Part shown: positions 1 to 64,000 of the stretch, piece by piece | Layout of the letters: every line of letters starts with the position of its first letter | How positions within the stretch are numbered: position 1 is the first letter of the stretch | Assembly: GCF_035650855.1 (NCBI RefSeq) | Contig: NZ_DASRGV010000061.1 | Coordinates: 299 to 64,298, forward strand | Origin: Actinocrinis sp. | GTDB taxonomy: Bacteria > Actinomycetota > Actinomycetes > Streptomycetales > Catenulisporaceae | Direction: 5' to 3' | DNA: 64,000 bases | Notes under the pieces: generated by a model | Database searches by the model: none | What the model was told of the DNA's origin: nothing | The model's input: the letters and a program-made list of their open reading frames with translations, nothing else | Made by a program: the position numbers and the translations under genes

Positions 1-1630
1 CGGCAGCGCGCGCCGTGATGGCGTCGGCGGCGGCGAGAGCGGTCTCGGCGAGCCGGGCGCAGTCGTCGAACGTGTGCATGCTCAGCTGTGAGCCCACTCG
101 GGCGACAGCGGCGCGCGACATTGACAGACTGCTGATTCCGAGGCCGACGAGGACGCAGGCGAGCCACGGATCCGAGGCCGCCTCGCCGCACACGCCGACC
201 GGCTTGCCCGCCGCCTTTCCGGCCCGGGCGCACGACGCGATGAGGTCGAGCAGCGCGGGCTGCCACGGATCGAGCAGATCGGCGAGTTCTCCGCACTGGC
301 GGTCCGCGGCCATCGTGTACTGGCCGAGATCATTGGTACCGATGCTCAGGAAGTCGACGTGATCGAGGATCTGCGCCGCACGCAGCGCGGCCGCCGGGAC
401 TTCGATCATCGCGCCGACCTTCGACAGGCCGTGGGCGCGTACCCGCGCGGCGAAGTCGGCCGCCTCGCGGGCCGTGGAGACCATGGGGGCCATCACCCAC
501 ACGTCGGCATCGGCGGCTGCCGCGGCCTCGGCCACGGCGGCCAGTTGTGTGTCGAGAACTTCGGGGCGGGTGCGCGAGGTTCGCAAGCCCCTGATTCCAA
601 GGGCCGGGTTCGGCTCGTCGGCGAGGGAGAGGAAGGGGAGCGGCTTGTCGGCGCCCGCGTCCAGCGTGCGCAGGACGACGCGGCGGCCGGGCAGGGCGCG
701 AAAGACGCGCGTGTACGCTTCGCGCTGCTCGTCGAGGCCCGGCGCGTCGTGGCGGCCGAGGAAGAGCAGCTCGGTGCGCAGCAGCCCGACGCCCTCGACG
801 TCGGCCGCGGCGTCGGCCGGCAGGTCGTCGGCGGAGCCGATGTTCAGCAGGAGCGGAACGCGGTGGCCGTCGGCGGTGCGACCGGGGCCGGTGAAGGTCT
901 CGGCGCGCGAACGGGCGGCATCGGCGGCGATTTGGGCGACGCGATCGGCCGTGACGCGGAGGGTGACGGCTCCCGTGTCGCCGTCGATGTGAATCAGGGT
1001 TCCGTCTTCGATGGTGAGCGCCTCCTGGCAGGCGACCACGGCGGGCAGGCCGAGGGCGCGGGCGAGGATCGCGGTGTGGCTGGTCGGTCCGCCGCGCGCG
1101 GTCACCAGCCCGAGGACCCGCCGGGGATCGAGGGTGGCGGTGTCGGCCGGGGCGAGGTCCTCGGCGATGAGCACGAACGGACGGCCCGGGTCCGGGATGC
1201 CGGGCATCGGTTCGCCCAGCAGCCAGGCCACCGCGCGGTCGCGCAGGTCTTCGAGGTCCGCGGCGCGTTCGGCGAGGTAGCCGCCGGCGGCGCGCAGGCC
1301 GTCCGCCTGCTCGGTGAACGCGGTGTGCACGGCGTGGGCCGCGTCGAGCCCCGCGCCGATCGCACCGTCGCAGGACTCTGCGAGCATCGGGTCCTTCGCG
1401 ATCAGCGCCTGGGCCTCGAGGATGGCGCGGGCCGCCGGGTCGGCCGCCCGCGTCGCGCGCTCGGCCAGTTCCCGGCCCACCTGGTCGAGCGCGTCGCGGG
1501 CGGCCGCGCGTTCCGCGGCCTGGTCGGTCACCGTGCGGGGTGCCGGCAGTCGCGGGACGCGGCCCATGCGCAGCGCGGGGCCGGCCGCGGCACCCGCGCT
1601 CACACCGAGTCCCCGCAGGACGTCAGCCAT
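1..1630 (-). CDS. ptsI: PTS enzyme I (phosphoenolpyruvate-protein phosphotransferase), 3' end runs off the left edge
   Basis: Read manually on the minus strand from ATG at 1630 (overlaps the HPr stop): MADVLRGLGVSAGAAAGP...YLAERAADLEDL...GGPTSHTAILARALGLPAVV (phospho-His motif), ...GVGLLRTELLFL, ...NPALGIRGLR, ...GAMIEVPAAAL, ...DFLSIGTNDL. Absent from the ORF track because no stop lies in the window. Confidence 0.95.
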   Translation of the reverse strand, partial: MADVLRGLGVSAGAAAGPALRMGRVPRLPAPRTVTDQAAERAAARDALDQVGRELAERATRAADPAARAILEAQALIAKDPMLAESCDGAIGAGLDAAHAVHTAFTEQADGLRAAGGYLAERAADLEDLRDRAVAWLLGEPMPGIPDPGRPFVLIAEDLAPADTATLDPRRVLGLVTARGGPTSHTAILARALGLPAVVACQEALTIEDGTLIHIDGDTGAVTLRVTADRVAQIAADAARSRAETFTGPGRTADGHRVPLLLNIGSADDLPADAAADVEGVGLLRTELLFLGRHDAPGLDEQREAYTRVFRALPGRRVVLRTLDAGADKPLPFLSLADEPNPALGIRGLRTSRTRPEVLDTQLAAVAEAAAAADADVWVMAPMVSTAREAADFAARVRAHGLSKVGAMIEVPAAALRAAQILDHVDFLSIGTNDLGQYTMAADRQCGELADLLDPWQPALLDLIASCARAGKAAGKPVGVCGEAASDPWLACVLVGLGISSLSMSRAAVARVGSQLSMHTFDDCARLAETALAAADAITARAA

Positions 1631-1913
1631 TGGCCGGCTCCGCGTCGAGGTCGCGCGACAGCAGGTCGGCCAGCGTGTTCAGCGCCTCGTGCGCCGCGGG
1701 TCCGTCCTCGGTGCCCGTGCTGAGCGTCACCGCCGTGCCGTGTTCGACGCGCAACGCGAGCACGGCCAGGATGCTGCGCGCGTCGGCGGCCGGGCCGTCT
1801 CCGATCCGCAGCTTGACCGGTACCGGCTGCGCGGCTGCGGCCTTGACGAACATCGCGGCGGGCCTGGCGTGCAATCCGCTGGTGGAGGCGACGGTGACGG
1901 TGCGCTCAGGCAT
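1623..1913 (-). CDS. ptsH: HPr phosphocarrier protein
   Basis: GLHARPAA phospho-His motif and DARSILAVL (Ser46 region); 96 aa; directly upstream of enzyme I. Confidence 0.95.
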   Translation of the reverse strand: MPERTVTVASTSGLHARPAAMFVKAAAAQPVPVKLRIGDGPAADARSILAVLALRVEHGTAVTLSTGTEDGPAAHEALNTLADLLSRDLDAEPANG

Positions 1914-1941
1914 GGACGGTCTCCAATGTGGAATAAGCGGA

Positions 1942-2982
1942 TCAGGGTTCGATGGTGACCTTGATGGCTTCGCCGCGGCTGACGATGTCCAGGGCTTCGA
2001 GGGTGCCGTCGAGCGGCAGCCGGTGCGTGATCAGGTCCTTGACTGGGACGGCGCCGGTGGCGATCAGGCCGAGCGCGCGGGCGTTGTGCTCGGGGCTCGA
2101 ACCGTTCGCGCCAACGATGGTCAGCTCGCGGTAGTGCACCAGGTTCGAGTCCAGCGTGATCGTCGGCGCGTCCTGCGGCAGCCCGCCGAAGAAGCTGATC
2201 CGGCCCTGCCGTGCGGTGTACCGCAGTGCCTGCTCCTGTGCCTTCCCGGAAGCGGCGGCCGTGATCACCACGTCGGCGCCGCGGCCGTCGGTCAGCTTGA
2301 GGATCTGCTCGGCGATGTCGCCGTCCTCAGGGGAGAGCGCCTCGTCCGGGGCGACCAGGGCCGCGGCGCGCTCCAGCCGCTCGCGGTTGAGTTCGACCAG
2401 GAACACGCGCGCCGCGCCGCGTGAGCGGGCCAGGCGCACATGCAGGCAGCCGATCGGCCCGGACCCGACCACCACCACGTCGTCGCCCGCGCCGACCCGC
2501 GCGAGTTCCTGGCCGTTGAGCACGCAGGCCAGCGGCTCGGCTACGGACGCCTCGTCGAAGCCCACGCCCTGCGGAATCGGGTTGAGCCCGCCGACCGCGA
2601 GCACCTTCGCCGGGACGATCATGTACTCGGCGAAACCGCCGTCGTACTGGTACCCCATCGACTCCTGATTCGGGCAGACGGTCATCCGGTCGTGCCGGCA
2701 CTCCGCGCACTGCCCGCACGGGATCGCCGCGATCACCTGGGCCCGGTCGCCTGCGGACCATCCGCCGACGCCCGCGCCCACCTGCACCACCTCGCCGGCG
2801 ATCTCGTGGCCCATGACCCGCGGCGGGTCGATGCGGTGGTGCCCGTAGCGGTAGATCTTCAGGTCGGTGCCGCAGGTGGAGCAGTTCCGCACCCTGATCT
2901 TCACCTCCCCGGGTCCGGCCTCGGGTTCCGGCGCCTCCTCGACGCGCACGTCCCCGGGGGCGTAGAAGCGGGTGACCTTCAT
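1942..2982 (-). CDS. Zn-dependent medium-chain dehydrogenase (sorbitol/polyol(-phosphate) dehydrogenase-like)
   Basis: CGTD, GHE, structural-Zn CGQCAECRHDRMTVC and GSGPIG motifs; ATG at 2982 has GGAAGG upstream. Confidence 0.9.
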   Translation of the reverse strand: MKVTRFYAPGDVRVEEAPEPEAGPGEVKIRVRNCSTCGTDLKIYRYGHHRIDPPRVMGHEIAGEVVQVGAGVGGWSAGDRAQVIAAIPCGQCAECRHDRMTVCPNQESMGYQYDGGFAEYMIVPAKVLAVGGLNPIPQGVGFDEASVAEPLACVLNGQELARVGAGDDVVVVGSGPIGCLHVRLARSRGAARVFLVELNRERLERAAALVAPDEALSPEDGDIAEQILKLTDGRGADVVITAAASGKAQEQALRYTARQGRISFFGGLPQDAPTITLDSNLVHYRELTIVGANGSSPEHNARALGLIATGAVPVKDLITHRLPLDGTLEALDIVSRGEAIKVTIEP

Positions 2983-3013
2983 GAGCAAACCTTCCGGTTC
3001 AGGGAGAGCTGTG

Positions 3014-3478
3014 TCAGGAGGCTGCGGTCGGTTGGAGCAGCCGGACGACTTCGTCAGGGTCCCGCGCCTCGCGCAGGTCGCGGGCGCGGTCGGGGTCGAG
3101 CAGGATCTCGGCGAGCTCGGAGAGGATCGCCAGGTGGCCGTCTCCGCGCGCCGCGATCGCGACGCACACGCTCACCGGGTTGCCGTCCCAGTCCACCGGT
3201 TCGGCGAGCTTGACCACGGCGAGCGCGTCGCGCAGCACGGCCTGCTTGCCGGCGAGGGTCGCGTGCGGGATGGCCACGCCCTCGCCGACGTAGGTCGGGA
3301 TGTCGCGTTCGCGTTCGAGCATCGCGTCGATGTACGCGGGCTCGACCGCGCCGATCTCGACCAGGACCGCGCCGCAGCGGCGCACGGCGTCGGTCCGGTC
3401 GGCCGCGCTCTCGTTCAGCCGGACAGCGTCCGTGCGCAGCAGGCCGGTCATCGCGGCGTCCGGCGGCGTGTCAGACAT
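3014..3478 (-). CDS. PTS EIIA component (mannitol/fructose family)
   Basis: TYVGEGVAIPHAT phospho-His motif; HLAILSELA C-terminal motif. Confidence 0.92.
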   Translation of the reverse strand: MSDTPPDAAMTGLLRTDAVRLNESAADRTDAVRRCGAVLVEIGAVEPAYIDAMLERERDIPTYVGEGVAIPHATLAGKQAVLRDALAVVKLAEPVDWDGNPVSVCVAIAARGDGHLAILSELAEILLDPDRARDLREARDPDEVVRLLQPTAAS

Positions 3479-3779
3479 TGATGACGCCGCCTTCCTTGAT
3501 GGCCTTGAGGATCGCCTCCACGGCCGGGTCGCCGAGGAAGATCTGGAACGGGATCACCGGCTTGCTGCCGGCCGCGGCCTTGGCCCGTTCGGCCAGCCCG
3601 GCGTGGCAGACCACCAGGTCCGCGTCCGCCGGGATCTGGCTGACCGGGGAGTGCTCGACGGTGACCGGGTACTTCTTCAGGGACTTGCGAAGCTGCGCGG
3701 CCAGCATCACGCTGCTGCCCATCCCGGCGTCGCAGGCCACGATGATCTTGTGCACGTCGGCAGCGCTGATCGCGGTCAT
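3471..3779 (-). CDS. PTS EIIB component (mannitol-type)
   Basis: IIVACDAGMGSS phospho-Cys loop; located between EIIC and EIIA. Confidence 0.92.
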   Translation of the reverse strand: MTAISAADVHKIIVACDAGMGSSVMLAAQLRKSLKKYPVTVEHSPVSQIPADADLVVCHAGLAERAKAAAGSKPVIPFQIFLGDPAVEAILKAIKEGGVINV

Positions 3780-3782
3780 CGG

Positions 3783-4955
3783 TCACGCCTCCCCGGCCGC
3801 GACGTCGCGGGCCAGGACCGCGTCGGCGGGACGTTCCTGCGGGACGGTGCCAGGGGTCTGTGTCTCGCTGGACTGGACAGCCCCGGGCGTCTCCACGTCC
3901 TGCGGCTTCTCGCCGCGGCCGAAGCCGAGCAGCACCGAGGCGACCGCGAAGGACACGGCTGCCGCGATCAGCACGCCCGCGAACACCGGGAAGTAGCCGC
4001 CGCGCGGGGTCTCCGCCGCGTAGGCGAAGATGCTGCCGGGGGAGGGGGAGGCGACCAGGCCCGCGCCGGTGGCCTCGAACCAGCCGATGCCCGCCATGCC
4101 GCCGGCGATGGTGGCCAGGATCAGGCGCGGCTTCATCAGGATGTACGGGAAGTAGATCTCGTGGATCCCGCCGAGGAACTGGATGATGATCGCGCCGGGC
4201 ACGCTCGGGCGCAGCCTGCGCGGGCCGAACAGCAGGTAGGCGACCAGGATGCCGAGGCCGGGGCCGGGGTTGCTCTCCAGCATGAACAGGATCGACTTGC
4301 CGCTGTGCAGCGCCTGGGTCACGCCCAGCGGGTCGAGCACGCCGTGGTTGATGGCGTTGTTGAGGAACAGCACCTTCGCCGGTTCGATCACGACCGAGGC
4401 CAGCGGCAGCAGGTGGTGGTTGACCAGCGACTGCACGCCGTTGCCGGCCCAGGTGGTCACATGGTTGACCACCGGTCCGATGCCCCAGACGCCGAGCAGG
4501 GCGAACGCGCCGCCGATGATGCCGAGGGAGAAGTTGTCCACCAGCATCTCGAAGCCCGTACGCACCCGGTCCTCGATCAGCCGGTCGAACTGCTTGAGCA
4601 CGTACGCGGCCAGCGGCCCGGCGATCATCGCGCCGAGGAACATCGGCACGCTGGAGCCGACCACGACGCCCGCGGTGGCTATCGCGCCGACCACCGCGCC
4701 GCGCTGGCCGTGGATGGCCCGGCCGCCGGTGTAGCCGATCAGGATCGGCAGCAGGTAGGTGATCATCGGGCCGACGAGTGCGCCGAACCGGGCGTTCGGC
4801 AGCCAGCCGGTCGGGATGAACAGGGCGGTGATCAGGCCCCAGGCGATGAACGCGCCGATGTTCGGCATCACCATCGAGGCGAGGAAGCTGCCGAAACGCT
4901 GCACTGACGCGCGCAGCCCGGTGCCGGTGGGCTGCGGGGTGTAAGCCATGGCCAT
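3783..4955 (-). CDS. mtlA: PTS mannitol-family EIIC permease
   Basis: SMVMPNIGAFIAWGLITALFIPTGWLPN, FLNNAINHG, ESNPGPG and GGIHEIYFPY are hallmark MtlA EIIC motifs; RBS AAGGAGG. Confidence 0.9.
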   Translation of the reverse strand: MAMAYTPQPTGTGLRASVQRFGSFLASMVMPNIGAFIAWGLITALFIPTGWLPNARFGALVGPMITYLLPILIGYTGGRAIHGQRGAVVGAIATAGVVVGSSVPMFLGAMIAGPLAAYVLKQFDRLIEDRVRTGFEMLVDNFSLGIIGGAFALLGVWGIGPVVNHVTTWAGNGVQSLVNHHLLPLASVVIEPAKVLFLNNAINHGVLDPLGVTQALHSGKSILFMLESNPGPGLGILVAYLLFGPRRLRPSVPGAIIIQFLGGIHEIYFPYILMKPRLILATIAGGMAGIGWFEATGAGLVASPSPGSIFAYAAETPRGGYFPVFAGVLIAAAVSFAVASVLLGFGRGEKPQDVETPGAVQSSETQTPGTVPQERPADAVLARDVAAGEA

Positions 4956-5020
4956 GTCGTCGTCCTCCTTGACAGACGGCCTTCAGTCGTGGGTGTCGAG
5001 CCTCGCGGAATGTGGAGCGG

Positions 5021-5056
5021 GAGGTGAGTGAGGTGAGTGACGTGAGTGACGTGAGC
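5021..5056. repeat. Four tandem 9-bp repeats GA(G/C)GTGAG(T/C)
   Basis: GAGGTGAGT GAGGTGAGT GACGTGAGT GACGTGAGC in the gap between the kinase gene and mtlA. Confidence 0.85.
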
Positions 5057-5118
5057 AGTGCGAGTAAGTAGCCTGACTTGAGTTGGAATCCGGTTCGAGT
5101 CAGGGCGGTGATGTCGGA

Positions 5119-6057
5119 CTACGAGACCGGAAGGCCCGGTTCTCGGGTGAGGTCGATGACGACGATGCCTTCGCGGCGGATGTCCGCGGGGCCGGGCATC
5201 CGGCTGCCGGGCAAGCCGACCGCCGCTCCGCCCCAGGCCACCGCCTCGGTCAGCGCCTTCTCGCCGCGCGCGCCGCCGGCCAGGAACCCCGCCAGCAGCG
5301 CGTCGCCCGCGCCGACCGTGCTGCGCGGTTCGATCTGCGTGCCTTGGGCCAGCAGCACGCCGTCGTCGTCGACGAGCAGCGCGCCGTCCGCGCCCAGGCT
5401 GGCCAGGACCGCGCCGGCGCCGCGCTCGCGCAGCGTCTGCGCGGCCTCGACGACGTCGCCGAGTTCGGTCAGCGGCGCGCCGACCGCCTCGGCCAGCTCG
5501 TCCCGGTTCGGCTTGACCAGATCGGGTCCGGCCGCGACGGCGGAAAGCAGCGCCGGGCCGCTGGTGTCCACGGCGACGCGGATTCCGGCCGCCGCGAACT
5601 GCGCGGTGAGGCCGGCGTACACGTCGACCGGCACGTCCGGCGGCAGGCTGCCGCACATCACGACCCAGTCGGCGGTGCCCGCGCTGCCGAGCACCGCGGC
5701 GGCGACCGCGTCGAACTCGGCCGCGGTCAGCGGCGCGCCCGGCTCGTTCACCTTGGTGACCGCGCCGTCCGCCTCGACCAGCGTGACGTTGGACCGGGTG
5801 CGGCTGGCGATCGCAACGGCGACCGTGTGCACCGATTCCTCGGCCAGCAGCAGCACCAGCTGCTCGCCCTCGGCCCCGCCGCACGGGATCACCGCGCGCG
5901 AGCCGACGCCGTTGGCCAGCAGCGCCCGCGCCACGTTCACGCCCTTGCCGCCCGGATCCAGGTGCACCGAGGCGGCGCGCAGCACCTCGCCGCGGCGCAG
6001 CGCGTCCACCTCCAGGGTGCGGTCCAGGCTCGGGTTGAGGGTGAGCGTGACGATCAT
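5119..6057 (-). CDS. 1-phosphofructokinase-family (PfkB) hexose kinase
   Basis: MIVTLTLNPSLD, GGKGVNVA, VKPNRDEL and STVGAGDALLAG motifs; ATG overlaps the DeoR stop (ATGA). The ORF track's longer N-terminus is spurious. Confidence 0.93.
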   Translation of the reverse strand: MIVTLTLNPSLDRTLEVDALRRGEVLRAASVHLDPGGKGVNVARALLANGVGSRAVIPCGGAEGEQLVLLLAEESVHTVAVAIASRTRSNVTLVEADGAVTKVNEPGAPLTAAEFDAVAAAVLGSAGTADWVVMCGSLPPDVPVDVYAGLTAQFAAAGIRVAVDTSGPALLSAVAAGPDLVKPNRDELAEAVGAPLTELGDVVEAAQTLRERGAGAVLASLGADGALLVDDDGVLLAQGTQIEPRSTVGAGDALLAGFLAGGARGEKALTEAVAWGGAAVGLPGSRMPGPADIRREGIVVIDLTREPGLPVS

Positions 6058-6815
6058 GCCCGCACCACCCGCACGCCGCACTGCTCGAACTCGCCGGCCG
6101 TCTCGTCGTCGAGCCCCGAGTCGGTGATCAGCGCGTCGAGGTCGGCCAGGCCGGCGAACCTGGCCAGGCAGTCGTTGCCGAACTTGGTGTGGTCGGCGAG
6201 CAGGACGGTGCGCCGCGCCGCGCCGATCATCGCGCGCTTGACCGCGGCCTCGGCCAGGTCCGGGGTGGTCAGGCCGTGCGCCGTGGAGACCCCGTTGGTG
6301 GCCATGAACGCCACGTCCACGCACAGCTGCGAGAGCGGCGCGAGCGACCACTCGTCGACGGTGGCGAGCGTGCGCCCGCGCACCCGGCCGCCGAGCAGCA
6401 GGACGGTGAGGTTGGCCCGGGTGGCCAGGCTGGTGGCCAGCGCCGGGGAGTTGACCACGACGGTCAGCTCCCGGTCGGCCGGCAGCGCCTCGACCAGGCG
6501 GCCGGTGGTGGTGCCCGCGTCGATGATGACCGAGCCCTCCTGCGGCAGTTCCGCCAGCGCGGCCTTCGCGATGCGCTCCTTCTCCGCCGTCATCACCGCG
6601 TCGCGGGTGGCGACCGCGGGCTCGAAGCCCAGGCGCTCGACCGGGATCGCCCCGCCGTGCACCCGGCGCACCACTCCGGCGCGTTCGAGCACGGTCAGGT
6701 CGCGCCGCACCGTCTCAGTGGTCACCGCGAGCTCGTTGGCCAGCCCGACGACGTCGACCCGGCCGTGGGCGCGGGCCTTCGCCAGGATGGCCTGCTGGCG
6801 CTCCTCGGCGTACAT
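6054..6815 (-). CDS. DeoR/GlpR-family transcriptional regulator (FruR-like)
   Basis: N-terminal HTH VTTETVRRDL, HGGA, IIDAGTT, LLGG and DHTKFG; first gene of the PTS operon. Confidence 0.93.
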   Translation of the reverse strand: MYAEERQQAILAKARAHGRVDVVGLANELAVTTETVRRDLTVLERAGVVRRVHGGAIPVERLGFEPAVATRDAVMTAEKERIAKAALAELPQEGSVIIDAGTTTGRLVEALPADRELTVVVNSPALATSLATRANLTVLLLGGRVRGRTLATVDEWSLAPLSQLCVDVAFMATNGVSTAHGLTTPDLAEAAVKRAMIGAARRTVLLADHTKFGNDCLARFAGLADLDALITDSGLDDETAGEFEQCGVRVVRA

Positions 6816-6931
6816 GATGTTGGTTCACCGCCAATCAATGTTGTCTTTGCATTGTTTACACCCGAGTCTGTGGCTCGTCAATGGTTGGCTTCGCGAGTGA
6901 GCAGCGAGGCTGCCCGGATCGAAACCAACAC
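6816..6931 (-). promoter_or_regulatory. AT-rich promoter of the PTS operon with repeated CAAC(A/C) motifs (candidate DeoR operators)
   Basis: Minus strand TTGACG-N17-TAAACA; copies CCAACCATT, ACAACATT, CCAACATC, plus an inverted GTGTTGG near 6925-6931. Confidence 0.45.
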
Positions 6932-6965
6932 AAACGAAGAAGCGGACATGGCGGCGGACAGAGCA

Positions 6966-6998
6966 GCGGGCGGGAGACTGGACCAGTCTCCCGCCCGC
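6966..6998. terminator. Hairpin downstream of the ALDH-DUF779 unit
   Basis: GCGGGCGGGAGACTGG-A-CCAGTCTCCCGCCCGC, a perfect 16-bp inverted repeat. Confidence 0.8.
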
Positions 6999-7021
6999 GG
7001 CGTGTGTACCTGAGTGTGCCC

Positions 7022-7402
7022 TCAGTGCCCTGTCTTGTTGAGTACCTCGTCCTCCTCGTCGGTCAGCAGCCGCGAGCGGGTCAGGAATCTAACTCCCTCC
7101 GGTGCTTCCAGGGAGAATCCACTGCCTCGACCGGGGACCACGTCGACCGTCAGGTGCGTGTGCCGCCACAGCTCGAACTGCGCGGCTGACATCCAGAAGC
7201 CGATGGGTTCAGGCACGCCCTCGACCTGCAACTCGGCGAGTAACGCATCCGAGGCTCCGGTACGGAACTCGCCTTGCGGAAAACACATCGGGGCACTGCC
7301 ATCGCAGCAGCCTCCTGACTGGTGGAACATCAGCGGACCGTGGGCCGCGCGCAGATCCCGCAGGATCCGCGCGGCGGCCTCGGTCACGTCCACCCGCGCC
7401 AT
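7022..7402 (-). CDS. DUF779 family protein
   Basis: HGPLMFHQSGGCCDGSAPMC and GRGSGFSLEAPEGVRF motifs; this family typically follows aldehyde dehydrogenases. Confidence 0.9.
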   Translation of the reverse strand: MARVDVTEAAARILRDLRAAHGPLMFHQSGGCCDGSAPMCFPQGEFRTGASDALLAELQVEGVPEPIGFWMSAAQFELWRHTHLTVDVVPGRGSGFSLEAPEGVRFLTRSRLLTDEEDEVLNKTGH

Positions 7403-7445
7403 CGCGGGCTCGCTCGACCGCCCACTCGAGTTCACGGCGCGCGGC

Positions 7446-8969
<1,524 letters not shown>

Positions 8970-9040
8970 CGCACTGCCTTCCGCACCTTCGCCGCCCGCT
9001 CCCGCGCGGGCGAACACATGTCGGCACGTTAAGTTCGGCT

Positions 9041-9059
9041 ACGTTGCAACCACGTTGCA
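9041..9059 (-). promoter_or_regulatory. Direct repeat TGCAACGT-N3-TGCAACGT upstream of the aldehyde dehydrogenase
   Basis: Plus strand ACGTTGCA at 9041 and 9052 (11-bp period), between the GAF regulator and the ALDH start. Confidence 0.6.
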
Positions 9060-9105
9060 TGCTGCGCCCGGCCTCTGAGCCCGGCTTCCGCAGTCGGCGG
9101 ATGCG

Positions 9106-10413
9106 TCACCAGGAGTCGTTGCCGCTCCTGGGCAGCACCGGCAATCCGTACTCACGTCGCAGCTGCCCGACCCGTACGGCCGCCATCGCGCGTCGCGGCG
9201 AGGACTCAGGCAGCGAAGCCAGCAGCGCCTCCCAGGCCTGAAGGTCCTCGTCGCCCCAGGCGGTTCGCGTCCATGTGTCGAGCAGGCCGGGATCGCGGCG
9301 GGTCAGCAGCGCGGCGCGCATTTGGTTGGCGAGACGGTCACGCATCCGCGCGACACCGGGTGCGTCAGATTCGGGCAGCAACGGACCGCGATACGCACGC
9401 GCGGCTTCTGAGACCGCGCCGAGCTCCAGCGCTTGAGCCACCTCGAGGAAGTCTGCTTCGACCGGGACGCGCAGCCGGTACGGCCGCGAGTCGAGCAGCT
9501 TCGGGCCGAGCAGATGCCGCAGCCGCGAGAGTTCGGCCCGCAGCGTGACCGGATTGACCGTGCGCTCGCCGTACAGCTCCAGGCAGAGCTGATCGCCCGT
9601 CAGCCCGTCGCCGTGGCGGGCCAGCAGCACGACGATCTCGCTGTGCCTGCGGCCGAGCCGCAGCGACTGCGGACCGAAGTTCAGCAGCGCCTCGTCCCGG
9701 CCGAGCGCCTGAAGGGCCGCGGTTCCGACGGTCCCGAGCACCGGACCCAGCGGCGGCAGCGAGCCGGCCAGGTGTGCTTCCGCGGCGCGCGCCGTGGCCT
9801 GGACCAGCGCGAGGCTCTGCGGGCTGGCCAGATGATCGCCGCCGGTGATGTCCACCGCGCCGAGCAGGACGCCGGTGCGCGGGTCGTGGATCGGCGCCGC
9901 CGCGCAGGTCCACGGCTGAACCAGGCTGCTGTAATGCTCGGCGGCGAAGATCTGCACCGCGTGGTCGACGGCGGTCGCGACGCCGGGGGCGTTGGTCCCG
10001 GCGTGCCCCTCGTCCCAGCTGGCACCGGGCACGAAGTTCATCGCCTCGGCCTTGCGCAGCACTCCGGCGTGCCCTTCCACCCACAGCAGCCGGCCGACGG
10101 CGTCGCAGACCGCGAGGACGTGCTCGCCGTCGTCGGCGACCGCGCCGAGCAGGTCGCGCAGCAACGGCATCACCGTGGCCAGCGGATGCGAACGCCGGTA
10201 CTCCTCCAGCGCCTCGTCCACCAGATCGACGGGGGCCAGGGCGTCCGGCGGCACCTGCGCGCCGGCCGATCTGCGCCAGGAATCGGCGACCACGGGGCGC
10301 ACCGGACCCGCGATCGACGAGCCCGTCACGAACGCCTCGTGCGCTCTGCGCAGCTGCCCGGCCCGCCGTCGCGGGTCGGCGCCGATCTCCAATGCCAGCC
10401 AGGGATTGCCCAC
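9106..10413 (-). CDS. GAF-domain transcriptional regulator (AcoR/AcxR-like N-terminus, C-terminal HTH)
   Basis: VADSWRRS, W.EGHAGTNAPG, WTCAAAPIHDP GAF motifs; C-terminal TLRAELSRLR...SRPYRL. Confidence 0.88.
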   Translation of the reverse strand: MGNPWLALEIGADPRRRAGQLRRAHEAFVTGSSIAGPVRPVVADSWRRSAGAQVPPDALAPVDLVDEALEEYRRSHPLATVMPLLRDLLGAVADDGEHVLAVCDAVGRLLWVEGHAGVLRKAEAMNFVPGASWDEGHAGTNAPGVATAVDHAVQIFAAEHYSSLVQPWTCAAAPIHDPRTGVLLGAVDITGGDHLASPQSLALVQATARAAEAHLAGSLPPLGPVLGTVGTAALQALGRDEALLNFGPQSLRLGRRHSEIVVLLARHGDGLTGDQLCLELYGERTVNPVTLRAELSRLRHLLGPKLLDSRPYRLRVPVEADFLEVAQALELGAVSEAARAYRGPLLPESDAPGVARMRDRLANQMRAALLTRRDPGLLDTWTRTAWGDEDLQAWEALLASLPESSPRRAMAAVRVGQLRREYGLPVLPRSGNDSW

Positions 10414-10584
10414 CAGCGCTCCTCCATGGCGAGGGCCGTTCCCGACGCCATCGTCACCTATCCTGCACGGTAAGGCAACGGAGCGTGCCGGACTTGGGCA
10501 GACTGGTGCCGCGATTCACTCTTGCGGGACAAGGGAATTCGGCGCACTCAGATATACGTGGGCTGACTCGTTCGGCCGTGGACG

Positions 10585-11013
10585 TCAACGGAAGCGTTCG
10601 ACGAAGCGGCGTTGCCAGGGCGTTTCCACGGCGCGTCGGGCATAGCATTCGCGCACGTATGCGATTGCGTCGCGCGGCGCGAGGCCGTCGAGCACGGCCA
10701 GGCACGACAGCGCGGTACCGGTGCGGCCGATGCCGCCCCCGCACGCGATCTCGACTCGCTCGGTGGCCGCTCGGGCCCACGCGTCGTGCAGCGCGTCCAC
10801 GGCAGCCGAAGGCTCGGCCGGCAGCCGGAAGTCCGGCCACCGCAGCCAGCGCGACTGCCAGGGAACGGCGGGGGGTTCTTTCCCGAGCAGATACAACGCG
10901 AACGTCGGCTCCTGGCCGTCCGGAAGCGGCCCGCGCAGGCCGCGGCCCCGGACGCGCCGACCGGACGGCAGGGTCAGCAGCCCTGCGGTCCCCGGCTCCC
11001 ACGCGGCGGTCAT
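10585..11013 (-). CDS. Small protein-tyrosine/dual-specificity phosphatase-like protein
   Basis: WPDF acid loop and ACGGGIGRTG (CX5R) P-loop. Confidence 0.85.
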   Translation of the reverse strand: MTAAWEPGTAGLLTLPSGRRVRGRGLRGPLPDGQEPTFALYLLGKEPPAVPWQSRWLRWPDFRLPAEPSAAVDALHDAWARAATERVEIACGGGIGRTGTALSCLAVLDGLAPRDAIAYVRECYARRAVETPWQRRFVERFR

Positions 11014-11077
11014 CGGGCGAGCGTAACCGACCCGCTTCGGCCTGCTTCTGTCGGCAGCGCCGCCTACGATCGCTCTT

Positions 11078-12070
11078 ATGTCCGCTATCACCGCCGCTGT
11101 CGCAGTCGAGGGGTTCGAGCCGGAGCAGCTCGAACTGCACCGCCGCGAGCTGACCGGGTACTGCTACCGCATGCTCGGCTCGTTCGCCGAGGCGGAGGAT
11201 GCGGTCCAGGAGACGCTGATCCGCGCGTGGAAGGCGCAGGGCGGCTTCCAGGGCCGCTCCTCGGTGCGCACCTGGCTGCACCGCGTGGCCACCAACGTGT
11301 GCCTGGACATGCTGCGCGGGCGCAAGCGGCGCGCGCTGCCGATGGGCCTGGTCCCGTCGACCACCGCCGCGGAGGTGATGCGGACCGGCGACATCGGCCC
11401 GGAGATCGGCGAGGGCAGCTGGGTGCTGCCGGTGCCCGATTCCCGCGTCCTGCCCGAGCACGCCGATCCGGCGCAGGTGACCGCGCAGCGCGACAGCGTC
11501 CGGCTGGCGTTCATAGCCGCGCTGCAACACCTGCCGCCGCGCCAGCGCTCGGTACTCCTTTTGCGCGAGGTGCTCGACTGGTCCGCGGCCGAGGTGGCCG
11601 ACCTGCTCGACAGCAGCGTCGCCGCGGTGAACAGCGCGCTGCAACGGGCCCGGGCCACCCTCGCCGCGCAGCAGCTCGACGATCCGACAGCCGACGACCC
11701 GGCGCAGCGCGACCTGCTCGCCGAGTTCGTGGACGCCTTCGAACGCTACGACGTCGACCGGCTCACCACGCTCCTGCACGACGACGCGGTGCAGGCGATG
11801 CCGCCCTACGAGCTCTGGCTGCGCGGCGCGGCGGAGATCGGCCGCTGGATGCTCGGCCCCGGCGCGGAATGCCGCGGCTCGCGCCTGCTGCCGGCCGGCA
11901 CCGCGAACGGCGCGGTCGCGTTCGGGCAGTACCGCAGCGACGGGCACGGCGGCTTCACGCCGTTCGCGCTCCAGCTCGTTCGCGTCGACGGCGACCGGAT
12001 CGCCGAGATCCACAGCTTCCTCATGCCCGAGCTGCTGTTCCCGCTCTTCGGCCTGTCCTTGACCCTCTGA
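11078..12070 (+). CDS. ECF sigma-70 factor with C-terminal SnoaL-like domain (SigG-like)
   Basis: YCYRMLGSFAEAEDAVQET, WLHRVATNVCLD, region 4 LPPRQRSVLLLREVL, then an NTF2/SnoaL-like tail (LLHDDAVQAMPP). Confidence 0.9.
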   Translation: MSAITAAVAVEGFEPEQLELHRRELTGYCYRMLGSFAEAEDAVQETLIRAWKAQGGFQGRSSVRTWLHRVATNVCLDMLRGRKRRALPMGLVPSTTAAEVMRTGDIGPEIGEGSWVLPVPDSRVLPEHADPAQVTAQRDSVRLAFIAALQHLPPRQRSVLLLREVLDWSAAEVADLLDSSVAAVNSALQRARATLAAQQLDDPTADDPAQRDLLAEFVDAFERYDVDRLTTLLHDDAVQAMPPYELWLRGAAEIGRWMLGPGAECRGSRLLPAGTANGAVAFGQYRSDGHGGFTPFALQLVRVDGDRIAEIHSFLMPELLFPLFGLSLTL

Positions 12071-12178
12071 CCCGACCGCCCTCGGAACCCGTTGGCGAGG
12101 GAGCGATGAGTTTCGCCGAACCGGATCGTCCAAGCCGGTGAAAGCGAACCATCGCACCCGAACCGAAGGGGACCGAAG

Positions 12179-12919
12179 ATGAGCCTTCCGCAGGTCGTCT
12201 CGCGCGAGGAGTGGACCGAGGCCCGCAAGCGGTTGCTGCTGCGGGAGAAGGAGATGACCCGGGCGCGCGACGCGCTCAACGCCGACCGCCGGCGGCTGCC
12301 GACGGTCCGGATCGACAAGCCGTACACGTTCCAGGGCCCGGGCGGGCCGGCCTCGCTGGCCGACCTGTTCGAGGGCCGCCGCCAGCTGGTGGTGCAGCAC
12401 GTGATGTTCGATCCGGACTGGGACGGGGCCTGCAAGGGCTGCACCGCGGGGATCGACGAGCTGTCGCCCGGCCTGCTCGCGCACCTGCACTCGCGGGACA
12501 CCACCTACGCGCTGGTCTCCCGCGCGCCGCTGGAGAAGCTCCAGGCGTACGCCGCGAGCCGCGGCTGGACGCTGCCGTGGTACTCCTCCTTCGGCAGCGA
12601 CTTCAACTACGACTTCCACGTCACCCTGGACCGCTCGGTCGCCCCGGTCGAGTTCAACTACCGCGACGAGCACGAACTGGCCGGGGCCGGGCTGACCTGG
12701 ATCCTGGAGGGCACCTCGGAGCAGCCCGGCCTGAGCTGCTTCCTGCGCGACGGCGACCAGGTCTTCCACACCTACTCGACCTTCGCCCGCGGCACCGAGC
12801 AGCTCGGCGGCTCGTACGGGGTGCTGGACATGACCGCGCTCGGCCGGCAGGAGGCCTGGGAGGAACCCAAGGGCAGGGTGGAGAAGCCGCACGGCGCCGA
12901 CCCCAGCTTCACCGACTGA
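12179..12919 (+). CDS. DUF899 family thioredoxin-like protein
   Basis: LLLREKEMTRARD, LADLFEGRRQL, ACKGC, WYSSFGSDFNYDF and LDMTALGRQE motifs. Confidence 0.9.
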   Translation: MSLPQVVSREEWTEARKRLLLREKEMTRARDALNADRRRLPTVRIDKPYTFQGPGGPASLADLFEGRRQLVVQHVMFDPDWDGACKGCTAGIDELSPGLLAHLHSRDTTYALVSRAPLEKLQAYAASRGWTLPWYSSFGSDFNYDFHVTLDRSVAPVEFNYRDEHELAGAGLTWILEGTSEQPGLSCFLRDGDQVFHTYSTFARGTEQLGGSYGVLDMTALGRQEAWEEPKGRVEKPHGADPSFTD

Positions 12920-12988
12920 ACCGTCGCCCGATCGCGACAGCAGGGGCAGAGCGCACGGGGGACGTGCAACGGGGGTACGGAGGCGACT

Positions 12989-13600
12989 ATGACCGGTACG
13001 GCCGTGAGCTGGGGGCTCGGTGCGGCTCTGGCCATGGTCGCCTCCGTCGCCGTCTGGCGGCTCACCCGGCCGCCGGCGCGCCGGACCGTGCCGCATCAGC
13101 GTACGGATTCGGCGCTGCATCTGCTCATGGCGCTGGGCATGGCGGCGATGCTGCTGCCGCACGGCGAGCCGATGACAACGACGATGACGATGACGACGGC
13201 GCTGACGATCGGTTTCGGTGCGGCGGCAGTCGCGCTGATCGCGCGGGGCCGGCTGCATCACGCGGTGATGACTGGAATCATGGCGCTGATGACGCATGGC
13301 GAACGGACGCCGATGTCGATCAGTGCCTTGCCAACCAGCGCTAGGCCAACCGGCGAGCCCGTGCATGCCGGGGCGATGCAGATGGCGATGTCGTCCGGTG
13401 GGTCCGGTGCCTCGCTGCTCCTGATCGCCGCGTTCTGCTACGCAGCCGCGTCGGCGTGCGTATTCGTGTGGCGGATGCCCGCCTTCGCCGGCTACGGCAA
13501 GTCCGGCCCCTCGCGCCGGTGCGCCGCCGATCCGCTCGGCCGCGGCTGCGAGATCACGATGCTGATCAGCACCGCGGTCATGCTCCTGCCCATGATCTGA
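12989..13600 (+). CDS. Membrane protein, DUF5134-like
   Basis: HLLMALGMAAML, HHAVM and CEITM..TAVMLL Met/His-rich hydrophobic helices. Confidence 0.65.
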   Translation: MTGTAVSWGLGAALAMVASVAVWRLTRPPARRTVPHQRTDSALHLLMALGMAAMLLPHGEPMTTTMTMTTALTIGFGAAAVALIARGRLHHAVMTGIMALMTHGERTPMSISALPTSARPTGEPVHAGAMQMAMSSGGSGASLLLIAAFCYAAASACVFVWRMPAFAGYGKSGPSRRCAADPLGRGCEITMLISTAVMLLPMI

Positions 13601-13613
13601 ACGACCGCGCCGG

Positions 13614-14003
13614 TCAGATCGAGCCCGGCGTGCCGCTCGGCACGATCTGCACGCCCAGCGGGACCAGCGAGATCGGGATCAGCTTGAAGTTGGCGAGGCC
13701 GAGCGGGATGCCGATGACCGTCAGGCACAGCACCGCCCCGGTGACCAGGTGCCCGATCGCCAGCCACCAGCCGAACAGCAGAACCCAGACCACGTTGCCG
13801 ATGACCGAGGCCACGCCCGCGGTCTGGCGCGGCAGGATCGAGCGGCCGAAGGGCCACAGCGCGTAGTTGGCGATGCGGAACGCGGCGAACCCGAACGGAA
13901 TCGTGATGATCAGGACGAAGCACAGCAGTCCGGCCAGCGCGTAGCCGATCGCGAGCCACAGTCCGCACAGCACGAACCAGATGACGTTCAGGATGAGTCT
14001 CAT
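13614..14003 (-). CDS. YccF-domain membrane protein
   Basis: Duplicated motif ILNVIWFVLCGLW...IITIPFG / IGNVVWVLLFGWW...TVIGIPLG. Confidence 0.92.
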   Translation of the reverse strand: MRLILNVIWFVLCGLWLAIGYALAGLLCFVLIITIPFGFAAFRIANYALWPFGRSILPRQTAGVASVIGNVVWVLLFGWWLAIGHLVTGAVLCLTVIGIPLGLANFKLIPISLVPLGVQIVPSGTPGSI

Positions 14004-14454
14004 ACTTACAAGCTCACCGCATCGCGCCGTTCAATGCACCTCCGCCGGGCGCCCGCGATCCACGGCGGCCGGTCCGCGCCGCGAAAGTTACGGCATCCGG
14101 CCGCTGTCGTCGATCCGACGTTCGACACATGTCGCGGCGTTGCCCGGCGGCGCGCCGAAACGCCGACGCGCCGTGCGGCACGTGCAAGTTTCAGGAGCGG
14201 GGGTTGTCAACTTCCTGCAGCCCGAATCCGCCGCCGCGCCGGATCGCCGAGTAAAGCCGCTGCTGAACGTCCGGTTTGCCGGGCAAGGCGCCGGCCGCAG
14301 CCGCTCGGTCCCGCGCATGTTTGGTTACCCGGCATTTACCGGCACCGCCGCGCCCCGCTAGTTTTCCGGCGCGCCGGGACCTGCGGGCGGCCCGGCGATC
14401 CGCGCGGCCCGCACCGGCGCAGGCCGCCGCTCACCGGGAAGGGATTGCTTCGGG

Positions 14455-15942
14455 ATGCGCGTACCAGACCTCTTCGACCGGAGGCGCGACTCGGCGCGTC
14501 CGGATCGCGCCCGCAGGCGCCGAGGCGCCGTCGCCGTCGGCGCGTCGACCGTGGCCATGCTGACGCTCGCCGCCGTCACCCAGCTCACCGGCGTCGCCGC
14601 CGCCGGCAGCATCGCGAGCGGCACGCAGTTCTACGTCTACCCGAACTCGGCCGTGATGAAGTGGGACGCGGCGAACCCCGGCGACTCGCGCGAACCGCTC
14701 ATCGCCTCCCAGATCGCCTCGCAGCCGCAGGGCATCTGGTTCGCCAACTACACCCCCGCCACGGTGCAGTCCGACGCCTCGGCGATCACCAGCGCGGCCG
14801 CCGCCGCGGGCAAGACCCCGGTCCTGGTGATGTACAACATCCCGAACCGGGACTGCGGCGGAGCCTCCGCGGGCGGCGCGCCCGACATCGCCAGCTACAA
14901 GAGCTACGTGCAGAGCTTCGCCAACGGTCTCGGCACGCACCAGGTGATCGTGATCCTGGAGCCGGACTCGCTGGCGCTGCAGACCTGCCTCTCCTCGCAG
15001 CAGGCCGCCGATCGGGATTCGGCTCTCGCCTTCGCCGGCCAGGCGATCCACAGCGCCGACCCGGCGGCGAAGGTGTACATGGACGCCGGGCACTCGGGCT
15101 GGAACTCGCCCTCGACCCAGGCCGCCGCACTCAACGCGGCGAGCGTGAAGACCAGCGCCGACGGCATCTTCTCCAACGTCTCGAACTTCATGAACACCTC
15201 GGACGAGGTGAACTACGACAAGCAGGTGCTCTCCGCGCTCGGCAACCCCTCGAACCTGCACATCGTGGTCGACACCAGCCGCAACGGCAACGGTCCGGCG
15301 CCCGGCAACCCGTGGTGCGACCCGAGCGGGCGCGCGCTCGGCCAGTGGCCGACCGCGAACACCGGCGACTCCGCCGTGGACGCGTATCTGTGGGTCAAGC
15401 CGCCGGGTGAATCAGACGGCTGCGCTGACGCCGCGGGCACCTTCGACCCCGCGCTCGCCTACGCGCTGATCGTAAATGGTCCGATTCACAGCTACTCGCC
15501 GACTCCGTCCGCCTCCGCGACGAGCGCCAGCCCGTCCGCCTCGCCGAGCAATTCGCCGTCCGCGTCCCCGTCGGCCTCGCCCTCGCACAGCCCGTCGAGT
15601 TCGCCCTCGGCCAGCGCGGGATCGGGACCGTGTCACGTGACGTACGCCAACTCGAGCAGCTGGCCCGGCGGCTTCACCGCGAGCATCACGATCAACAACA
15701 CCGGCACCGCGCCGATCAACGGCTGGACGGTGACGTTCCGCTACAACGGCGACCAGAAGGTCACCAACGCCTGGGGCGCCACCGCGTCGCAGAGCGGTGC
15801 GACCGTGACCCTCACGAACGTGTCCTACGACGGATCGATCGCTCCCGGCGGAACACTGACCGGGGTCGGGATGCAGGGCACGTGGACGTCGAGCAACGCG
15901 GCCCCGAGCAACTTCACGCTCAACGGAGCGGCCTGCTCCTGA
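14455..15942 (+). CDS. Secreted GH6 cellulase with Ser/Pro linker and C-terminal CBM2
   Basis: YNIPNRDCG, ILEPDSL, YMDAGHSGW, VDTSRNGNG, WCDP and YLWVKPPGESDG (GH6); SPS-repeat linker; CHVTY...WPGGFTASITINNTG...GW...WGAT...C (CBM2). Confidence 0.95.
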   Translation: MRVPDLFDRRRDSARPDRARRRRGAVAVGASTVAMLTLAAVTQLTGVAAAGSIASGTQFYVYPNSAVMKWDAANPGDSREPLIASQIASQPQGIWFANYTPATVQSDASAITSAAAAAGKTPVLVMYNIPNRDCGGASAGGAPDIASYKSYVQSFANGLGTHQVIVILEPDSLALQTCLSSQQAADRDSALAFAGQAIHSADPAAKVYMDAGHSGWNSPSTQAAALNAASVKTSADGIFSNVSNFMNTSDEVNYDKQVLSALGNPSNLHIVVDTSRNGNGPAPGNPWCDPSGRALGQWPTANTGDSAVDAYLWVKPPGESDGCADAAGTFDPALAYALIVNGPIHSYSPTPSASATSASPSASPSNSPSASPSASPSHSPSSSPSASAGSGPCHVTYANSSSWPGGFTASITINNTGTAPINGWTVTFRYNGDQKVTNAWGATASQSGATVTLTNVSYDGSIAPGGTLTGVGMQGTWTSSNAAPSNFTLNGAACS

Positions 15943-15978
15943 GCCGCAGCCGCTGCCCGGGATAACGGGGACGGGGAA

Positions 15979-16008
15979 GACGGCCGGTCCGGCGACGGAC
16001 CGGCCGTC
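15979..16008 (+). terminator. Hairpin after the GH6 gene
   Basis: GACGGCCGGTCC-GGCGAC-GGACCGGCCGTC (12-bp stem). Confidence 0.75.
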
Positions 16009-16314
16009 CGCGTGTGCGATACCGACCACCGCGAATCAAAACGCTTACGGCTCCCGGTGAACAAGGGTGCCCACCTGCGGCTTTCATGAAACCTGGAGAT
16101 TCTTTTAAGCTTATTTTCAGCTTACTTTGCGGACACGTGAGGCTTTCCGCTGTCGAATGCGTACGGGTTGCAGACCGCTCGGGCCGACTACAGCTCGTCG
16201 TGATCCGAGGGCAAGCGCTCGGCTCGTACCCTCATGTCTGCATCCTGCGACAACCCCGACAAACCCACAGCGGCCGACCGGCCGCGCGGGGAACTGCGCA
16301 AGGAGACAAATTCC

Positions 16315-17325
16315 ATGCTGAACCACAACGGCGCGGGCACCACCCGTGCCGGACGCACCACGCCGCGGTCGCGCCGGACCGTGGCCGGACTCTGCACCAT
16401 AGCCCTGGTCGCATTCGGCGCCTCGCTGACGGCGGGCGCCGCGTCCGCGAACGTCGTCGCCGATGCTGCGGGCGGCGCGCCCGCCAACACCGCGGCCTCG
16501 TCGAGCGGCACCGTCCACTACGTGCACACGCACGGCCGCACCGTCCGCGTCGAAACCCACGGCCGCCACGGCGTGGTCGCCCAGCACGGCGCGCGGTCCC
16601 AGGCCCGGGTCCGGCCGCAGGCCGGCGGCGACCTGATCTACAACGGCGGTCCGGTCGAGCACAGCCCCACGGTGTACCTGGTCTTCTGGGGCAACCAGTG
16701 GGACAGCGACAGCAACGGCGTGCAGTCGTACCTGCAGGGCTTCTTCGGCGGGCTCGGCGGCTCCGGCGACAACTGGTCCACGATCATGACGCAGTACACC
16801 GACAGCAGCGGCTCGGGCCCATCCTTCAACGGCTCGGTGCTCGGCGGCACTTGGGTCGACGACTCCTCCTCCGCTCCGAGCAACGCGTCGCAGTCCGACA
16901 TCGCGGCCGAGGCCGTGGTCGGCGCGCAGCACTTCGGAGTCTCCGGCCCGGACGCGGACGTGTTCGTGGTCAGCCCGAGCGGCACCAGCCCCGACGGCTT
17001 CCCGAACTCCGGCTTCTGCGCCTGGCACGACTGGAACGGCACCACCGCGTACACGAACATGCCGTACGTCCTGGACGCCGGCTCCGGTTGCGGCGCCAAC
17101 TCGGTGCAGAACCAGCTCGACGGCTACAGCATCGTCGGCGGGCACGAGTACGCCGAAGCCGTCACCGACCCCGAGCCCTCCAGCGGCTGGGTGGCCTCCG
17201 ACGGCGAGGAGAACGGCGACCTGTGCGCCTGGCAGGGGCTGACCACCCTGAGCCTGTCCACCGGCACCTACGCGATCCAGCCGACCTGGAGCAACAACGC
17301 GGGCGGCTGCGCCACCTCCGGCTGA
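16315..17325 (+). CDS. Secreted protein of unknown function (Phi-1/EXORDIUM-like pattern, HEYAE..TDP motif)
   Basis: RBS AAGGAGA, signal peptide, strong codon bias; LIYNGGPV..PTVYLVFWG, FCAWHD, YTNMPY, GGHEYAEAVTDP, ENGDLCAW. The family link is recalled, not searched. Confidence 0.75.
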   Translation: MLNHNGAGTTRAGRTTPRSRRTVAGLCTIALVAFGASLTAGAASANVVADAAGGAPANTAASSSGTVHYVHTHGRTVRVETHGRHGVVAQHGARSQARVRPQAGGDLIYNGGPVEHSPTVYLVFWGNQWDSDSNGVQSYLQGFFGGLGGSGDNWSTIMTQYTDSSGSGPSFNGSVLGGTWVDDSSSAPSNASQSDIAAEAVVGAQHFGVSGPDADVFVVSPSGTSPDGFPNSGFCAWHDWNGTTAYTNMPYVLDAGSGCGANSVQNQLDGYSIVGGHEYAEAVTDPEPSSGWVASDGEENGDLCAWQGLTTLSLSTGTYAIQPTWSNNAGGCATSG

Positions 17326-17427
17326 GCTCCGCCTCCAGCCGGACTCCGCCGAACCGCAAGTGGTTGATGGTCGTGTGCACTAACGCACCGACGGGCTGGT
17401 CCTAGCGCGTCCGGCCCGTCTGACCGC

Positions 17428-17468
17428 CTGCCTGGCACGAGCCCTTCCCGGCTCGTGCCAGGCAGTTT
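17428..17468 (+). terminator. Intrinsic terminator
   Basis: CTGCCTGGCACGAGCC-CTTCCC-GGCTCGTGCCAGGCAG followed by TTT. Confidence 0.85.
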
Positions 17469-17502
17469 CGCGTTCGCTGACGGCGTACGGCCGCGCCATC
17501 GC

Positions 17503-17526
17503 GTAATGCTGTAATCGTGTAATCAT
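17503..17526 (+). promoter_or_regulatory. Three GTAAT direct repeats (8-bp period) overlapping a -10-like TAATCAT just before the ATG
   Basis: GTAAT at 17503, 17511 and 17519; ATG at 17533 with no RBS (leaderless-like). Confidence 0.5.
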
Positions 17527-17532
17527 CGTTGC

Positions 17533-18060
17533 ATGGCTACTCATCAGGAAACCACCGAGACACTGCGCGGCTGGTTCACCGGCCGGCTGCCGGAAGGCTT
17601 GTTCGACGGGCCGCCCGAGGTGACCGTCGACCGCGAGGAGATCACCGTGATCGGGCGCATCCCCGAGCCGGAGACGGCCGAGGGCGCCTCGGCGGCGGAG
17701 AAGGCGGCCGCGGTCGCCGGGCGGATCAAGGAGTTCCGCGAGCGCACCCGGTCCGCGCGGATGCGGGTCGCCCGCGAGGCGGAGCACGAGTTCCGGCGCA
17801 AGGTGTCGTGGTGGGTGCGCTGCGGCGAGACCACGCAGCCGTTCACCACGCTGTCCGTGCCGGTGATGACGCGACTGAAGCAGACCGATCGGCAGCTGCT
17901 CGACACGCTCGTGGACGCGGGCGTGGCGCGCAGCCGGAGCGACGCGCTGGCCTGGTGCGTGCGGCAGGTCGGCCAGCGAGCCGAGAGCTGGCTGTCCGAC
18001 CTGCGCGACGCGATGCAGAAGGTGGAAGAGGTGCGGGATGCCGGTCCGGATCTGGACTGA
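17533..18060 (+). CDS. Conserved actinobacterial hypothetical protein with a C-terminal ribbon-helix-helix-like segment
   Basis: PVMTRLKQTDRQLLDTLVDAGVARSRSDALAWCV resembles the CopG/RHH pattern; typical codon bias. Confidence 0.7.
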   Translation: MATHQETTETLRGWFTGRLPEGLFDGPPEVTVDREEITVIGRIPEPETAEGASAAEKAAAVAGRIKEFRERTRSARMRVAREAEHEFRRKVSWWVRCGETTQPFTTLSVPVMTRLKQTDRQLLDTLVDAGVARSRSDALAWCVRQVGQRAESWLSDLRDAMQKVEEVRDAGPDLD

Positions 18061-18087
18061 CGAACCGGCTCTTCCGGTTCAGCCCGG

Positions 18088-18765
18088 TCAGGGCTGGAGC
18101 GCGCCGGTCATCGGCACCGGCGGAGTCGCCGGGGGCGCCTGCGGCTGGAGCGTGCCGAGCTCGAGGGCCGCCCCGATCCAGGCGGCGCCGAAGGCCCAGA
18201 CCGACAGGCTTTCGCAGGCGTACAGCGGGGTCACCGTCCAGTGGTCGCCCCAGTGCACCACGCCGGCGATCACCGCGATCGCGAGGAAGGCCAGGATGAG
18301 GATCCCGGCGGTCAGGTAGGCGTGGTTGACCCTGCGGCGCTCCGCGACGGCCGGATCCCGGAACGACCAGATGCAGAACATCGCCAGGGCGGTCAACAGC
18401 ACGCCCGCGAAGCTCAGGTGTGCGTAACCGATCGTGGACTGATACGACGTCGGCACCTTAGGCGCCGTCGGACACAGCGCGACCGCGATCGCGAAGATCC
18501 CGGCGACGGTGCTCCACTTGTCATCGCGCGTGTTGTACCGGTAACCGATCAGGAACACGCCGAGCGCGCACAGGCCCCCGACGAAGATGTTGCGTGTGCT
18601 GGTGTAGTACGAACTGCTCATCGAGCTCGGCATGATCTCGGTGTGGTGGCCGAACTGCACGAAGATCCAGTTTCCGAACGGCAGGACGATCGGCAGAAGC
18701 AGTCCGATCGCGCCGATGCCGAAACGCAGCCGTTGCACGGTTCTTACATCTTGATCCGGCGTCAT
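18088..18765 (-). CDS. Integral membrane protein (DUF998-like)
   Basis: About 5 hydrophobic helices; SMSSSYY, FVGGLCALGVFLIGY, H..FA and ESLSVWAFGAAW. Confidence 0.7.
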   Translation of the reverse strand: MTPDQDVRTVQRLRFGIGAIGLLLPIVLPFGNWIFVQFGHHTEIMPSSMSSSYYTSTRNIFVGGLCALGVFLIGYRYNTRDDKWSTVAGIFAIAVALCPTAPKVPTSYQSTIGYAHLSFAGVLLTALAMFCIWSFRDPAVAERRRVNHAYLTAGILILAFLAIAVIAGVVHWGDHWTVTPLYACESLSVWAFGAAWIGAALELGTLQPQAPPATPPVPMTGALQP

Positions 18766-18883
18766 GGCAGCCCCCCAATTTGGCAGCCGGGACGAAACTC
18801 CCTTCTGTGATGGTCCCCTAACCCAGCGTTAACAAACCGTGATCGTGCCTGATCACGGGCATATCGCCCGTTCGGAGTAACGC

Positions 18884-19696
18884 CTAACGCTTGCGGCCGA
18901 CGCCGCCGTAGATCCCGATCCACGGCGGCTCGGTCGAGTCCGGAGCCGGCCGCCAGGAGGAGACCGAGACCAGGCCCGGCTCCAGCAGGTCGAAGCCCTC
19001 GAAGAAGCCGAGCACCTGCGCGTGGGTACGCAGGGTGAGCGAGGCTGTGGCGTGCCGGTAGACGTCCGCCAGCTCGGCGAGCGGCTCGAAGTTCTCCATG
19101 GTGGCCCGGTCCCGGGTGCCGTGGCTGATGGCCACGTAGCTGCCGGCCGGCAGCGCGTCTCGCAGCCGCGCCACCACCGCGGCCGGGTTCTCCTCGTCGC
19201 GGAGGAAGTGCAGCAGCGCGAGCATCAACACGCCGACCGGCTGCGTGAAGTCGATCAGTTTCTCGGCCCGCACGCGTTCCAGGATCTCGTCAAGCCGGCG
19301 CACGTCGCCGGGGAGGAAGGCCGTGTGCCCGGCGTCGGTGAGTCGCGCGTGTGCGTGCACGGCGACGATCGGGTCGTTGTCGACGTACACGACTCGCGTG
19401 GTCGGCTCGACGCGCTGCGCCACCTCGTGTGTGTTGGGCGAGGTGGGGATGCCGGTGCCGATGTCGAGTATCTGCCGGATGCCGCACTCGGCCACCAGCG
19501 TGTGCACGGTTCGGTGCAGGAACGCCCGGTTCGCGCGGGCGCCGGTGACTATCGAGGGCAGGGCGCTGATGATGCGCTGGGCGGCCTGGCGATCGACCTC
19601 GTAGTTGTCCCGGCCGCCGAGGTAGTAGTCGTACATCCGCGCCGGATGCGCGATGCTCGTGTCGATCTGGTCGGCCGTCAGGCCCCGCTCGGACAT
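18884..19696 (-). CDS. Actinobacterial S-adenosylmethionine-dependent methyltransferase
   Basis: AHPARMYDYYLGG.DNYEVDR, GIRQILDIGTGIPT, VVYVDNDPIV and LPAGSYVAISH motifs. Confidence 0.92.
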   Translation of the reverse strand: MSERGLTADQIDTSIAHPARMYDYYLGGRDNYEVDRQAAQRIISALPSIVTGARANRAFLHRTVHTLVAECGIRQILDIGTGIPTSPNTHEVAQRVEPTTRVVYVDNDPIVAVHAHARLTDAGHTAFLPGDVRRLDEILERVRAEKLIDFTQPVGVLMLALLHFLRDEENPAAVVARLRDALPAGSYVAISHGTRDRATMENFEPLAELADVYRHATASLTLRTHAQVLGFFEGFDLLEPGLVSVSSWRPAPDSTEPPWIGIYGGVGRKR

Positions 19697-19715
19697 GACG
19701 GTCCTCCGTTCGGTT

Positions 19716-19751
19716 CCGCGCCGCGCTGTCGTCCCGCGCCGCGCTGTGGTC
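19716..19751. repeat. 18-bp tandem duplication upstream of the methyltransferase
   Basis: CCGCGCCGCGCTGTCGTC / CCGCGCCGCGCTGTGGTC (1 mismatch). Confidence 0.75.
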
Positions 19752-19836
19752 CCGATGCTAGCGCTGCCGCGTTCCCTGGGGCGGGGAACGCGGCAGCTCT
19801 ATGCCAAATCGGGGTCAGACCTCGAAGCGGCCCTTA

Positions 19837-22494
19837 TCAGGGATAGCTGGTCACGTTGACCGGGGTGGTGTTGGACGGTGTGGCGCCTCCCGTGCCGTTG
19901 ATCACGTGCTCGATCACGCCGACCCCGCCGAGCGAGACGGTCAGCAGGTCGTGGAACTGCACGCCGGAGGTGGAGGGCGCCTCGAAGGCGTGGTCGTTGA
20001 CCACCGCCGGATTGACGTTGAAGTAGCAGTAGCTGCCCATGCCGTACGCCTGGTGGCTGGTGACCCCGGGCGCGACCTCATAGGCCGCGTAGCCGTTGGT
20101 CGAGCCGTTCATCCAGGCGGCCTGGTTCGGCGGGTCGTACGGGTTCTCGTTCTGGAAGAAGATCGTCTCGCCGCCGTTGCCGTTCCACTGCACCTCGTAG
20201 TTCTGGTAGTGCTCGACGAACAGGCCGGTCGCCAGCACGTTGTCGCCGTTCACGACCAGTCCGTGCGCCGCGGTGTTCGTGGTCCAGCCGACCGTGCCGC
20301 CGTTGCCGTGGTCGGCCCGCCAGGCCCAGATGTCATTGATCAGGGTGTTGTCGGCGTTGACGATCAGGCTGTTGGTGGCCTTGCCGGCGATGTCGCCGCC
20401 GATCCGGAAGAACACGTCCTGGATCGAGTCCGGGTTGGCCGCGTGGCTCACGGTCGAGCCCTGCGTCCCGACGGTCAGCAGCGCGTTGGAGTTGGTGGTG
20501 CCGGCGTCCAGCAGCAGGCCGTCGAGACGCACCCCGTCGACGTCGGCCACGTGGATCGTGTCGACGCCGTTGACCGGGATCAGGGTCGGGAAGCCGAGGC
20601 CCATCACCACGGTGTTCGGGTTGTTGACCTGGAGGGTCTGGTCGATGTTGTACACGCCCGGGGTGAAGAACAGGCTGCAGCCCTGGGCGAGCGCCGCGTT
20701 CATCTGCGCCGCGGTGTTCGACGGGGTCACCACGAAGAACTGGCTCATCGGCACCGAGCTGCCCGGCGTCGGGCCGCTGTTCCAGCTCGGACCCGAGGCG
20801 TTGGTGCGCAGCGAGGGCAGGAACACGTGGTAGCCGCCCGCCGAGTCGACGTACAGGTAGGGCACGTCGCGGGAGACCGGCGTGGTGGCCAGCGTGGTCA
20901 TCGGCGGGCTCGGGAAGCTCTGCGCCGGGGCGCCGTTCACGCCGGAGAACACCATGTTCCACACCGAGCCGCTCCAGCTGCCCAGGTTGCTGTCCTGGGT
21001 GTACCACTGCTGCTGCGACACGCTGGAGGCCTGGCCGGAGACCTTCGAGTCGGCGACGTAGCCGCCGCTGGCGTAGCCGTAGCTGGCCGGGTACATCTCA
21101 AGGCCGCCGTGCACGTCGACCCGGCGGAACGGGCCGGCCTGCGCCACCGCCCAGCGGTCGCTGCCGGAGGAGGGGTTGATGGCCAGGTTCTCCGCCGAGC
21201 GCCAGAAGTTCTGCGTGGCGTTGCCGGTGCCGTCGAAGGCGTCCACGGTGACGTCGCCGTTGATGGTCACGTCGTCGGGGTTCTGGCCGAGGCCCTGGAT
21301 CGAGGTGTAGTAGCCGATGTTGGCCTCGGCGCTGTAGGCGCCCGGCTTGAACAGCAGGGCGTAGCGCTGGGTGCCGAACTGGTTGAGCTTCTGGGTGTTG
21401 AACACCGAGTCCAGCGTGGACTGGATGCTGCTCGCGGACATGCTCGGGTCGAAGATGTCGACGTTCGGGCCGAAGTTCGGGGTGTTGGACTGGCCGGTGC
21501 AGCCGGGCGGCGGGCCGCCGGTGCTGCTGGAGGAGGGAGAGGGCGAGGGGCTGCCGGTGCCGCTGCCGGTGAATACGCCGAACTCCCAGAGCGAGTAGCC
21601 GTACGGGGTCGCGCGCGTCGTGCCGTACATGCGGATGTAGCGGCCTGATCCGCTGACGTTGAGGGTCTGGGTGCCGCCGGCTCCGGTGGTGGTGGAGTAG
21701 ATCGAGGTCCAGGTGCTCGCGTCGTTCGAGGTCTGGATCTGGAATGCGCTCGCGTACGCGGCCTCCCAGTTCAGCGAGACCTGGCAGATGGACTGGGTGC
21801 TGCCCAGGTCTACCTGCAGCCACTGCGGGTCGCTGAACGCGGAGGACCAGCGGGTGCCGGTGTTGCCGTCCACGGCGTTGGAGGCGGGGAAGGTCGCGTT
21901 CTCCAGCGAGGAGGCGGTCGCGGGCTTGCCCAGCGCGGCGTCGGAGGTGCCGCAGCCGCCGCCTGCGCCGAGGGTTCCGTAGACCTGGAACTCCCAGAGC
22001 GAGTAGCCGTAGCCGGTCGCGCGGGCGGTGCCGTACATGCGCACGTAGCGGCCGGTGCCGGTGATGTTGAGGGTCTGGGTGCCGCCGGTTCCGGTGGTGG
22101 TGGAGTAGATCGAGGTCCAGGTGCTCGCGTCGTTCGAGGTCTGGATCTGGAACGAGGTCGCGTAGGCGGCCTCCCACTGGAGCACGACCTGGCTGATCGA
22201 CGCGCTCTGGCCGAGGTCGACCTGGAGCCACTGCGGGTCGCTGAACGCCGAGGACCAGCGGGTGCCGGTGTTGCCGTCGGTGGCGTTCGAGGCCGGATAC
22301 GCGGCGCTCTCCAGCGACGAGGCCGTGGTCGGCTTGCCCTGGGAGAGCAGGGTCGGCGCTGCGTGCGCCGCGGTGGTGGACGCGACCAGCGCGTACACGG
22401 TCAGGCTCAGGGCCGCGACCACCGCGGCGGCGGCCCTGGCCCAGCGCGGTAGAGGTCTCCGAGGCGCTAACGCGCCGGAGGAGCGTGCCTTCAT
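19837..22494 (-). CDS. Secreted beta-1,3-glucanase: two F5/8 type C (CBM32) domains plus a GH55-like catalytic domain
   Basis: Signal peptide; 2x (GKP.TASS..NA.DGNTGTRWSSAFSDPQWLQVDLG...WEAAYA...YSLWEF); FGPNV, QFGTQRYALLFKPG, NFWRSAEN, WAWRADHG, EHYQ and FFQNENPYD. Confidence 0.88.
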   Translation of the reverse strand: MKARSSGALAPRRPLPRWARAAAAVVAALSLTVYALVASTTAAHAAPTLLSQGKPTTASSLESAAYPASNATDGNTGTRWSSAFSDPQWLQVDLGQSASISQVVLQWEAAYATSFQIQTSNDASTWTSIYSTTTGTGGTQTLNITGTGRYVRMYGTARATGYGYSLWEFQVYGTLGAGGGCGTSDAALGKPATASSLENATFPASNAVDGNTGTRWSSAFSDPQWLQVDLGSTQSICQVSLNWEAAYASAFQIQTSNDASTWTSIYSTTTGAGGTQTLNVSGSGRYIRMYGTTRATPYGYSLWEFGVFTGSGTGSPSPSPSSSSTGGPPPGCTGQSNTPNFGPNVDIFDPSMSASSIQSTLDSVFNTQKLNQFGTQRYALLFKPGAYSAEANIGYYTSIQGLGQNPDDVTINGDVTVDAFDGTGNATQNFWRSAENLAINPSSGSDRWAVAQAGPFRRVDVHGGLEMYPASYGYASGGYVADSKVSGQASSVSQQQWYTQDSNLGSWSGSVWNMVFSGVNGAPAQSFPSPPMTTLATTPVSRDVPYLYVDSAGGYHVFLPSLRTNASGPSWNSGPTPGSSVPMSQFFVVTPSNTAAQMNAALAQGCSLFFTPGVYNIDQTLQVNNPNTVVMGLGFPTLIPVNGVDTIHVADVDGVRLDGLLLDAGTTNSNALLTVGTQGSTVSHAANPDSIQDVFFRIGGDIAGKATNSLIVNADNTLINDIWAWRADHGNGGTVGWTTNTAAHGLVVNGDNVLATGLFVEHYQNYEVQWNGNGGETIFFQNENPYDPPNQAAWMNGSTNGYAAYEVAPGVTSHQAYGMGSYCYFNVNPAVVNDHAFEAPSTSGVQFHDLLTVSLGGVGVIEHVINGTGGATPSNTTPVNVTSYP

Positions 22495-22567
22495 TGGCGT
22501 CTCCAGCTTCACCGGGGGAGGTGTGGGTGGTGGGTGGCTTGCTTCGAGCGCGGAGTCCGGGCGGTTC

Positions 22568-22619
22568 GGAGAGCGCTCTCCAAGATGGGATAGTCGCGCC
22601 CGGGTTTCCGGCGTGTCAA
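22568..22619 (-). promoter_or_regulatory. GH55 promoter (TTGACA-N18-GACTAT) followed by the LacI-type palindrome GGAGAGCGCTCTCC (22568-22581)
   Basis: Perfect 14-bp palindrome with central CG, similar to the Streptomyces CebR box TGGGAGCGCTCCCA, positioned just downstream of the predicted start site. Confidence 0.75.
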
Positions 22620-22696
22620 GGGTCTCGCACAGTTCCGGAACGGAGCGGGTCGCCAGCTCAAGATCGGATGCCCGCGGTGCCGACCGCCCGGAGGGG

Positions 22697-22753
22697 TTGA
22701 CAGCGCAGGTGGCTGGGCGTAGAAATCTGCTCACTAGGAGAGCGCTCTCCTAG
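22697..22753 (+). promoter_or_regulatory. Divergent promoter-like element (TTGACA-N17-TAGAAA) followed by the 20-bp palindrome CTAGGAGAGCGCTCTCCTAG (22734-22753)
   Basis: Mirror image of the GH55 promoter/operator arrangement; the -10 match is imperfect. Confidence 0.6.
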
Positions 22754-22810
22754 CGCGGACGGGCAAGGTCGCGAGAGAACCCGCCTATCACTGCATTGCC
22801 ACCCGAAACA

Positions 22811-22849
22811 CGTCCGCCGGCGGCCCCGGTCCGAGGCCGCCGGCGGACG
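22811..22849. terminator. Strong hairpin between the divergent promoter and the 3' end of the C1 peptidase gene
   Basis: CGTCCGCCGGCGGCC-N9-GGCCGCCGGCGGACG (15-bp stem). Confidence 0.8.
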
Positions 22850-22889
22850 CCGGTGTGTCAGTATTCAGATTCAGGCCGCCGGCGGTGCG

Positions 22890-23690
22890 CTACGAGATGA
22901 GGCGCACGGTCCAGAAGTCCGAGGCGAGGCCGGGCTCGGTCAGATACGCGTACGGCAGGGTGAAGTAGCCGCCCTTGCCCCACTCCGGCCCCCACGAGTT
23001 GCGCACCAGGAAACGCCCGGTGGCGTCGTCGTACCCGGCCGCCAGCACCGCGTGCCCGCCGAGGGCCTGCTCGCCCGCGCTGGGCATCGGCGCGTCCCCG
23101 CTCTGCGCCACCGCCTGGCTCTCGAAGCTCTCGTAGACGGTGAAGCCGAACACGAACGGGAACCCCTCGGCCAGGCAGCCCTTGAGCTGCTCGATCGAGC
23201 GCAGCACCCGGCGGTAGGAGAGCGCCTTGGTCTTGAGCGCGTCCTCGTAGCAGTTCTGCGACGGCCGCTGCCCGGCGCGCGCCTGCGGCGGCCATGCCCC
23301 GCCGTCCGTGGCCGGAGGCGTGTCGTCGTAAGGCCACTGGGCCTCCGGGCACACCCCGAGCGAGGCGATCGACTTGATGCCGTCGCGGATCTGGGCCCCG
23401 GAGTCGTACTCCACGTGGCCCTCGGCCGCCCGCTCGTTGTAGTAGATGAACAGCCGCGACGGCACGAAGTCCGGCAGCTGCTGGCGCAGCAGCTCGAATT
23501 CGACCGCGGCGGCGATGGAGTTCGCGGTGCAGCTGCCGATCTTGCCCTGGTCGTAGACCGCGGGCAGCTGCGGGCGCAGGTCCACCTGCGGCGGCGGGTT
23601 GACCAGGCCGAGGTGCGGCGCGGAATACACGTGGTCGCGCGCGTCCGGCAGGTCCGGCACCCAGCCGTAGCGGGAAACGGTTCGTCCCAT
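22890..23690 (-). CDS. Papain-like C1 family cysteine peptidase (xylellain-like)
   Basis: YGWVPDLPD.RD, QGKIGSCTANS (catalytic Cys), SRLFIYYNER, GGHAV (His) and RNSWG (Asn). Confidence 0.93.
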   Translation of the reverse strand: MGRTVSRYGWVPDLPDARDHVYSAPHLGLVNPPPQVDLRPQLPAVYDQGKIGSCTANSIAAAVEFELLRQQLPDFVPSRLFIYYNERAAEGHVEYDSGAQIRDGIKSIASLGVCPEAQWPYDDTPPATDGGAWPPQARAGQRPSQNCYEDALKTKALSYRRVLRSIEQLKGCLAEGFPFVFGFTVYESFESQAVAQSGDAPMPSAGEQALGGHAVLAAGYDDATGRFLVRNSWGPEWGKGGYFTLPYAYLTEPGLASDFWTVRLIS

Positions 23691-23858
23691 GAATGGCTCC
23701 CCCCATTCGGAAGGCGGCGCGCCCTGGTGTGCCGGCCGCACTGCCGCGCCGGTCCCACCGCGGGGGATCTCCCCACCCCCGCGCGGGCCCCGAACGCCGC
23801 CTGAATCCGAGAGTAACCCTGCAGTGGCGCTACGTACAGGCGTTTCGTCGGATTCACC

Positions 23859-25445
23859 TCAGAGGGTGCGGTTTTGGATCTTCGTGTCGAATCGCCCGTC
23901 CTCGACCGGCCAGCTGTCGCTGATGCGCAGCCCTTCGACCCCGCTGAGGGAGAAGGTCGGCACCCCGCGCGCCTTCTCGGCGCGCACGTGGTGGAAGTCG
24001 GCGCCGTTCACGTCGGCGAGCGCGAACGCCGGGCGGGTGTCCTGCTGCTCGAACGCCACCGTCACGTCGTCGAAGGCGATGTCCGAGACGTGCCGCACGT
24101 AGAACCCGTACGCGGGCAGCGTGCCGAACATGTAGTTCTCGGGATAGGCGTTGACGAGCTCCGGCACCGGGTTGACCGCGGCGGCCGGGGTCAAGCCGCC
24201 GACCATGATGTGACGCAGGCCGCTGATGCGCACGTCCTCGATCGGGTGGTCCGGGATGCCGGCGATCGTCGAGGGGTATCTCGGGTCGGCGTCGATCACG
24301 GTCACGTCGCTGATGCTCACCCGCCGCAGGCTGCCGATCGCCAGGCCGGCCGGTCCGCGCATGCGCGCGCCGAGCCGCATGAAGATCGGGGTCTGCACGC
24401 CGCGCATGGTCAGGTTGCTGATCGTCACGTCCTGCAGCAGCGCGCCGTCCACGGTCTCCAGCGCCAGGCCGCGGCAGTGCTCGAAGACGACGTTGGAGAT
24501 GGCGATGTTCTGGAAGCCGCCGTTGGACTCGGTGCCGCACTTGAGCCGGCCGGTGCGCCCGTACGGCCCGACCTTGAACGTGCCGTCCACGTACGTGCCC
24601 AGGTCGTAGCCGCTGACCATGCAGTTGTCGATGTACACGTTCTCGGTGGAGCGCGCCTCGTTCAGCGCGTAGGAGCTCTTGAGCACGATCGCGTCGTCGT
24701 TGGGCGAGTTGACCACGGTGTTGGAGATCCGCACGTTCTTGCAGCAGTCGATGTCGATGCCGTCCCGGTTGGTGTCGATGACCAGCCCGTCGATGCGGAA
24801 GTTGTCCACCCCGGTCGGCAGGATGCAGAAGTGGCCGCCGTTGACCATCGTCACGTCGTAGATCCCGACGTTGCGGCACAGCTTGAGCGCGATGGCCTTG
24901 TTGCCCTGCAGCGGCGCGGACTCCTTGCTGCCGCCGCTGACCAGGCCCTTGCCGTCGATGGTGCCGGGGCCGTAGATGGTGACGTTCTGCAGGTTCTCGC
25001 CCCAGATCAGGCTGTTGTGCCAGTGGCTGTGCCCATAGTCCTGATACGGGTTGCCCGCGCCGGGCTCGGCGGGGTCGTAGCCCTGGGTCGCGGTGGGCGC
25101 GGCCGCCAGGATCCGCGAGCCGTTGGCCAGGTAGAGCGCCACGTTGCTGGCTAGGCGGATCGAGTAGCTGGCGTAGGTTCCGGCGGGGAAGTAGACGGTG
25201 CCGCCCGCGCCGTTGTTGTGCGCCGCGGCCGCGGTGATCGCGCGGTTGATCGCGTCGCTGTCGATCGTGCTCCCGTCTCCGGTCGCACCGAAGGCGGTCA
25301 CGTCGAAGACGTCGCTCAGGCCTGGGGCGGGGGCCGGGGCGGAGGCGGCGCGGGCGCCGGCCGCGCCGGCGAGGGGCAGGGCGGCTCCGGTCGCGCCCGC
25401 CGCGCCGAACGCGACGAGCCTGCGGCGGCTGACCGGGTTGGACAT
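23859..25445 (-). CDS. Tat-exported GH28-like (pectin lyase fold) glycoside hydrolase
   Basis: SRRRLVAFG twin-Arg signal; FGATGDG, FPAGTY, NRDGID, NDDAIVLKS and RLKCGTESNGG motifs. Confidence 0.85.
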   Translation of the reverse strand: MSNPVSRRRLVAFGAAGATGAALPLAGAAGARAASAPAPAPGLSDVFDVTAFGATGDGSTIDSDAINRAITAAAAHNNGAGGTVYFPAGTYASYSIRLASNVALYLANGSRILAAAPTATQGYDPAEPGAGNPYQDYGHSHWHNSLIWGENLQNVTIYGPGTIDGKGLVSGGSKESAPLQGNKAIALKLCRNVGIYDVTMVNGGHFCILPTGVDNFRIDGLVIDTNRDGIDIDCCKNVRISNTVVNSPNDDAIVLKSSYALNEARSTENVYIDNCMVSGYDLGTYVDGTFKVGPYGRTGRLKCGTESNGGFQNIAISNVVFEHCRGLALETVDGALLQDVTISNLTMRGVQTPIFMRLGARMRGPAGLAIGSLRRVSISDVTVIDADPRYPSTIAGIPDHPIEDVRISGLRHIMVGGLTPAAAVNPVPELVNAYPENYMFGTLPAYGFYVRHVSDIAFDDVTVAFEQQDTRPAFALADVNGADFHHVRAEKARGVPTFSLSGVEGLRISDSWPVEDGRFDTKIQNRTL

Positions 25446-25623
25446 GACGTCTCCCTTCGGTGATCTGCACGGCTTTGTGCGCAGACCACTTAAGGTGAGA
25501 TCCGATCTCTTGTCCACGACCAAGGTCGCGGACTGGACGCGCTCACCGCGGTCTCGGCCCATGTTTCCGCAGCCCGAAGCCGCTATGGCGGACAGCGCGG
25601 AAGGGGCGCGCTCACGATCATTT

Positions 25624-25634
25624 ACATCGGATGT
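25624..25634. promoter_or_regulatory. Palindromic motif ACATC-G-GATGT upstream of the GH28-like gene
   Basis: An identical 11-mer occurs at 38149-38159; a degenerate copy GAGATCCGATCTC is at 25497-25509. Confidence 0.55.
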
Positions 25635-25671
25635 TTCACTGCTCGCCCTGAGCCGCGCGGCTGACCAGGCG

Positions 25672-26325
25672 TCAGATGTGGCGCACGGCCGCTGCGGTGG
25701 AGGCGGCCCAGGCCGCGGCCACCACGATGAGCGCGATGGGCAGCGCGGCGAGCGGGTAGTGCGGCGCGGCGCCGTTCGCCGTCGTCAGGGCCCGGATGCC
25801 CATCGCGGCGGGGGAGAAGCGGGCCACCAGCAGGCCGAGCGCGAGCAGGCCGGCCAGCAGCACGCCCCAGCCGGCGGCCGGGACCAGCGGCGGAGCGGAG
25901 AGCACCCCGGCCGCGGTGCCGAGCAGCACGCAGACCAGTTCCGTGCTCAGGCCGGTGAGAAGGGTCGAACCGCTGCCGGGTAGCGCACCGGTGGCGGCCG
26001 CGACGACGGCGCCGACCAGTGCGCACAGCAGGCCGTAGCCGGTCGCGGCGCACAGGGCGGCGAGGCGGGCGCGCACCGGACCGGCCACGGTCGCGGTGAT
26101 CGCGGCGGCCTCGGCGGGTTCGGTGGTCAGGATCGCGCGGGTGAGCCAGGCGCTCACCGGCAGCAGGAAGGCGGCGCTGTAGGCGAACGCGTCCGCCGCG
26201 CTGTCGCCGCCCGCCGAGTCGATGGCCAGCGCGATCGCGTAGAAGAGCACGGGCGGCAGCCAGCGCTGCGAGCGGGCGAGCAGGACGACGTAGTAGCGCG
26301 CGACGGCGGCGTCACGGGTCGTCAC
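25672..26325 (-). CDS. ABC transporter membrane subunit
   Basis: GTG start overlaps the ATPase stop (GTGA), GGAGG RBS; about 6 hydrophobic helices. Confidence 0.8.
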   Translation of the reverse strand: MTTRDAAVARYYVVLLARSQRWLPPVLFYAIALAIDSAGGDSAADAFAYSAAFLLPVSAWLTRAILTTEPAEAAAITATVAGPVRARLAALCAATGYGLLCALVGAVVAAATGALPGSGSTLLTGLSTELVCVLLGTAAGVLSAPPLVPAAGWGVLLAGLLALGLLVARFSPAAMGIRALTTANGAAPHYPLAALPIALIVVAAAWAASTAAAVRHI

Positions 26326-27281
26326 GGCTGCCTCCTGCTCTGCTGCGGCACCGAAGCCCTTGGAATCGCAGACTGCTGATGCTCGGTTCGGCCGCGCTCG
26401 CCCTGCTTGGGCACGGACTGCTGCCCTTGCTTCGCGCCCTGCTGTTGCTGCTTGGCCGCCTCGACCGCCCGGCCGTCCACCGTGCGCACCGACAGCACGT
26501 GGATTCCCCGGTGCGCCGAGAGGATCTCGTGCAGCAGCCGGTCCGAGCCGTCCGGCTCGACCTCGATGCGCAGCACGTCGTCGGCCAGCACCCGGCCGCG
26601 GCCGGGACCGGGCCACGGATCCGGCGCGTTCTCCAGGTCGATGAGCACCAGCGGCAGCTCGAAGTCGACCGCGGAGGCCTGGTGCAGCAGCCCGTCGCGC
26701 AGCACGTAGGCCGCGGTCGCGTCGTCGGCGAGCCGCTGCGGGTCGTGGTCGACGAACACCACCCGGCCGCCGCGCCGCGTCGTCTCGCGGGCCACCTCGT
26801 CGAGCGTCTGCTGCCCGTACGCGTCCAGGCTGGTCCAGGCCTCGTCCAGGATCAGCAGGTCCGGCTCGGCCAGCAGCGCCTGGATGATCGCGATCTTCTG
26901 CGCGGTGCCGCGGGAGAGGTCGCCGATGCGGTGCTTGCGGTAGCTCAGCGCCTCGAACCGCTCCAGCCAGCCGAGCGCGCGTTCCTCGGCCGCCTCGCCG
27001 GAGAGCCCGTGGATCCGGCCGAAGTGCCGCAGGTAGTCGTTCGCCTTGAACGGCAGCGGCGGCAACTGCCCCGGCACGTACGCGACCCGGTTCGGGCGGT
27101 CGGTGATCGTGCCGCGGCCGGGCCGGTGCGCCCCCGCGATGATCCGCATGAGGGTGGATTTGCCGGAGCCGTTGTACCCGCCGATCCGCACCAGGTCGCC
27201 CGGTTGCACGTCGAGGTCGACTCGGCCGAGCACCCAGGGTGCCCGCCAGCCATAGCGATATCCGACTGCGCTCAGCCGCAT
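26322..27281 (-). CDS. ABC transporter ATP-binding protein with a Gln-rich C-terminal tail
   Basis: GYNGSGKST Walker A, LSRGTAQK signature variant, LLILDE Walker B, H-loop VDHD. Confidence 0.9.
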   Translation of the reverse strand: MRLSAVGYRYGWRAPWVLGRVDLDVQPGDLVRIGGYNGSGKSTLMRIIAGAHRPGRGTITDRPNRVAYVPGQLPPLPFKANDYLRHFGRIHGLSGEAAEERALGWLERFEALSYRKHRIGDLSRGTAQKIAIIQALLAEPDLLILDEAWTSLDAYGQQTLDEVARETTRRGGRVVFVDHDPQRLADDATAAYVLRDGLLHQASAVDFELPLVLIDLENAPDPWPGPGRGRVLADDVLRIEVEPDGSDRLLHEILSAHRGIHVLSVRTVDGRAVEAAKQQQQGAKQGQQSVPKQGERGRTEHQQSAIPRASVPQQSRRQP

Positions 27282-27410
27282 GCGGACACCCTAGCCGGAA
27301 CCCGGGCGGCTTCGTACAGGTCATTAGACAACCGTGACCATCGGGATCTGCCCGGCGCGAATGACAGGGTTCTGTTAACTCTGGCTTAGGGCTCGGCCGA
27401 GCGCGGCGGG

Positions 27411-27638
27411 TCAGCCCGCGGTGATCTCCTGCGCGACCACGTCGCCGCACGAGAAGCGGATCCACGGGCGCTGGTTGTGCTCGGACACGCCGCGGTCGCG
27501 CTGCTTGCCCTCGCCGCACACCGGGCACCGCCAGCCCTCGTCCGCGCGCTCGAAGCCGTGCCAGGAGCGTTCGAAGTCGGGGCCGTCCACCTCGTGGACG
27601 AGCACCGGCGGGTCGCTGGCCGTGAACGGGTCGAACAT
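27411..27638 (-). CDS. Small (75 aa) putative zinc-ribbon protein
   Basis: RBS AAGGA, ATG 24 nt after the permease stop; WRCPVCGEG...EHNQRPWIRFSCGD. Hidden at the end of the track ORF 27411..29213. Confidence 0.6.
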   Translation of the reverse strand: MFDPFTASDPPVLVHEVDGPDFERSWHGFERADEGWRCPVCGEGKQRDRGVSEHNQRPWIRFSCGDVVAQEITAG

Positions 27639-27661
27639 CTCGGTTTCCTTTCGAAGAGGCC

Positions 27662-29323
27662 TTATACGGGCTCGGTCATCGGTCCGGCGCCGGCTCCGCC
27701 GTCGGCGTCCGGCTCCTGGGCGTCGAGATCGGACGGCTGCCGCCAATAGTCGGCGGGGTGCGAGCGCAGGAACCGGACGGCCTCGGCCACGCCCCACACG
27801 TATCCGCCGGCGCCGATGAAGCCGACCGCGATCGAGTCCCACGGCTGCGCGATCCAGTCGCGGCCGCCGAAGCTGCCGAGCCAGGACATGAGCAGCACGG
27901 CGCAGACGTACACCACCAGCCACGCCCCGGCGCGCACGTCCACGCGCACCTGCCCGGGTGTGTGCCGGTTGCTGCGCGTGTTCCAGAGGTAGACGGCGAC
28001 CGCGACGGCCAGCAGCGGCAGCGCGATACGCAGGTTGGTCCACTTCGCCCAGTAGAGGATGAGCGTCGCCAGGACGAAGCCGATCGGCGCGAGCACCGAG
28101 GTGCCGCGGAACCAGACCGCGGCACGGGACGGTTCGGCGATCCGCAGCGCCGCCTGGCAGACCATGGTGATGGAGTACACGAACAGGCCCAGCTCGCTGG
28201 TGGCCTTGATGATGTCGTGCCAGCTGGGCAGCAGCAGCAGGAACGCCGCGCCGAGCACGAAGTTCAGCAGCAGCGCCCGGCGCGGCACGCCGGAGCCCGG
28301 GTGGATGGCCGCGAACCAGCGCGGAATCGACTCGTTCTTGCCCATCGCCCGCGCTTCCCGGCTGATCGCCGCGGTGAAGACCAGCGCCGAGCCGGAGGGC
28401 GAGAGGATCGCGTCCCCGTAGAGCACCCAGGACAGCCAGCCCAGGTTGAGCACCACCGCGAGCTGCGCGAACGGTGAGGTGAAGTCGATGCCGCCCCAGC
28501 CGTGCGCGAGGTGCGAGCCGGGCACCGCGGCGATGAAGGCGATCTGCAGGCCGATGTACAGCGCCATCGCGATCAGCAGGCCGACGATGATCGCGCGCGG
28601 CACGTCCCGGTGCGCGTTGCGGGCCTCGCCGGACAGGTCCAGCGGCGCCTGGAAGCCGGTGTAGGCGTAGATGACGCCCGCGGTCGAGATCGCGGAGAGC
28701 GCGGCCGAGTAGCCGTAGGGCGCGAAGCCGCCGTGGTCGGTGAAGTTCCCGCCGTGCCAGGAGGTCGCCAGCAGCACGACCATGGTCAGCGTCGGCACCA
28801 GCCACTTGATCAGGGACAGCGCGCCGTTGACCCGGCCGAGCAGCAGGATCCCGTACCAGTTGATCATCATGAAGACGACCATCAGCGCCAGCGCGATGAG
28901 CATTCCGGCCCAGGTCAGCCGGTTGTTGCGGTAGATCCCCGAGATGTGCTGCGAGGCGTACTGCACGACGACCGCCGACTCGCTGGGCGGGTTGGTGCAG
29001 TACGCGATCCAGATGCCCCAGCCGACGATGGTGGCGGCGAGCCGGCCGTTGGTGTGCAGCGGCCAGCGCACCAGCGCCCCGGACTCCGGGTGGGTCGAGC
29101 CGAGGTCCGCCATCACCAGCGCGATGACGAGGAACGCGATCCCGCCGATGCCCCAGGTCAGCACGGCCGCGGGCCCGGCGACCTGGGCGGCGTACAGCGC
29201 GCCCACCAGCCAACCGGACCCGATGACGCCGCTGAATCCGGCGGCGGTCAGATGCCAGAAGCCGAGATGCCGTTTGAGCAGGCGGTCCGGAGCGTACGTG
29301 GGCTGGAGGACGTCTTGGGCCAT
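27662..29323 (-). CDS. APC-family amino acid permease
   Basis: GVIGSGWL, HPESGALVRWP..TNG and YAYTGFQAP..LSGEARN motifs; more than 12 TM segments. Confidence 0.93.
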   Translation of the reverse strand: MAQDVLQPTYAPDRLLKRHLGFWHLTAAGFSGVIGSGWLVGALYAAQVAGPAAVLTWGIGGIAFLVIALVMADLGSTHPESGALVRWPLHTNGRLAATIVGWGIWIAYCTNPPSESAVVVQYASQHISGIYRNNRLTWAGMLIALALMVVFMMINWYGILLLGRVNGALSLIKWLVPTLTMVVLLATSWHGGNFTDHGGFAPYGYSAALSAISTAGVIYAYTGFQAPLDLSGEARNAHRDVPRAIIVGLLIAMALYIGLQIAFIAAVPGSHLAHGWGGIDFTSPFAQLAVVLNLGWLSWVLYGDAILSPSGSALVFTAAISREARAMGKNESIPRWFAAIHPGSGVPRRALLLNFVLGAAFLLLLPSWHDIIKATSELGLFVYSITMVCQAALRIAEPSRAAVWFRGTSVLAPIGFVLATLILYWAKWTNLRIALPLLAVAVAVYLWNTRSNRHTPGQVRVDVRAGAWLVVYVCAVLLMSWLGSFGGRDWIAQPWDSIAVGFIGAGGYVWGVAEAVRFLRSHPADYWRQPSDLDAQEPDADGGAGAGPMTEPV

Positions 29324-29442
29324 GGGCCTCGAAATACCACGTCGCGGCAGAATCAATCGGGTTTCAAATCAGCATTCACCGAGTAGTGGGTGTGGCTACA
29401 CGAGCCGAGCGGTCGTCGGCGGCCAGGTGCGGGAGGTTGCGT

Positions 29443-30006
29443 ATGGGCATCGATCCCATCGAAGGCGACGCCGTTCGCGCAGGTACGGTGCAACGTCTCG
29501 CCGGTGTGGGTGGTCGCAGGGCGGTGCAAAAGCGGCTCCAGGTGTATCTGAACGACCACCTGATGGGCGCGGCGGCGAATGTGCAGCTGGCGCTGCGTAC
29601 CGCAGGCGCGCAGCGCGGTACGCCGCTCGGCCGTGAGCTGGATGCGATCGCCGCGCAGATCAGCGACGACTACGCGGCGCTGGTCGAGGTCATGCGCTCG
29701 GTCGGCGTGACGCCGCGCCGCAGCTTCGCCTGGCTCGGCCGGCTCGGCGAACGGCTCGGGCGGCTCAAGCTCAACGGCCGGGTGGTGCGCGGCTCCCAGC
29801 TGAGCACCCTCGTGGAACTGGAGGCGCTGCGGCTCGGCGTGCTCGGCAAGCTGCAGGGCTGGCGATCGCTCTCCGTCGCCGCGCAACGCGATCCGCGGCT
29901 GGACCGCGACCGGCTGCGCGCGCTGGAGGACGCGGCCGCCCGCCAGGCCGAAGCCCTCGCGGGGATCTGCCTGGCGGCGGCCGTGCTGCTGGGCCCGGCC
30001 GGCTGA
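29443..30006 (+). CDS. Conserved actinobacterial hypothetical protein (helical, ferritin-like pattern)
   Basis: GGGAGG RBS; VYLNDHL, GRLKLNGR and LSTLVELEALRLGV.GK...W pattern. Confidence 0.7.
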   Translation: MGIDPIEGDAVRAGTVQRLAGVGGRRAVQKRLQVYLNDHLMGAAANVQLALRTAGAQRGTPLGRELDAIAAQISDDYAALVEVMRSVGVTPRRSFAWLGRLGERLGRLKLNGRVVRGSQLSTLVELEALRLGVLGKLQGWRSLSVAAQRDPRLDRDRLRALEDAAARQAEALAGICLAAAVLLGPAG

Positions 30007-30105
30007 CGCCGGACCAAGTTTCGCAAGTCCCCGTGATGATGTTCGAGCCCGAGTTACGCTGAAGTCGGCTTCCTTGGCCACGTGGCTCAAGGAGGGGGGA
30101 CCGAC

Positions 30106-31398
30106 ATGAGCATCGTGGCTCAACCTGGACCGGAACCGGCTGCCGAGTCGGCCGGCGGAAGCAGCAGCGGAGGTTCTGCCAGGCCGCCCGCGGCCGGCGG
30201 CGGCAGCGGCGGCTTCTTCGGCTGGCTGCGCCGCCTCCTGCTTCGGCTGCTGGCGCGGCGGCTTTGTAACCTCACGGGCTTCGTGCCGACGGAAACCGCA
30301 CGAACGACTGCCGTGCAACGCGCGCGCGAGGTGAGGGCCTGGCTCAGCGACGGCTACGGCGAGTTCGTGCAGTACCCGCCCGGTGCACCGCGCAGCGAGC
30401 GAGAACCGCGTGAGCGGGATACCGGGCATCGCGTGGCATTGGAGTGGCAACTGGCCAGACCGGAGCTCACGCTGCTGGGCCGGGCTTGCGACGCCGTCGA
30501 CGCGTTCGTCCGCAGTGCGGAGCCACCGGAAGCTGAGGCGACCGCCGACGATCCCCTCCGGCCGACTGTGACCTTGCGGCGTCTGCCTCGGCTGGTTCGC
30601 CTGGTCAGTCGCACCGCGTACCCGTGGCGAGTCCTCGTCGAAAGTAACCGACCGGACGAAATGCGCGCCCTGCTGAAAGGCATCCCGCAATGGTGGGGCA
30701 TCGCGGTGCACGTTCAGGAAGGCCGGCCGCTTGAAAGGCTCGGATGCAAAGCGCTCGGCGGGCGTGAAGGCGTGGTCGGGGGCTACATCACAACACCTTC
30801 CGGAGACTTCGGCCTTACCTGCGGCCATGTGCTCGGACCGGCGTGTGTGTCGGCGTACCGCAGGTTCCTGCCGAGCCGGGATCGCTGGGCTCCCGATGCG
30901 GCGCTGGTGCAGATGGGCGGCTGTTTCTCCGCCCCGGCGTCACGGGCGCAGGTGGCGAGCCCGGGCTGGGGCCGGGTGTCCGAACTGGTGCTGGACCACG
31001 CTGTCGCCGAGTTCACCAACCATCGCGGCAAAAGGATGGCAGGGTACGTATGCTCTGCGAGCCTCTACGCATCGGACACCGAAGGGGCGATCCGTTTCCC
31101 CACGATCCATATCTCCCGGGAGCGTACGCGTTACTTCGGGGTGGCCTGGCCGCCGTTCAAGGGCGCGTTCAGCGTTTCCGGGGATTCGGGATCATGGGTC
31201 TCGACGGTCATGGACGGGGAGAAGCGGTGGCTGGGCATGATTGTCAGCGGCAGCAAGAAGGGATCAGCTGCCCACGACGCGTCAGCCTTGCTGCGTTGGC
31301 TCGAACTCGAGCTGTCGGGCGCCATGCCGCAACCAGAAGACGAGACCTGGTTCAAGCACGGCCCGATGCAACCTTTCCTAGCCGAAGCGAACCTGTGA
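30106..31398 (+). CDS. Protein with a C-terminal trypsin-like (S1/NAL1-like) serine protease domain
   Basis: Catalytic triad in order: LTCGHV (His), DAALV (Asp), SGDSGS (Ser), then WLGMIVSG; strong RBS; atypical codon usage. Confidence 0.75.
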   Translation: MSIVAQPGPEPAAESAGGSSSGGSARPPAAGGGSGGFFGWLRRLLLRLLARRLCNLTGFVPTETARTTAVQRAREVRAWLSDGYGEFVQYPPGAPRSEREPRERDTGHRVALEWQLARPELTLLGRACDAVDAFVRSAEPPEAEATADDPLRPTVTLRRLPRLVRLVSRTAYPWRVLVESNRPDEMRALLKGIPQWWGIAVHVQEGRPLERLGCKALGGREGVVGGYITTPSGDFGLTCGHVLGPACVSAYRRFLPSRDRWAPDAALVQMGGCFSAPASRAQVASPGWGRVSELVLDHAVAEFTNHRGKRMAGYVCSASLYASDTEGAIRFPTIHISRERTRYFGVAWPPFKGAFSVSGDSGSWVSTVMDGEKRWLGMIVSGSKKGSAAHDASALLRWLELELSGAMPQPEDETWFKHGPMQPFLAEANL

Positions 31399-31399
31399 G

Positions 31400-31858
31400 G
31401 TGACCGTGGCCGGCACGACCGACTTCGTTACGAATCAAAGCATCGGCACTTTTGCCGGCGCGACCACCACGGTGTGGGTGGTCGGCAATACCGTGCGGCT
31501 CGCCGTTCGCCGTGACTGGCCCTTGTTTCCGCTGGCCACGGGCCTCGGCGTGGCGTTCGTGCTGGCCGGCACGGCGCATCAGCTGCACACGCCCCTGGAC
31601 TACCTGCTGGCCGTCCTCAACGGCTGCCTGCTGTTTCTCACCGCGACCGGTGTGCAGCAGGCAACCCTCGCCGAGGTGAAGAGCAGCGAAGGCTCCCGAC
31701 GTCAGGGCAAGGGGCGCGTGAGTTGGTGGGCGCCTTGGATCCCGACTCGCGGTGCGCAGCCGGGTGAGTCCGCGCCGACCCCGCCGGCATCGGCTGCCGC
31801 CGCGCCGGCCGCGCAGGCCTCCACGACCGCGCCGACCAGGACGCCGAGCGAGTCGTGA
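31400..31858 (+). CDS. Small 3-TM membrane protein with an Ala/Pro-rich tail (holin-like pattern)
   Basis: Starts 1 nt after the protease stop; DFVTNQSIGTFAGATTTVWVV, three hydrophobic helices, then a basic and low-complexity tail. Confidence 0.65.
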   Translation: MTVAGTTDFVTNQSIGTFAGATTTVWVVGNTVRLAVRRDWPLFPLATGLGVAFVLAGTAHQLHTPLDYLLAVLNGCLLFLTATGVQQATLAEVKSSEGSRRQGKGRVSWWAPWIPTRGAQPGESAPTPPASAAAAPAAQASTTAPTRTPSES

Positions 31859-31933
31859 CGGCTCCGCCGGACCACCCACATCCCGCAGTGGTCCGGCGGA
31901 CGCTGTTCCACGATTCCGCGGCTGCTTCCGCGG

Positions 31934-34900
31934 TCAGCCGCCCTGCTGCTGCGCGGTGAGCAGCTGCAGTTCGGCAGCGGAGGCGTAGAGGTCAACCGGG
32001 CCGGGATTGGCCGTGCGGACCTGCACGTGGGTGTCGTCGGCCGCCGAGGGCACCACACCCTGCACGGTGAGGGTCTGTGGTGTGTCGGAGAGCTGGACCG
32101 TCGCGCTGGTCAGGTCCTGCTGGCCGTTCCAGAAGTCGACGTAGACCACGCCGGTGCCCTGCAGCGTGACCGAGGCCTGATAGCTCTGGCCGGCCGGCGG
32201 CCGACTCGCGGGATCGACCCAGATCCACGTGTTCGACCCGGCGTCGGCCTCGGTCCAGTGGATCGCGCTGGCGCCTTGCGGCGTGGTGGCCGCGGCGAGG
32301 CTGCCCGGGACCGAGCCCACGCCGTTCTCCACCGGCCCCTGCCAGTTCAGCTGTCCTGTGGGGGCGTCGCCGAGCAGGTTCGGCCCGGTCGGCACCAGGA
32401 TCGTCGGCTGGCGGCCGGGCGGGAACTGCAGCGGGCCGGAGGGGTAGGAGGGCGGTGCGTCCGCCGCGGCCGCGCCCCAGGCCGTGTCAGGGGTCGAGGT
32501 CATGGCGTAGTCGAGGCGGGTGACCCGGCTGCCGACGAGCTGGTTCTCGTCGAGCCACACCGGGGCCCGGGTCCTGCCGTTCACCGACAGCTTGTGTACA
32601 TACGTGCTCGTTGACGCACCCGGAGCGTTCATGACGACCTGGTGGCCGCCCTGAAGCGCGATCGTGGCCTTCGGGAAGATCGGCGCGCCGAGGGCCAGCG
32701 CCGGCGAGCCCGGGGTCTCCGGGTACATGCCGAGCGCGGACCACACGAACCAGGAGCTCATCGCGCCCAGGTCGTCATTGCCCGGCTCGCCGCCGGGGGA
32801 GTCGGCGTACACCTCCGTCAGCATTCTGTGCACGATGGCCTCGGACTTGTACGGCGCCCCGGCGTAGTCGTAGATCCACGGCGTGCCGAACGAGGGCTCG
32901 TTGCCCGCCCATTCGTACGGGAGGTTCGGGCCCGCGTTGAGCTGCTGGAAGAAGCTGTCCAGCCGGGTGATCGCCGCCGCGTCGCCGCCTATCGCGGTGA
33001 TCAGGCCACTGAGGTTCTGCGGGACCACCCAGGTGTACTGCGCCGCGTTGCTCTCCTGGAACCCGGACTGGCCGAAGCTGCCCATCCCGTCGGTCGTCGG
33101 ATCGAACTCGGGGAACTGGCCGTTCCCGTCGCGCGGCTGGATGTAGCCGGTGTCGACGTTGAACAGGTTGGTCCAGTCCTGCGAGCGCTGAAGGTACGTC
33201 GCGGCGGTCGCGTCCTGGCCGAGGGACTTGGCCAGCTGCGCGATGCCGAAGTCCGCGATGGCGTATTCGATCGTCTCCGACGCGCCGTTGTTCGTCGGCG
33301 AGAGGGAGCTCTCGGTGGTGTTCGGCACGTAGCCGAGCGACATGTAGTCGGCCAGTTGCGGCCGCTCGGTGTACGTGCCCTGACCCAGTTGGCTCTGCGT
33401 CGGCACGACCGAGGCGCCCTTGACCATCGCGGCCAGCGCGGCGCGCGCGTCGAAGTCTCGGGCGCCGAAGGCGTAGGCCTCGGCGAGGATCGGGTCCGCG
33501 GCGTCACCGTTCATGACGTCCGTGTAGTCGTTGGCGAAGCCCCACTTGGGCAGCCAGCCGCCCTGCGCCTGGTCGTTGAGCAGCGAGGTCATCATCTGGC
33601 TGGTCTGCTCCGGCGCGATGAGCGCGAGCAGCGGTATCTCCGAGCGGTAGACGTCCCAGCCGGAGAAGTTCGCGTATTGGACCTGGCCGTGCGACGTGCG
33701 GTGAGTCTGGTTGTCGAACCCGAGATAGTCGCCGTTGACGTCGGAGAAGACGCTCGGTTCGAGCAGCGTGTGGTAGAGGGCTGAGTAGAACTCAGTGCGC
33801 TGAGCGGCCGTGCCGCCGCCGATGCGGATCCGGCTGAGCAGGTCGTTCCACTTGGCGTAGGTCTGCCGGCTGACGGCACCGACGCTCCAGCCCGGGTCCT
33901 CGGCCTTGAGGTTGGCGGTCGCGTCGGCCTGGCTGACATAGGAGATCGCGACCTTCATCGTCACGTCGCGGCGGGTCGTGGTGTCGAAGCCGGCCCACGC
34001 GCCGGACTGCAGACCCTGCGTGCCCGTGATCTGAGGGCTGGTGGTCCGTGTGCTCGGGATCTGCGGACGGCGCACCGAGGAGCCCTCGACCTTGACAGAG
34101 GCCTGCGTCGAGCCGGAGGTCACCACCACCGACTCCTGGCGCAGCGAGACCGCGGAGGCCACCAGGTCGACCGGTCCGGCCGCGGCGGTGCGGACCTGGA
34201 ACTGCGGGTCGCGGATCGAACCGGTGGGTACCGCGGCGTCCACGGTCAGCGTCACCGGCGTCGAGCTGAGGGTGACCGGCTGGCTACCGACGTCCACCTG
34301 CCCGTTGTAGAAGTCGAGGTACACGGTGCCGGCGCCCTGGAGCGTGACGCTGGCTTCGTAGCTCGCGCCCTGCGTCAAAGCCGGGGGAGTGGCCTGGATC
34401 CAGGTGTTGGCAAGCGCGTTGCCCTGCTGCCAGGCGACGGCGCTTTGGCCGTCCGGGGCCGCGGTCGGGCTGATGGTGGCCGCGGTGCCGCCGGCGCTGA
34501 TCTCGTGGTAGCTCCACGGCAGGTCGCCGGTCGGCTGGGTGAAGACGTTCGCGCCCGTGGGCGCGGTGTGCCAGGTCCCGTAGGAGGAGAAGGGACGGGA
34601 GAAGGTCGCGACGAAGTGCAGCGGATACGTACCCGGCGAGCCGCAGAACTGCCCGGCCGTCTCGGTGCCGGCGATCTGGTGGTCGTTGAGGATCTGCACG
34701 TCGGCCGCCACGTTGCCGGACTGGGCGTCACCCATCTTGAACAGCACGTTCGAGGACTTACTCGCCGGATAGCCGAACTTGGCGATCCCGGTGCGCGCCG
34801 TGGCCGCCAGGTCGGACTGGATCGCGTTGGCGGTGCCCGGATTCAGCGTCACGGAGTACGAACCCGGGGTCGCGTGCTCGCTGCTGTGACTGAACGCTGC

Positions 34901-35329
34901 CGTGGTGTCGACCGGGTCGGTTCCGATCGCCCCGACGGTCGGCAGGATCGGCACGTCGCCGAAGGCGCCGCAGCCGGGGCCGGACATGTGGGTGAGGCTG
35001 AAGCCGGTGACGGACGAGTCGGCGTAGTTGTAGCCGCCGCCGTCCGGGCGCGACGGCGTGTCCGGGCTGAAGGTCAGCATGCCGAAGGGGGCCGAGGCGC
35101 CGGGGAAGGTGTCCACCTGGCCGACGGTCGCGCCCCCGGAGCCGGTGCCGATGAGCGGATCGACCAGCGCGGCGGGATCGCCGACGAGGGCGTTCCCGGC
35201 CGCGCTGTCCGAACCCTGAATCGCGGTCTGCGCGTGGGCTGCACCGCCGCCTGTTGCGATCAGTCCCGCGCACGCGGCCGCCACCACCGCGGTGCGCAGC
35301 CGTCCTGCCTGTCCTGGGCGATAGAGCAT
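31934..35329 (-). CDS. Secreted GH92 alpha-mannosidase with two copies of an accessory beta-sandwich domain
   Basis: VDPLIGT, FPGA..PFGM..FSPDT, GFSLTHMSGPGC, FSGWDVYRS, GWLPKW, SETIEY, ESNAAQYTW, GNEPSF and GNDDLGAMSSW motifs. Confidence 0.92.
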   Translation of the reverse strand: MLYRPGQAGRLRTAVVAAACAGLIATGGGAAHAQTAIQGSDSAAGNALVGDPAALVDPLIGTGSGGATVGQVDTFPGASAPFGMLTFSPDTPSRPDGGGYNYADSSVTGFSLTHMSGPGCGAFGDVPILPTVGAIGTDPVDTTAAFSHSSEHATPGSYSVTLNPGTANAIQSDLAATARTGIAKFGYPASKSSNVLFKMGDAQSGNVAADVQILNDHQIAGTETAGQFCGSPGTYPLHFVATFSRPFSSYGTWHTAPTGANVFTQPTGDLPWSYHEISAGGTAATISPTAAPDGQSAVAWQQGNALANTWIQATPPALTQGASYEASVTLQGAGTVYLDFYNGQVDVGSQPVTLSSTPVTLTVDAAVPTGSIRDPQFQVRTAAAGPVDLVASAVSLRQESVVVTSGSTQASVKVEGSSVRRPQIPSTRTTSPQITGTQGLQSGAWAGFDTTTRRDVTMKVAISYVSQADATANLKAEDPGWSVGAVSRQTYAKWNDLLSRIRIGGGTAAQRTEFYSALYHTLLEPSVFSDVNGDYLGFDNQTHRTSHGQVQYANFSGWDVYRSEIPLLALIAPEQTSQMMTSLLNDQAQGGWLPKWGFANDYTDVMNGDAADPILAEAYAFGARDFDARAALAAMVKGASVVPTQSQLGQGTYTERPQLADYMSLGYVPNTTESSLSPTNNGASETIEYAIADFGIAQLAKSLGQDATAATYLQRSQDWTNLFNVDTGYIQPRDGNGQFPEFDPTTDGMGSFGQSGFQESNAAQYTWVVPQNLSGLITAIGGDAAAITRLDSFFQQLNAGPNLPYEWAGNEPSFGTPWIYDYAGAPYKSEAIVHRMLTEVYADSPGGEPGNDDLGAMSSWFVWSALGMYPETPGSPALALGAPIFPKATIALQGGHQVVMNAPGASTSTYVHKLSVNGRTRAPVWLDENQLVGSRVTRLDYAMTSTPDTAWGAAAADAPPSYPSGPLQFPPGRQPTILVPTGPNLLGDAPTGQLNWQGPVENGVGSVPGSLAAATTPQGASAIHWTEADAGSNTWIWVDPASRPPAGQSYQASVTLQGTGVVYVDFWNGQQDLTSATVQLSDTPQTLTVQGVVPSAADDTHVQVRTANPGPVDLYASAAELQLLTAQQQGG

Positions 35330-35361
35330 TCGGGACGACCTCCCGGTGTTGTTCGGCAGCA

Positions 35362-35392
35362 TGACAACGTTGTCAGAGCTTTCAACGTTGTA
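35362..35392. promoter_or_regulatory. LacI-type operator TGACAACGTTGTCA plus an adjacent degenerate copy (core CAACGTTG) upstream of GH92
   Basis: Perfect 14-bp palindrome at 35362-35375; second core at 35383-35390; 33 bp upstream of the ATG. Confidence 0.75.
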
Positions 35393-35483
35393 CCGGATCA
35401 GTCGCCGCCGGCGCAAGAGGTGGGCAGTGGCTCCTGGCAATCGACGATTGCCAGGAGCCACGGTCCGAATACGGGCTATGACG

Positions 35484-38090
35484 TCACGGCGTCGGACCAG
35501 GCGTCGCCGTGACTGACGCCGGGGCGCTCGATCCGACGGCGTTGTCCGCGGTGATCTGGAACGTGTACGCGGTGCCGTTAGTCAGACCACTGACCACCGT
35601 GTACAGGCCGTTTCCGCTGCCCGCCCACAGGAAGTCGTGCCCTGTCACGTGAACGGGCGCGATGCCCGGCGCGGTGATCGTGTAGCCGATGATCGGTGTC
35701 GCTCCGGTGCTGGCCGGGGGAGTGAAGTGGATGCTGACCGTGCCGTCGCCGGGATCGGCGCTGGCCGAGGTCGGCGCACCGGGCACGGCCGTCGTCGTCA
35801 CTGCGGGCGTCACGGCGGCGCTCGGCAGTGAGGGGGCGCTGTCGCCGATCCAGTTGTGCGCGGTGACGGTGAACGTGTACGGGGTTCCGTTCGTCAGGCC
35901 GCTGATGGTGGTGTACCCGATCTTGGCGAGGTCGGCCGGCGAGATCGTCGCGCTCGCGCCGCCGGGAGAGGCCGTGACCGTGTACGAGGTGACCGGCAGC
36001 CCGTTGTCGACGAAGGTCGGGTTCCAGCCGACGTACCCGGTGCCGTTCGCGGCGAACGCGGCCACCTGCCCCGGCGCCTCGGGGACGCTGGCGCCGAAGC
36101 GCTCGGCCAGGATCCACCGGTAGCGCGGCTCGAGCCCCGCGGCGCGCACGATCGACGCAGGAGCCTGCGAAACGCTCTGGATCACGTGGTTGCCGGAGAC
36201 GACCGCGTTGCCGTCCGCCGAATCGCGGTCGCCCTGCCACCAGTAGTTGCCGCTCACCAGCAGGGGATCGGGGCCGCTGGCGCCGGGCCGGTAGTCGGTG
36301 TGCCGGGCGCCCCAGTCGTTCGACACGTTGCCGGTCAGCACGTTGCCGCTGGCCGTCCAGAAGGTGCAGCCGTTGTCGCAGTACATCGCGTGGCCGTTGT
36401 CCAGCGTGTCGGTGATGACGTTGCCGGTCAGGTGCTCGCCGGTGTCCATCGAGCTGCCGGTGATGCCCTGGGTGTAGATCCCGCCGCCGTCCGCGAGGAA
36501 CTGCATCGCGTCGGTGATGTAGTTGTCTGAGACGGTGTTGCCGTTCGAGTAGTTCGGCGTCGCCTGCACCTTGATCTTGTCCGGCCAGCCGCCCCAGCCG
36601 AGCGAGATCGCGGTGTACGCGGTGTGGTCGATCTGGTTGTGGCTGATCAGGGTGTGCTCGGCGTATCCGACGTCGATCGCCACGCCGCCGTGGTATTCGA
36701 CCGGCAGGCTGTAGAGGTGGTTGTCGAGCACCTGCACGCCCGAGGTGTGGTCGGCCTGCGCCGCCGGCTCGGGGATGTCCACGCCGCCGATCTCCAGCCC
36801 GTTGCCGGAGATGTCGGTGAATACGGAGCCTGCGACGGTGTCGTTCTGGGAGCCGTCGCCGAGGTCGAGGCCCGCGGCGCCGAGATGCACGAAGGCGTCG
36901 TTCTCGAAGCGGATGTCGCTGTCATAGCCGAAGCTGAGGTTGCCGGGCTCTTTGGTCCACGCGCCGTAGGGGCAGGTGCCGCCGGCGATGAACTGGCACA
37001 GGCCCTCCTGGTCGTAGCCGTGCGGCCCGGTGAGGGTGTAGTTCGCCTGGATCTCGTTGAAGCCCTCGCCGGTGTTCGGCGTGAGCCAGGTCGCGTAGGA
37101 GAACTGGATGCCGGAGAACGTGATGTCGTGCACGGGTGCGGTCGTAGTGCCCTGACCGACCACGAGCTGTTGCAGCACCGGCGCCTCGACGTCGGACCAG
37201 CGCAGGTTCTGCCCGGCGCGCGGAATGTAGTAGACGGTGTCGGCCGACCGGTCCAGGTACCACTCGCCCGGCTGGTCCAGCAGCTCGTAGGCGTTGTCGA
37301 CGTAGGCGGGGATCGAGCCGTTGCCGAGATTGCCGTTGTGCACCAGGTTGTAGCTGCGGCCGGAGCCGTCGGTGCGCTGGATGCGCAGCGTGGAGTTGTT
37401 CCAGCAGGGCTGCGCCATGCTGATGCCGGTGCCGGAGATCGCGGCCACCGGGCAGCGCGGCTCGGTCCAGGCGCCCTCGCCGCCGGTCTTCAGCGACCAG
37501 TAGGGCGCGCCGCCGCTGTATACGAACTCGATATCGCTCGGGTTGCGCCAGCTCGCCATCGCGTCCGAGTCGGCGGTATAGCCCGAGGTGGTCTTCGTCA
37601 GGTGCACCGGCAGCGGCCCGCTGGCCCGATCGGCGCGCACGCCGTCGACGTAGAGCTGGCGCGTCTGCAGCCCGGCGGGAGCGGGCGCGGACCAGATGTT
37701 CTTCGACGGATCTGACTGGTGCCAGCCGGTGATCCGCTCGCCGCCGCTGAGCACGGGCCTGGCTCCGGGCGCGGCAGCCCACACGACGCTGTGGCCGTTG
37801 GTCCCGGAGTCGCGCGCGTCGAGTTGAAGCGGGGCCGACAGCCGGTAGGTGCCGCCGAATAGCTCGACCCTGATATCCGAGCGCATGTCTTGGTCGAGGG
37901 CGCGCACGCGGATCTGCGCGGCGTCGATCGAGCAGGGCTGCCAAAGCGCACAGGATGAGCCGGAGCCTTCGGGCGAGGCGAACAGTATCGTCGCGGGCGC
38001 GGTGGCCGTAGCCGCACTGGCGGCAGGGGATAGAGAAGCCGCGGCCAGCAACGCCGCGGCCGCGAGAGTCAAGGAGCGGGACAAGGGCAT
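35484..38090 (-). CDS. Secreted right-handed beta-helix protein (GH141-like) with two C-terminal fibronectin III domains
   Basis: Signal peptide; GGTYRL, PVLSGGERITGW, RQLYVDG and NAYELLDQPGEWY; beta-helix repeats; 2x Fn3 (YTVTASPGG...GLTNGTPYTFTVTA.N). Confidence 0.8.
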   Translation of the reverse strand: MPLSRSLTLAAAALLAAASLSPAASAATATAPATILFASPEGSGSSCALWQPCSIDAAQIRVRALDQDMRSDIRVELFGGTYRLSAPLQLDARDSGTNGHSVVWAAAPGARPVLSGGERITGWHQSDPSKNIWSAPAPAGLQTRQLYVDGVRADRASGPLPVHLTKTTSGYTADSDAMASWRNPSDIEFVYSGGAPYWSLKTGGEGAWTEPRCPVAAISGTGISMAQPCWNNSTLRIQRTDGSGRSYNLVHNGNLGNGSIPAYVDNAYELLDQPGEWYLDRSADTVYYIPRAGQNLRWSDVEAPVLQQLVVGQGTTTAPVHDITFSGIQFSYATWLTPNTGEGFNEIQANYTLTGPHGYDQEGLCQFIAGGTCPYGAWTKEPGNLSFGYDSDIRFENDAFVHLGAAGLDLGDGSQNDTVAGSVFTDISGNGLEIGGVDIPEPAAQADHTSGVQVLDNHLYSLPVEYHGGVAIDVGYAEHTLISHNQIDHTAYTAISLGWGGWPDKIKVQATPNYSNGNTVSDNYITDAMQFLADGGGIYTQGITGSSMDTGEHLTGNVITDTLDNGHAMYCDNGCTFWTASGNVLTGNVSNDWGARHTDYRPGASGPDPLLVSGNYWWQGDRDSADGNAVVSGNHVIQSVSQAPASIVRAAGLEPRYRWILAERFGASVPEAPGQVAAFAANGTGYVGWNPTFVDNGLPVTSYTVTASPGGASATISPADLAKIGYTTISGLTNGTPYTFTVTAHNWIGDSAPSLPSAAVTPAVTTTAVPGAPTSASADPGDGTVSIHFTPPASTGATPIIGYTITAPGIAPVHVTGHDFLWAGSGNGLYTVVSGLTNGTAYTFQITADNAVGSSAPASVTATPGPTP

Positions 38091-38148
38091 ACGTTTCCTC
38101 CACGGCGCCCGCGCCGGGCAGAGCAGCGCGCGGGAGCCATCACGACAT

Positions 38149-38159
38149 ACATCGGATGT
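38149..38159. promoter_or_regulatory. Palindromic motif ACATC-G-GATGT upstream of the beta-helix gene
   Basis: Identical to 25624-25634; 59 bp upstream of the ATG. Confidence 0.55.
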
Positions 38160-38345
38160 GTGGCGCCGGTAGGGACCGTATGGGCCGTTAGCTCCCTTGT
38201 CAATCTCCCTAACAAAGGCGATTCATAGGATCTATGCCGTTCGCCGATTCGCCCTGCTCGTAGGGTTGCCATCCCGTGATCGACCGTTACGGTGGTCGGG
38301 TGAGCAAGAACCCTCAGTGAACCTGTCGGGCATAAGGGAGCGAAG

Positions 38346-39929
38346 ATGCGAGCACGACGACGCGCGGCGGCAGTGATCCTGGCGGCCGCGCCGCTTGCTC
38401 TGGGGCCGACCGCAGCCTGGGCACACACCGGCTCGGGCCTGGTGCAGGCCTCATCCGGGGATCCGACCGCCGCGTGCACCGCCGGGGCCGAAAGCGGCAC
38501 CAACTTCCCGAACACCGAGGTGGAGCCCTACATCGCGGTCAACCCCTGGAACGCGCACCAGGCCATCGGAGTCTTCCAGCAGGACCGGTGGACCGACGGC
38601 GGCGCGCACGCCGGCGGCGTGGTGTGGACCCGCGACGGCGTGCACTACGCGGAGGGGCTGCTGCCCTTCGGCACCTGCGGCGCGCCCGGCGGCACGAACT
38701 ACGAGCGCGTCTCAGACCTCTGGGTCAGCTTCGGCCCGGACGGCGCCGCGTACTCCAGCGGCCTGGAGTTCGACGACGCCGACAACCGCAACGGCCTGGG
38801 CGCCGCGACCTCCTTCGACGGCGGGCGCACCTGGAAGTTCGCCCAGCCGGTGATCGCCGACGACGACACGGCGCACTTCAACGACAAGAACTCGGTCACC
38901 GCCGATCCGCGCCGGCCCGGAACGGCGTACCAGGTCTGGGATCGGCTCGACCAGCCCTTCGACGCGAGCGGCCACGCGATCTCCTTCGACGGGCCCGCCT
39001 ACATCTCGATCACGCACGACCACGGCCGCACCTGGTCCGCGCCCCGGGTGCTGGTGAACACCTCGGTCACACCGAACATGCAGACGATCGGCAACATCAT
39101 CGTGGCCGACGGCCGCTCCGGGCGCCTGTACGACTTCTTCGATCAGATCACGTACACCGATCCGAACACCGACGGCGTGATCGACGCGCACTACGCCTTC
39201 ATCACCTCCACCGACGGCGGCCGCACCTGGTCCGCGCCGTCCAGGATCACCGCGGACACCTCGGTCGGCGACGTCGACCCGAACGACCCGACGAAGTTCC
39301 TGCGCACCGGCTCCGGCCTGCCGAACGTGGCGATCGACCCGGTGACCGGCGAGCTCTACCTGGCCTTCGAGGGCACCACCTTCACCGGCGGCGCGACCGA
39401 CCAGGTGGAACTGGTGCACTCGAGCGACCACGGCCGCTCCTGGTCCGCTCCCGTCCGCATCAGCCACGGACCGCAGGCTCCCTCGTACACGCCGTCGATC
39501 GCGGTGGACCCGGCCGGGACCGTGAGCGTCACGTACTACGACGTGCGTGACTTGAAGCCCGGCAACACCACCACGCTGCCGACCTCCACGTGGCTCTACT
39601 CCTTCCCGCGCGGCCACCAGCACGACGCGGTCGAGCGCCGCATCGCGCCCGACTTCGACTGGCTGCTCGCGCCGAGCGCCGGCGGACATTTCCTCGGCGA
39701 CTACGAGGGCCTGGCCGCCGCCGGGTTCGACGCGGTGCGGCCGTTCTTCTCCACGACGCTGAACGCGCCGCAGACCAACGTGTTCAGCGGCACCTTCGAG
39801 ACGCCCCTCGGCGACCCGTTCGCACTCAGCCAGCCGAACCCGGGGACCGCGACGCCGCACACAGCGGGACCGCCCAGTCCCGCGCAGCGCATCGCGGCGC
39901 ACCTCGCGGAGCGCAAGACCGCGCACTGA
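38346..39929 (+). CDS. Secreted Asp-box (BNR) beta-propeller protein, sialidase-like
   Basis: Signal peptide; SFDGGRTW, THDHGRTWS, STDGGRTWS and SSDHGRSWS Asp-boxes; FLGDYEGL. Substrate unknown. Confidence 0.85.
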   Translation: MRARRRAAAVILAAAPLALGPTAAWAHTGSGLVQASSGDPTAACTAGAESGTNFPNTEVEPYIAVNPWNAHQAIGVFQQDRWTDGGAHAGGVVWTRDGVHYAEGLLPFGTCGAPGGTNYERVSDLWVSFGPDGAAYSSGLEFDDADNRNGLGAATSFDGGRTWKFAQPVIADDDTAHFNDKNSVTADPRRPGTAYQVWDRLDQPFDASGHAISFDGPAYISITHDHGRTWSAPRVLVNTSVTPNMQTIGNIIVADGRSGRLYDFFDQITYTDPNTDGVIDAHYAFITSTDGGRTWSAPSRITADTSVGDVDPNDPTKFLRTGSGLPNVAIDPVTGELYLAFEGTTFTGGATDQVELVHSSDHGRSWSAPVRISHGPQAPSYTPSIAVDPAGTVSVTYYDVRDLKPGNTTTLPTSTWLYSFPRGHQHDAVERRIAPDFDWLLAPSAGGHFLGDYEGLAAAGFDAVRPFFSTTLNAPQTNVFSGTFETPLGDPFALSQPNPGTATPHTAGPPSPAQRIAAHLAERKTAH

Positions 39930-39994
39930 CGTCATCTTTATGTCGGGCACGGTGCACTAGCCGGAGAGGACCACCGATTTCCGGGAAGGCCACC

Positions 39995-40744
39995 GTGCCC
40001 GACTACGACGAACACGATCCGTACGGCGAGACGCGCGCCGCTCCCGGCGAGCCGGACGGCGCCGGCTCCGTCGACCCCTTCGACGCCTTCCGAGCGCGGC
40101 GGGCGCAGGAACGCGCGGAGCAGGAGCCGTTCCCCGAGCAGCTCGCGAGCGAATCCGCCGGGCCGATCCGACCGGGCGCGGAAACGTATGGCGGCGCCTA
40201 CTTCCCGCCGGAGCCTCCGCTGCCATACCAGGAGTACAACCAAGTCGTGCCGCCGATGCCGTTCGACGAGGCGGCCTCACGCGCGCCGCGTCGCCGGCTG
40301 CGTTCGGCGATCGTGTTCGGCGGCGTCGCGGCGCTCGTCATCGGCGTGGGCGCGGGCGTGTGGGCGGTGACCGGTTCGTCCGGAGGCTCACCGGCGGCCG
40401 CGGCCGGGACGCCGTCGGCGAGCGCCCCCGCCTCGCCCGGACCGAAGGCGGCGAAAGCCGGCAAGGCCGTCAACGCGCGTCTCACGGTCACCTCCGTCGG
40501 CTCCGACTCCTTCACCGCAACGACCGCGCGAGGCGAGACAGTAGTCGTACACATCACCTCCGAGACGCGGTTCGGCACCGCCGCGCGCCCTTTCACGCGC
40601 GCCCAGCTCGTGCCGGGCGCGAAGGTCGTCGCGCGGCTGCGTAAGGACCCTGACGGGGCCGTAGCCGCCACCGTGATCGCGTCCGAGATCCCGAAACCGA
40701 ACGACCAGGAGACCGGCACCGCGTCACCTGCCGCAGGGGCCTAA
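39995..40744 (+). CDS. Single-pass membrane protein with a C-terminal DUF5666-like beta domain
   Basis: GTG with GGAAGG RBS; Pro/Glu-rich N-terminus, RRRLR plus TM helix, linker, VTSVGSDSFT...VHITSETRF...LVPGAKV. Confidence 0.65.
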   Translation: MPDYDEHDPYGETRAAPGEPDGAGSVDPFDAFRARRAQERAEQEPFPEQLASESAGPIRPGAETYGGAYFPPEPPLPYQEYNQVVPPMPFDEAASRAPRRRLRSAIVFGGVAALVIGVGAGVWAVTGSSGGSPAAAAGTPSASAPASPGPKAAKAGKAVNARLTVTSVGSDSFTATTARGETVVVHITSETRFGTAARPFTRAQLVPGAKVVARLRKDPDGAVAATVIASEIPKPNDQETGTASPAAGA

Positions 40745-40776
40745 CCGCAGGCCGAGAACCCATCCCAGGCCTGTCG

Positions 40777-40819
40777 CCGAGACGCTGTCGAGGCGTCATC
40801 GAGGAGCTGTCAGCACAGT
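40777..40819 (+). promoter_or_regulatory. SARP-type promoter of the C-domain gene
   Basis: CCGAGAC (40777), TCGAGGC (40788), TCGAGGA (40799) in 11-bp phase; 8 bp; -10 CACAGT (40814-40819); the ATG at 40826 sits at the predicted +1. Confidence 0.75.
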
Positions 40820-40825
40820 GGTCGG

Positions 40826-42070
40826 ATGGGTAGTGCTTGGCCGCCGGTCCAAACGGTGCTCGAGATCAGCGGATTCGCGGACGTCGCAGCGTTGCAGCGG
40901 GCCGTTGACACCGTGTTCCGGGCGCACCCCCACCTCCTGCGCGGATTCGGCCGTACCGCGCACGGCAGCCTGATATCCGTCGAGCGACGTGACGCGGTAC
41001 CGCGGCTGCGCGCGGTGGACTTGCGCGAATACCCGGCGGGGCATCGGGAAGCCGCGGCATCGCGGCTCGAGGAGCACGAACGCTGCGAAGAGTTCGCCCT
41101 CGGCGCGCCGCCGCTTGTCAGGCTCCTGTTGATTCGCACCGGCGATCGGGAGCGGCGCTTGGCCGTGACGAGTCATCGCCTGCTCCTTGACGACTGGTCT
41201 CACGCGGCCTTGATTCGCGCCGTGCTCGCCGCGTTCCGCGCGGGCTGGGGCAATGAGGGCACGGATCGCGGCACCGCTCGGCAGTGCACGCTCGACGGCC
41301 GGACCGCCGAGCCCGCCAGGACCACGCTCCGCGCCGCGGATCAGCGCCTGGAAACGGACGCGCACCGCGGTTTCGATCTCGCTGCCCCGTGCGGCACCGA
41401 GGACCCGGTTCGGTTGACCCGCGAACTGCCGCGCGAGCTGACAAGGCGTATTGAGCTGCGTGCGGCCGAGTTGGGGGTCGCCGCGGAAAGCGTCGTGCAC
41501 GCCGCGTGGGCGTTCGCGTTGAGCCGATTGACGGGACGCCGGGACGTCGTCTTCGGGGCGACGGTGACCGTGCCGCGAACCGGTTCGTCGCACGATCCCA
41601 CGGCGCTCGATGTGACGCGCGCGATCCTGCCCGCGACGGTTCGCGTGGAAGCCGAGGGATCGCCCGGCGACCTGCTGCGCGCCGCATCACGGCACACCAT
41701 CGACAGCGCTCCACGCCGGCGCGGCGACCGGACCGATCCGTGCTGGGACGCCGAACGGCGCGCATCTGACACTGTCGCGGTACTCGAACCCGAGCCGATC
41801 GGACCGGTCATGCCACGGCTCGGTATCCGCATCAGTACGTTGAGTATGTTTGATGCGAAGCCCTTCCCGTTGAGCTTCTCGATCGTGCCCGGTCCGTCGT
41901 GGATCGCGCGAGTGGACTTCCAGCCCGCCGCGCTGCCGGCGCGCGTCGCGCGATCCGGACTCGGCCACGCGGTGGCATTCCTGGAAGCGGCCGCCTATGC
42001 GCCTGATTGCCGGTTGGACCGGATCGACGACCGTCGAGCCGTCGGGGTCCGATCGGCGCGCGCCGCGTAG
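40826..42070 (+). CDS. Stand-alone NRPS condensation-like domain with a degenerate active site
   Basis: DVAALQRAV..VFRAHPHL, FALGAPPLVRLLL, SHRLLLDDWS (canonical HHxxxDGWS), AAWAFALSRLTGRRDVVFGATV; atypical codon usage. Confidence 0.75.
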   Translation: MGSAWPPVQTVLEISGFADVAALQRAVDTVFRAHPHLLRGFGRTAHGSLISVERRDAVPRLRAVDLREYPAGHREAAASRLEEHERCEEFALGAPPLVRLLLIRTGDRERRLAVTSHRLLLDDWSHAALIRAVLAAFRAGWGNEGTDRGTARQCTLDGRTAEPARTTLRAADQRLETDAHRGFDLAAPCGTEDPVRLTRELPRELTRRIELRAAELGVAAESVVHAAWAFALSRLTGRRDVVFGATVTVPRTGSSHDPTALDVTRAILPATVRVEAEGSPGDLLRAASRHTIDSAPRRRGDRTDPCWDAERRASDTVAVLEPEPIGPVMPRLGIRISTLSMFDAKPFPLSFSIVPGPSWIARVDFQPAALPARVARSGLGHAVAFLEAAAYAPDCRLDRIDDRRAVGVRSARAA

Positions 42071-42292
42071 CGCCGCCAGGCTTTGCTCAGTCCTGCTTGG
42101 CGCTGTGGTGAGCCGTTCGCCCGGCCGCGCCGCCTTCAGGCTCCAAGTGCAGGGCGTGCATCGTGAATTCGAGCGGGATCCGCCCTATCGCCATGGCTGA
42201 GCCAACGGCGCCGAGACCGTACGCGATCCAGCGCCAGGTGAGGCTTTTCACCGTTTGAGGTACTCCGACGGAAGTCATGCGCACACTGTGCG

Positions 42293-43429
42293 TCAGGCCG
42301 CTTGAGCCGGAGTCAGATCCGGCTGCACGAGCGGCGGGTAGTCGATATAGCCGGCCGCGCCGCCTTGGTAGAAGCTCGTCGGATCAGGCTCGTTATACGG
42401 ACCGCCGGCCGCGATACGCGCCGGGAGGTCGGGATTGGCGAGAAACAGCGTGCCGAGGCAGACGGCGTCCGCCATGCCGCAGGAGAGCGCCTGGCACGCC
42501 TGCTCGACCGTGGCCGCTCCGGCCTCGGGGCCGCCTGGATGGGGATTGAGGATCAGCGGGCCGCGCCACAGTTCGCGCAGCCGCTGGGTCAGCGGTCGGT
42601 CGCCGACCTCCCGTACGTGCAGATACGCCAGGTCCGAGGGCAGCGATCGCACCAGTTCCGGGTACAAGACGTCGTCATCGTCGGGCTCCATGCCGAACGC
42701 GGCGTTCCACGGCGCGATCCGGATCCCGACCCGCTGCGGTCCGAGCGCGCCGGCCGCCGCTTCGAGCGCCTCAAGCGCGAATCGGATCCGGTTGGCGACG
42801 CTCCCGCCGTAGCGGTCAGAGCGCTGGTTCGCGGCGGAGTCCAGGAATTGATTGACCAGGTAGCCGTTTCCCGCGTGCAGCTCGATACCGTCGAAACCCG
42901 CGTGCGCCGCCGCCTGCGCGGCATGGGCGAAGGAACCGATCGCGGCCTGGATTTGCCGGCCGGTGAGCGGGCGTGGAACAGGACACGGCACCATACCGCT
43001 CGCGGTGAACGTCTTCGCGCGTGCCGCGATCCGCGAGGGCGCCACCGGTGCGCCCCCGTCTGGTTGCAGATCGTGGTGGCTCACCCTCCCGGCGTGTACG
43101 AGCTGCGCGAATATGCGTCCACCTCGGGCGTGTACGACATCAGTAACCTGCCGCCACGATGCAATGTGCGCATCGGTGTGCAGACCGGGAGTTTTGATCG
43201 CGCTCTTGCCTTGCGCGGATACATAAGCACTCTCACTCACGATGAGGCCGGCGGCGGCACGCTGGCTGTAGTGCTCGGCCATCAGCGCGTTCGCCGTGCC
43301 GTCCGCGTTCGCGCGGCTCCGGGTGAGTGGCGCCATGACCAGTCGGTTGGCCAGCTTCAAATCGCCTATCGTCACCTCGTCGAACAGCGCGCTCGTATTC
43401 AACGTCTCAGGGGATTGAAACAGAGTCAT
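42293..43429 (-). CDS. Old-yellow-enzyme family alkene reductase (NemA-like)
   Basis: NRLVMAPLTRSR, QLVHAGRVSH, GFDGIELHAGNGYLVNQFL and RSDRYGGS..NR.RF motifs. Confidence 0.93.
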   Translation of the reverse strand: MTLFQSPETLNTSALFDEVTIGDLKLANRLVMAPLTRSRANADGTANALMAEHYSQRAAAGLIVSESAYVSAQGKSAIKTPGLHTDAHIASWRQVTDVVHARGGRIFAQLVHAGRVSHHDLQPDGGAPVAPSRIAARAKTFTASGMVPCPVPRPLTGRQIQAAIGSFAHAAQAAAHAGFDGIELHAGNGYLVNQFLDSAANQRSDRYGGSVANRIRFALEALEAAAGALGPQRVGIRIAPWNAAFGMEPDDDDVLYPELVRSLPSDLAYLHVREVGDRPLTQRLRELWRGPLILNPHPGGPEAGAATVEQACQALSCGMADAVCLGTLFLANPDLPARIAAGGPYNEPDPTSFYQGGAAGYIDYPPLVQPDLTPAQAA

Positions 43430-43959
43430 CAGAGCGCTGCCGCGTCGGCCAGCACCTGATCGACGAGCGCGGCGAACTTCGCCAGGGTCTCACCGGGGCT
43501 GGGACCATCCAGCGCCGCGCGCATCGACGCGGCCCATTCGCCGTGCTTGTGGAGCTTCTCGTGCGACAGCTCGACGATGCAGCGGTGCGGACCGTCCGGG
43601 GTGAAGGACACCACGATCTCGCTGGCCCTTTCGTCGTCCTCGATCGGCCGCCAGCGCCCGTCGATCCGCCAGGACAGCGCGATCCGAACCGGCGGCTCCC
43701 AGGCCAGGACCCGGCCCCAGTCGGCGACGACGCCGTCCGCGTCCTCCTCGTACCACCGGCCGCCCGGCCGCTTCTCGAACTCGATCCGGATCCGCCGGCC
43801 GGGCACCAGCTTGTGGTTGGCCGGCCACCAGCCGAGGGGGCGATCGGCGAAGATCTCGAACGCGCGCTCGGCGCGGACCGGAACCGTCACATGCTTGCGC
43901 ACCGGTGGAACCGACGCCGCGTCGGCGTCCGGCTCCGCCTGCCAGGACGAGGTGGACAA
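43429..43959 (-). CDS. SRPBCC/AHSA1-family protein
   Basis: TTG start with GGGAGG RBS; AFEIFA...WWP, GGRWYE, WGRVLAWEPP.RI.LSW; its stop overlaps the OYE start (TGATG). Confidence 0.88.
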   Translation of the reverse strand: MSTSSWQAEPDADAASVPPVRKHVTVPVRAERAFEIFADRPLGWWPANHKLVPGRRIRIEFEKRPGGRWYEEDADGVVADWGRVLAWEPPVRIALSWRIDGRWRPIEDDERASEIVVSFTPDGPHRCIVELSHEKLHKHGEWAASMRAALDGPSPGETLAKFAALVDQVLADAAAL

Positions 43960-43994
43960 GGGAACCTCCCGGATCGGCGGTACAGGGCGCCGCG

Positions 43995-44153
43995 ATGCTC
44001 CCGCGCCGAACTCGCCGCGCGGTGGAGCCGGGATGGAGTGCGCCGCCGCTCCGGACGCCTGATCGACCCGCGGCGCCCGGGATGCCGCGCCCGCCGCGGT
44101 CGATCCGCTCTCCGGCGCGGCTGCACCGTGCGTCGAGCCGATCCGCGCACGCT
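43995..44153. promoter_or_regulatory. Divergent promoter region with SARP-like phased heptamers on both strands
   Basis: Plus: TCGATCC (44100) and TCGAGCC (44133, 33 bp apart), 8 bp, CACGCT (44148). Minus (weaker): TCCATCC (44037), TCCACCG (44026), GCGAGTT (44015), 8 bp, GAGCAT (44000-43995). Confidence 0.55.
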
Positions 44154-44186
44154 GCCGGCACCGAACCGTCGATCCGGGGAGCGCTG

Positions 44187-45332
44187 GTGAGAATCGAAGA
44201 CGTCTACATCCGAGGCACGGGCGTGCGATTGCCCGCGCGGCTGATGGTGCAGGACGCCGTCGCTTCAGGCGAGTGCGATCCGCAGCTGGTCGCGCGTACG
44301 GGAGCCGTCTCGGTCTGCATCTCGGCCGACGAGTCGGCAGCTGAGATGGCGGTCTGCGCGGCCCGTGACGCGCTGCGCCGCGCCGGATCAGCCCCCGACG
44401 ACATCGAGCTCATCCTGCACGCCGACACCTACCACCAGGGCCAAGACCTGTGGCCGGTGGCCTCCTACATCCAGCGCGAGACCGTGCGCAATCAGTGCCT
44501 CGCGGTCGAGATCCGGCAGATGTCCAACGGCGGCCTGGCGGCGCTCGACCTGGCTTGCGCCTACCTTCGCCGGGCCGAACACCGGGCGGATGCGCTCTTG
44601 ACCGCCGCCGACAGGTTCTGCCCTCCGGGGATCGACCGCTGGCGCACCGATCCGGGCACGCCGTACGCGGACGGCGCCGCGGCCTTGGTCCTCTCCCGGC
44701 GCGGCGGCTTCGCCCGGCTGCTTTCGGTGGCGGTCACCGCGGACTCGGAACTCGAGGAGATGCACCGCGGCGAGGAGCCGTTCAGCCCGGCTCCGCTGAG
44801 CATCCGCACTCCCGTGGACTTCGCCGCCGCCAAGCGCTTCTTCACCAGCCGCTACGGCCTCTCCTTCGCGATCGGACGCACCACGGCCGGTCAGCGCGCC
44901 GTCGTCAAGGAGGCGCTGGCCGACGCGGAGCTCGAACTCGAGGAGGCGCAGTGGATCATCTTGCCGCACTTCGGCCGGCGCCGGATCGAATCCATCTACC
45001 TCCACCAGTACGGCATCCCCATCGAACGCACCACCTGGGAGTGGAGTCGCACCGTCGGCCATCTCGGCGCCGCCGACCAGTTCGCCGGCCTCGACCATCT
45101 GGTGTCCACCGGGGCGGCCCGGCCCGGCGATCACTGTGTCCTGATCTCGGTCGGCGCCGGATACAGCTGGGGCGCCGCCGTCGTGCAGATCACCGAGCAG
45201 CCCGCCTGGAGCGCGCAGCGCGCGGGCTTCGCCGCGGACGCCGCGGATGGAACGGCACCTCGAACAGAACCGGGCCGCGCTGAAGCAGCGTGCTTGGCCG
45301 ACGGCCCCACCCAGAGAAAGGACCAGCCTTGA
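44187..45332 (+). CDS. Ketoacyl-ACP synthase III-like enzyme with Ser at the nucleophile position
   Basis: VYIRGTGVRLP, ELILHADTYHQG..LWP.ASYI, EIRQMSNGG (Ser where FabH has Cys), DRWRTDPG..Y.DG.AALVLS, LPHFG and GHLGAADQ. Confidence 0.88.
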   Translation: MRIEDVYIRGTGVRLPARLMVQDAVASGECDPQLVARTGAVSVCISADESAAEMAVCAARDALRRAGSAPDDIELILHADTYHQGQDLWPVASYIQRETVRNQCLAVEIRQMSNGGLAALDLACAYLRRAEHRADALLTAADRFCPPGIDRWRTDPGTPYADGAAALVLSRRGGFARLLSVAVTADSELEEMHRGEEPFSPAPLSIRTPVDFAAAKRFFTSRYGLSFAIGRTTAGQRAVVKEALADAELELEEAQWIILPHFGRRRIESIYLHQYGIPIERTTWEWSRTVGHLGAADQFAGLDHLVSTGAARPGDHCVLISVGAGYSWGAAVVQITEQPAWSAQRAGFAADAADGTAPRTEPGRAEAACLADGPTQRKDQP

Positions 45333-46537
45333 CCGAGACGGCATCTGAGACCGCGCTGTTCCCCTGGTTCCGCGGCTGCCCGATGAAGGCGCCCGAGCAG
45401 TACGCCACGCTGCGCGAGAGCGAGCCGGTGGCCCGGGTGAAGCTGGCGACCGGGCGCGAGGCGTGGGTCGTCACCTCCTACGAGTACGTCAAGCAGGTAC
45501 TCACCGACCCGCGCTCCAGCTCGGACCGCGCCCACGAGGGCTTCCCGTACTACATTCCGATCCCCGAGCAGTTCAAGACCGACTGCTCCTTCATCGGCTG
45601 GGACCCGCCCAAGCACACCCTGCACCGGCGCATGGCCGCGCTGTCCGGCGAGTTCACCAAGAAGCGGGTGCTGGACATGCGCCCGCGGATGCAGGAGATC
45701 GTCGACGAGTGCATCGACACGATGATCGCCAAGGGCTCGCCCGCCGACCTGGTGCACGAGGTCGCGCTGAAGGTCCCGCTGACCATCGTCTGCGGCATCC
45801 TCGGGGTGCCGAACGAGGACCAGGCGACCCTGCACTCCTTCACCGAGGTGCTGTTCGGCGGCGGCAGTACCGCCGAGGACCGCGAGCGGGCGATCACCGG
45901 GTTCGGCCAGTACCTGCAGAAACTGGTAGAGCGCAAGGAGCAGGAGCCCGGCGACGACCTGATCAGCCGGATGATCGCCAAGTATCGCGCCGAGGGGATC
46001 TACGACCGCAGAGAGATGTGCAACGTCACGCGCCTGCTGCTCAACGGCGGCCACGAAACCAGTGCCGCGATGATCGCGCTCAGCACCATGACGCTGCTTG
46101 AACACCCCGACCAGCTGGAGCGGATCAAGGCGGACCCGTCGCTCGTCCCGGCCGCGGTCGAGGAGCTGTTGCGCTACCTCTCCCCGGGCGACCTGGCCAC
46201 GTCCCGGGTCGCACTGGAGGACATGCAGATCGGCGACGTCACCGTGCGCAAGGGCGAGGGCATCATCGTGCTCGGCATGGCCGCCAACCGGGACCCCGCC
46301 GTGTTCGACGAGCCCGACACCCTCGACATCGACCGGGAGTCGCGCAACCACGTCGCGTTCGGGCACGGCATTCACCACTGCATCGGCGCGGAGATCGCGC
46401 GGGTGGAGCTCGCCATCGTCATCAGCACCCTGTTCCGGCGGCTGCCGAACCTGCGGCTGGCCAAGCCGTGGAACGAGCTGCGCTACAAGGACGGCAACGT
46501 CATGTACGGCGTCTACGAGATGCCGGTCGCCTGGTAA
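45329..46537 (+). CDS. Cytochrome P450 (CYP105-like)
   Basis: TTG start overlaps the KSIII stop, GAAAGGA RBS; GGHETS (I helix), EELLR, ANRDP and AFGHGIHHCIG heme motif. Confidence 0.96.
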   Translation: MTETASETALFPWFRGCPMKAPEQYATLRESEPVARVKLATGREAWVVTSYEYVKQVLTDPRSSSDRAHEGFPYYIPIPEQFKTDCSFIGWDPPKHTLHRRMAALSGEFTKKRVLDMRPRMQEIVDECIDTMIAKGSPADLVHEVALKVPLTIVCGILGVPNEDQATLHSFTEVLFGGGSTAEDRERAITGFGQYLQKLVERKEQEPGDDLISRMIAKYRAEGIYDRREMCNVTRLLLNGGHETSAAMIALSTMTLLEHPDQLERIKADPSLVPAAVEELLRYLSPGDLATSRVALEDMQIGDVTVRKGEGIIVLGMAANRDPAVFDEPDTLDIDRESRNHVAFGHGIHHCIGAEIARVELAIVISTLFRRLPNLRLAKPWNELRYKDGNVMYGVYEMPVAW

Positions 46538-46605
46538 CGCGGCGCGCTGACCGCGGCCGCACTGCCGCTCGGACCCGGACGGTGACTCGGCCGAGGCCGC
46601 ACCAG

Positions 46606-46630
46606 GCCGGCGGGGCTCGAACCCGCCGGC
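46606..46630 (+). terminator. Hairpin between the P450 and ferredoxin genes
   Basis: GCCGGCGGG-GCTCGAA-CCCGCCGGC. Confidence 0.5.
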
Positions 46631-46678
46631 GAAGTTCTCGGACCCGACCGCCGCGTCGGCGAAGCTCCCGGAGGTCTG

Positions 46679-46999
46679 ATGGCCACGATCACCTACCGCC
46701 ACCCGGACGGGACCACGACCGTGCTGGACGTGCCCTCCGGAAGCAATGTCATGCGCGGCGCCCTCGCCAACGGCGTGGAGGGCATCGAGGGCGAGTGCGG
46801 TGGCGACGGCATCTGCGCCACCTGCCACGTGTACGTCGAGCACTGCCCGATCGCCTTCCCGCCGGCCGACGAGAACGAAGACGAGCTGCTCGACTGCACC
46901 GCCAGTCCGCGCCGCGACAACAGCAGGCTCTCCTGCCAGCTGCCGATCACCGACGAACTGAGCACCCTGGTGGTGCTCCTCCCGGAAAAGCAGGTTTGA
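46679..46999 (+). CDS. 2Fe-2S ferredoxin (putidaredoxin-type)
   Basis: ECGGDGICATCHV...RLSCQ. Confidence 0.95.
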   Translation: MATITYRHPDGTTTVLDVPSGSNVMRGALANGVEGIEGECGGDGICATCHVYVEHCPIAFPPADENEDELLDCTASPRRDNSRLSCQLPITDELSTLVVLLPEKQV

Positions 47000-47002
47000 C
47001 AC

Positions 47003-48199
47003 ATGGCCGGAACGCCGATCGTCATCGTCGGCGCGGGGCAGGGCGGCATGCAGGTCGCGGCCTCGCTGCGGGAGGCGGGCTTCGACGGTCCGCTCACCCT
47101 CGTCGGGGCCGAGCCGCACCCGCCCTACGACCGCCCGCCGCTGTCCAAGCGGTACCTCAACGGAGAGGCCGACGCGGCTGCCCTCGCCCTGCGCACGCCG
47201 GAGTTCTACCAGACCCAGAACATCGATCTTCGAACCGGCACGCGGGCCGTCGGGATCGACCGGGCGCACAGGGTCGTCGTGCTCGACTCGGGCGCCGCTC
47301 TGCTCTACGAGCGGTTGGTCCTGGCCACCGGCAGCATCCCGCGGTGCCTGCCGGTGCCCGGCGCCGACCACTCCGACGTGCTGGTGCTGCGCACCCTCGC
47401 CGAGGCCCGCAGCCTGCGCGACCGGCTGGCCGAGCCGCGGCGGGTCGCGGTGATCGGCGCGGGCTTCACCGGCCTCGAAGTCGCGGCCGCCGCGCGCACG
47501 GCAGGCCACGAGGTGACCGTCATCGAGGCGCTCGACCGGGTTCTGGCCCGCGCGGTCTCGGCGCCGGTCTCCCGCCACGTGACCCGGCTGCACCGCGGCC
47601 GCGGCGTCAGCATCCTGTTCGGCAGGCGGGTCGAGGCGATCGAGGGCGACCCGGACGGGCCGCTGCGCGGCGTGCGGCTGGCCGGCGGCGAGAACGTGCC
47701 CGCGGACCTGGTCGTGGTCGGCATCGGCGTGCTGCCGGACACCGCGCTGGCCGAATCGGCCGGGCTCGCCGTGGCCGACGGCGTCGTGGTCGACGAATAC
47801 CTGCGCACCAGCGACCCCGCAATCCACGCGATCGGCGACTGCGCCCTGTTCCCCAGCCCATACGCCGCCGACCCGCTGCGGCTGGAATCGGTGCAGAACG
47901 CGGTCGACCAGGCCAAGTGCGTGGCCCAGTACATCGCAGGCGACGGCCTGGCCGCTCAGCCGTATCGCGCGGTCCCGTGGTTCTGGACCGATCAGTACTC
48001 GGACAAGATTCAGATCGCCGGGATCACTACGGGACACGACCGGGTCGAGGTGCTCGGCGAGCAGGAGCAGGGCCGGTTCTCCGTGTCCTGCTTCCGCGGA
48101 GACCGACTGGTCGGCGTCGAATCGATCAACCGGCCGGCCGAACATATCAAGGCTCGTAGGCAGCTGGCCGCCACGGGCGACCTGGCCGGCGCGCGCTGA
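47003..48199 (+). CDS. FAD/NAD ferredoxin reductase (putidaredoxin reductase-like)
   Basis: IVGAGQGG, PYDRPPLSK, VIGAGFTGLE, IHAIGDCA, RLESVQNA and PWFWTDQY motifs. Confidence 0.95.
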   Translation: MAGTPIVIVGAGQGGMQVAASLREAGFDGPLTLVGAEPHPPYDRPPLSKRYLNGEADAAALALRTPEFYQTQNIDLRTGTRAVGIDRAHRVVVLDSGAALLYERLVLATGSIPRCLPVPGADHSDVLVLRTLAEARSLRDRLAEPRRVAVIGAGFTGLEVAAAARTAGHEVTVIEALDRVLARAVSAPVSRHVTRLHRGRGVSILFGRRVEAIEGDPDGPLRGVRLAGGENVPADLVVVGIGVLPDTALAESAGLAVADGVVVDEYLRTSDPAIHAIGDCALFPSPYAADPLRLESVQNAVDQAKCVAQYIAGDGLAAQPYRAVPWFWTDQYSDKIQIAGITTGHDRVEVLGEQEQGRFSVSCFRGDRLVGVESINRPAEHIKARRQLAATGDLAGAR

Positions 48200-48227
48200 G
48201 CCGGCCTCGACAGGACGAGGAGACGAC

Positions 48228-48563
48228 GTGCCTCACATCACCTATCTGCGAGCCGACGGAACCAGCGACACCGTCGACGTCCCACTCGGCACCAGCGTCA
48301 TGCGCGGGGCGGTACGGGAGGGCGTGGCAGGTATCGTCGCGGAGTGCGGCGGCGCCGGCATGTGCGGCACCTGCCACATCTTCCTGCCGGAGCATGAGCG
48401 GGTCGCCCGCGGCATCACCCCGATCCACCCCCTGGAGGACGAGGTACTGGAGATCACCTCCACGCCGCGACGGGCGACCAGCAGGCTCGGCTGCCAACTC
48501 GCCGTGACTGAGCAGTGCGACGGGCTCACCGTGGAGCTGCCCGAACACCAGGTCCTGCCTTAA
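48228..48563 (+). CDS. Second 2Fe-2S ferredoxin
   Basis: ECGGAGMCGTCHI...SRLGCQ. Confidence 0.95.
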   Translation: MPHITYLRADGTSDTVDVPLGTSVMRGAVREGVAGIVAECGGAGMCGTCHIFLPEHERVARGITPIHPLEDEVLEITSTPRRATSRLGCQLAVTEQCDGLTVELPEHQVLP

Positions 48564-48594
48564 CGCGCCACACGTCGCGTCGCGCCGAACGAAA

Positions 48595-48635
48595 GCCTCG
48601 GGGCGGCATCCGGTGTCCGGATGCCGCCCCGAGGC
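48595..48635. terminator. Bidirectional hairpin between convergent genes
   Basis: GCCTCGGGGCGGCATCCGG-TGT-CCGGATGCCGCCCCGAGGC (19-bp stem). Confidence 0.88.
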
Positions 48636-48678
48636 GTTGCCGGGCCCGGCTTCGATCGGGCCCGGCTGCGGCCGTTGC

Positions 48679-49785
48679 TCAGGCCAGCAGAATGTCCGCG
48701 AAGGTCTTCGCCGGCGCCGTCTCGAAGCGCAGCGCGACGTGGCTCGCCGCGGCCACCACGTCGCGCCAGTGCCGCTCCAGCGGGTGGGACTGGGACAGGC
48801 CGTGCGTGCCGGCCGCGCGCACCAGCGCGTTGACCGCGCTCACCAGTATTTCGGCTGCCAACGCGGCATCCCGCGCGTTGCGTGCGAGCAGTTGCGGCGT
48901 GCAGTTCCCGGCATCGGCGGTCGCGGCGTTGCGCTCCACGAGCAGCCGCGCGCCGTCGATCAGCGCGGCCGACCGCGCCAGCCCTTCGTCGCCGGACGGA
49001 GTGCGGCGAGCGTGCTTGAGCAGCTCTACGCACGAGCCGAGCGCACCGAGCGCCGCGCCAAGGGCGGGCGCGACAAAGGTCAGTGTGCCCACGGCCTGGA
49101 AGGACGTGTTGTGGCAGACCGCCTGCGAGGTGCGGTTCGGCCCGGCCAGCACCTCGGCGCGCGCGACCGAGCGGTGGTCCGGCACGAAGGTCTCCGGCAG
49201 CACGACGCTGTGGCTGCCGGTCGCCCGCATGCCGGTGCTGTCCCAGGTCTGCTCGACCCGGCACGCGGACGCCGGCAGCGCGAAGAACCGCGCGTCCCCG
49301 ACTCCTTGCACCGGCCCGAGGGCGCACAGCAGTACCCAGTCGCTCCATGCGACGCCGCTCACATAGCGCCAGGTGCCGCTGACCAGCCAGCCGCCGTCGG
49401 TCTTGGTGACCGCACCGGACGGGATCAGGCCGGTGGCGATGATCGCGTCCGCTCCGTCCGCCCACAGCTCGTCCTGGCCCTCGACGGGCAGGTACGCGGC
49501 GAACCGCGCCGAATACGCCGACAGCGAGGCGAACCACGCGGTCGCGGCGCAGGCCTCGCCCACCGCGGTGACCGCGCGGGTCAGCTCGGCGAAGGTGCCC
49601 TCGGTGCCGCCGTAGCGGGCCGGCACCAGGTGCCGGGCGAATCCGGCCTCGCGTACGGCCGCGATCACCTCGGGTGACAGGTCGCCGTCCCGGTCGGCCT
49701 GCGCGGCGTTGCGGGCTGCGGACTCGGCCACGCCATGGGCCGCGCCGAGCAGCCCGGTCGAGGGTGGCGCTAGTGCAATGGACAT
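48679..49785 (-). CDS. Acyl-CoA-dehydrogenase-fold flavin-dependent monooxygenase (HsaA/ActVA-ORF5-like)
   Basis: GFARHLVPARYGG, GEACAATAW, GWLVSGTWRYVSG, WDSTGMRATGS.SV and GTHG...HPLERHWRD motifs. Confidence 0.88.
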   Translation of the reverse strand: MSIALAPPSTGLLGAAHGVAESAARNAAQADRDGDLSPEVIAAVREAGFARHLVPARYGGTEGTFAELTRAVTAVGEACAATAWFASLSAYSARFAAYLPVEGQDELWADGADAIIATGLIPSGAVTKTDGGWLVSGTWRYVSGVAWSDWVLLCALGPVQGVGDARFFALPASACRVEQTWDSTGMRATGSHSVVLPETFVPDHRSVARAEVLAGPNRTSQAVCHNTSFQAVGTLTFVAPALGAALGALGSCVELLKHARRTPSGDEGLARSAALIDGARLLVERNAATADAGNCTPQLLARNARDAALAAEILVSAVNALVRAAGTHGLSQSHPLERHWRDVVAAASHVALRFETAPAKTFADILLA

Positions 49786-49934
49786 CGCTTGCTGCCTCTC
49801 GTGCTCGGGTGGCAGGACACGCCTAGCCCGTGGCCTGCTCGATTTCGTGCGCTGATTCAGCATTCGCCGGCCCGGCGAGTACGGGGGTCCGCCGCCGGGC
49901 TCGGGTCGCGTTCGGGTCGCGGATGACCGATCGC

Positions 49935-49977
49935 AGCATCCTGGTGCGGGCTCGAACCGGGCTTGCCGCCCGCTGGA
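49935..49977 (-). promoter_or_regulatory. SARP-type promoter of the monooxygenase gene
   Basis: Minus strand TCCAGCG (49977), GCAAGCC (49966), TCGAGCC (49955) in 11-bp phase; 8 bp; -10 GATGCT. A further 11-bp-period repeat TCGGGTCGCG x2 lies at 49901-49921. Confidence 0.65.
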
Positions 49978-50041
49978 AGCGGGCCGCCCGGACGGCTCGG
50001 CACTATCCCCTTCCCGGCGGCGGCGGGCGGGTGGCGGTCGC

Positions 50042-51706
50042 TCATCCGGCGACCCCGGAGCCCGCGGCCGTGGACGCCTGTGCTTCGGTGTGCCGCTGCT
50101 CGAGCGCCGGCGGCGCGCCCCCGGGGCCGCAGGCCAGCACGTAGTCCGCGGCGTCGCTGAGGGCGAGCAGGGCGGCCGCGCCCAGGTCGCGGCCGACGCC
50201 GACCGTGCGCCAGGTGCGCCCGCCGAGACCGAACCGGATCAGCACCCTGGTCGCAGGCCGGCCGTCGTCCTCCGTGGTGATCGGCCGCGCCTCGTGGTCG
50301 AGCAGGTCCAGCGTCTCGATCTGCGGTACTGCCGGGCGCAGGGCCGCGCGCAGGGCCCGGAACAGTGCGCTGACAGGCTCGTCGGCGACGCCGGTCGCGG
50401 TCACGGTGCGGCCGTCCCGCTCGACGCGCAGCACCGCGCGTGTGGAGGTCTGCGCCCGGTCCCGGGACCCGGCCGCGGAGAGCCGCCAGGCCTCGATCTG
50501 GAAGACCCTGGGAACCGGTTCGTCGGCAAGGTGCTCCCGCAACAACAGCTCGAACGAGGCGTCGGCGGCCTCGACGGCGTAGCCGAGCCTGCCCAGCTCC
50601 TTGATCCGCAGCATCGCCCGGTTGACCCGCTCGTCCGCCGCGCGCACCTGGTAGCCGAGCTCGCGCGCCTTCAGCTCGACGGACGAGCGGCCGCCGAGGT
50701 CGGAAACCAGCACGCGGCTGCGGTTGCCGATCCGCTCCGGCTCGATGTGCTGGTAAAGGCTCGGATCCAACCGGACCGCCGAAGCGTGCAGGCCGCCCTT
50801 GTGCGCGAACGCGGAGGAGCCCACGTACGGGGCCGATGACGCCACCGGGGCGGCGGCCAGTTCGCCGATCTCGTGCGCCGTGCGCGCCATCCCGGCCAGT
50901 TGCGCGGGGGACAACAGCGCGCGTCCCTCCTTGACCGCCAGATTCGCCACCACGCTGAACAGGTTGGCGTTGCCGCAGCGCTCGCCGTAACCGTTGGCGG
51001 TGCCCTGGACCTGTCCGGCACCCGCGCCGACCGCGAGCATCGTGTTGGCGACGGCGCAGCCGGCGTCGTCATGGCAGTGGATGCCGACCGGGATGCCGCG
51101 CTCCGTCGTGGCGGCGACGATATCCGCAAGCTCGGTGGGCAGGGTGCCGCCGTTGGTGTCGCAGAGCACCACCTTCTCCGCTCCGGCGGCGATCGCGGTG
51201 TCTGCGACGGCGAGCGCATACGCGCGGTTCGCGCGATAGCCGTCGAAGTAGTGCTCGGCGTCCACGAAGACTCGGCGCCCCTGCGCGAGCAGCTGGCGCA
51301 CCGAGTCGCGGATCATGCGCAGGTTCTCCGCCAGGCTGGTGCGCAGCGCGATCTCGACGTGGCGGTCGTGGCTCTTGGCGACCAGCGTGACCACCGGCGT
51401 GCCGGCCTCGAGCAGCGCGAGGATCTGCGGGTCGCGGCCGGCGTCGGCGTCCGGCCGCCTGGTCGCGCCGAACGCGGCGAGTTGCGCGTGGCTGAGCTCC
51501 AGCTCGCGGGCGGCGCGCCGGAAGAAGTCCGTGTCCAGCGGTACGGCGCCCGGCCAGCCGCCCTCGATGAAGTCCACGCCGAAAGCGTCGAGCCGCCGGG
51601 CGACGGCGAGCTTGTCCGCGACGGTCAGCGACAGGCCCTCCTGCTGGACGCCGTCGCGCAGGGTGGTGTCGTAGATCTGCACCGCTCGGCGGTGGTTCGC
51701 GGCCAT
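50042..51706 (-). CDS. cimA: Citramalate synthase (DRE-TIM metallolyase, LeuA-related)
   Basis: YDTTLRDG.QQEG, FIEGGWPG, FDAEH-like VDAEHYFDG, CDTNGG, HCHDD, GYGERCGNANL and AFAHKGGLHASAV; C-terminal regulatory domain; RBS GAGGAG. Confidence 0.88.
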   Translation of the reverse strand: MAANHRRAVQIYDTTLRDGVQQEGLSLTVADKLAVARRLDAFGVDFIEGGWPGAVPLDTDFFRRAARELELSHAQLAAFGATRRPDADAGRDPQILALLEAGTPVVTLVAKSHDRHVEIALRTSLAENLRMIRDSVRQLLAQGRRVFVDAEHYFDGYRANRAYALAVADTAIAAGAEKVVLCDTNGGTLPTELADIVAATTERGIPVGIHCHDDAGCAVANTMLAVGAGAGQVQGTANGYGERCGNANLFSVVANLAVKEGRALLSPAQLAGMARTAHEIGELAAAPVASSAPYVGSSAFAHKGGLHASAVRLDPSLYQHIEPERIGNRSRVLVSDLGGRSSVELKARELGYQVRAADERVNRAMLRIKELGRLGYAVEAADASFELLLREHLADEPVPRVFQIEAWRLSAAGSRDRAQTSTRAVLRVERDGRTVTATGVADEPVSALFRALRAALRPAVPQIETLDLLDHEARPITTEDDGRPATRVLIRFGLGGRTWRTVGVGRDLGAAALLALSDAADYVLACGPGGAPPALEQRHTEAQASTAAGSGVAG

Positions 51707-51720
51707 CTTTCTCCTCTGCG

Positions 51721-52773
51721 TCACGGCGCGTGCTCTGCGGCGGCCGGAGAGCGGTCCAGGTGGTCTAGGAAGCGCGGCGCGGCGGCCGGCAGCCGAAGGC
51801 CCGCTTCGTCGCGGTAGGTGCCTCGGGCGCGATGATGCGGATGCTCGGCCGCCTCCTCGAGGCTGAGCACCGGGGTGACGCAGGCTTCCGTGCCCTCGAA
51901 CCGCGTGGCCCACGAGTCTCGGTCCGCCTCGGCGAAGCGCAGCGCGAACAGTCGGCGCAGCGCGGGCCAGTGCTCCGGGTCGTCGCGGTCGGGCAGCTCA
52001 TCCGGATCCAGGCCGAGTCCGCGCACGAACTGTGCGTAGAACCGCTCCTCCAGGGCACCCACCGCGACATGACGGCCGTCCGCGCAGGTGTACACGGTGT
52101 AGAAGGGGGCGCCGCCGTCGAGCAGGTTGCGCCCGCGCCCGCGGCCCCACTGCCCGGCCGCCGCCATCGCGGCCAGCATGGTGAGCAGGCTGGCGGTGCC
52201 GTCGACGATCGCGGCGTCGATGACCCGTCCCACCCCGGTCGTGCGGCGCTCGATCACCGCGGCCAGGACGCCGACCGCCAGCGGCAGCGCACCTCCGGCG
52301 AAGTCTCCGACCAGGTTGAGCGGCACCACCGGATCCCCGCCCTCGGGACCGATCGCGTCCAGCGCGCCGGAGAGCGCCAGATAGTTGATGTCGTGGCCGG
52401 GCGTGTGGGCCAGCGGACCGTGCTGTCCCCAGCCGGTCATCCGGCCGTAGATCAGCCCCGGGTTGCGTGCCTGGCACTCGCGCGGGCCGAAGCCGAGCCG
52501 CTCGGCCACTCCCGGCCGGAATCCCTCCAGCAGCACGTCGCAGCCCTCGACGAGGCGCAGCAGCTCGGCCAGCTCCCGCGGCCGCTTGAGATTCAACGCG
52601 ACGCAGCGCCGACCCCGGTCGAGGCCGCGGTGCCAGGAGGCGAACGGGCGTTCGCCCTCGGCCCGGTCGATGCGCACCACCTCGGCGCCCAGGTCCGCCA
52701 ACAGCGTCGCAGCGTAGGGGACGGGCCCAATCGCGGCGAGTTCCAGGACGCGCAGTCCTTCGAGCGGGCTCAT
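51721..52773 (-). CDS. CaiB/BaiF family III CoA-transferase, alpha-methylacyl-CoA racemase-like
   Basis: LEGLRVLELAAIGP, EGFRPGVAERLG, GHDINYLALSG, NLVGDFAGGA and NLLDGGAPFY motifs. Confidence 0.9.
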   Translation of the reverse strand: MSPLEGLRVLELAAIGPVPYAATLLADLGAEVVRIDRAEGERPFASWHRGLDRGRRCVALNLKRPRELAELLRLVEGCDVLLEGFRPGVAERLGFGPRECQARNPGLIYGRMTGWGQHGPLAHTPGHDINYLALSGALDAIGPEGGDPVVPLNLVGDFAGGALPLAVGVLAAVIERRTTGVGRVIDAAIVDGTASLLTMLAAMAAAGQWGRGRGRNLLDGGAPFYTVYTCADGRHVAVGALEERFYAQFVRGLGLDPDELPDRDDPEHWPALRRLFALRFAEADRDSWATRFEGTEACVTPVLSLEEAAEHPHHRARGTYRDEAGLRLPAAAPRFLDHLDRSPAAAEHAP

Positions 52774-52779
52774 GTCCGC

Positions 52780-52811
52780 AGTGTGGGATTCCCGGCTCGA
52801 CTCCCGCTGGA
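52780..52811 (-). promoter_or_regulatory. SARP-type promoter of the racemase-cimA operon (leaderless)
   Basis: Minus strand TCCAGCG (52811) and TCGAGCC (52800); 8 bp; -10 CACACT (52785-52780); the ATG at 52773 sits at the predicted +1. Confidence 0.75.
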
Positions 52812-53018
52812 GGGGACGCTCCGGCGCCCACTGCGGCGCCGGAGGACGAGAGTCGCGCATAGCGGCGCGGCTGACGATGCCTCCGCATCCGCTCGAACCG
52901 CGGCGGAGTCCCGGTCCCGGTACGCCGCAGTCCGTGGCAACCGGAGCGGAAGAGTACTGAAATGCCCGATTGGTCGGCCGGTCGGTCCGGGCCCGCCCCG
53001 CCGGACGGCAACGGCTGT

Positions 53019-53050
53019 TCGAGGAGCCTTCGAGAATGCGGACACATACT
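53019..53050 (+). promoter_or_regulatory. SARP-type promoter of the FAAL operon
   Basis: TCGAGGA (53019) and TCGAGAA (53030); 8 bp; -10 CATACT (53045-53050). Confidence 0.75.
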
Positions 53051-53142
53051 CCGACCTGAGGCCCACCGGCCTCGGCGCGACACACGCGGAATCCTTCCGC
53101 GGCGCCGGGGCGCCGGGCCACAGACGGGACAGGGGGACGGAG

Positions 53143-54933
53143 ATGACCGGACGCCAAACGTTCACCGAGCTGGTGCGGCGGCACGCCGCAAACCGGCCCG
53201 GACGGGACGCGCTGATCGTGGTGGACGAGACCGGCCGGACGCGGCGGATCGGCTACGCGCGGCTGGATCGTGAGTCCAGAACCCTCGCCGCGTGGCTGCA
53301 CATCCACGGCGCGACCGGCGAACGCGTGCTGATCCAACAGCCCGACGCCTACCAGTTCGCCGTGTCGCTGTTCGCCTGCCTGTACGCCGGCGCGATCGCC
53401 GTGCCCGGCCCGAATCCCAGCGGGCTGCGGCACTCCGAGCGCAGGGTGCTCGGGATCGTGCGGGACGCCGGGGTCCGCTTCGTCATGACAGACGGTCACA
53501 ACGCCGGCGCGGCCAGCCAGGTTCTCGCGCTCGGCGGCTACGGGGAGGTCACCTGTGTGGCGACGGACACGCTGCTGAGCCTGCCCTCCGCCCCGGAGCC
53601 GTCCGACTGGCGCATGCCCGAGATCAGCCCGGACGCCGTCGCGCTGCTGCAATACACCTCGGGCTCCTCCGGCGACCCGCGCGGCGTCATGGTGAGCCAC
53701 GCCAACCTGCTCGCCAACCAGGCGGCGATTCAGCAGACCCTGCGTACCACACCGGACACCGCGGTCGGCGGCTGGCTGCCGCTGCACCACGACATGGGCC
53801 TGATCGGGCAGCTCCTGCACCCGCTGTGGCTCGGCGCCACCAGCGTCCTGATGTCGCCGATCTCCTTCGCGAAGCACCCGGCCAACTGGCTGCGGCTGAT
53901 CTCCGAGCACCGGCTTGCGGTGTCCGCGGGTCCGAACTTCAGCTACGACCTGTGCCTGCGCAAGATCACCGACGAGCAGCTCTCCGGAGTGGACCTGAGC
54001 GACTGGCGCTGCGCCGTCAACGGCGGCGAACCGGTGCGCCCGGAGACCATGCGCCGCTTCGCCGAGCGCTTCGCCCCGTTCGGGCTGAGGCCCTCCGCGC
54101 TGCGCGCGGGCTACGGCCTGGCCGAGGCGACGCTGATGGTCGCCTGCACCGCGGGCGGACGGGGAGCCCCGGCGGTCGAGGCGGACCGCGCCGCGCTGGA
54201 GCAGCGTCGGCTCTGGCCGCCCGCGGCGAACCGGCCGAGCCGGACCCTGAGCAGTTCGGGGCGCGTATACGGACACGAAGTCAGGATCGTGGACCCGGAG
54301 ACCGCGGCCGAGCTGCCCGACGGCGCCGTCGGCGAGATCTGGCTGCGCGGTCCGAGCGTCGCCTCCGGCTACTGGGGCCGCCCGCGGGAGAGCGCGGAGG
54401 GTTTCGCCGCGCGCACCTGCGCCGACGAGCGCGGCTTCCTGCGCACCGGGGACCTAGGCTTCCTGAAGGACGGCGAACTGTACGTCACCGGCCGGATCAG
54501 CGATCTGATCATCGTGGCGGGACGCAACCTGCATCCGCAGGACATCGAACAGTCGATCCAGCGGATCAGCGCCCTGTTCGGCGCCGCGGTCGCCTTCCCG
54601 GTCGAGGCGGACCGCGAGCACGTGGTGCTGGTGCAGGAGGTGCGCCCCGGTTCCACGGGCGGCGAGGCGGACCTGGCCGAACTGGCGACCGCCGTGCGGG
54701 AGCGGGTGTCCGCGGAGTTCGCGGTGCAGGCCGCCGGAGTGGTACTGGTGCGGCCGGGTACGGTGCGCCGCACCACCAGCGGCAAGCTGGCGCGCAGCGC
54801 GGTGCGCTCGATGTTCCTCGAAGACCGGCTGGAACCGCTGCACGAGCTGATCGACCCCCGGATCCGGCAGCTGGTGCGGCCCAAGGGCCGGGTACGGACA
54901 GCCGGCGGGTCGGCCGGGAAGGCGGCGGCGTGA
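53143..54933 (+). CDS. Fatty acyl-AMP ligase (FAAL)
   Basis: LLQYTSGSSGDPRGVMVSH.NL, GWLPLHHDMGLIG, GYGLAEATL, FLRTGDLGF, GRNLHPQDIE and RTTSGKLAR; long insertion after the EATL motif, typical of FAALs. Confidence 0.93.
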   Translation: MTGRQTFTELVRRHAANRPGRDALIVVDETGRTRRIGYARLDRESRTLAAWLHIHGATGERVLIQQPDAYQFAVSLFACLYAGAIAVPGPNPSGLRHSERRVLGIVRDAGVRFVMTDGHNAGAASQVLALGGYGEVTCVATDTLLSLPSAPEPSDWRMPEISPDAVALLQYTSGSSGDPRGVMVSHANLLANQAAIQQTLRTTPDTAVGGWLPLHHDMGLIGQLLHPLWLGATSVLMSPISFAKHPANWLRLISEHRLAVSAGPNFSYDLCLRKITDEQLSGVDLSDWRCAVNGGEPVRPETMRRFAERFAPFGLRPSALRAGYGLAEATLMVACTAGGRGAPAVEADRAALEQRRLWPPAANRPSRTLSSSGRVYGHEVRIVDPETAAELPDGAVGEIWLRGPSVASGYWGRPRESAEGFAARTCADERGFLRTGDLGFLKDGELYVTGRISDLIIVAGRNLHPQDIEQSIQRISALFGAAVAFPVEADREHVVLVQEVRPGSTGGEADLAELATAVRERVSAEFAVQAAGVVLVRPGTVRRTTSGKLARSAVRSMFLEDRLEPLHELIDPRIRQLVRPKGRVRTAGGSAGKAAA

Positions 54934-55277
54934 ACGCGCGATTGCTCACTCTTCCGCACGCGCAGCGCGAGGCCGCGCTACGCGAGTGGCTGGTGCGCCG
55001 GCTGGCCAGGTACCTCGGCCGTCTGGACATCGACCCGCTGGTCCCGCTCGCCGAGTACGGCATCGACTCGCTGGTCGCGCTCAATCTCTACGGCGATGTC
55101 GAAGAGGAACTCGGCCTACCCGTCGACGTGTGCGTAGTGCTCGACTATCCGACCGTCGCCGCCCTTGCGGAGCATCTGTCGCAGCAGGCTGAGGACAACG
55201 CCGGGCGACCTCGTGCCGCCGCTCCCGGCGCTGCCCACCCCGGCGATACGCGAACCTCAGACAGGAGCCGGCCATGA
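54930..55277 (+). CDS. Acyl carrier protein
   Basis: GTG overlaps the FAAL stop; PLAEYGIDSL (phosphopantetheinyl Ser) and DYPTVAALAEHL. Hidden at the end of the track ORF 53292..55277. Confidence 0.92.
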   Translation: MNARLLTLPHAQREAALREWLVRRLARYLGRLDIDPLVPLAEYGIDSLVALNLYGDVEEELGLPVDVCVVLDYPTVAALAEHLSQQAEDNAGRPRAAAPGAAHPGDTRTSDRSRP

Positions 55278-56515
55278 ACGCAGGGAGCGAACCCGCGCCC
55301 CGAATCGCCTTCGCTTTCACCGGGCAGGGCGCGCAGTACCCGGGAATGACCGCCCGGCTCTACTTCGGACACGACGGCTATCGCCGCCGCCTGGACGCCG
55401 CCGCGGAGGCGCTGCGTCCGTACACCGGGACTTCGATCACGGACCTGATCGTGCGGGGCGACCTGAGGGTCCATCAGACCGGATTCACCCAGCCGACTAT
55501 GTTCGCCGTCGAATACGCCCTCGCCGCCACCCTGCTGGACGCCGGGGTCAGGCCCGTGGCCGTGATCGGTCACAGCATCGGCGAGTTCGCCGCCGCGGTT
55601 GTCGCCGGAGCGCTCAGCCTCGATGACGCCGCGCTGCTGGTAGCGGTACGCGGCGCGTACATGCAGTACCTTCCGAGCGGCGGCGGGATGCTCGCGGTGC
55701 GCGCCGCGCCCGAGCAGCTCGAGCGGTTCGTGCGGCGCGAGGCGAAGGTCGGGTTCGGCGCGTTCAACGGTCCGCGTGCCACGGTGCTCTCCGGCGACCT
55801 CGGTGCGCTCGAACGCATCCAGGACGAGCTGGCGGCGCTCAATGTGCTCGCCCGGCCGCTCCAGGTGTCGCACGGATTCCATTCGCCGCTGATGCAGCCG
55901 ATGCTCCAACGCTTCGCCCGGGTCGCTTCGCGGGTGCCGCCGCGCGCGCCGAAGCTGCCGTTCTACTCGACCGTGCGCGGCCGCAGACTGCTGAACGAGG
56001 CGCTGGGCGCGCTCTATTGGACCGAGCACATCAGCGCGCCGGTGCGGTTCGCCCAGGCCACGCAGCGGCTGCTGGCGGAGCAGGGCCTTGACACGGTACT
56101 GGAGATCGGCCCGAAACCGGTGCTGGCCAAGTTGATCAAGGCGATGGCCGGCGACGGCGGCCCGGCCTGTGTGCCGGTTTGCCGCAGCGAGGACACCGAC
56201 GCGGCCGCGCTGGCCGCGCTGATCGCCGACCTGCTGCCGAACGACGCCCTGGCCGACGACCCGGTGCGGAAGGCGGTGTACGCCGCGGTGGCGCGGTTGG
56301 TCAACGACCCCTCGGTGCGTCTCGGACCGGACGTCGCGCTGCGTGGCGACCTCGGCTTCGATTCGGTGATGGTGATGCAGCTGACGTATCAGCTCGAACA
56401 GCAGCTGCCCGCCCTCGGCAAGCTCTCGCTGCCGGACATGCTCGACAGCATCGTCACGCCCGCGACCCTGGTGGAGTACCTGCACGGCCAGCTCTCCGCC
56501 GACCTGGCCGCATGA
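55274..56515 (+). CDS. Acyltransferase-ACP didomain (stand-alone AT with a C-terminal carrier domain)
   Basis: FAFTGQGAQ, TQP..F, GHSIGE (active Ser), VSHGFHS, YW..HI..PVRF and LEIGP; C-terminal DLGFDSVM carrier motif. Confidence 0.92.
   Translation: MNAGSEPAPRIAFAFTGQGAQYPGMTARLYFGHDGYRRRLDAAAEALRPYTGTSITDLIVRGDLRVHQTGFTQPTMFAVEYALAATLLDAGVRPVAVIGHSIGEFAAAVVAGALSLDDAALLVAVRGAYMQYLPSGGGMLAVRAAPEQLERFVRREAKVGFGAFNGPRATVLSGDLGALERIQDELAALNVLARPLQVSHGFHSPLMQPMLQRFARVASRVPPRAPKLPFYSTVRGRRLLNEALGALYWTEHISAPVRFAQATQRLLAEQGLDTVLEIGPKPVLAKLIKAMAGDGGPACVPVCRSEDTDAAALAALIADLLPNDALADDPVRKAVYAAVARLVNDPSVRLGPDVALRGDLGFDSVMVMQLTYQLEQQLPALGKLSLPDMLDSIVTPATLVEYLHGQLSADLAA

Positions 56516-64000: not shown

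What the first reader, a model, noticed from the sequence alone, without database searches (positions are those of the whole stretch)
40777..53050. A SARP-type regulon signature ties five or six promoters together, yet no SARP gene is in the window
Seen: heptamers of TCGAG-like consensus in 11-bp phase, the last one exactly 8 bp before an xAnnnT -10, at the C-domain gene (3 repeats, CACAGT), FAAL operon (2, CATACT), racemase-cimA (2, CACACT), monooxygenase (3, GATGCT), KSIII operon (2 at 33 bp, CACGCT), and weakly at SRPBCC-OYE and the precursor (CCGAACA-N8-CACTAT, 63883-63863). In two cases the ATG falls at the predicted +1 (40826, 52773), implying leaderless mRNAs. Known: this geometry is that of ActII-ORF4/DnrI-type SARP targets. 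It fixes the left boundary of the cluster at about 40.78 kb and predicts the activator needed to switch it on.
Basis: partly seen in the sequence, partly recalled or inferred. Interest (0 to 1): 0.72.

Follow-up and report, generated by a model that had tools for sequence, protein, structure and literature searches.

The report
SARP activator boxes, polyketide cluster
The repeated TCGAG motifs are real docking sites of the textbook kind for a pathway-specific antibiotic activator (SARP), whose gene starts 43 bases beyond the window end; together they map the regulon of a silent trioxacarcin-like polyketide cluster in an uncultured soil actinomycete.

Summary
Observation confirmed. Five promoters in the window carry TCGAGnn heptamers in 11-bp phase, with the last repeat exactly 8 bp before an xAnnnT -10. 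They precede the C-domain gene, KSIII operon, ACAD-like oxygenase, CoA-transferase/cimA and FAAL operon.

The predicted activator exists. A 271-aa small SARP (OmpR-type HTH + BTAD) starts 43 bp past the window end, divergent from the precursor-peptide gene.

Three more strict boxes lie beyond the window, before KS-alpha, a SnoaL-like gene and a cyclase operon of an adjoining type II PKS. Weaker ones precede ACC-CT, a nitroreductase and a second ACAD-like gene.

- Eight strict sites fall in 4.7 kb of cluster intergenic DNA against 0.22 expected (P about 1e-10).
- The boxes are conserved in four other Actinocrinis genomes. The KS-alpha box is also kept in Streptomyces, Kitasatospora and Peterkaempfera.
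- None of the eight promoters has a -35.

The SARP is 68% identical to TxnRg2 of the trioxacarcin cluster.

Verdict: a well-supported but ordinary ActII-ORF4/DnrI-type regulon, a new member of a known kind. This scan has met SARP boxes before on other DNA. Binding and transcription starts remain untested.

The parts
40777..40819 (+). SARP box of the C-domain gene: CCGAGAC-N4-TCGAGGC-N4-TCGAGGA-N8-CACAGT
   Evidence: Conserved in G002, G003 and G004 as TCGAGGC-N4-TCGAGnn-N8-CACAGT while the spacers differ.
40826..42070 (+). Stand-alone condensation-domain gene. The ATG is the 7th base after the -10, so a leaderless mRNA is predicted.
   Evidence: Pfam Condensation. It is the first start codon of the frame. 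The N-terminal peptide is kept in G002 through synonymous changes, with GTG at the same place.
43995..44037 (-). Marginal SARP-like site before the SRPBCC-OYE genes: TCCATCC-N4-TCCACCG-N4-GCGAGTT-N8-GAGCAT
   Evidence: Matrix score 10.5, empirical p about 0.004 against 1500 upstream regions of the genome. Conservation not tested.
44100..44153 (+). SARP box of the KSIII operon: TCGATCC, TCCGGCG, TGCACCG, TCGAGCC in 11-bp phase, then N8 and CACGCT
   Evidence: All four heptamer positions, the 8-bp gap and CACGCT are kept in G003 and G004.
44187..48563 (+). KSIII, P450, ferredoxin, ferredoxin reductase, ferredoxin operon
   Evidence: Pfam; frame plot and gene calls.
49935..49977 (-). SARP box of the ACAD-like flavin oxygenase gene: TCCAGCG-N4-GCAAGCC-N4-TCGAGCC-N8-GATGCT
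   Evidence: Leave-one-out rank 10 of 12.4 million positions. The gene has no ortholog in the fetched stretches of the four congeners, so there is no footprint.
48679..49863 (-).
   Evidence: Pfam Acyl-CoA_dh_2/N/M.
52780..52822 (-). SARP box of the CoA-transferase/cimA operon: TCCAGCG-N4-TCGAGCC-N8-CACACT
   Evidence: All five Actinocrinis genomes keep TCCAsCs-N4-TCGAGsC-N8-CAnnCT, with the ATG 6 bases after the -10.
50042..52773 (-). A leaderless start at 52773 is predicted.
   Evidence: Pfam CoA_transf_3 and HMGL-like/LeuA_dimer; frame plot.
53008..53050 (+). SARP box of the FAAL operon: GCAACGG-N4-TCGAGGA-N4-TCGAGAA-N8-CATACT
   Evidence: An island of roughly 50 almost invariant bases in five genomes within an otherwise variable intergenic region; kept in G002 despite a 1.6-kb insertion next to it.
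53143..57360 (+). FAAL, AT-ACP didomain, phosphopantetheinyl transferase operon
   Evidence: Pfam; gene calls. No box before AT-ACP, so co-transcription is inferred.
57371..59427 (-). LuxR/NarL-type response regulator (57371-57985) and HisKA_3 sensor kinase (58114-59427): second regulatory pair of the cluster, with no SARP box
   Evidence: Pfam; matrix scores 1.5 and -0.6. Conserved next to the SARP in all relatives.
63489..63812 (-). Precursor-peptide gene (NHLP-like leader by eye), divergent from the SARP gene
   Evidence: No Pfam match.
63863..63883 (-).
   Evidence: Matrix score -4.4. The -10 is kept as CAnnAT/CAGACT in relatives, but the heptamer is not.
63891..63952 (.). Deeply conserved block between the precursor and SARP genes. 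Imperfect inverted repeat CAGTGnnGGCTCAC (63891-63905) and TCATGAGCCnnTCACTG (63936-63952) around GTGAGTTCTTCAC (63915-63927). Candidate operator of another regulator that controls the SARP gene.
   Evidence: Conserved from Actinocrinis to Streptomyces, Kitasatospora and Peterkaempfera. Function inferred only.

Best explanation
The phased TCGAGnn heptamers are the binding sites of the cluster's own small SARP. Its gene lies at window-equivalent 64043-64858 (L006:1189-2004), 43 bp past the window end.

**Proposed mechanism (inferred).** SARP protomers bind the direct repeats on one face of the helix. The last repeat ends 8 bp before the -10 and takes the place of the missing -35 element. From there the SARP recruits the principal-sigma RNA polymerase holoenzyme, as shown for AfsR at the afsS promoter.

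**Regulon (shown as sequence pattern).**
- Eight strong promoters: C-domain gene, KSIII operon, ACAD-like oxygenase, CoA-transferase/cimA and FAAL operon in the window; KS-alpha/CLF/ACP, SnoaL-like gene and cyclase/AT/KR/aromatase operon beyond it.
- Three moderate promoters: ACC carboxyltransferase, nitroreductase and a second ACAD-like gene.
- Span: about 40.8 to 76.7 kb of a trioxacarcin-like type II PKS cluster of an Actinocrinis genome.

**Not under the boxes.** The precursor-YcaO-kinase-response regulator operon and the SARP gene itself carry none. They are probably controlled upstream of the SARP.

**Leaderless transcripts (inferred).** Two transcripts, starting at 40826 and 52773, are predicted to be leaderless.

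**Shown:** motif, geometry, statistics, conservation, presence and type of the SARP. **Inferred:** binding, activation, transcription starts.
For: 1. Sites and geometry read directly from the sequence.
2. Only the spacing that puts the heptamer 8 bp from the -10 gives cluster hits: 4 by the automatic count, 5 with the oxygenase site, against 0-1 for ten other spacings.
3. Eight strict sites in 4720 nt of cluster intergenic DNA against 0.22 expected from the rest of the genome's intergenic DNA, P 1.3e-10. Their upstream phased heptamers are closer to TCGAG than those of the other 43 intergenic hits (Mann-Whitney p 2e-5).
4. Distances between TCGAG-like pentamers peak only at 11 bp (18 against 4.9). 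All four exact TCGAG pairs are 11 or 22 bp apart.
5. In leave-one-out tests each site ranks 8th-10th.
6. No upstream region among 1500 sampled elsewhere in the genome scores above 13.4. The cluster has three further non-training sites at 13.9-17.8.
7. Footprints: heptamers, the 8-bp gap and the -10 are kept while spacers and flanks vary in four congeners. The KS-alpha box is the top-scoring site in three Streptomycetaceae loci, and the ACC-CT box scores above threshold in one of them.
8. No promoter has a -35: at least 4 of 6 mismatches to TTGACA at 16-19 bp.
9. The SARP carries Trans_reg_C + BTAD. It matches the AfsR SARP domain and EmbR in the PDB at E about 1e-32. It is 68% identical to TxnRg2, the SARP of the trioxacarcin cluster (PMC5659172). 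Orthologs at 86-96% sit in the same place in four congeners.
10. Literature rule: the 3' repeat lies 8 bp from the -10 and repeats are 11 or 22 bp apart (PMC10936776). TCGAGXX repeats with 4-bp spacers are reported for ActII-ORF4 and DnrI targets (PMC6510168).
Against: - No binding, expression or transcription-start data exist for this uncultured organism.
- Plain k-mer enrichment of TCGAG in cluster intergenic DNA is only 2-fold and does not survive correction for multiple tests. The signal lies in the composite geometry.
- The whole-window count of the strict pattern is not above shuffles.
- The genome encodes 18 other BTAD proteins, so the assignment to this particular SARP rests on position and on precedent.
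- The four congeners are close relatives, so part of the conservation is shared ancestry. The deeper comparison covers only the KS-alpha and ACC-CT promoters.
- The second and third heptamers are degenerate at several promoters (KSIII, cyclase, oxygenase).
Confidence: 0.88

Rival explanations
1. The boxes are real activator sites, but a different protein binds them. Candidates are one of the 18 other BTAD/SARP-domain proteins of the genome (cross-talk) or the cluster's NarL/LuxR-type response regulator (57371-57985).
For: The genome has 19 BTAD matches. The response regulator and kinase are conserved beside the SARP in every relative examined. In the trioxacarcin cluster a kinase and a response regulator also flank the SARP (PMC5659172).
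Against: Apart from one end-of-contig fragment, the other 17 BTAD frames are 462-1215 aa and lie on other contigs. Direct repeats 11 bp apart that end 8 bp before the -10 are the SARP signature (PMC10936776). From general knowledge, NarL-type regulators use inverted or 7-2-7 heptamer pairs. A separate conserved inverted repeat in the precursor/SARP intergenic region is a better candidate site for the response regulator.
Confidence: 0.08
2. The pattern has no regulatory meaning. It arises from base composition, or from promoter cassettes copied within the cluster and kept by shared ancestry among close relatives.
For: The window-wide count of the strict pattern is not above shuffles. TCGAG itself is only 2-fold enriched. 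The four congeners are closely related.
Against: P 1.3e-10 for the eight sites in intergenic DNA. A single peak at 11 bp. Cross-validated ranks 6-8 of 12.4 million. Spacers vary while heptamers and distances are kept. The KS-alpha box is kept in three other genera. A SARP gene sits where predicted.
Confidence: 0.03

Closest known systems
ActII-ORF4 (actinorhodin) and DnrI (daunorubicin) target promoters of Streptomyces type II PKS clusters
   Same: TCGAGXX direct heptamers with 4-bp spacers (11-bp period), two or three repeats, upstream of the -10 (PMC6510168, PMC10972967). A small SARP is encoded in a type II PKS cluster and serves several operons, including divergent promoters.
   Different: The host is an uncultured Actinocrinis (Actinospicaceae by the taxonomy I recall), not Streptomyces. 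The regulon also covers starter-unit genes (FAAL, AT-ACP, KSIII, CoA-transferase/cimA). Two targets are predicted to be leaderless. No experiment has been done here.
TxnRg2 (called Txn9 by another group, from memory), SARP of the trioxacarcin cluster of Streptomyces bottropensis
   Same: 68% identity over 96% of the protein. In both clusters the SARP sits beside KS-alpha and next to a sensor kinase and a 203/204-aa response regulator. Both clusters have KSIII, an isopropylmalate-synthase-like enzyme, a CoA-transferase, a CoA-synthetase/FAAL and AlkZ-like glycosylases (PMC5659172, PMC8934636). Txn9 is listed as an activator of trioxacarcin production (PMC10972967).
   Different: The txn gene table lists no YcaO or precursor gene between the SARP and the kinase. 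I know of no published binding sites for TxnRg2. The txn DNA could not be fetched here, so its promoters were not scanned.
AfsR SARP domain on the afs box of the afsS promoter (PDB 8HVR, 8K60, 8JKE)
   Same: Homologous SARP domain (E about 1e-32). Two 11-bp direct repeats overlap the -35 region and the 3' repeat lies 8 bp from the -10. The structures show how the SARP substitutes for -35 recognition (PMC10936776).
   Different: AfsR is a large SARP with NOD and TPR domains under phosphorylation and ATP control, and it acts as a global regulator. The protein here is a 271-aa pathway-specific SARP.

Membership tests
SARP-dependent promoter (ActII-ORF4/DnrI-type TCGAGXX box) | Direct heptamer repeats with a TCGAG core | tested here: met
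   All eight strong sites have TCGAG in the promoter-proximal repeat. Upstream repeats show 0-2 mismatches at the better of two phased positions.
SARP-dependent promoter (ActII-ORF4/DnrI-type TCGAGXX box) | Repeats 11 bp (or 22 bp) apart | tested here: met
   Distance histogram peaks only at 11 bp (18 against 4.9). Exact TCGAG pairs occur only at 11 or 22 bp. At KSIII the good repeats are 33 bp apart with degenerate ones between.
SARP-dependent promoter (ActII-ORF4/DnrI-type TCGAGXX box) | 3' repeat ends 8 bp before the -10 hexamer | tested here: met
   Eight of eight sites. Other spacings give 0-1 cluster hits.
SARP-dependent promoter (ActII-ORF4/DnrI-type TCGAGXX box) | Repeats occupy the -35 region and there is no consensus -35 | tested here: met
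   At least 4 of 6 mismatches to TTGACA at 16-19 bp spacing in all eight.
SARP-dependent promoter (ActII-ORF4/DnrI-type TCGAGXX box) | A cognate SARP gene in or beside the cluster | tested here: met
   SARP at window-equivalent 64043-64858. Orthologs lie in the same place in four congeners and three Streptomycetaceae loci.
SARP-dependent promoter (ActII-ORF4/DnrI-type TCGAGXX box) | Binding by the SARP and SARP-dependent transcription from the predicted start | not testable with these tools
   Needs gel shift or footprinting, reporter assays and 5'-end mapping. No RNA run is listed for this DNA.
Small SARP (Streptomyces antibiotic regulatory protein) | N-terminal OmpR-type winged helix plus bacterial transcriptional activator domain | tested here: met
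   PF00486 at residues 23-97 (E 8e-9) and PF03704 at residues 105-250 (E 1e-40).
Small SARP (Streptomyces antibiotic regulatory protein) | Under about 300 aa, with no NOD/TPR or LuxR extension | tested here: met
   271 aa from the ATG preceded by a GGGAGG-type ribosome-binding site. A stop follows the BTAD domain.
Small SARP (Streptomyces antibiotic regulatory protein) | Sequence homology to characterised SARPs | tested here: met
   AfsR SARP domain and EmbR, E 1e-32 to 1e-33. TxnRg2, 68% identity.

The most novel reading that the evidence does not exclude
The SARP may be the output stage of a conserved three-tier switch.

- A YcaO-modified peptide, encoded divergently from the SARP gene, would be sensed by the adjacent HisKA_3 kinase and NarL-type response regulator.
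- These would act on the deeply conserved inverted-repeat block between the precursor and SARP genes (63891-63952) to turn the SARP on.
- The SARP would then fire the TCGAG-box promoters.

The cassette peptide-YcaO-kinase-regulator | SARP recurs beside KS-alpha/CLF genes in Actinocrinis, Streptomyces, Kitasatospora and Peterkaempfera. The peptide operon and the SARP gene lack SARP boxes, which fits their standing above the SARP. This would be a peptide-signal route to polyketide activation. It is distinct from gamma-butyrolactone control.
Probability: 0.25. Interest if true: 0.7.

Novelty: new member of a known kind. Interest (0 to 1): 0.35.

Why it matters
**Practical use.** The result gives a high-confidence wiring diagram for a silent, trioxacarcin-like gene cluster known only from soil metagenome bins. 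It names one small gene to express constitutively. It also lists eight to eleven promoters that should respond, predicted starts that can be checked, and cluster limits (about 40.8 to 76.7 kb) for cloning.

**A correction to the picture from the window alone.** The acyl-assembly and RiPP-like genes belong to a type II PKS cluster whose core lies beyond the window.

**Conceptually.** It is a textbook case of SARP control, extended to a little-studied genus. A specialist would not be surprised.

Tried and rejected
- **Wrong spacer in two scripts.** Searches used a pattern with 10 instead of 11 free bases. Their numbers are void and were replaced.
- **Plain k-mer enrichment.** TCGAG is 2-fold enriched (23 against 11.5). 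It is among the top pentamers but not significant after correction for 912 tests. Alone, this would not have found the motif.
- **Whole-window count against shuffles.** 6 against 4.4, uninformative. The pattern's frequency in coding DNA swings about 5-fold with spacer length modulo 3.
- **RNA evidence.** No RNA holder is listed for this DNA, so read laying was not used and no starts could be mapped.
- **TxnRg2 (P0068).** It is not on record on any contig, so the trioxacarcin cluster's own promoters could not be scanned.
- **The 12-bp palindrome TTCGGCGCCGAA at the precursor promoter (63879-63890).** Not conserved in congeners, so dropped as an operator candidate.
- **The precursor site as a degenerate SARP box.** Rejected: score -4.4 and no consistent heptamer in relatives.
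- **A second candidate before the precursor gene (score 12.4).** It has no xAnnnT -10 and was not pursued.
- **Streptomyces hoynatensis locus L053.** SARP, kinase and regulator sit beside a type I PKS. Its best-scoring sites (13.5 and 11.1) lie in an unannotated gap 6-7 kb from the SARP and were not examined.
- **Not run.** No structure prediction or complex prediction was made; they would not bear on DNA binding.

Full report
**Setting.** The window is contig C61, bases 299-64298, of a 6.2-Mb draft genome. Window-equivalent coordinates beyond 64000 are contig coordinates minus 298. They can be read in L006 and L013 (L013 position = window-equivalent minus 64000). The closest relatives are metagenome bins named Actinocrinis sp..

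Third-position GC plots, a home-made codon-likelihood gene caller and Pfam give this layout.

- Left part:
  - a 249-aa gene of no family (39995-40744, +)
  - a stand-alone condensation-domain gene (40826-42070, +)
  - OYE flavoenzyme and SRPBCC genes (42293-43959, -)
  - KSIII, P450, ferredoxin, ferredoxin reductase, ferredoxin (44187-48563, +)
  - an ACAD-like oxygenase (48679-49863, -)
- Middle part:
  - FAAL, AT-ACP, PPTase (53143-57360, +)
  - a LuxR-type response regulator and a HisKA_3 kinase (57371-59427, -)
  - ThcOx-like oxidase, YcaO and a 107-aa precursor (59589-63812, -)
- Beyond the window:
  - a SARP (64043-64858, +)
  - ACC carboxyltransferase, an alpha/beta-hydrolase, KS-alpha, CLF, ACP
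  - a SnoaL-like gene (-)
  - cyclase, AT, KR, aromatase
  - a nitroreductase (-), a second ACAD-like gene, a class V aminotransferase and an AlkZ-like glycosylase

**The observation.** Reading the five intergenic regions confirms each site to the base. The promoter-proximal heptamer is TCGAGGA, TCGAGCC, TCGAGCC, TCGAGCC and TCGAGAA. Exactly 8 bp follow, then CACAGT, CACGCT, GATGCT, CACACT and CATACT.
- Further heptamers sit 11 and 22 bp upstream. At KSIII the second good repeat is 33 bp upstream, with degenerate heptamers at the two phased positions between.
- At the C-domain gene and the CoA-transferase gene the A of the ATG is the seventh base after the -10. No ribosome-binding site is present.

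**Is it more than chance?**
- The simple count in the window is not (6 against 4.4).
- My first two genome scripts used a wrong spacer and are void.
- With the right pattern the genome holds 180 hits, of which 51 are intergenic. Eight of these lie in the 4720 nt of intergenic DNA between 40.7 and 76.9 kb, where 0.22 are expected (P 1.3e-10).
- Ten other spacer lengths give none or one in the cluster.
- The distances between TCGAG-like pentamers in cluster intergenic DNA show a single peak at 11 bp (18 against 4.9). All exact pairs are 11 or 22 bp apart.
- Plain k-mer enrichment is weak (2-fold). The signal is in the geometry, not in the word.

**Cross-validation.**
They lie before the cyclase operon (71832-71874, +), the SnoaL-like gene (71743-71785, -) and KS-alpha (68050-68092, +).
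- In leave-one-out tests every site ranks 8th to 10th.
- Among 1500 upstream regions sampled elsewhere in the genome the best score is 13.4.
- The cluster adds three non-training sites at 13.9-17.8, before ACC-CT (64900-64942), the nitroreductase (76568-76610, -) and the second ACAD-like gene (76658-76700).
- The SRPBCC site is marginal (10.5).
- None of the eight strong promoters has a -35.

**The activator.**
- A Pfam BTAD search of the genome found 19 matches. One lies on C61 just past the window.
- Its best start gives a 271-aa protein with Trans_reg_C and BTAD domains. It is homologous to the AfsR SARP domain and to EmbR (E about 1e-32).
- It is 68% identical to TxnRg2 of the trioxacarcin cluster.
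- Apart from one end-of-contig fragment, the other BTAD frames in the genome are 462-1215 aa and lie elsewhere.

**Conservation within the genus.** The cluster from cimA to the aromatase is syntenic in four congeneric genomes. SARP orthologs are 86-96% identical. The alignments show:
- The FAAL box is an island of roughly 50 almost invariant bases in five genomes. It is kept in G002 despite a 1.6-kb insertion beside it.
- The CoA-transferase box keeps both heptamers, the 8-bp gap, CAnnCT and the ATG six bases later in all five genomes.
- The KSIII box keeps all four phased heptamers and CACGCT.
- The C-domain box keeps two TCGAG heptamers and CACAGT. The leaderless start is kept in G002 only.
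- The cyclase and SnoaL boxes are also kept, with variable spacers.

**Conservation in other genera.** Loci from a Streptomyces, a Kitasatospora and a Peterkaempfera genome carry SARPs 68-70% identical. They have the same arrangement (FAAL, ACAD, AT-ACP, PPTase | regulator, kinase, YcaO, peptide | SARP, ACC, KS-alpha, CLF, ACP). Their top matrix hit is again before KS-alpha: TCCACGn-N4-sCGAGCs-N4-TCGAGAG-N8-wwCCAT. The ACC-CT box scores above threshold in L050 only, and by eye a degenerate copy is present in L051.

**Mechanism.** The literature states the rule for SARP targets: direct repeats 11 or 22 bp apart, with the 3' repeat 8 bp from the -10 (PMC10936776). It gives TCGAGXX with 4-bp spacers for ActII-ORF4 and DnrI targets (PMC6510168; PMC10972967 for two or three repeats).
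- The AfsR structures show SARP protomers on the two repeats replacing -35 recognition and contacting RNA polymerase.
- I infer the same here.
- The precursor-YcaO-kinase-regulator operon and the SARP gene have no box. They share a deeply conserved intergenic block with an imperfect inverted repeat. This suggests, without proof, that they stand above the SARP in the hierarchy.

**Borders.**
- On the left, genes at 22.9-39.9 kb are 84-99% identical in G002 and G003.
- The 249-aa gene is 88% and 66% identical, and the C-domain gene about 60%.
- Codon usage also becomes atypical from 40.8 to 43.4 kb.
- This agrees with the first box at 40777.
- On the right, the last (moderate) boxes are at about 76.6-76.7 kb.

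**What the cluster resembles.** The gene table of the trioxacarcin cluster (PMC5659172) lists KS-alpha, CLF, ACP and MAT. It also lists a DnrI-like SARP, a kinase, a 203-aa regulator, a CoA synthetase, an aromatase, KSIII, an isopropylmalate-synthase-like enzyme and a CoA-transferase. AlkZ-like glycosylases protect the producer (PMC8934636). All of these have counterparts here. The YcaO and precursor genes do not appear in that table.

**Limits.**
- No RNA run is listed, and no binding or expression data exist.
- The assignment to this SARP rather than a paralog rests on position, precedent and co-conservation.
- The scan has reported SARP-type boxes before on other DNA.
- This one is the classic TCGAG type in an actinomycete type II PKS cluster. 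It is therefore well supported but ordinary.

Noticed in passing
window 44187-57360 with L013:1030-17550 (window-equivalent 65030-81550): The window's acyl-assembly genes belong to a type II PKS cluster whose core (KS-alpha, CLF, ACP, cyclases, KR, aromatase) lies beyond the window. Gene content parallels the trioxacarcin cluster table: SARP, kinase, regulator, KSIII, IPMS-like, CoA-transferase, CoA-synthetase, AlkZ-like glycosylase. This suggests a DNA-alkylating aromatic polyketide with an unusual starter unit.
   Followed up: partly
window 57371-63812 plus L006:1189-2004; L050, L051, L052: The cassette precursor peptide-YcaO-HisKA_3 kinase-LuxR regulator, divergent from a small SARP and followed by ACC/KS-alpha/CLF/ACP, recurs in Streptomyces, Kitasatospora and Peterkaempfera genomes. 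In these loci no ThcOx-like oxidase was called and the YcaO gene abuts the kinase gene. A Streptomyces hoynatensis locus (L053) keeps only SARP, kinase and regulator, beside a type I PKS.
   Followed up: partly
window 63891-63952: The most conserved non-coding block of the cluster. Two arms of an imperfect inverted repeat (CAGTGnnGGCTCAC and TCATGAGCCnnTCACTG) flank GTGAGTTCTTCAC, between the precursor and SARP genes. It is kept from Actinocrinis to Streptomyces. It may be an operator for the response regulator or another protein.
   Followed up: partly
window 40826-43429: The C-domain and OYE genes have lower third-position GC (about 0.74-0.88 against 0.9 or more nearby), and my codon-likelihood caller missed the C-domain gene. 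In G003, G004 and G008 only the first 140-158 residues of the C-domain protein find a match. G003 and G004 still keep the SARP box upstream.
   Followed up: partly
G002:C104, about 36100-38050 (L034:14100-16050): G002 carries an extra 1.6-kb coding insertion between the CoA-transferase and FAAL genes. It leaves both SARP boxes intact on either side. I did not run a family search on it.
   Followed up: no
whole genome: The count of TCGAG-N(x)-A-N3-T in coding DNA swings about 5-fold with x modulo 3: 137-180 hits at x = 8, 11, 14 against 527-857 otherwise. This is a codon-phase effect that can mislead motif statistics in high-GC genomes.
   Followed up: yes
L050:10883-10934: In the Streptomyces locus the called ATG of the ACC carboxyltransferase lies 6 bases after the -10 (TACGTT) of its SARP-like box, so that transcript is predicted to be leaderless there. 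In the window's genome the same gene has a leader of at least 54 nt.
   Followed up: no

What the first reader, a model, noticed from the sequence alone, without database searches (positions are those of the whole stretch)
50042..52773. Citramalate synthase and a methylacyl-CoA racemase-like enzyme recruited into the cluster
Seen: a two-gene operon divergent from the FAAL under the same promoter signature. Known: CimA makes citramalate from pyruvate and acetyl-CoA, feeding 2-oxobutyrate, isoleucine and propionyl/2-methylbutyryl units; AMACR-type enzymes (GHDINY, GDFAGG) epimerise 2-methylacyl-CoAs. Inference: dedicated supply and stereo-editing of a methyl-branched acyl unit, or CoA activation of a citramalate/alkylmalate moiety that is itself incorporated.
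Basis: partly seen in the sequence, partly recalled or inferred. Interest (0 to 1): 0.58.

Follow-up and report, generated by a model that had tools for sequence, protein, structure and literature searches.

The report
Starter-supply genes of a polyketide cluster
Extra, cluster-specific copies of citramalate synthase and 2-methylacyl-CoA racemase sit in the priming part of a trioxacarcin-like aromatic polyketide gene cluster, where they most likely make and stereo-edit the isoleucine-derived branched starter unit; published trioxacarcin genes of this kind exist but have no assigned function.

Summary
On the minus strand, 52773-51721 encodes a 350-aa alpha-methylacyl-CoA racemase homologue. It scores 362 bits to M. 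tuberculosis MCR and keeps the catalytic His/Asp. After a 14-nt gap, 51706-50042 encodes a 554-aa citramalate synthase (TIGR00977, 543 bits, cut-off 450). Both are divergent from a FAAL gene.

Both are accessory paralogues. Relatives carry them in addition to housekeeping copies that are only 53-57% identical. In trees, the cluster-linked copies form their own clades. They co-occur in every genome I checked, in Actinocrinis, a sister genus and Streptomyces.

The context is not a FAAL lipid line. It is the priming cassette of a type II polyketide cluster. A DpsC-type Ser-KSIII lies in the window. SARP, KSalpha/KSbeta/ACP, cyclases and an AlkZ-like glycosylase lie just past its right end.

Gene content and order match the trioxacarcin cluster (TxnA5, TxnP1, TxnP2, TxnP3). 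There the starter is isoleucine-derived 2-methylbutyryl-CoA, and TxnP1-P4 are listed as unknown.

Best reading: CimA boosts 2-oxobutyrate/isoleucine supply and the racemase epimerises 2-methylbutyryl-CoA. This is inferred, not shown.

The window copy is the only cimA in this assembly, but that is probably an assembly gap. The scan had not reported this gene pair on other DNA.

The parts
51721..52773 (-). Cluster-specific paralogue of alpha-methylacyl-CoA racemase (MCR/AMACR type, CoA-transferase family III fold), 350 aa (P0002).
   Evidence: PF02515 scores 260 bits. It scores 362 bits to M. tuberculosis MCR 1x74. Residues aligned to MCR R91, H126, D127, N152, D156, Y224 and E241 are invariant in 19 cluster-linked and 8 housekeeping copies. 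A second, housekeeping copy at 57% identity lies elsewhere in the genome.
50042..51706 (-). Cluster-specific paralogue of citramalate synthase CimA, 554 aa (P0001), with an eroded C-terminal allosteric domain.
   Evidence: TIGR00977 scores 543 bits against a cut-off of 450. The domains are HMGL-like, HCS_D2 and LeuA_dimer. The catalytic motifs are invariant. LeuA_dimer scores 42 bits here against 88-100 in housekeeping copies.
51707..51720 (-). 14-nt spacer with a GGAG-type ribosome-binding site between the racemase stop and the cimA ATG.
   Evidence: Read directly from the sequence.
52774..53142 (.). Divergent promoter region. On the racemase side, AGTCGAG (52802-52796) and CACACT (52785-52780) lie 6 nt before the ATG. 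On the FAAL side, TTCGAGGAGCCTTCGAG (53018-53034) is followed by CATACT.
   Evidence: Both blocks are conserved in G001, G002 and G006. A SARP gene lies just right of the window.
48679..49863 (-). HsaA-like flavin monooxygenase (acyl-CoA dehydrogenase fold), probably the third gene of the same transcription unit.
   Evidence: Pfam Acyl-CoA_dh_2. NCBIfam HsaA scores 181 bits, below its cut-off. No terminator lies between cimA and this gene.
48595..48635 (-). Intrinsic terminator-like hairpin (19-bp stem followed by a T-run) that ends the minus-strand unit.
44187..45332 (+). DpsC-type priming ketosynthase III/acyltransferase with an active-site Ser; counterpart of TxnA5.
   Evidence: It scores 349 bits to the DpsC structures 4xs7/5tt4. 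MSNGG aligns to VSNGG of DpsC.
53143..54933 (+). Fatty acyl-AMP ligase-type adenylating enzyme; counterpart of TxnP1.
   Evidence: AMP-binding scores 236 bits. It hits the FAAL subfamilies of NCBIfam, below their cut-offs.
54936..55277 (+). Stand-alone acyl carrier protein.
   Evidence: PP-binding scores 49 bits.
55274..56515 (+). Acyltransferase-ACP didomain protein.
   Evidence: Acyl_transf_1 scores 195 bits and PP-binding 33 bits.
56512..57360 (+). 4'-phosphopantetheinyl transferase.
   Evidence: ACPS scores 51 bits.

Best explanation
The two genes are biosynthetic-cluster copies of primary-metabolism enzymes. They serve the starter unit of a trioxacarcin-like type II polyketide synthase.

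Shown:
- Both are true family members by sequence.
- Both are paralogues distinct from the housekeeping copies.
- They are co-inherited with a DpsC-type priming KSIII, an acyl-AMP ligase, carrier proteins, P450/ferredoxin genes, a SARP regulator, a minimal PKS and an AlkZ-like glycosylase.

Inferred:
- The extra CimA condenses pyruvate and acetyl-CoA to (R)-citramalate.
- Housekeeping LeuCD/LeuB turn citramalate into 2-oxobutyrate. [quoted passage not shown]
- The CimA allosteric domain is strongly diverged, which suggests escape from isoleucine feedback.
- The racemase interconverts (2S)- and (2R)-2-methylbutyryl-CoA, so the KSIII (or a stereospecific acyl dehydrogenase) receives the enantiomer it accepts.
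- The KSIII then primes the KSalpha/KSbeta pair.
For: Identity:
- CimA passes the TIGR00977 equivalog cut-off (543 vs 450). Its RD, E, DT, HxH and HxxGxH motifs are invariant.
- The racemase scores 362 bits to MCR, with all catalytic residues kept. The genome's ordinary CaiB-like paralogue has GYD in place of GHD.

Paralogy:
- Same-genus genomes G001, G002, G003 and G006, plus G010 from a sister genus, have a cluster-type cimA (65-86% identity) and a housekeeping one (54-55%).
- Ten Streptomyces genomes likewise have both.
- The own genome has a second racemase at 57% identity.

Trees: 12 cluster-linked CimA separate from 22 others at SH-aLRT 100. 19 cluster-linked racemases separate from the 8 housekeeping copies (plus one unclassified 60%-identity paralogue) at 99.

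Co-occurrence: 19 of the 21 genomes in the sample that carry a cluster-type racemase were checked, and all 19 have a cluster-type CimA on the same contig where it is intact. In the Streptomyces genomes it lies within 17 kb.

Context:
- DpsC-type KSIII.
- Immediately right of the window: SARP, carboxyltransferase, KSalpha, KSbeta, ACP, cyclases, MAT, KR, ARO/CYC and AlkZ-like glycosylase.
- In Streptomyces, cimA is followed 28-29 bp later by the KSIII gene.

Literature: the txn cluster reads HK-RR-TxnP1 (RkA-like ligase)-ARO-TxnA5 (KS-III)-TxnP2 (isopropylmalate synthase-like, 543 aa)-TxnP3 (acyl-CoA transferase-like)...P450-FdR-Fdx. 13C6-isoleucine labels C-13 to C-17, which points to a 2-methylbutyryl-CoA starter (PMC5659172).

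Regulatory domain: identity between cluster-type and housekeeping copies is 63% in the catalytic barrel but 45% in the regulatory domain. Housekeeping copies among themselves are 75% identical there. Pfam LeuA_dimer scores 18-42 bits in the Actinocrinis and sister-genus cluster copies against 88-100 in housekeeping copies.
Against: - No function was tested. TxnP1-P4 are listed as unknown in the only paper that names them, and I found no later assignment.
- L-isoleucine already gives the (S)-acyl-CoA, and in trioxacarcin that carbon is later oxidised, so the need for a racemase is not obvious.
- The Streptomyces cluster-type CimA keeps a normal LeuA_dimer score (86-94 bits), so loss of feedback is not general.
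- Eleven housekeeping-invariant positions in the catalytic domain also differ, so a shift in substrate cannot be excluded.
- The product of the Actinocrinis cluster is unknown.
- Direct alignment to the TxnP2/TxnP3 sequences was not possible with the data on hand.
Confidence: 0.58

Rival explanations
1. CimA supplies 2-oxobutyrate, which is decarboxylated to propionyl-CoA. The DpsC-type KSIII primes with propionate, as in daunorubicin. The racemase then has another, unidentified substrate.
For: The KSIII is most similar to DpsC, a propionyl-selecting enzyme (349 bits). TxnA5's best hit in the paper is CosE, from the cosmomycin producer S. olindensis. The product of this cluster is unknown.
Against: In the only studied homologous cluster the starter is the C5 unit from isoleucine. 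This reading gives no role to a racemase that co-occurs with CimA in every carrier genome checked.
Confidence: 0.14
2. The CimA paralogue has changed substrate. It makes another 2-alkylmalate, extending a different 2-oxo acid or using a longer acyl-CoA, and so gives a non-isoleucine branched precursor.
For: Eleven positions that are invariant in 22 housekeeping enzymes differ in the catalytic domain of the cluster clade, for example H10Q, F153Y and M188T/S. The cluster clade evolves faster.
Against: All cluster copies pass the citramalate synthase equivalog cut-off, and the Streptomyces ones score as high as housekeeping enzymes (613 vs 616-627 bits). The catalytic motifs are unchanged. Isoleucine feeding fully labels the trioxacarcin starter.
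Confidence: 0.1
3. The racemase-like protein works as a CoA-transferase. It either makes 2-methylbutyryl-CoA from the free acid, as suggested for the verrucone cluster, or makes citramalyl-CoA for direct incorporation.
For: It has the family III CoA-transferase fold. The verrucone paper proposes a 'CoA transferase' for starter activation (PMC13515585). TxnP3 was annotated as an acyl-CoA transferase/dehydratase.
Against: It is about 58% identical to a structurally defined racemase and only about 30% identical to transferases. The His of the His/Asp pair is kept in all 27 sequences and is replaced by Tyr in the genome's transferase-like paralogue. Its length of 350 aa is that of the racemases, not the 390-430 aa of the transferases.
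Confidence: 0.08
4. The two genes are ordinary housekeeping genes that merely lie next to a biosynthetic cluster.
For: This assembly has no other gene that passes TIGR00977.
Against: Relatives have both gene types. The trees separate them. The synteny is with cluster genes, not with the housekeeping flank. That flank is present in G000 and stops at the end of contig C215, exactly where cimA should follow.
Confidence: 0.03

Closest known systems
TxnP2 and TxnP3 of the trioxacarcin cluster of Streptomyces bottropensis (Zhang et al. 2015, PMC5659172), together with TxnA5 (KS-III) and TxnP1 (RkA-like ligase)
   Same: The gene kinds and sizes match: an isopropylmalate/citramalate synthase-like protein of 543 aa and a family III acyl-CoA transferase-like protein. 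The neighbours match: KS-III, acyl-AMP ligase, histidine kinase/response regulator, SARP, P450/FdR/Fdx and AlkZ-type glycosylases. Both are type II PKS clusters. Their reported identities to housekeeping homologues (58% and 56%) match what is seen here.
   Different: The organism is different (Actinocrinis, a metagenome-assembled genome). This contig has no sugar genes, and the gene order differs. A YcaO/peptide module lies between the priming genes and the PKS. Orthology was judged from gene content and from Streptomyces intermediates (S. ficellus), not from a direct alignment to the txn proteins. The txn proteins have no assigned function.
Housekeeping citramalate synthase CimA (TIGR00977) of the pyruvate route to isoleucine
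   Same: It passes the equivalog cut-off. The domain order and the catalytic motifs are the same.
   Different: It is only 53-58% identical to the housekeeping copies of its own order and falls in a separate clade. The regulatory domain is strongly diverged, with Pfam 42 bits against 88-100. It is embedded in a secondary-metabolite cluster.
Mycobacterium tuberculosis alpha-methylacyl-CoA racemase MCR (PDB 1x74) and Far (2g04)
   Same: It scores 362 and 312 bits. The length is the same. Every catalytic residue I checked is kept.
   Different: MCR acts on long 2-methyl fatty acyl-CoA and steroid side-chain CoA esters in catabolism. Here the presumed substrate is the short 2-methylbutyryl-CoA, in biosynthesis. 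Two clade-specific changes (D49R, A125P) lie next to the catalytic His.
DpsC/DpsD priming system of daunorubicin biosynthesis
   Same: It is a Ser-His-Asp KSIII that selects a non-acetate starter for a type II PKS, accompanied by an acyltransferase.
   Different: The daunorubicin cluster has no CimA or racemase, and its starter is propionate.

Membership tests
Citramalate synthase, TIGR00977 (CimA) | Whole-protein score above the curated equivalog cut-off | tested here: met
   543.3 bits against a cut-off of 450. The next-best family (isopropylmalate synthase) scores 230 bits against 532.
Citramalate synthase, TIGR00977 (CimA) | HMGL-like TIM barrel, post-barrel subdomain and C-terminal LeuA-type allosteric domain | tested here: met
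   All three domains are found. The allosteric domain is weak: 42 bits here and 18-36 in close relatives, against 88-100 in housekeeping copies.
Citramalate synthase, TIGR00977 (CimA) | Metal and substrate-binding motifs of DRE-TIM metallolyases (RD, E, DTxG, HxH, HxxGxH) | tested here: met
   Invariant in all 12 cluster-linked copies. The assignment of roles to these motifs is from my own knowledge.
Citramalate synthase, TIGR00977 (CimA) | Catalyses pyruvate + acetyl-CoA to (R)-citramalate; feedback by isoleucine | not testable with these tools
   Needs an enzyme assay.
Alpha-methylacyl-CoA racemase (MCR/AMACR) | Family III CoA-transferase fold with close similarity to solved racemases | tested here: met
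   PF02515 scores 260 bits. It scores 362 bits to MCR and 312 to Far, against 121 or less to any transferase.
Alpha-methylacyl-CoA racemase (MCR/AMACR) | Catalytic His/Asp pair (MCR His126, Asp156) and supporting residues | tested here: met
   H127 and D157 are kept, as are R92, D128, N153, Y225 and E242, in 27 of 27 sequences. A CaiB-like paralogue has Tyr at the His position. The residue roles are recalled from the MCR structure papers.
Alpha-methylacyl-CoA racemase (MCR/AMACR) | Epimerises 2-methylacyl-CoA | not testable with these tools
   Needs an enzyme assay.
Trioxacarcin-type type II PKS cluster with a branched starter | KSalpha/KSbeta/ACP minimal PKS with KR, ARO/CYC and cyclases in the same cluster | tested here: met
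   On the same contig, 4.3-11.7 kb right of the window.
Trioxacarcin-type type II PKS cluster with a branched starter | DpsC/TxnA5-type KS-III together with an IPMS-like protein, a family III CoA-transferase-like protein and an RkA-like ligase | tested here: met
   compared with the txn gene table.
Trioxacarcin-type type II PKS cluster with a branched starter | AlkZ-family DNA glycosylase for self-resistance | tested here: met
   L045:16414-17550 scores 306 bits to AlkZ-like. The role of TxnU2/U4 is described in PMC8934636; I read only its abstract.
Trioxacarcin-type type II PKS cluster with a branched starter | Direct sequence orthology to TxnP2/TxnP3 | not tested
   No txn sequence was available in the collections I could query. 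A scan of genome contigs returned mostly housekeeping racemases.
Trioxacarcin-type type II PKS cluster with a branched starter | Product with a 2-methylbutyryl-derived C5 unit | not testable with these tools
   Uncultured organism; needs chemistry.

The most novel reading that the evidence does not exclude
The racemase is an obligatory gatekeeper. The DpsC-type KSIII (or the cluster's large acyl-CoA dehydrogenase-like protein) would accept only the (2R) starter, or only one enantiomer. [quoted passage not shown]
Probability: 0.25. Interest if true: 0.55.

Novelty: new member of a known kind. Interest (0 to 1): 0.36.

Why it matters
It gives a concrete, testable role to two genes (the TxnP2 and TxnP3 types) that the trioxacarcin literature leaves unassigned. 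It shows they form a conserved, co-inherited pair in a family of clusters for DNA-alkylating aromatic polyketides. It extends that cluster family to Actinocrinis, an uncultured acid-soil actinomycete lineage. A CimA with a decayed regulatory domain may also interest citramalate and 2-oxobutyrate pathway engineering. The case is nevertheless the familiar pattern of a cluster carrying its own precursor-supply isozymes.

Tried and rejected
- Literature searches for an assigned function of TxnP2/TxnP3, or for citramalate synthase in type II PKS clusters, found none.
It gave one organism name (Streptomyces sp. JJ66) and nothing else of use.
- A window-wide count of TTCGAG-N5-TTCGAG with up to 2 mismatches gave 4 sites against 4.9 expected, so it is no evidence for a regulon. 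No sigma-70 consensus promoters were found.
- Sequencing runs: no RNA holder is listed. Expression could not be examined, and I laid no reads.
- Earlier scan notes searched by words and by sequence held no similar finding on other DNA.
- I first considered, and dropped, readings built around a lipid line: an alkylmalate or maleic-anhydride product, tetronate formation by the KSIII, and citramalyl-CoA or mesaconyl-CoA chemistry. The minimal PKS and the DpsC identity of the KSIII ruled these out.
- I did not map the substrate-pocket residues of Leptospira CimA. That structure ranks too low for an alignment print-out and is too distant to map reliably.
Full report
**Anatomy**

The window has about 71% G+C, so raw ORF lists are crowded with spurious frames. 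Third-position GC analysis picks out the real frames.

On the minus strand, an ATG at 52773 opens a 350-aa protein that ends at 51721 (P0002). Fourteen nucleotides later, after a GGAG-type ribosome site, an ATG at 51706 opens a 554-aa protein that ends at 50042 (P0001). On the plus strand, across a 369-bp spacer, a 596-aa adenylating enzyme starts at 53143.

No terminator-like site follows cimA. The next minus-strand gene, an HsaA-like flavin monooxygenase at 49863-48679, is followed by a 19-bp-stem hairpin with a T-run at 48635-48595. The unit is probably three genes, possibly with an internal promoter in the 178-bp gap.

**Identity of the two proteins**

P0001 has the HMGL-like barrel, the post-barrel subdomain and the LeuA allosteric domain. 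It passes the curated citramalate synthase equivalog model (TIGR00977) at 543 bits against a cut-off of 450. All isopropylmalate and homocitrate synthase models fall far below their cut-offs.

P0002 has the family III CoA-transferase fold (260 bits). It scores 362 bits to the M. tuberculosis racemase MCR and 312 to Far, but 121 bits or less to any CoA-transferase structure.

The residues that align to MCR R91, H126, D127, N152, D156, Y224 and E241 are invariant in all 27 homologues I compared. The residue roles come from my memory of the MCR structure papers. An ordinary CaiB-like paralogue of the same genome has GYD where the racemases have GHD, but keeps the Asp. By sequence, this is a racemase and not a transferase.

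**Both genes are accessory paralogues**

In the window's own assembly (6.2 Mb, 402 contigs, 90% complete), the window gene is the only one that passes TIGR00977. A second racemase, 57% identical, lies on another contig.

In relatives the picture is clear. Same-genus genomes G001, G002, G003 and G006, and G010 from a sister genus, each carry a copy 65-86% identical to P0001 plus a copy 54-55% identical. Genomes that lack the first kind have only the second. G003 is flagged as unpublished, and no claim here rests on it alone.

Names attached to database hits place the genus as Actinocrinis.

The flank of the housekeeping cimA of G001 is present in G000 on contig C215. The match runs to base 16493 of 16497, exactly where cimA should follow. 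The missing housekeeping copy is therefore most likely an assembly gap.

**Co-inheritance and phylogeny**

In a sample of 301 genomes of the order, 21 carry a racemase 64% or more identical to P0002. These are 7 from the window's family and 14 Streptomyces, and most of them also show a separate copy of about 57% identity.

I checked 19 of these 21, and all have a cluster-type CimA on the same contig where the contig is intact. In Streptomyces it lies within 17 kb.

In a maximum-likelihood tree, 12 CimA sequences, chosen by their position next to cluster genes, form one side of a branch with SH-aLRT 100. The 22 other copies on the opposite side follow taxonomy. The racemase tree does the same: 19 cluster-linked copies separate from the 8 housekeeping copies (plus one unclassified 60%-identity paralogue) with support 99. 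These were quick searches with midpoint rooting, so I claim no direction of transfer.

**What the cluster is**

The neighbours in the window are:
- a degenerate condensation-like protein, an old-yellow-enzyme-type reductase and an SRPBCC protein;
- a KSIII-like protein;
- a P450 with two ferredoxins and a ferredoxin reductase;
- the monooxygenase, then the two genes of the finding;
- the acyl-AMP ligase, an ACP, an AT-ACP didomain protein and a phosphopantetheinyl transferase;
- a response regulator and a histidine kinase;
- a YcaO/dehydrogenase/peptide module.

The KSIII-like protein scores 349 bits to DpsC, the priming enzyme of daunorubicin biosynthesis, and keeps its unusual active-site serine.

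The contig continues beyond the window. From 67 bases past the window's end come a SARP regulator, a carboxyltransferase, a hydrolase, KSalpha, KSbeta, ACP, a SnoaL-like protein, a cyclase, a malonyl transferase, a ketoreductase, an aromatase/cyclase, a large acyl-CoA dehydrogenase-like protein and an AlkZ-like DNA glycosylase.

The 'FAAL line without an elongating KS' noted by earlier first-stage readers is therefore the priming cassette of a type II PKS cluster.

**Link to trioxacarcin**

In Streptomyces ficellus the homologous set lies with an aromatase, an AlkZ-like protein, an epoxide hydrolase, deoxysugar genes and the same kinase/regulator pair. The set comprises the racemase (69% identity), CimA (60%), KSIII (70%), the ligase (49%) and AT-ACP.

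The published trioxacarcin cluster reads KSalpha - SARP - kinase - regulator - TxnP1 (RkA-like ligase, 579 aa) - aromatase - TxnA5 (KS-III, 344 aa) - TxnP2 ('2-isopropylmalate synthase', 543 aa) - TxnP3 ('acyl-CoA transferase/dehydratase', 417 aa) - ... P450 - TxnU2 - ferredoxin reductase - ferredoxin (PMC5659172).

In that paper, 13C6-isoleucine labels C-13 to C-17 intact. This established an isoleucine-derived starter, proposed to be 2-methylbutyryl-CoA. TxnP1-P4 are counted there among proteins of unknown function.

I found no later paper that assigns them. A 2026 paper on a related cluster merely proposes 'a CoA transferase' for starter activation.

The match to TxnP2/TxnP3 rests on gene kind, size, neighbours and the Streptomyces intermediates. 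I had no txn sequence to align.

**Mechanism**

The only 2-methylacyl-CoA in such a pathway is the starter. The only link from citramalate to the pathway is 2-oxobutyrate, and through it the isoleucine route to 2-keto-3-methylvalerate and 2-methylbutyryl-CoA.

I therefore read the pair as precursor supply plus stereo-editing of the starter. In Streptomyces, cimA is followed 28-29 bp later by the KSIII gene, which fits a starter-related role.

The cluster CimA looks catalytically ordinary. Its motifs are invariant. TIGR00977 scores are 534-543 bits in Actinocrinis and its sister genus, 613 in S. ficellus, and 616-627 in housekeeping copies.

Divergence is concentrated outside the barrel. Identity between cluster and housekeeping copies is 63% in the barrel, 46% in the subdomains and 45% in the regulatory domain. 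Housekeeping enzymes among themselves are 72-77% identical in all three regions.

Nine of the 29 positions that are invariant in housekeeping enzymes but replaced in the cluster clade lie in the last 85 residues. Pfam's LeuA_dimer score falls to 18-42 bits in the Actinocrinis and sister-genus copies. It stays at 86-94 in the Streptomyces cluster copies.

Altered or lost isoleucine feedback is thus plausible here, but it is neither shown nor general.

The racemase has only two clade-specific changes, D49R and A125P.

Why a racemase is needed is the weakest step. L-isoleucine already gives the (S)-thioester, and in trioxacarcin that carbon is later oxidised. Possible reasons are an enantiomer-selective KSIII or an enantiomer-selective acyl dehydrogenase-like enzyme in the cluster.

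**Promoters**

The FAAL side of the spacer has TTCGAG-N5-TTCGAG followed by CATACT. This resembles the direct heptamer repeats bound by SARP activators (from my own knowledge) and is conserved in four genomes.

The racemase side has a conserved AGTCGAG and a CACACT hexamer 6 nt before the ATG. That would give a leaderless or nearly leaderless transcript.

The double box is not enriched in the window as a whole. A shared SARP-type control is therefore suggested, not demonstrated.

**Verdict**

The finding is a new member of a known kind of cluster. Its two genes correspond to published genes that remain unassigned. Interest is moderate: the biology follows the familiar pattern of precursor-supply isozymes inside a cluster. 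The role of a racemase in priming a type II PKS is an open question that these genes make directly testable.

Noticed in passing
L045:16414-17550 (contig C61, about 16.4 kb right of the window end): An AlkZ-like DNA glycosylase gene (306 bits) lies at the far side of the PKS genes. This suggests the product is a DNA-alkylating agent, as in trioxacarcin and LL-D49194.
   Followed up: partly
G000 contig C215, end at 16497: The conserved flank of the housekeeping cimA stops at the contig end. In relatives G001, G002, G005 and G008 the housekeeping cimA also lies within about 1-5 kb of a contig end, so something near this locus assembles poorly.
   Followed up: partly
Alignment of CimA homologues, column of P0001 residue 212: In 10 of 22 housekeeping CimA sequences, apparently the Streptomyces ones, the second His of the HxH metal motif is Gln. 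All 12 cluster-linked copies keep His.
   Followed up: no
window 48228-48563 (+): A second 2Fe-2S ferredoxin gene follows the ferredoxin reductase, so the P450 operon encodes two ferredoxins (46679-46999 and this one).
   Followed up: partly
L027:12100-14057 (G001): In G001, about 2 kb is inserted between the racemase gene and the FAAL gene. Both conserved promoter blocks are kept at its two ends.
   Followed up: no
window 57371-63812: A response regulator, a histidine kinase, a ThcOx-type dehydrogenase, a YcaO and a small peptide gene sit between the priming cassette and the SARP/minimal PKS genes. The kinase/regulator pair is also conserved in the Streptomyces and trioxacarcin clusters; I did not see the YcaO module there.
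   Followed up: partly
L034 and L035 (Streptomyces G141, G102): In these two clusters the racemase lies with the P450, ferredoxin, reductase, HsaA-like and SRPBCC genes, and cimA lies 13-16 kb away. The racemase is often divergently adjacent to the P450 in Streptomyces.
   Followed up: partly
window 48600-55300: Near-identical sequence (half or more of the sampled words) is held by four metagenome runs from four studies labelled soil, mine or unspecified. One of them may be the source sample. I laid no reads.
   Followed up: no
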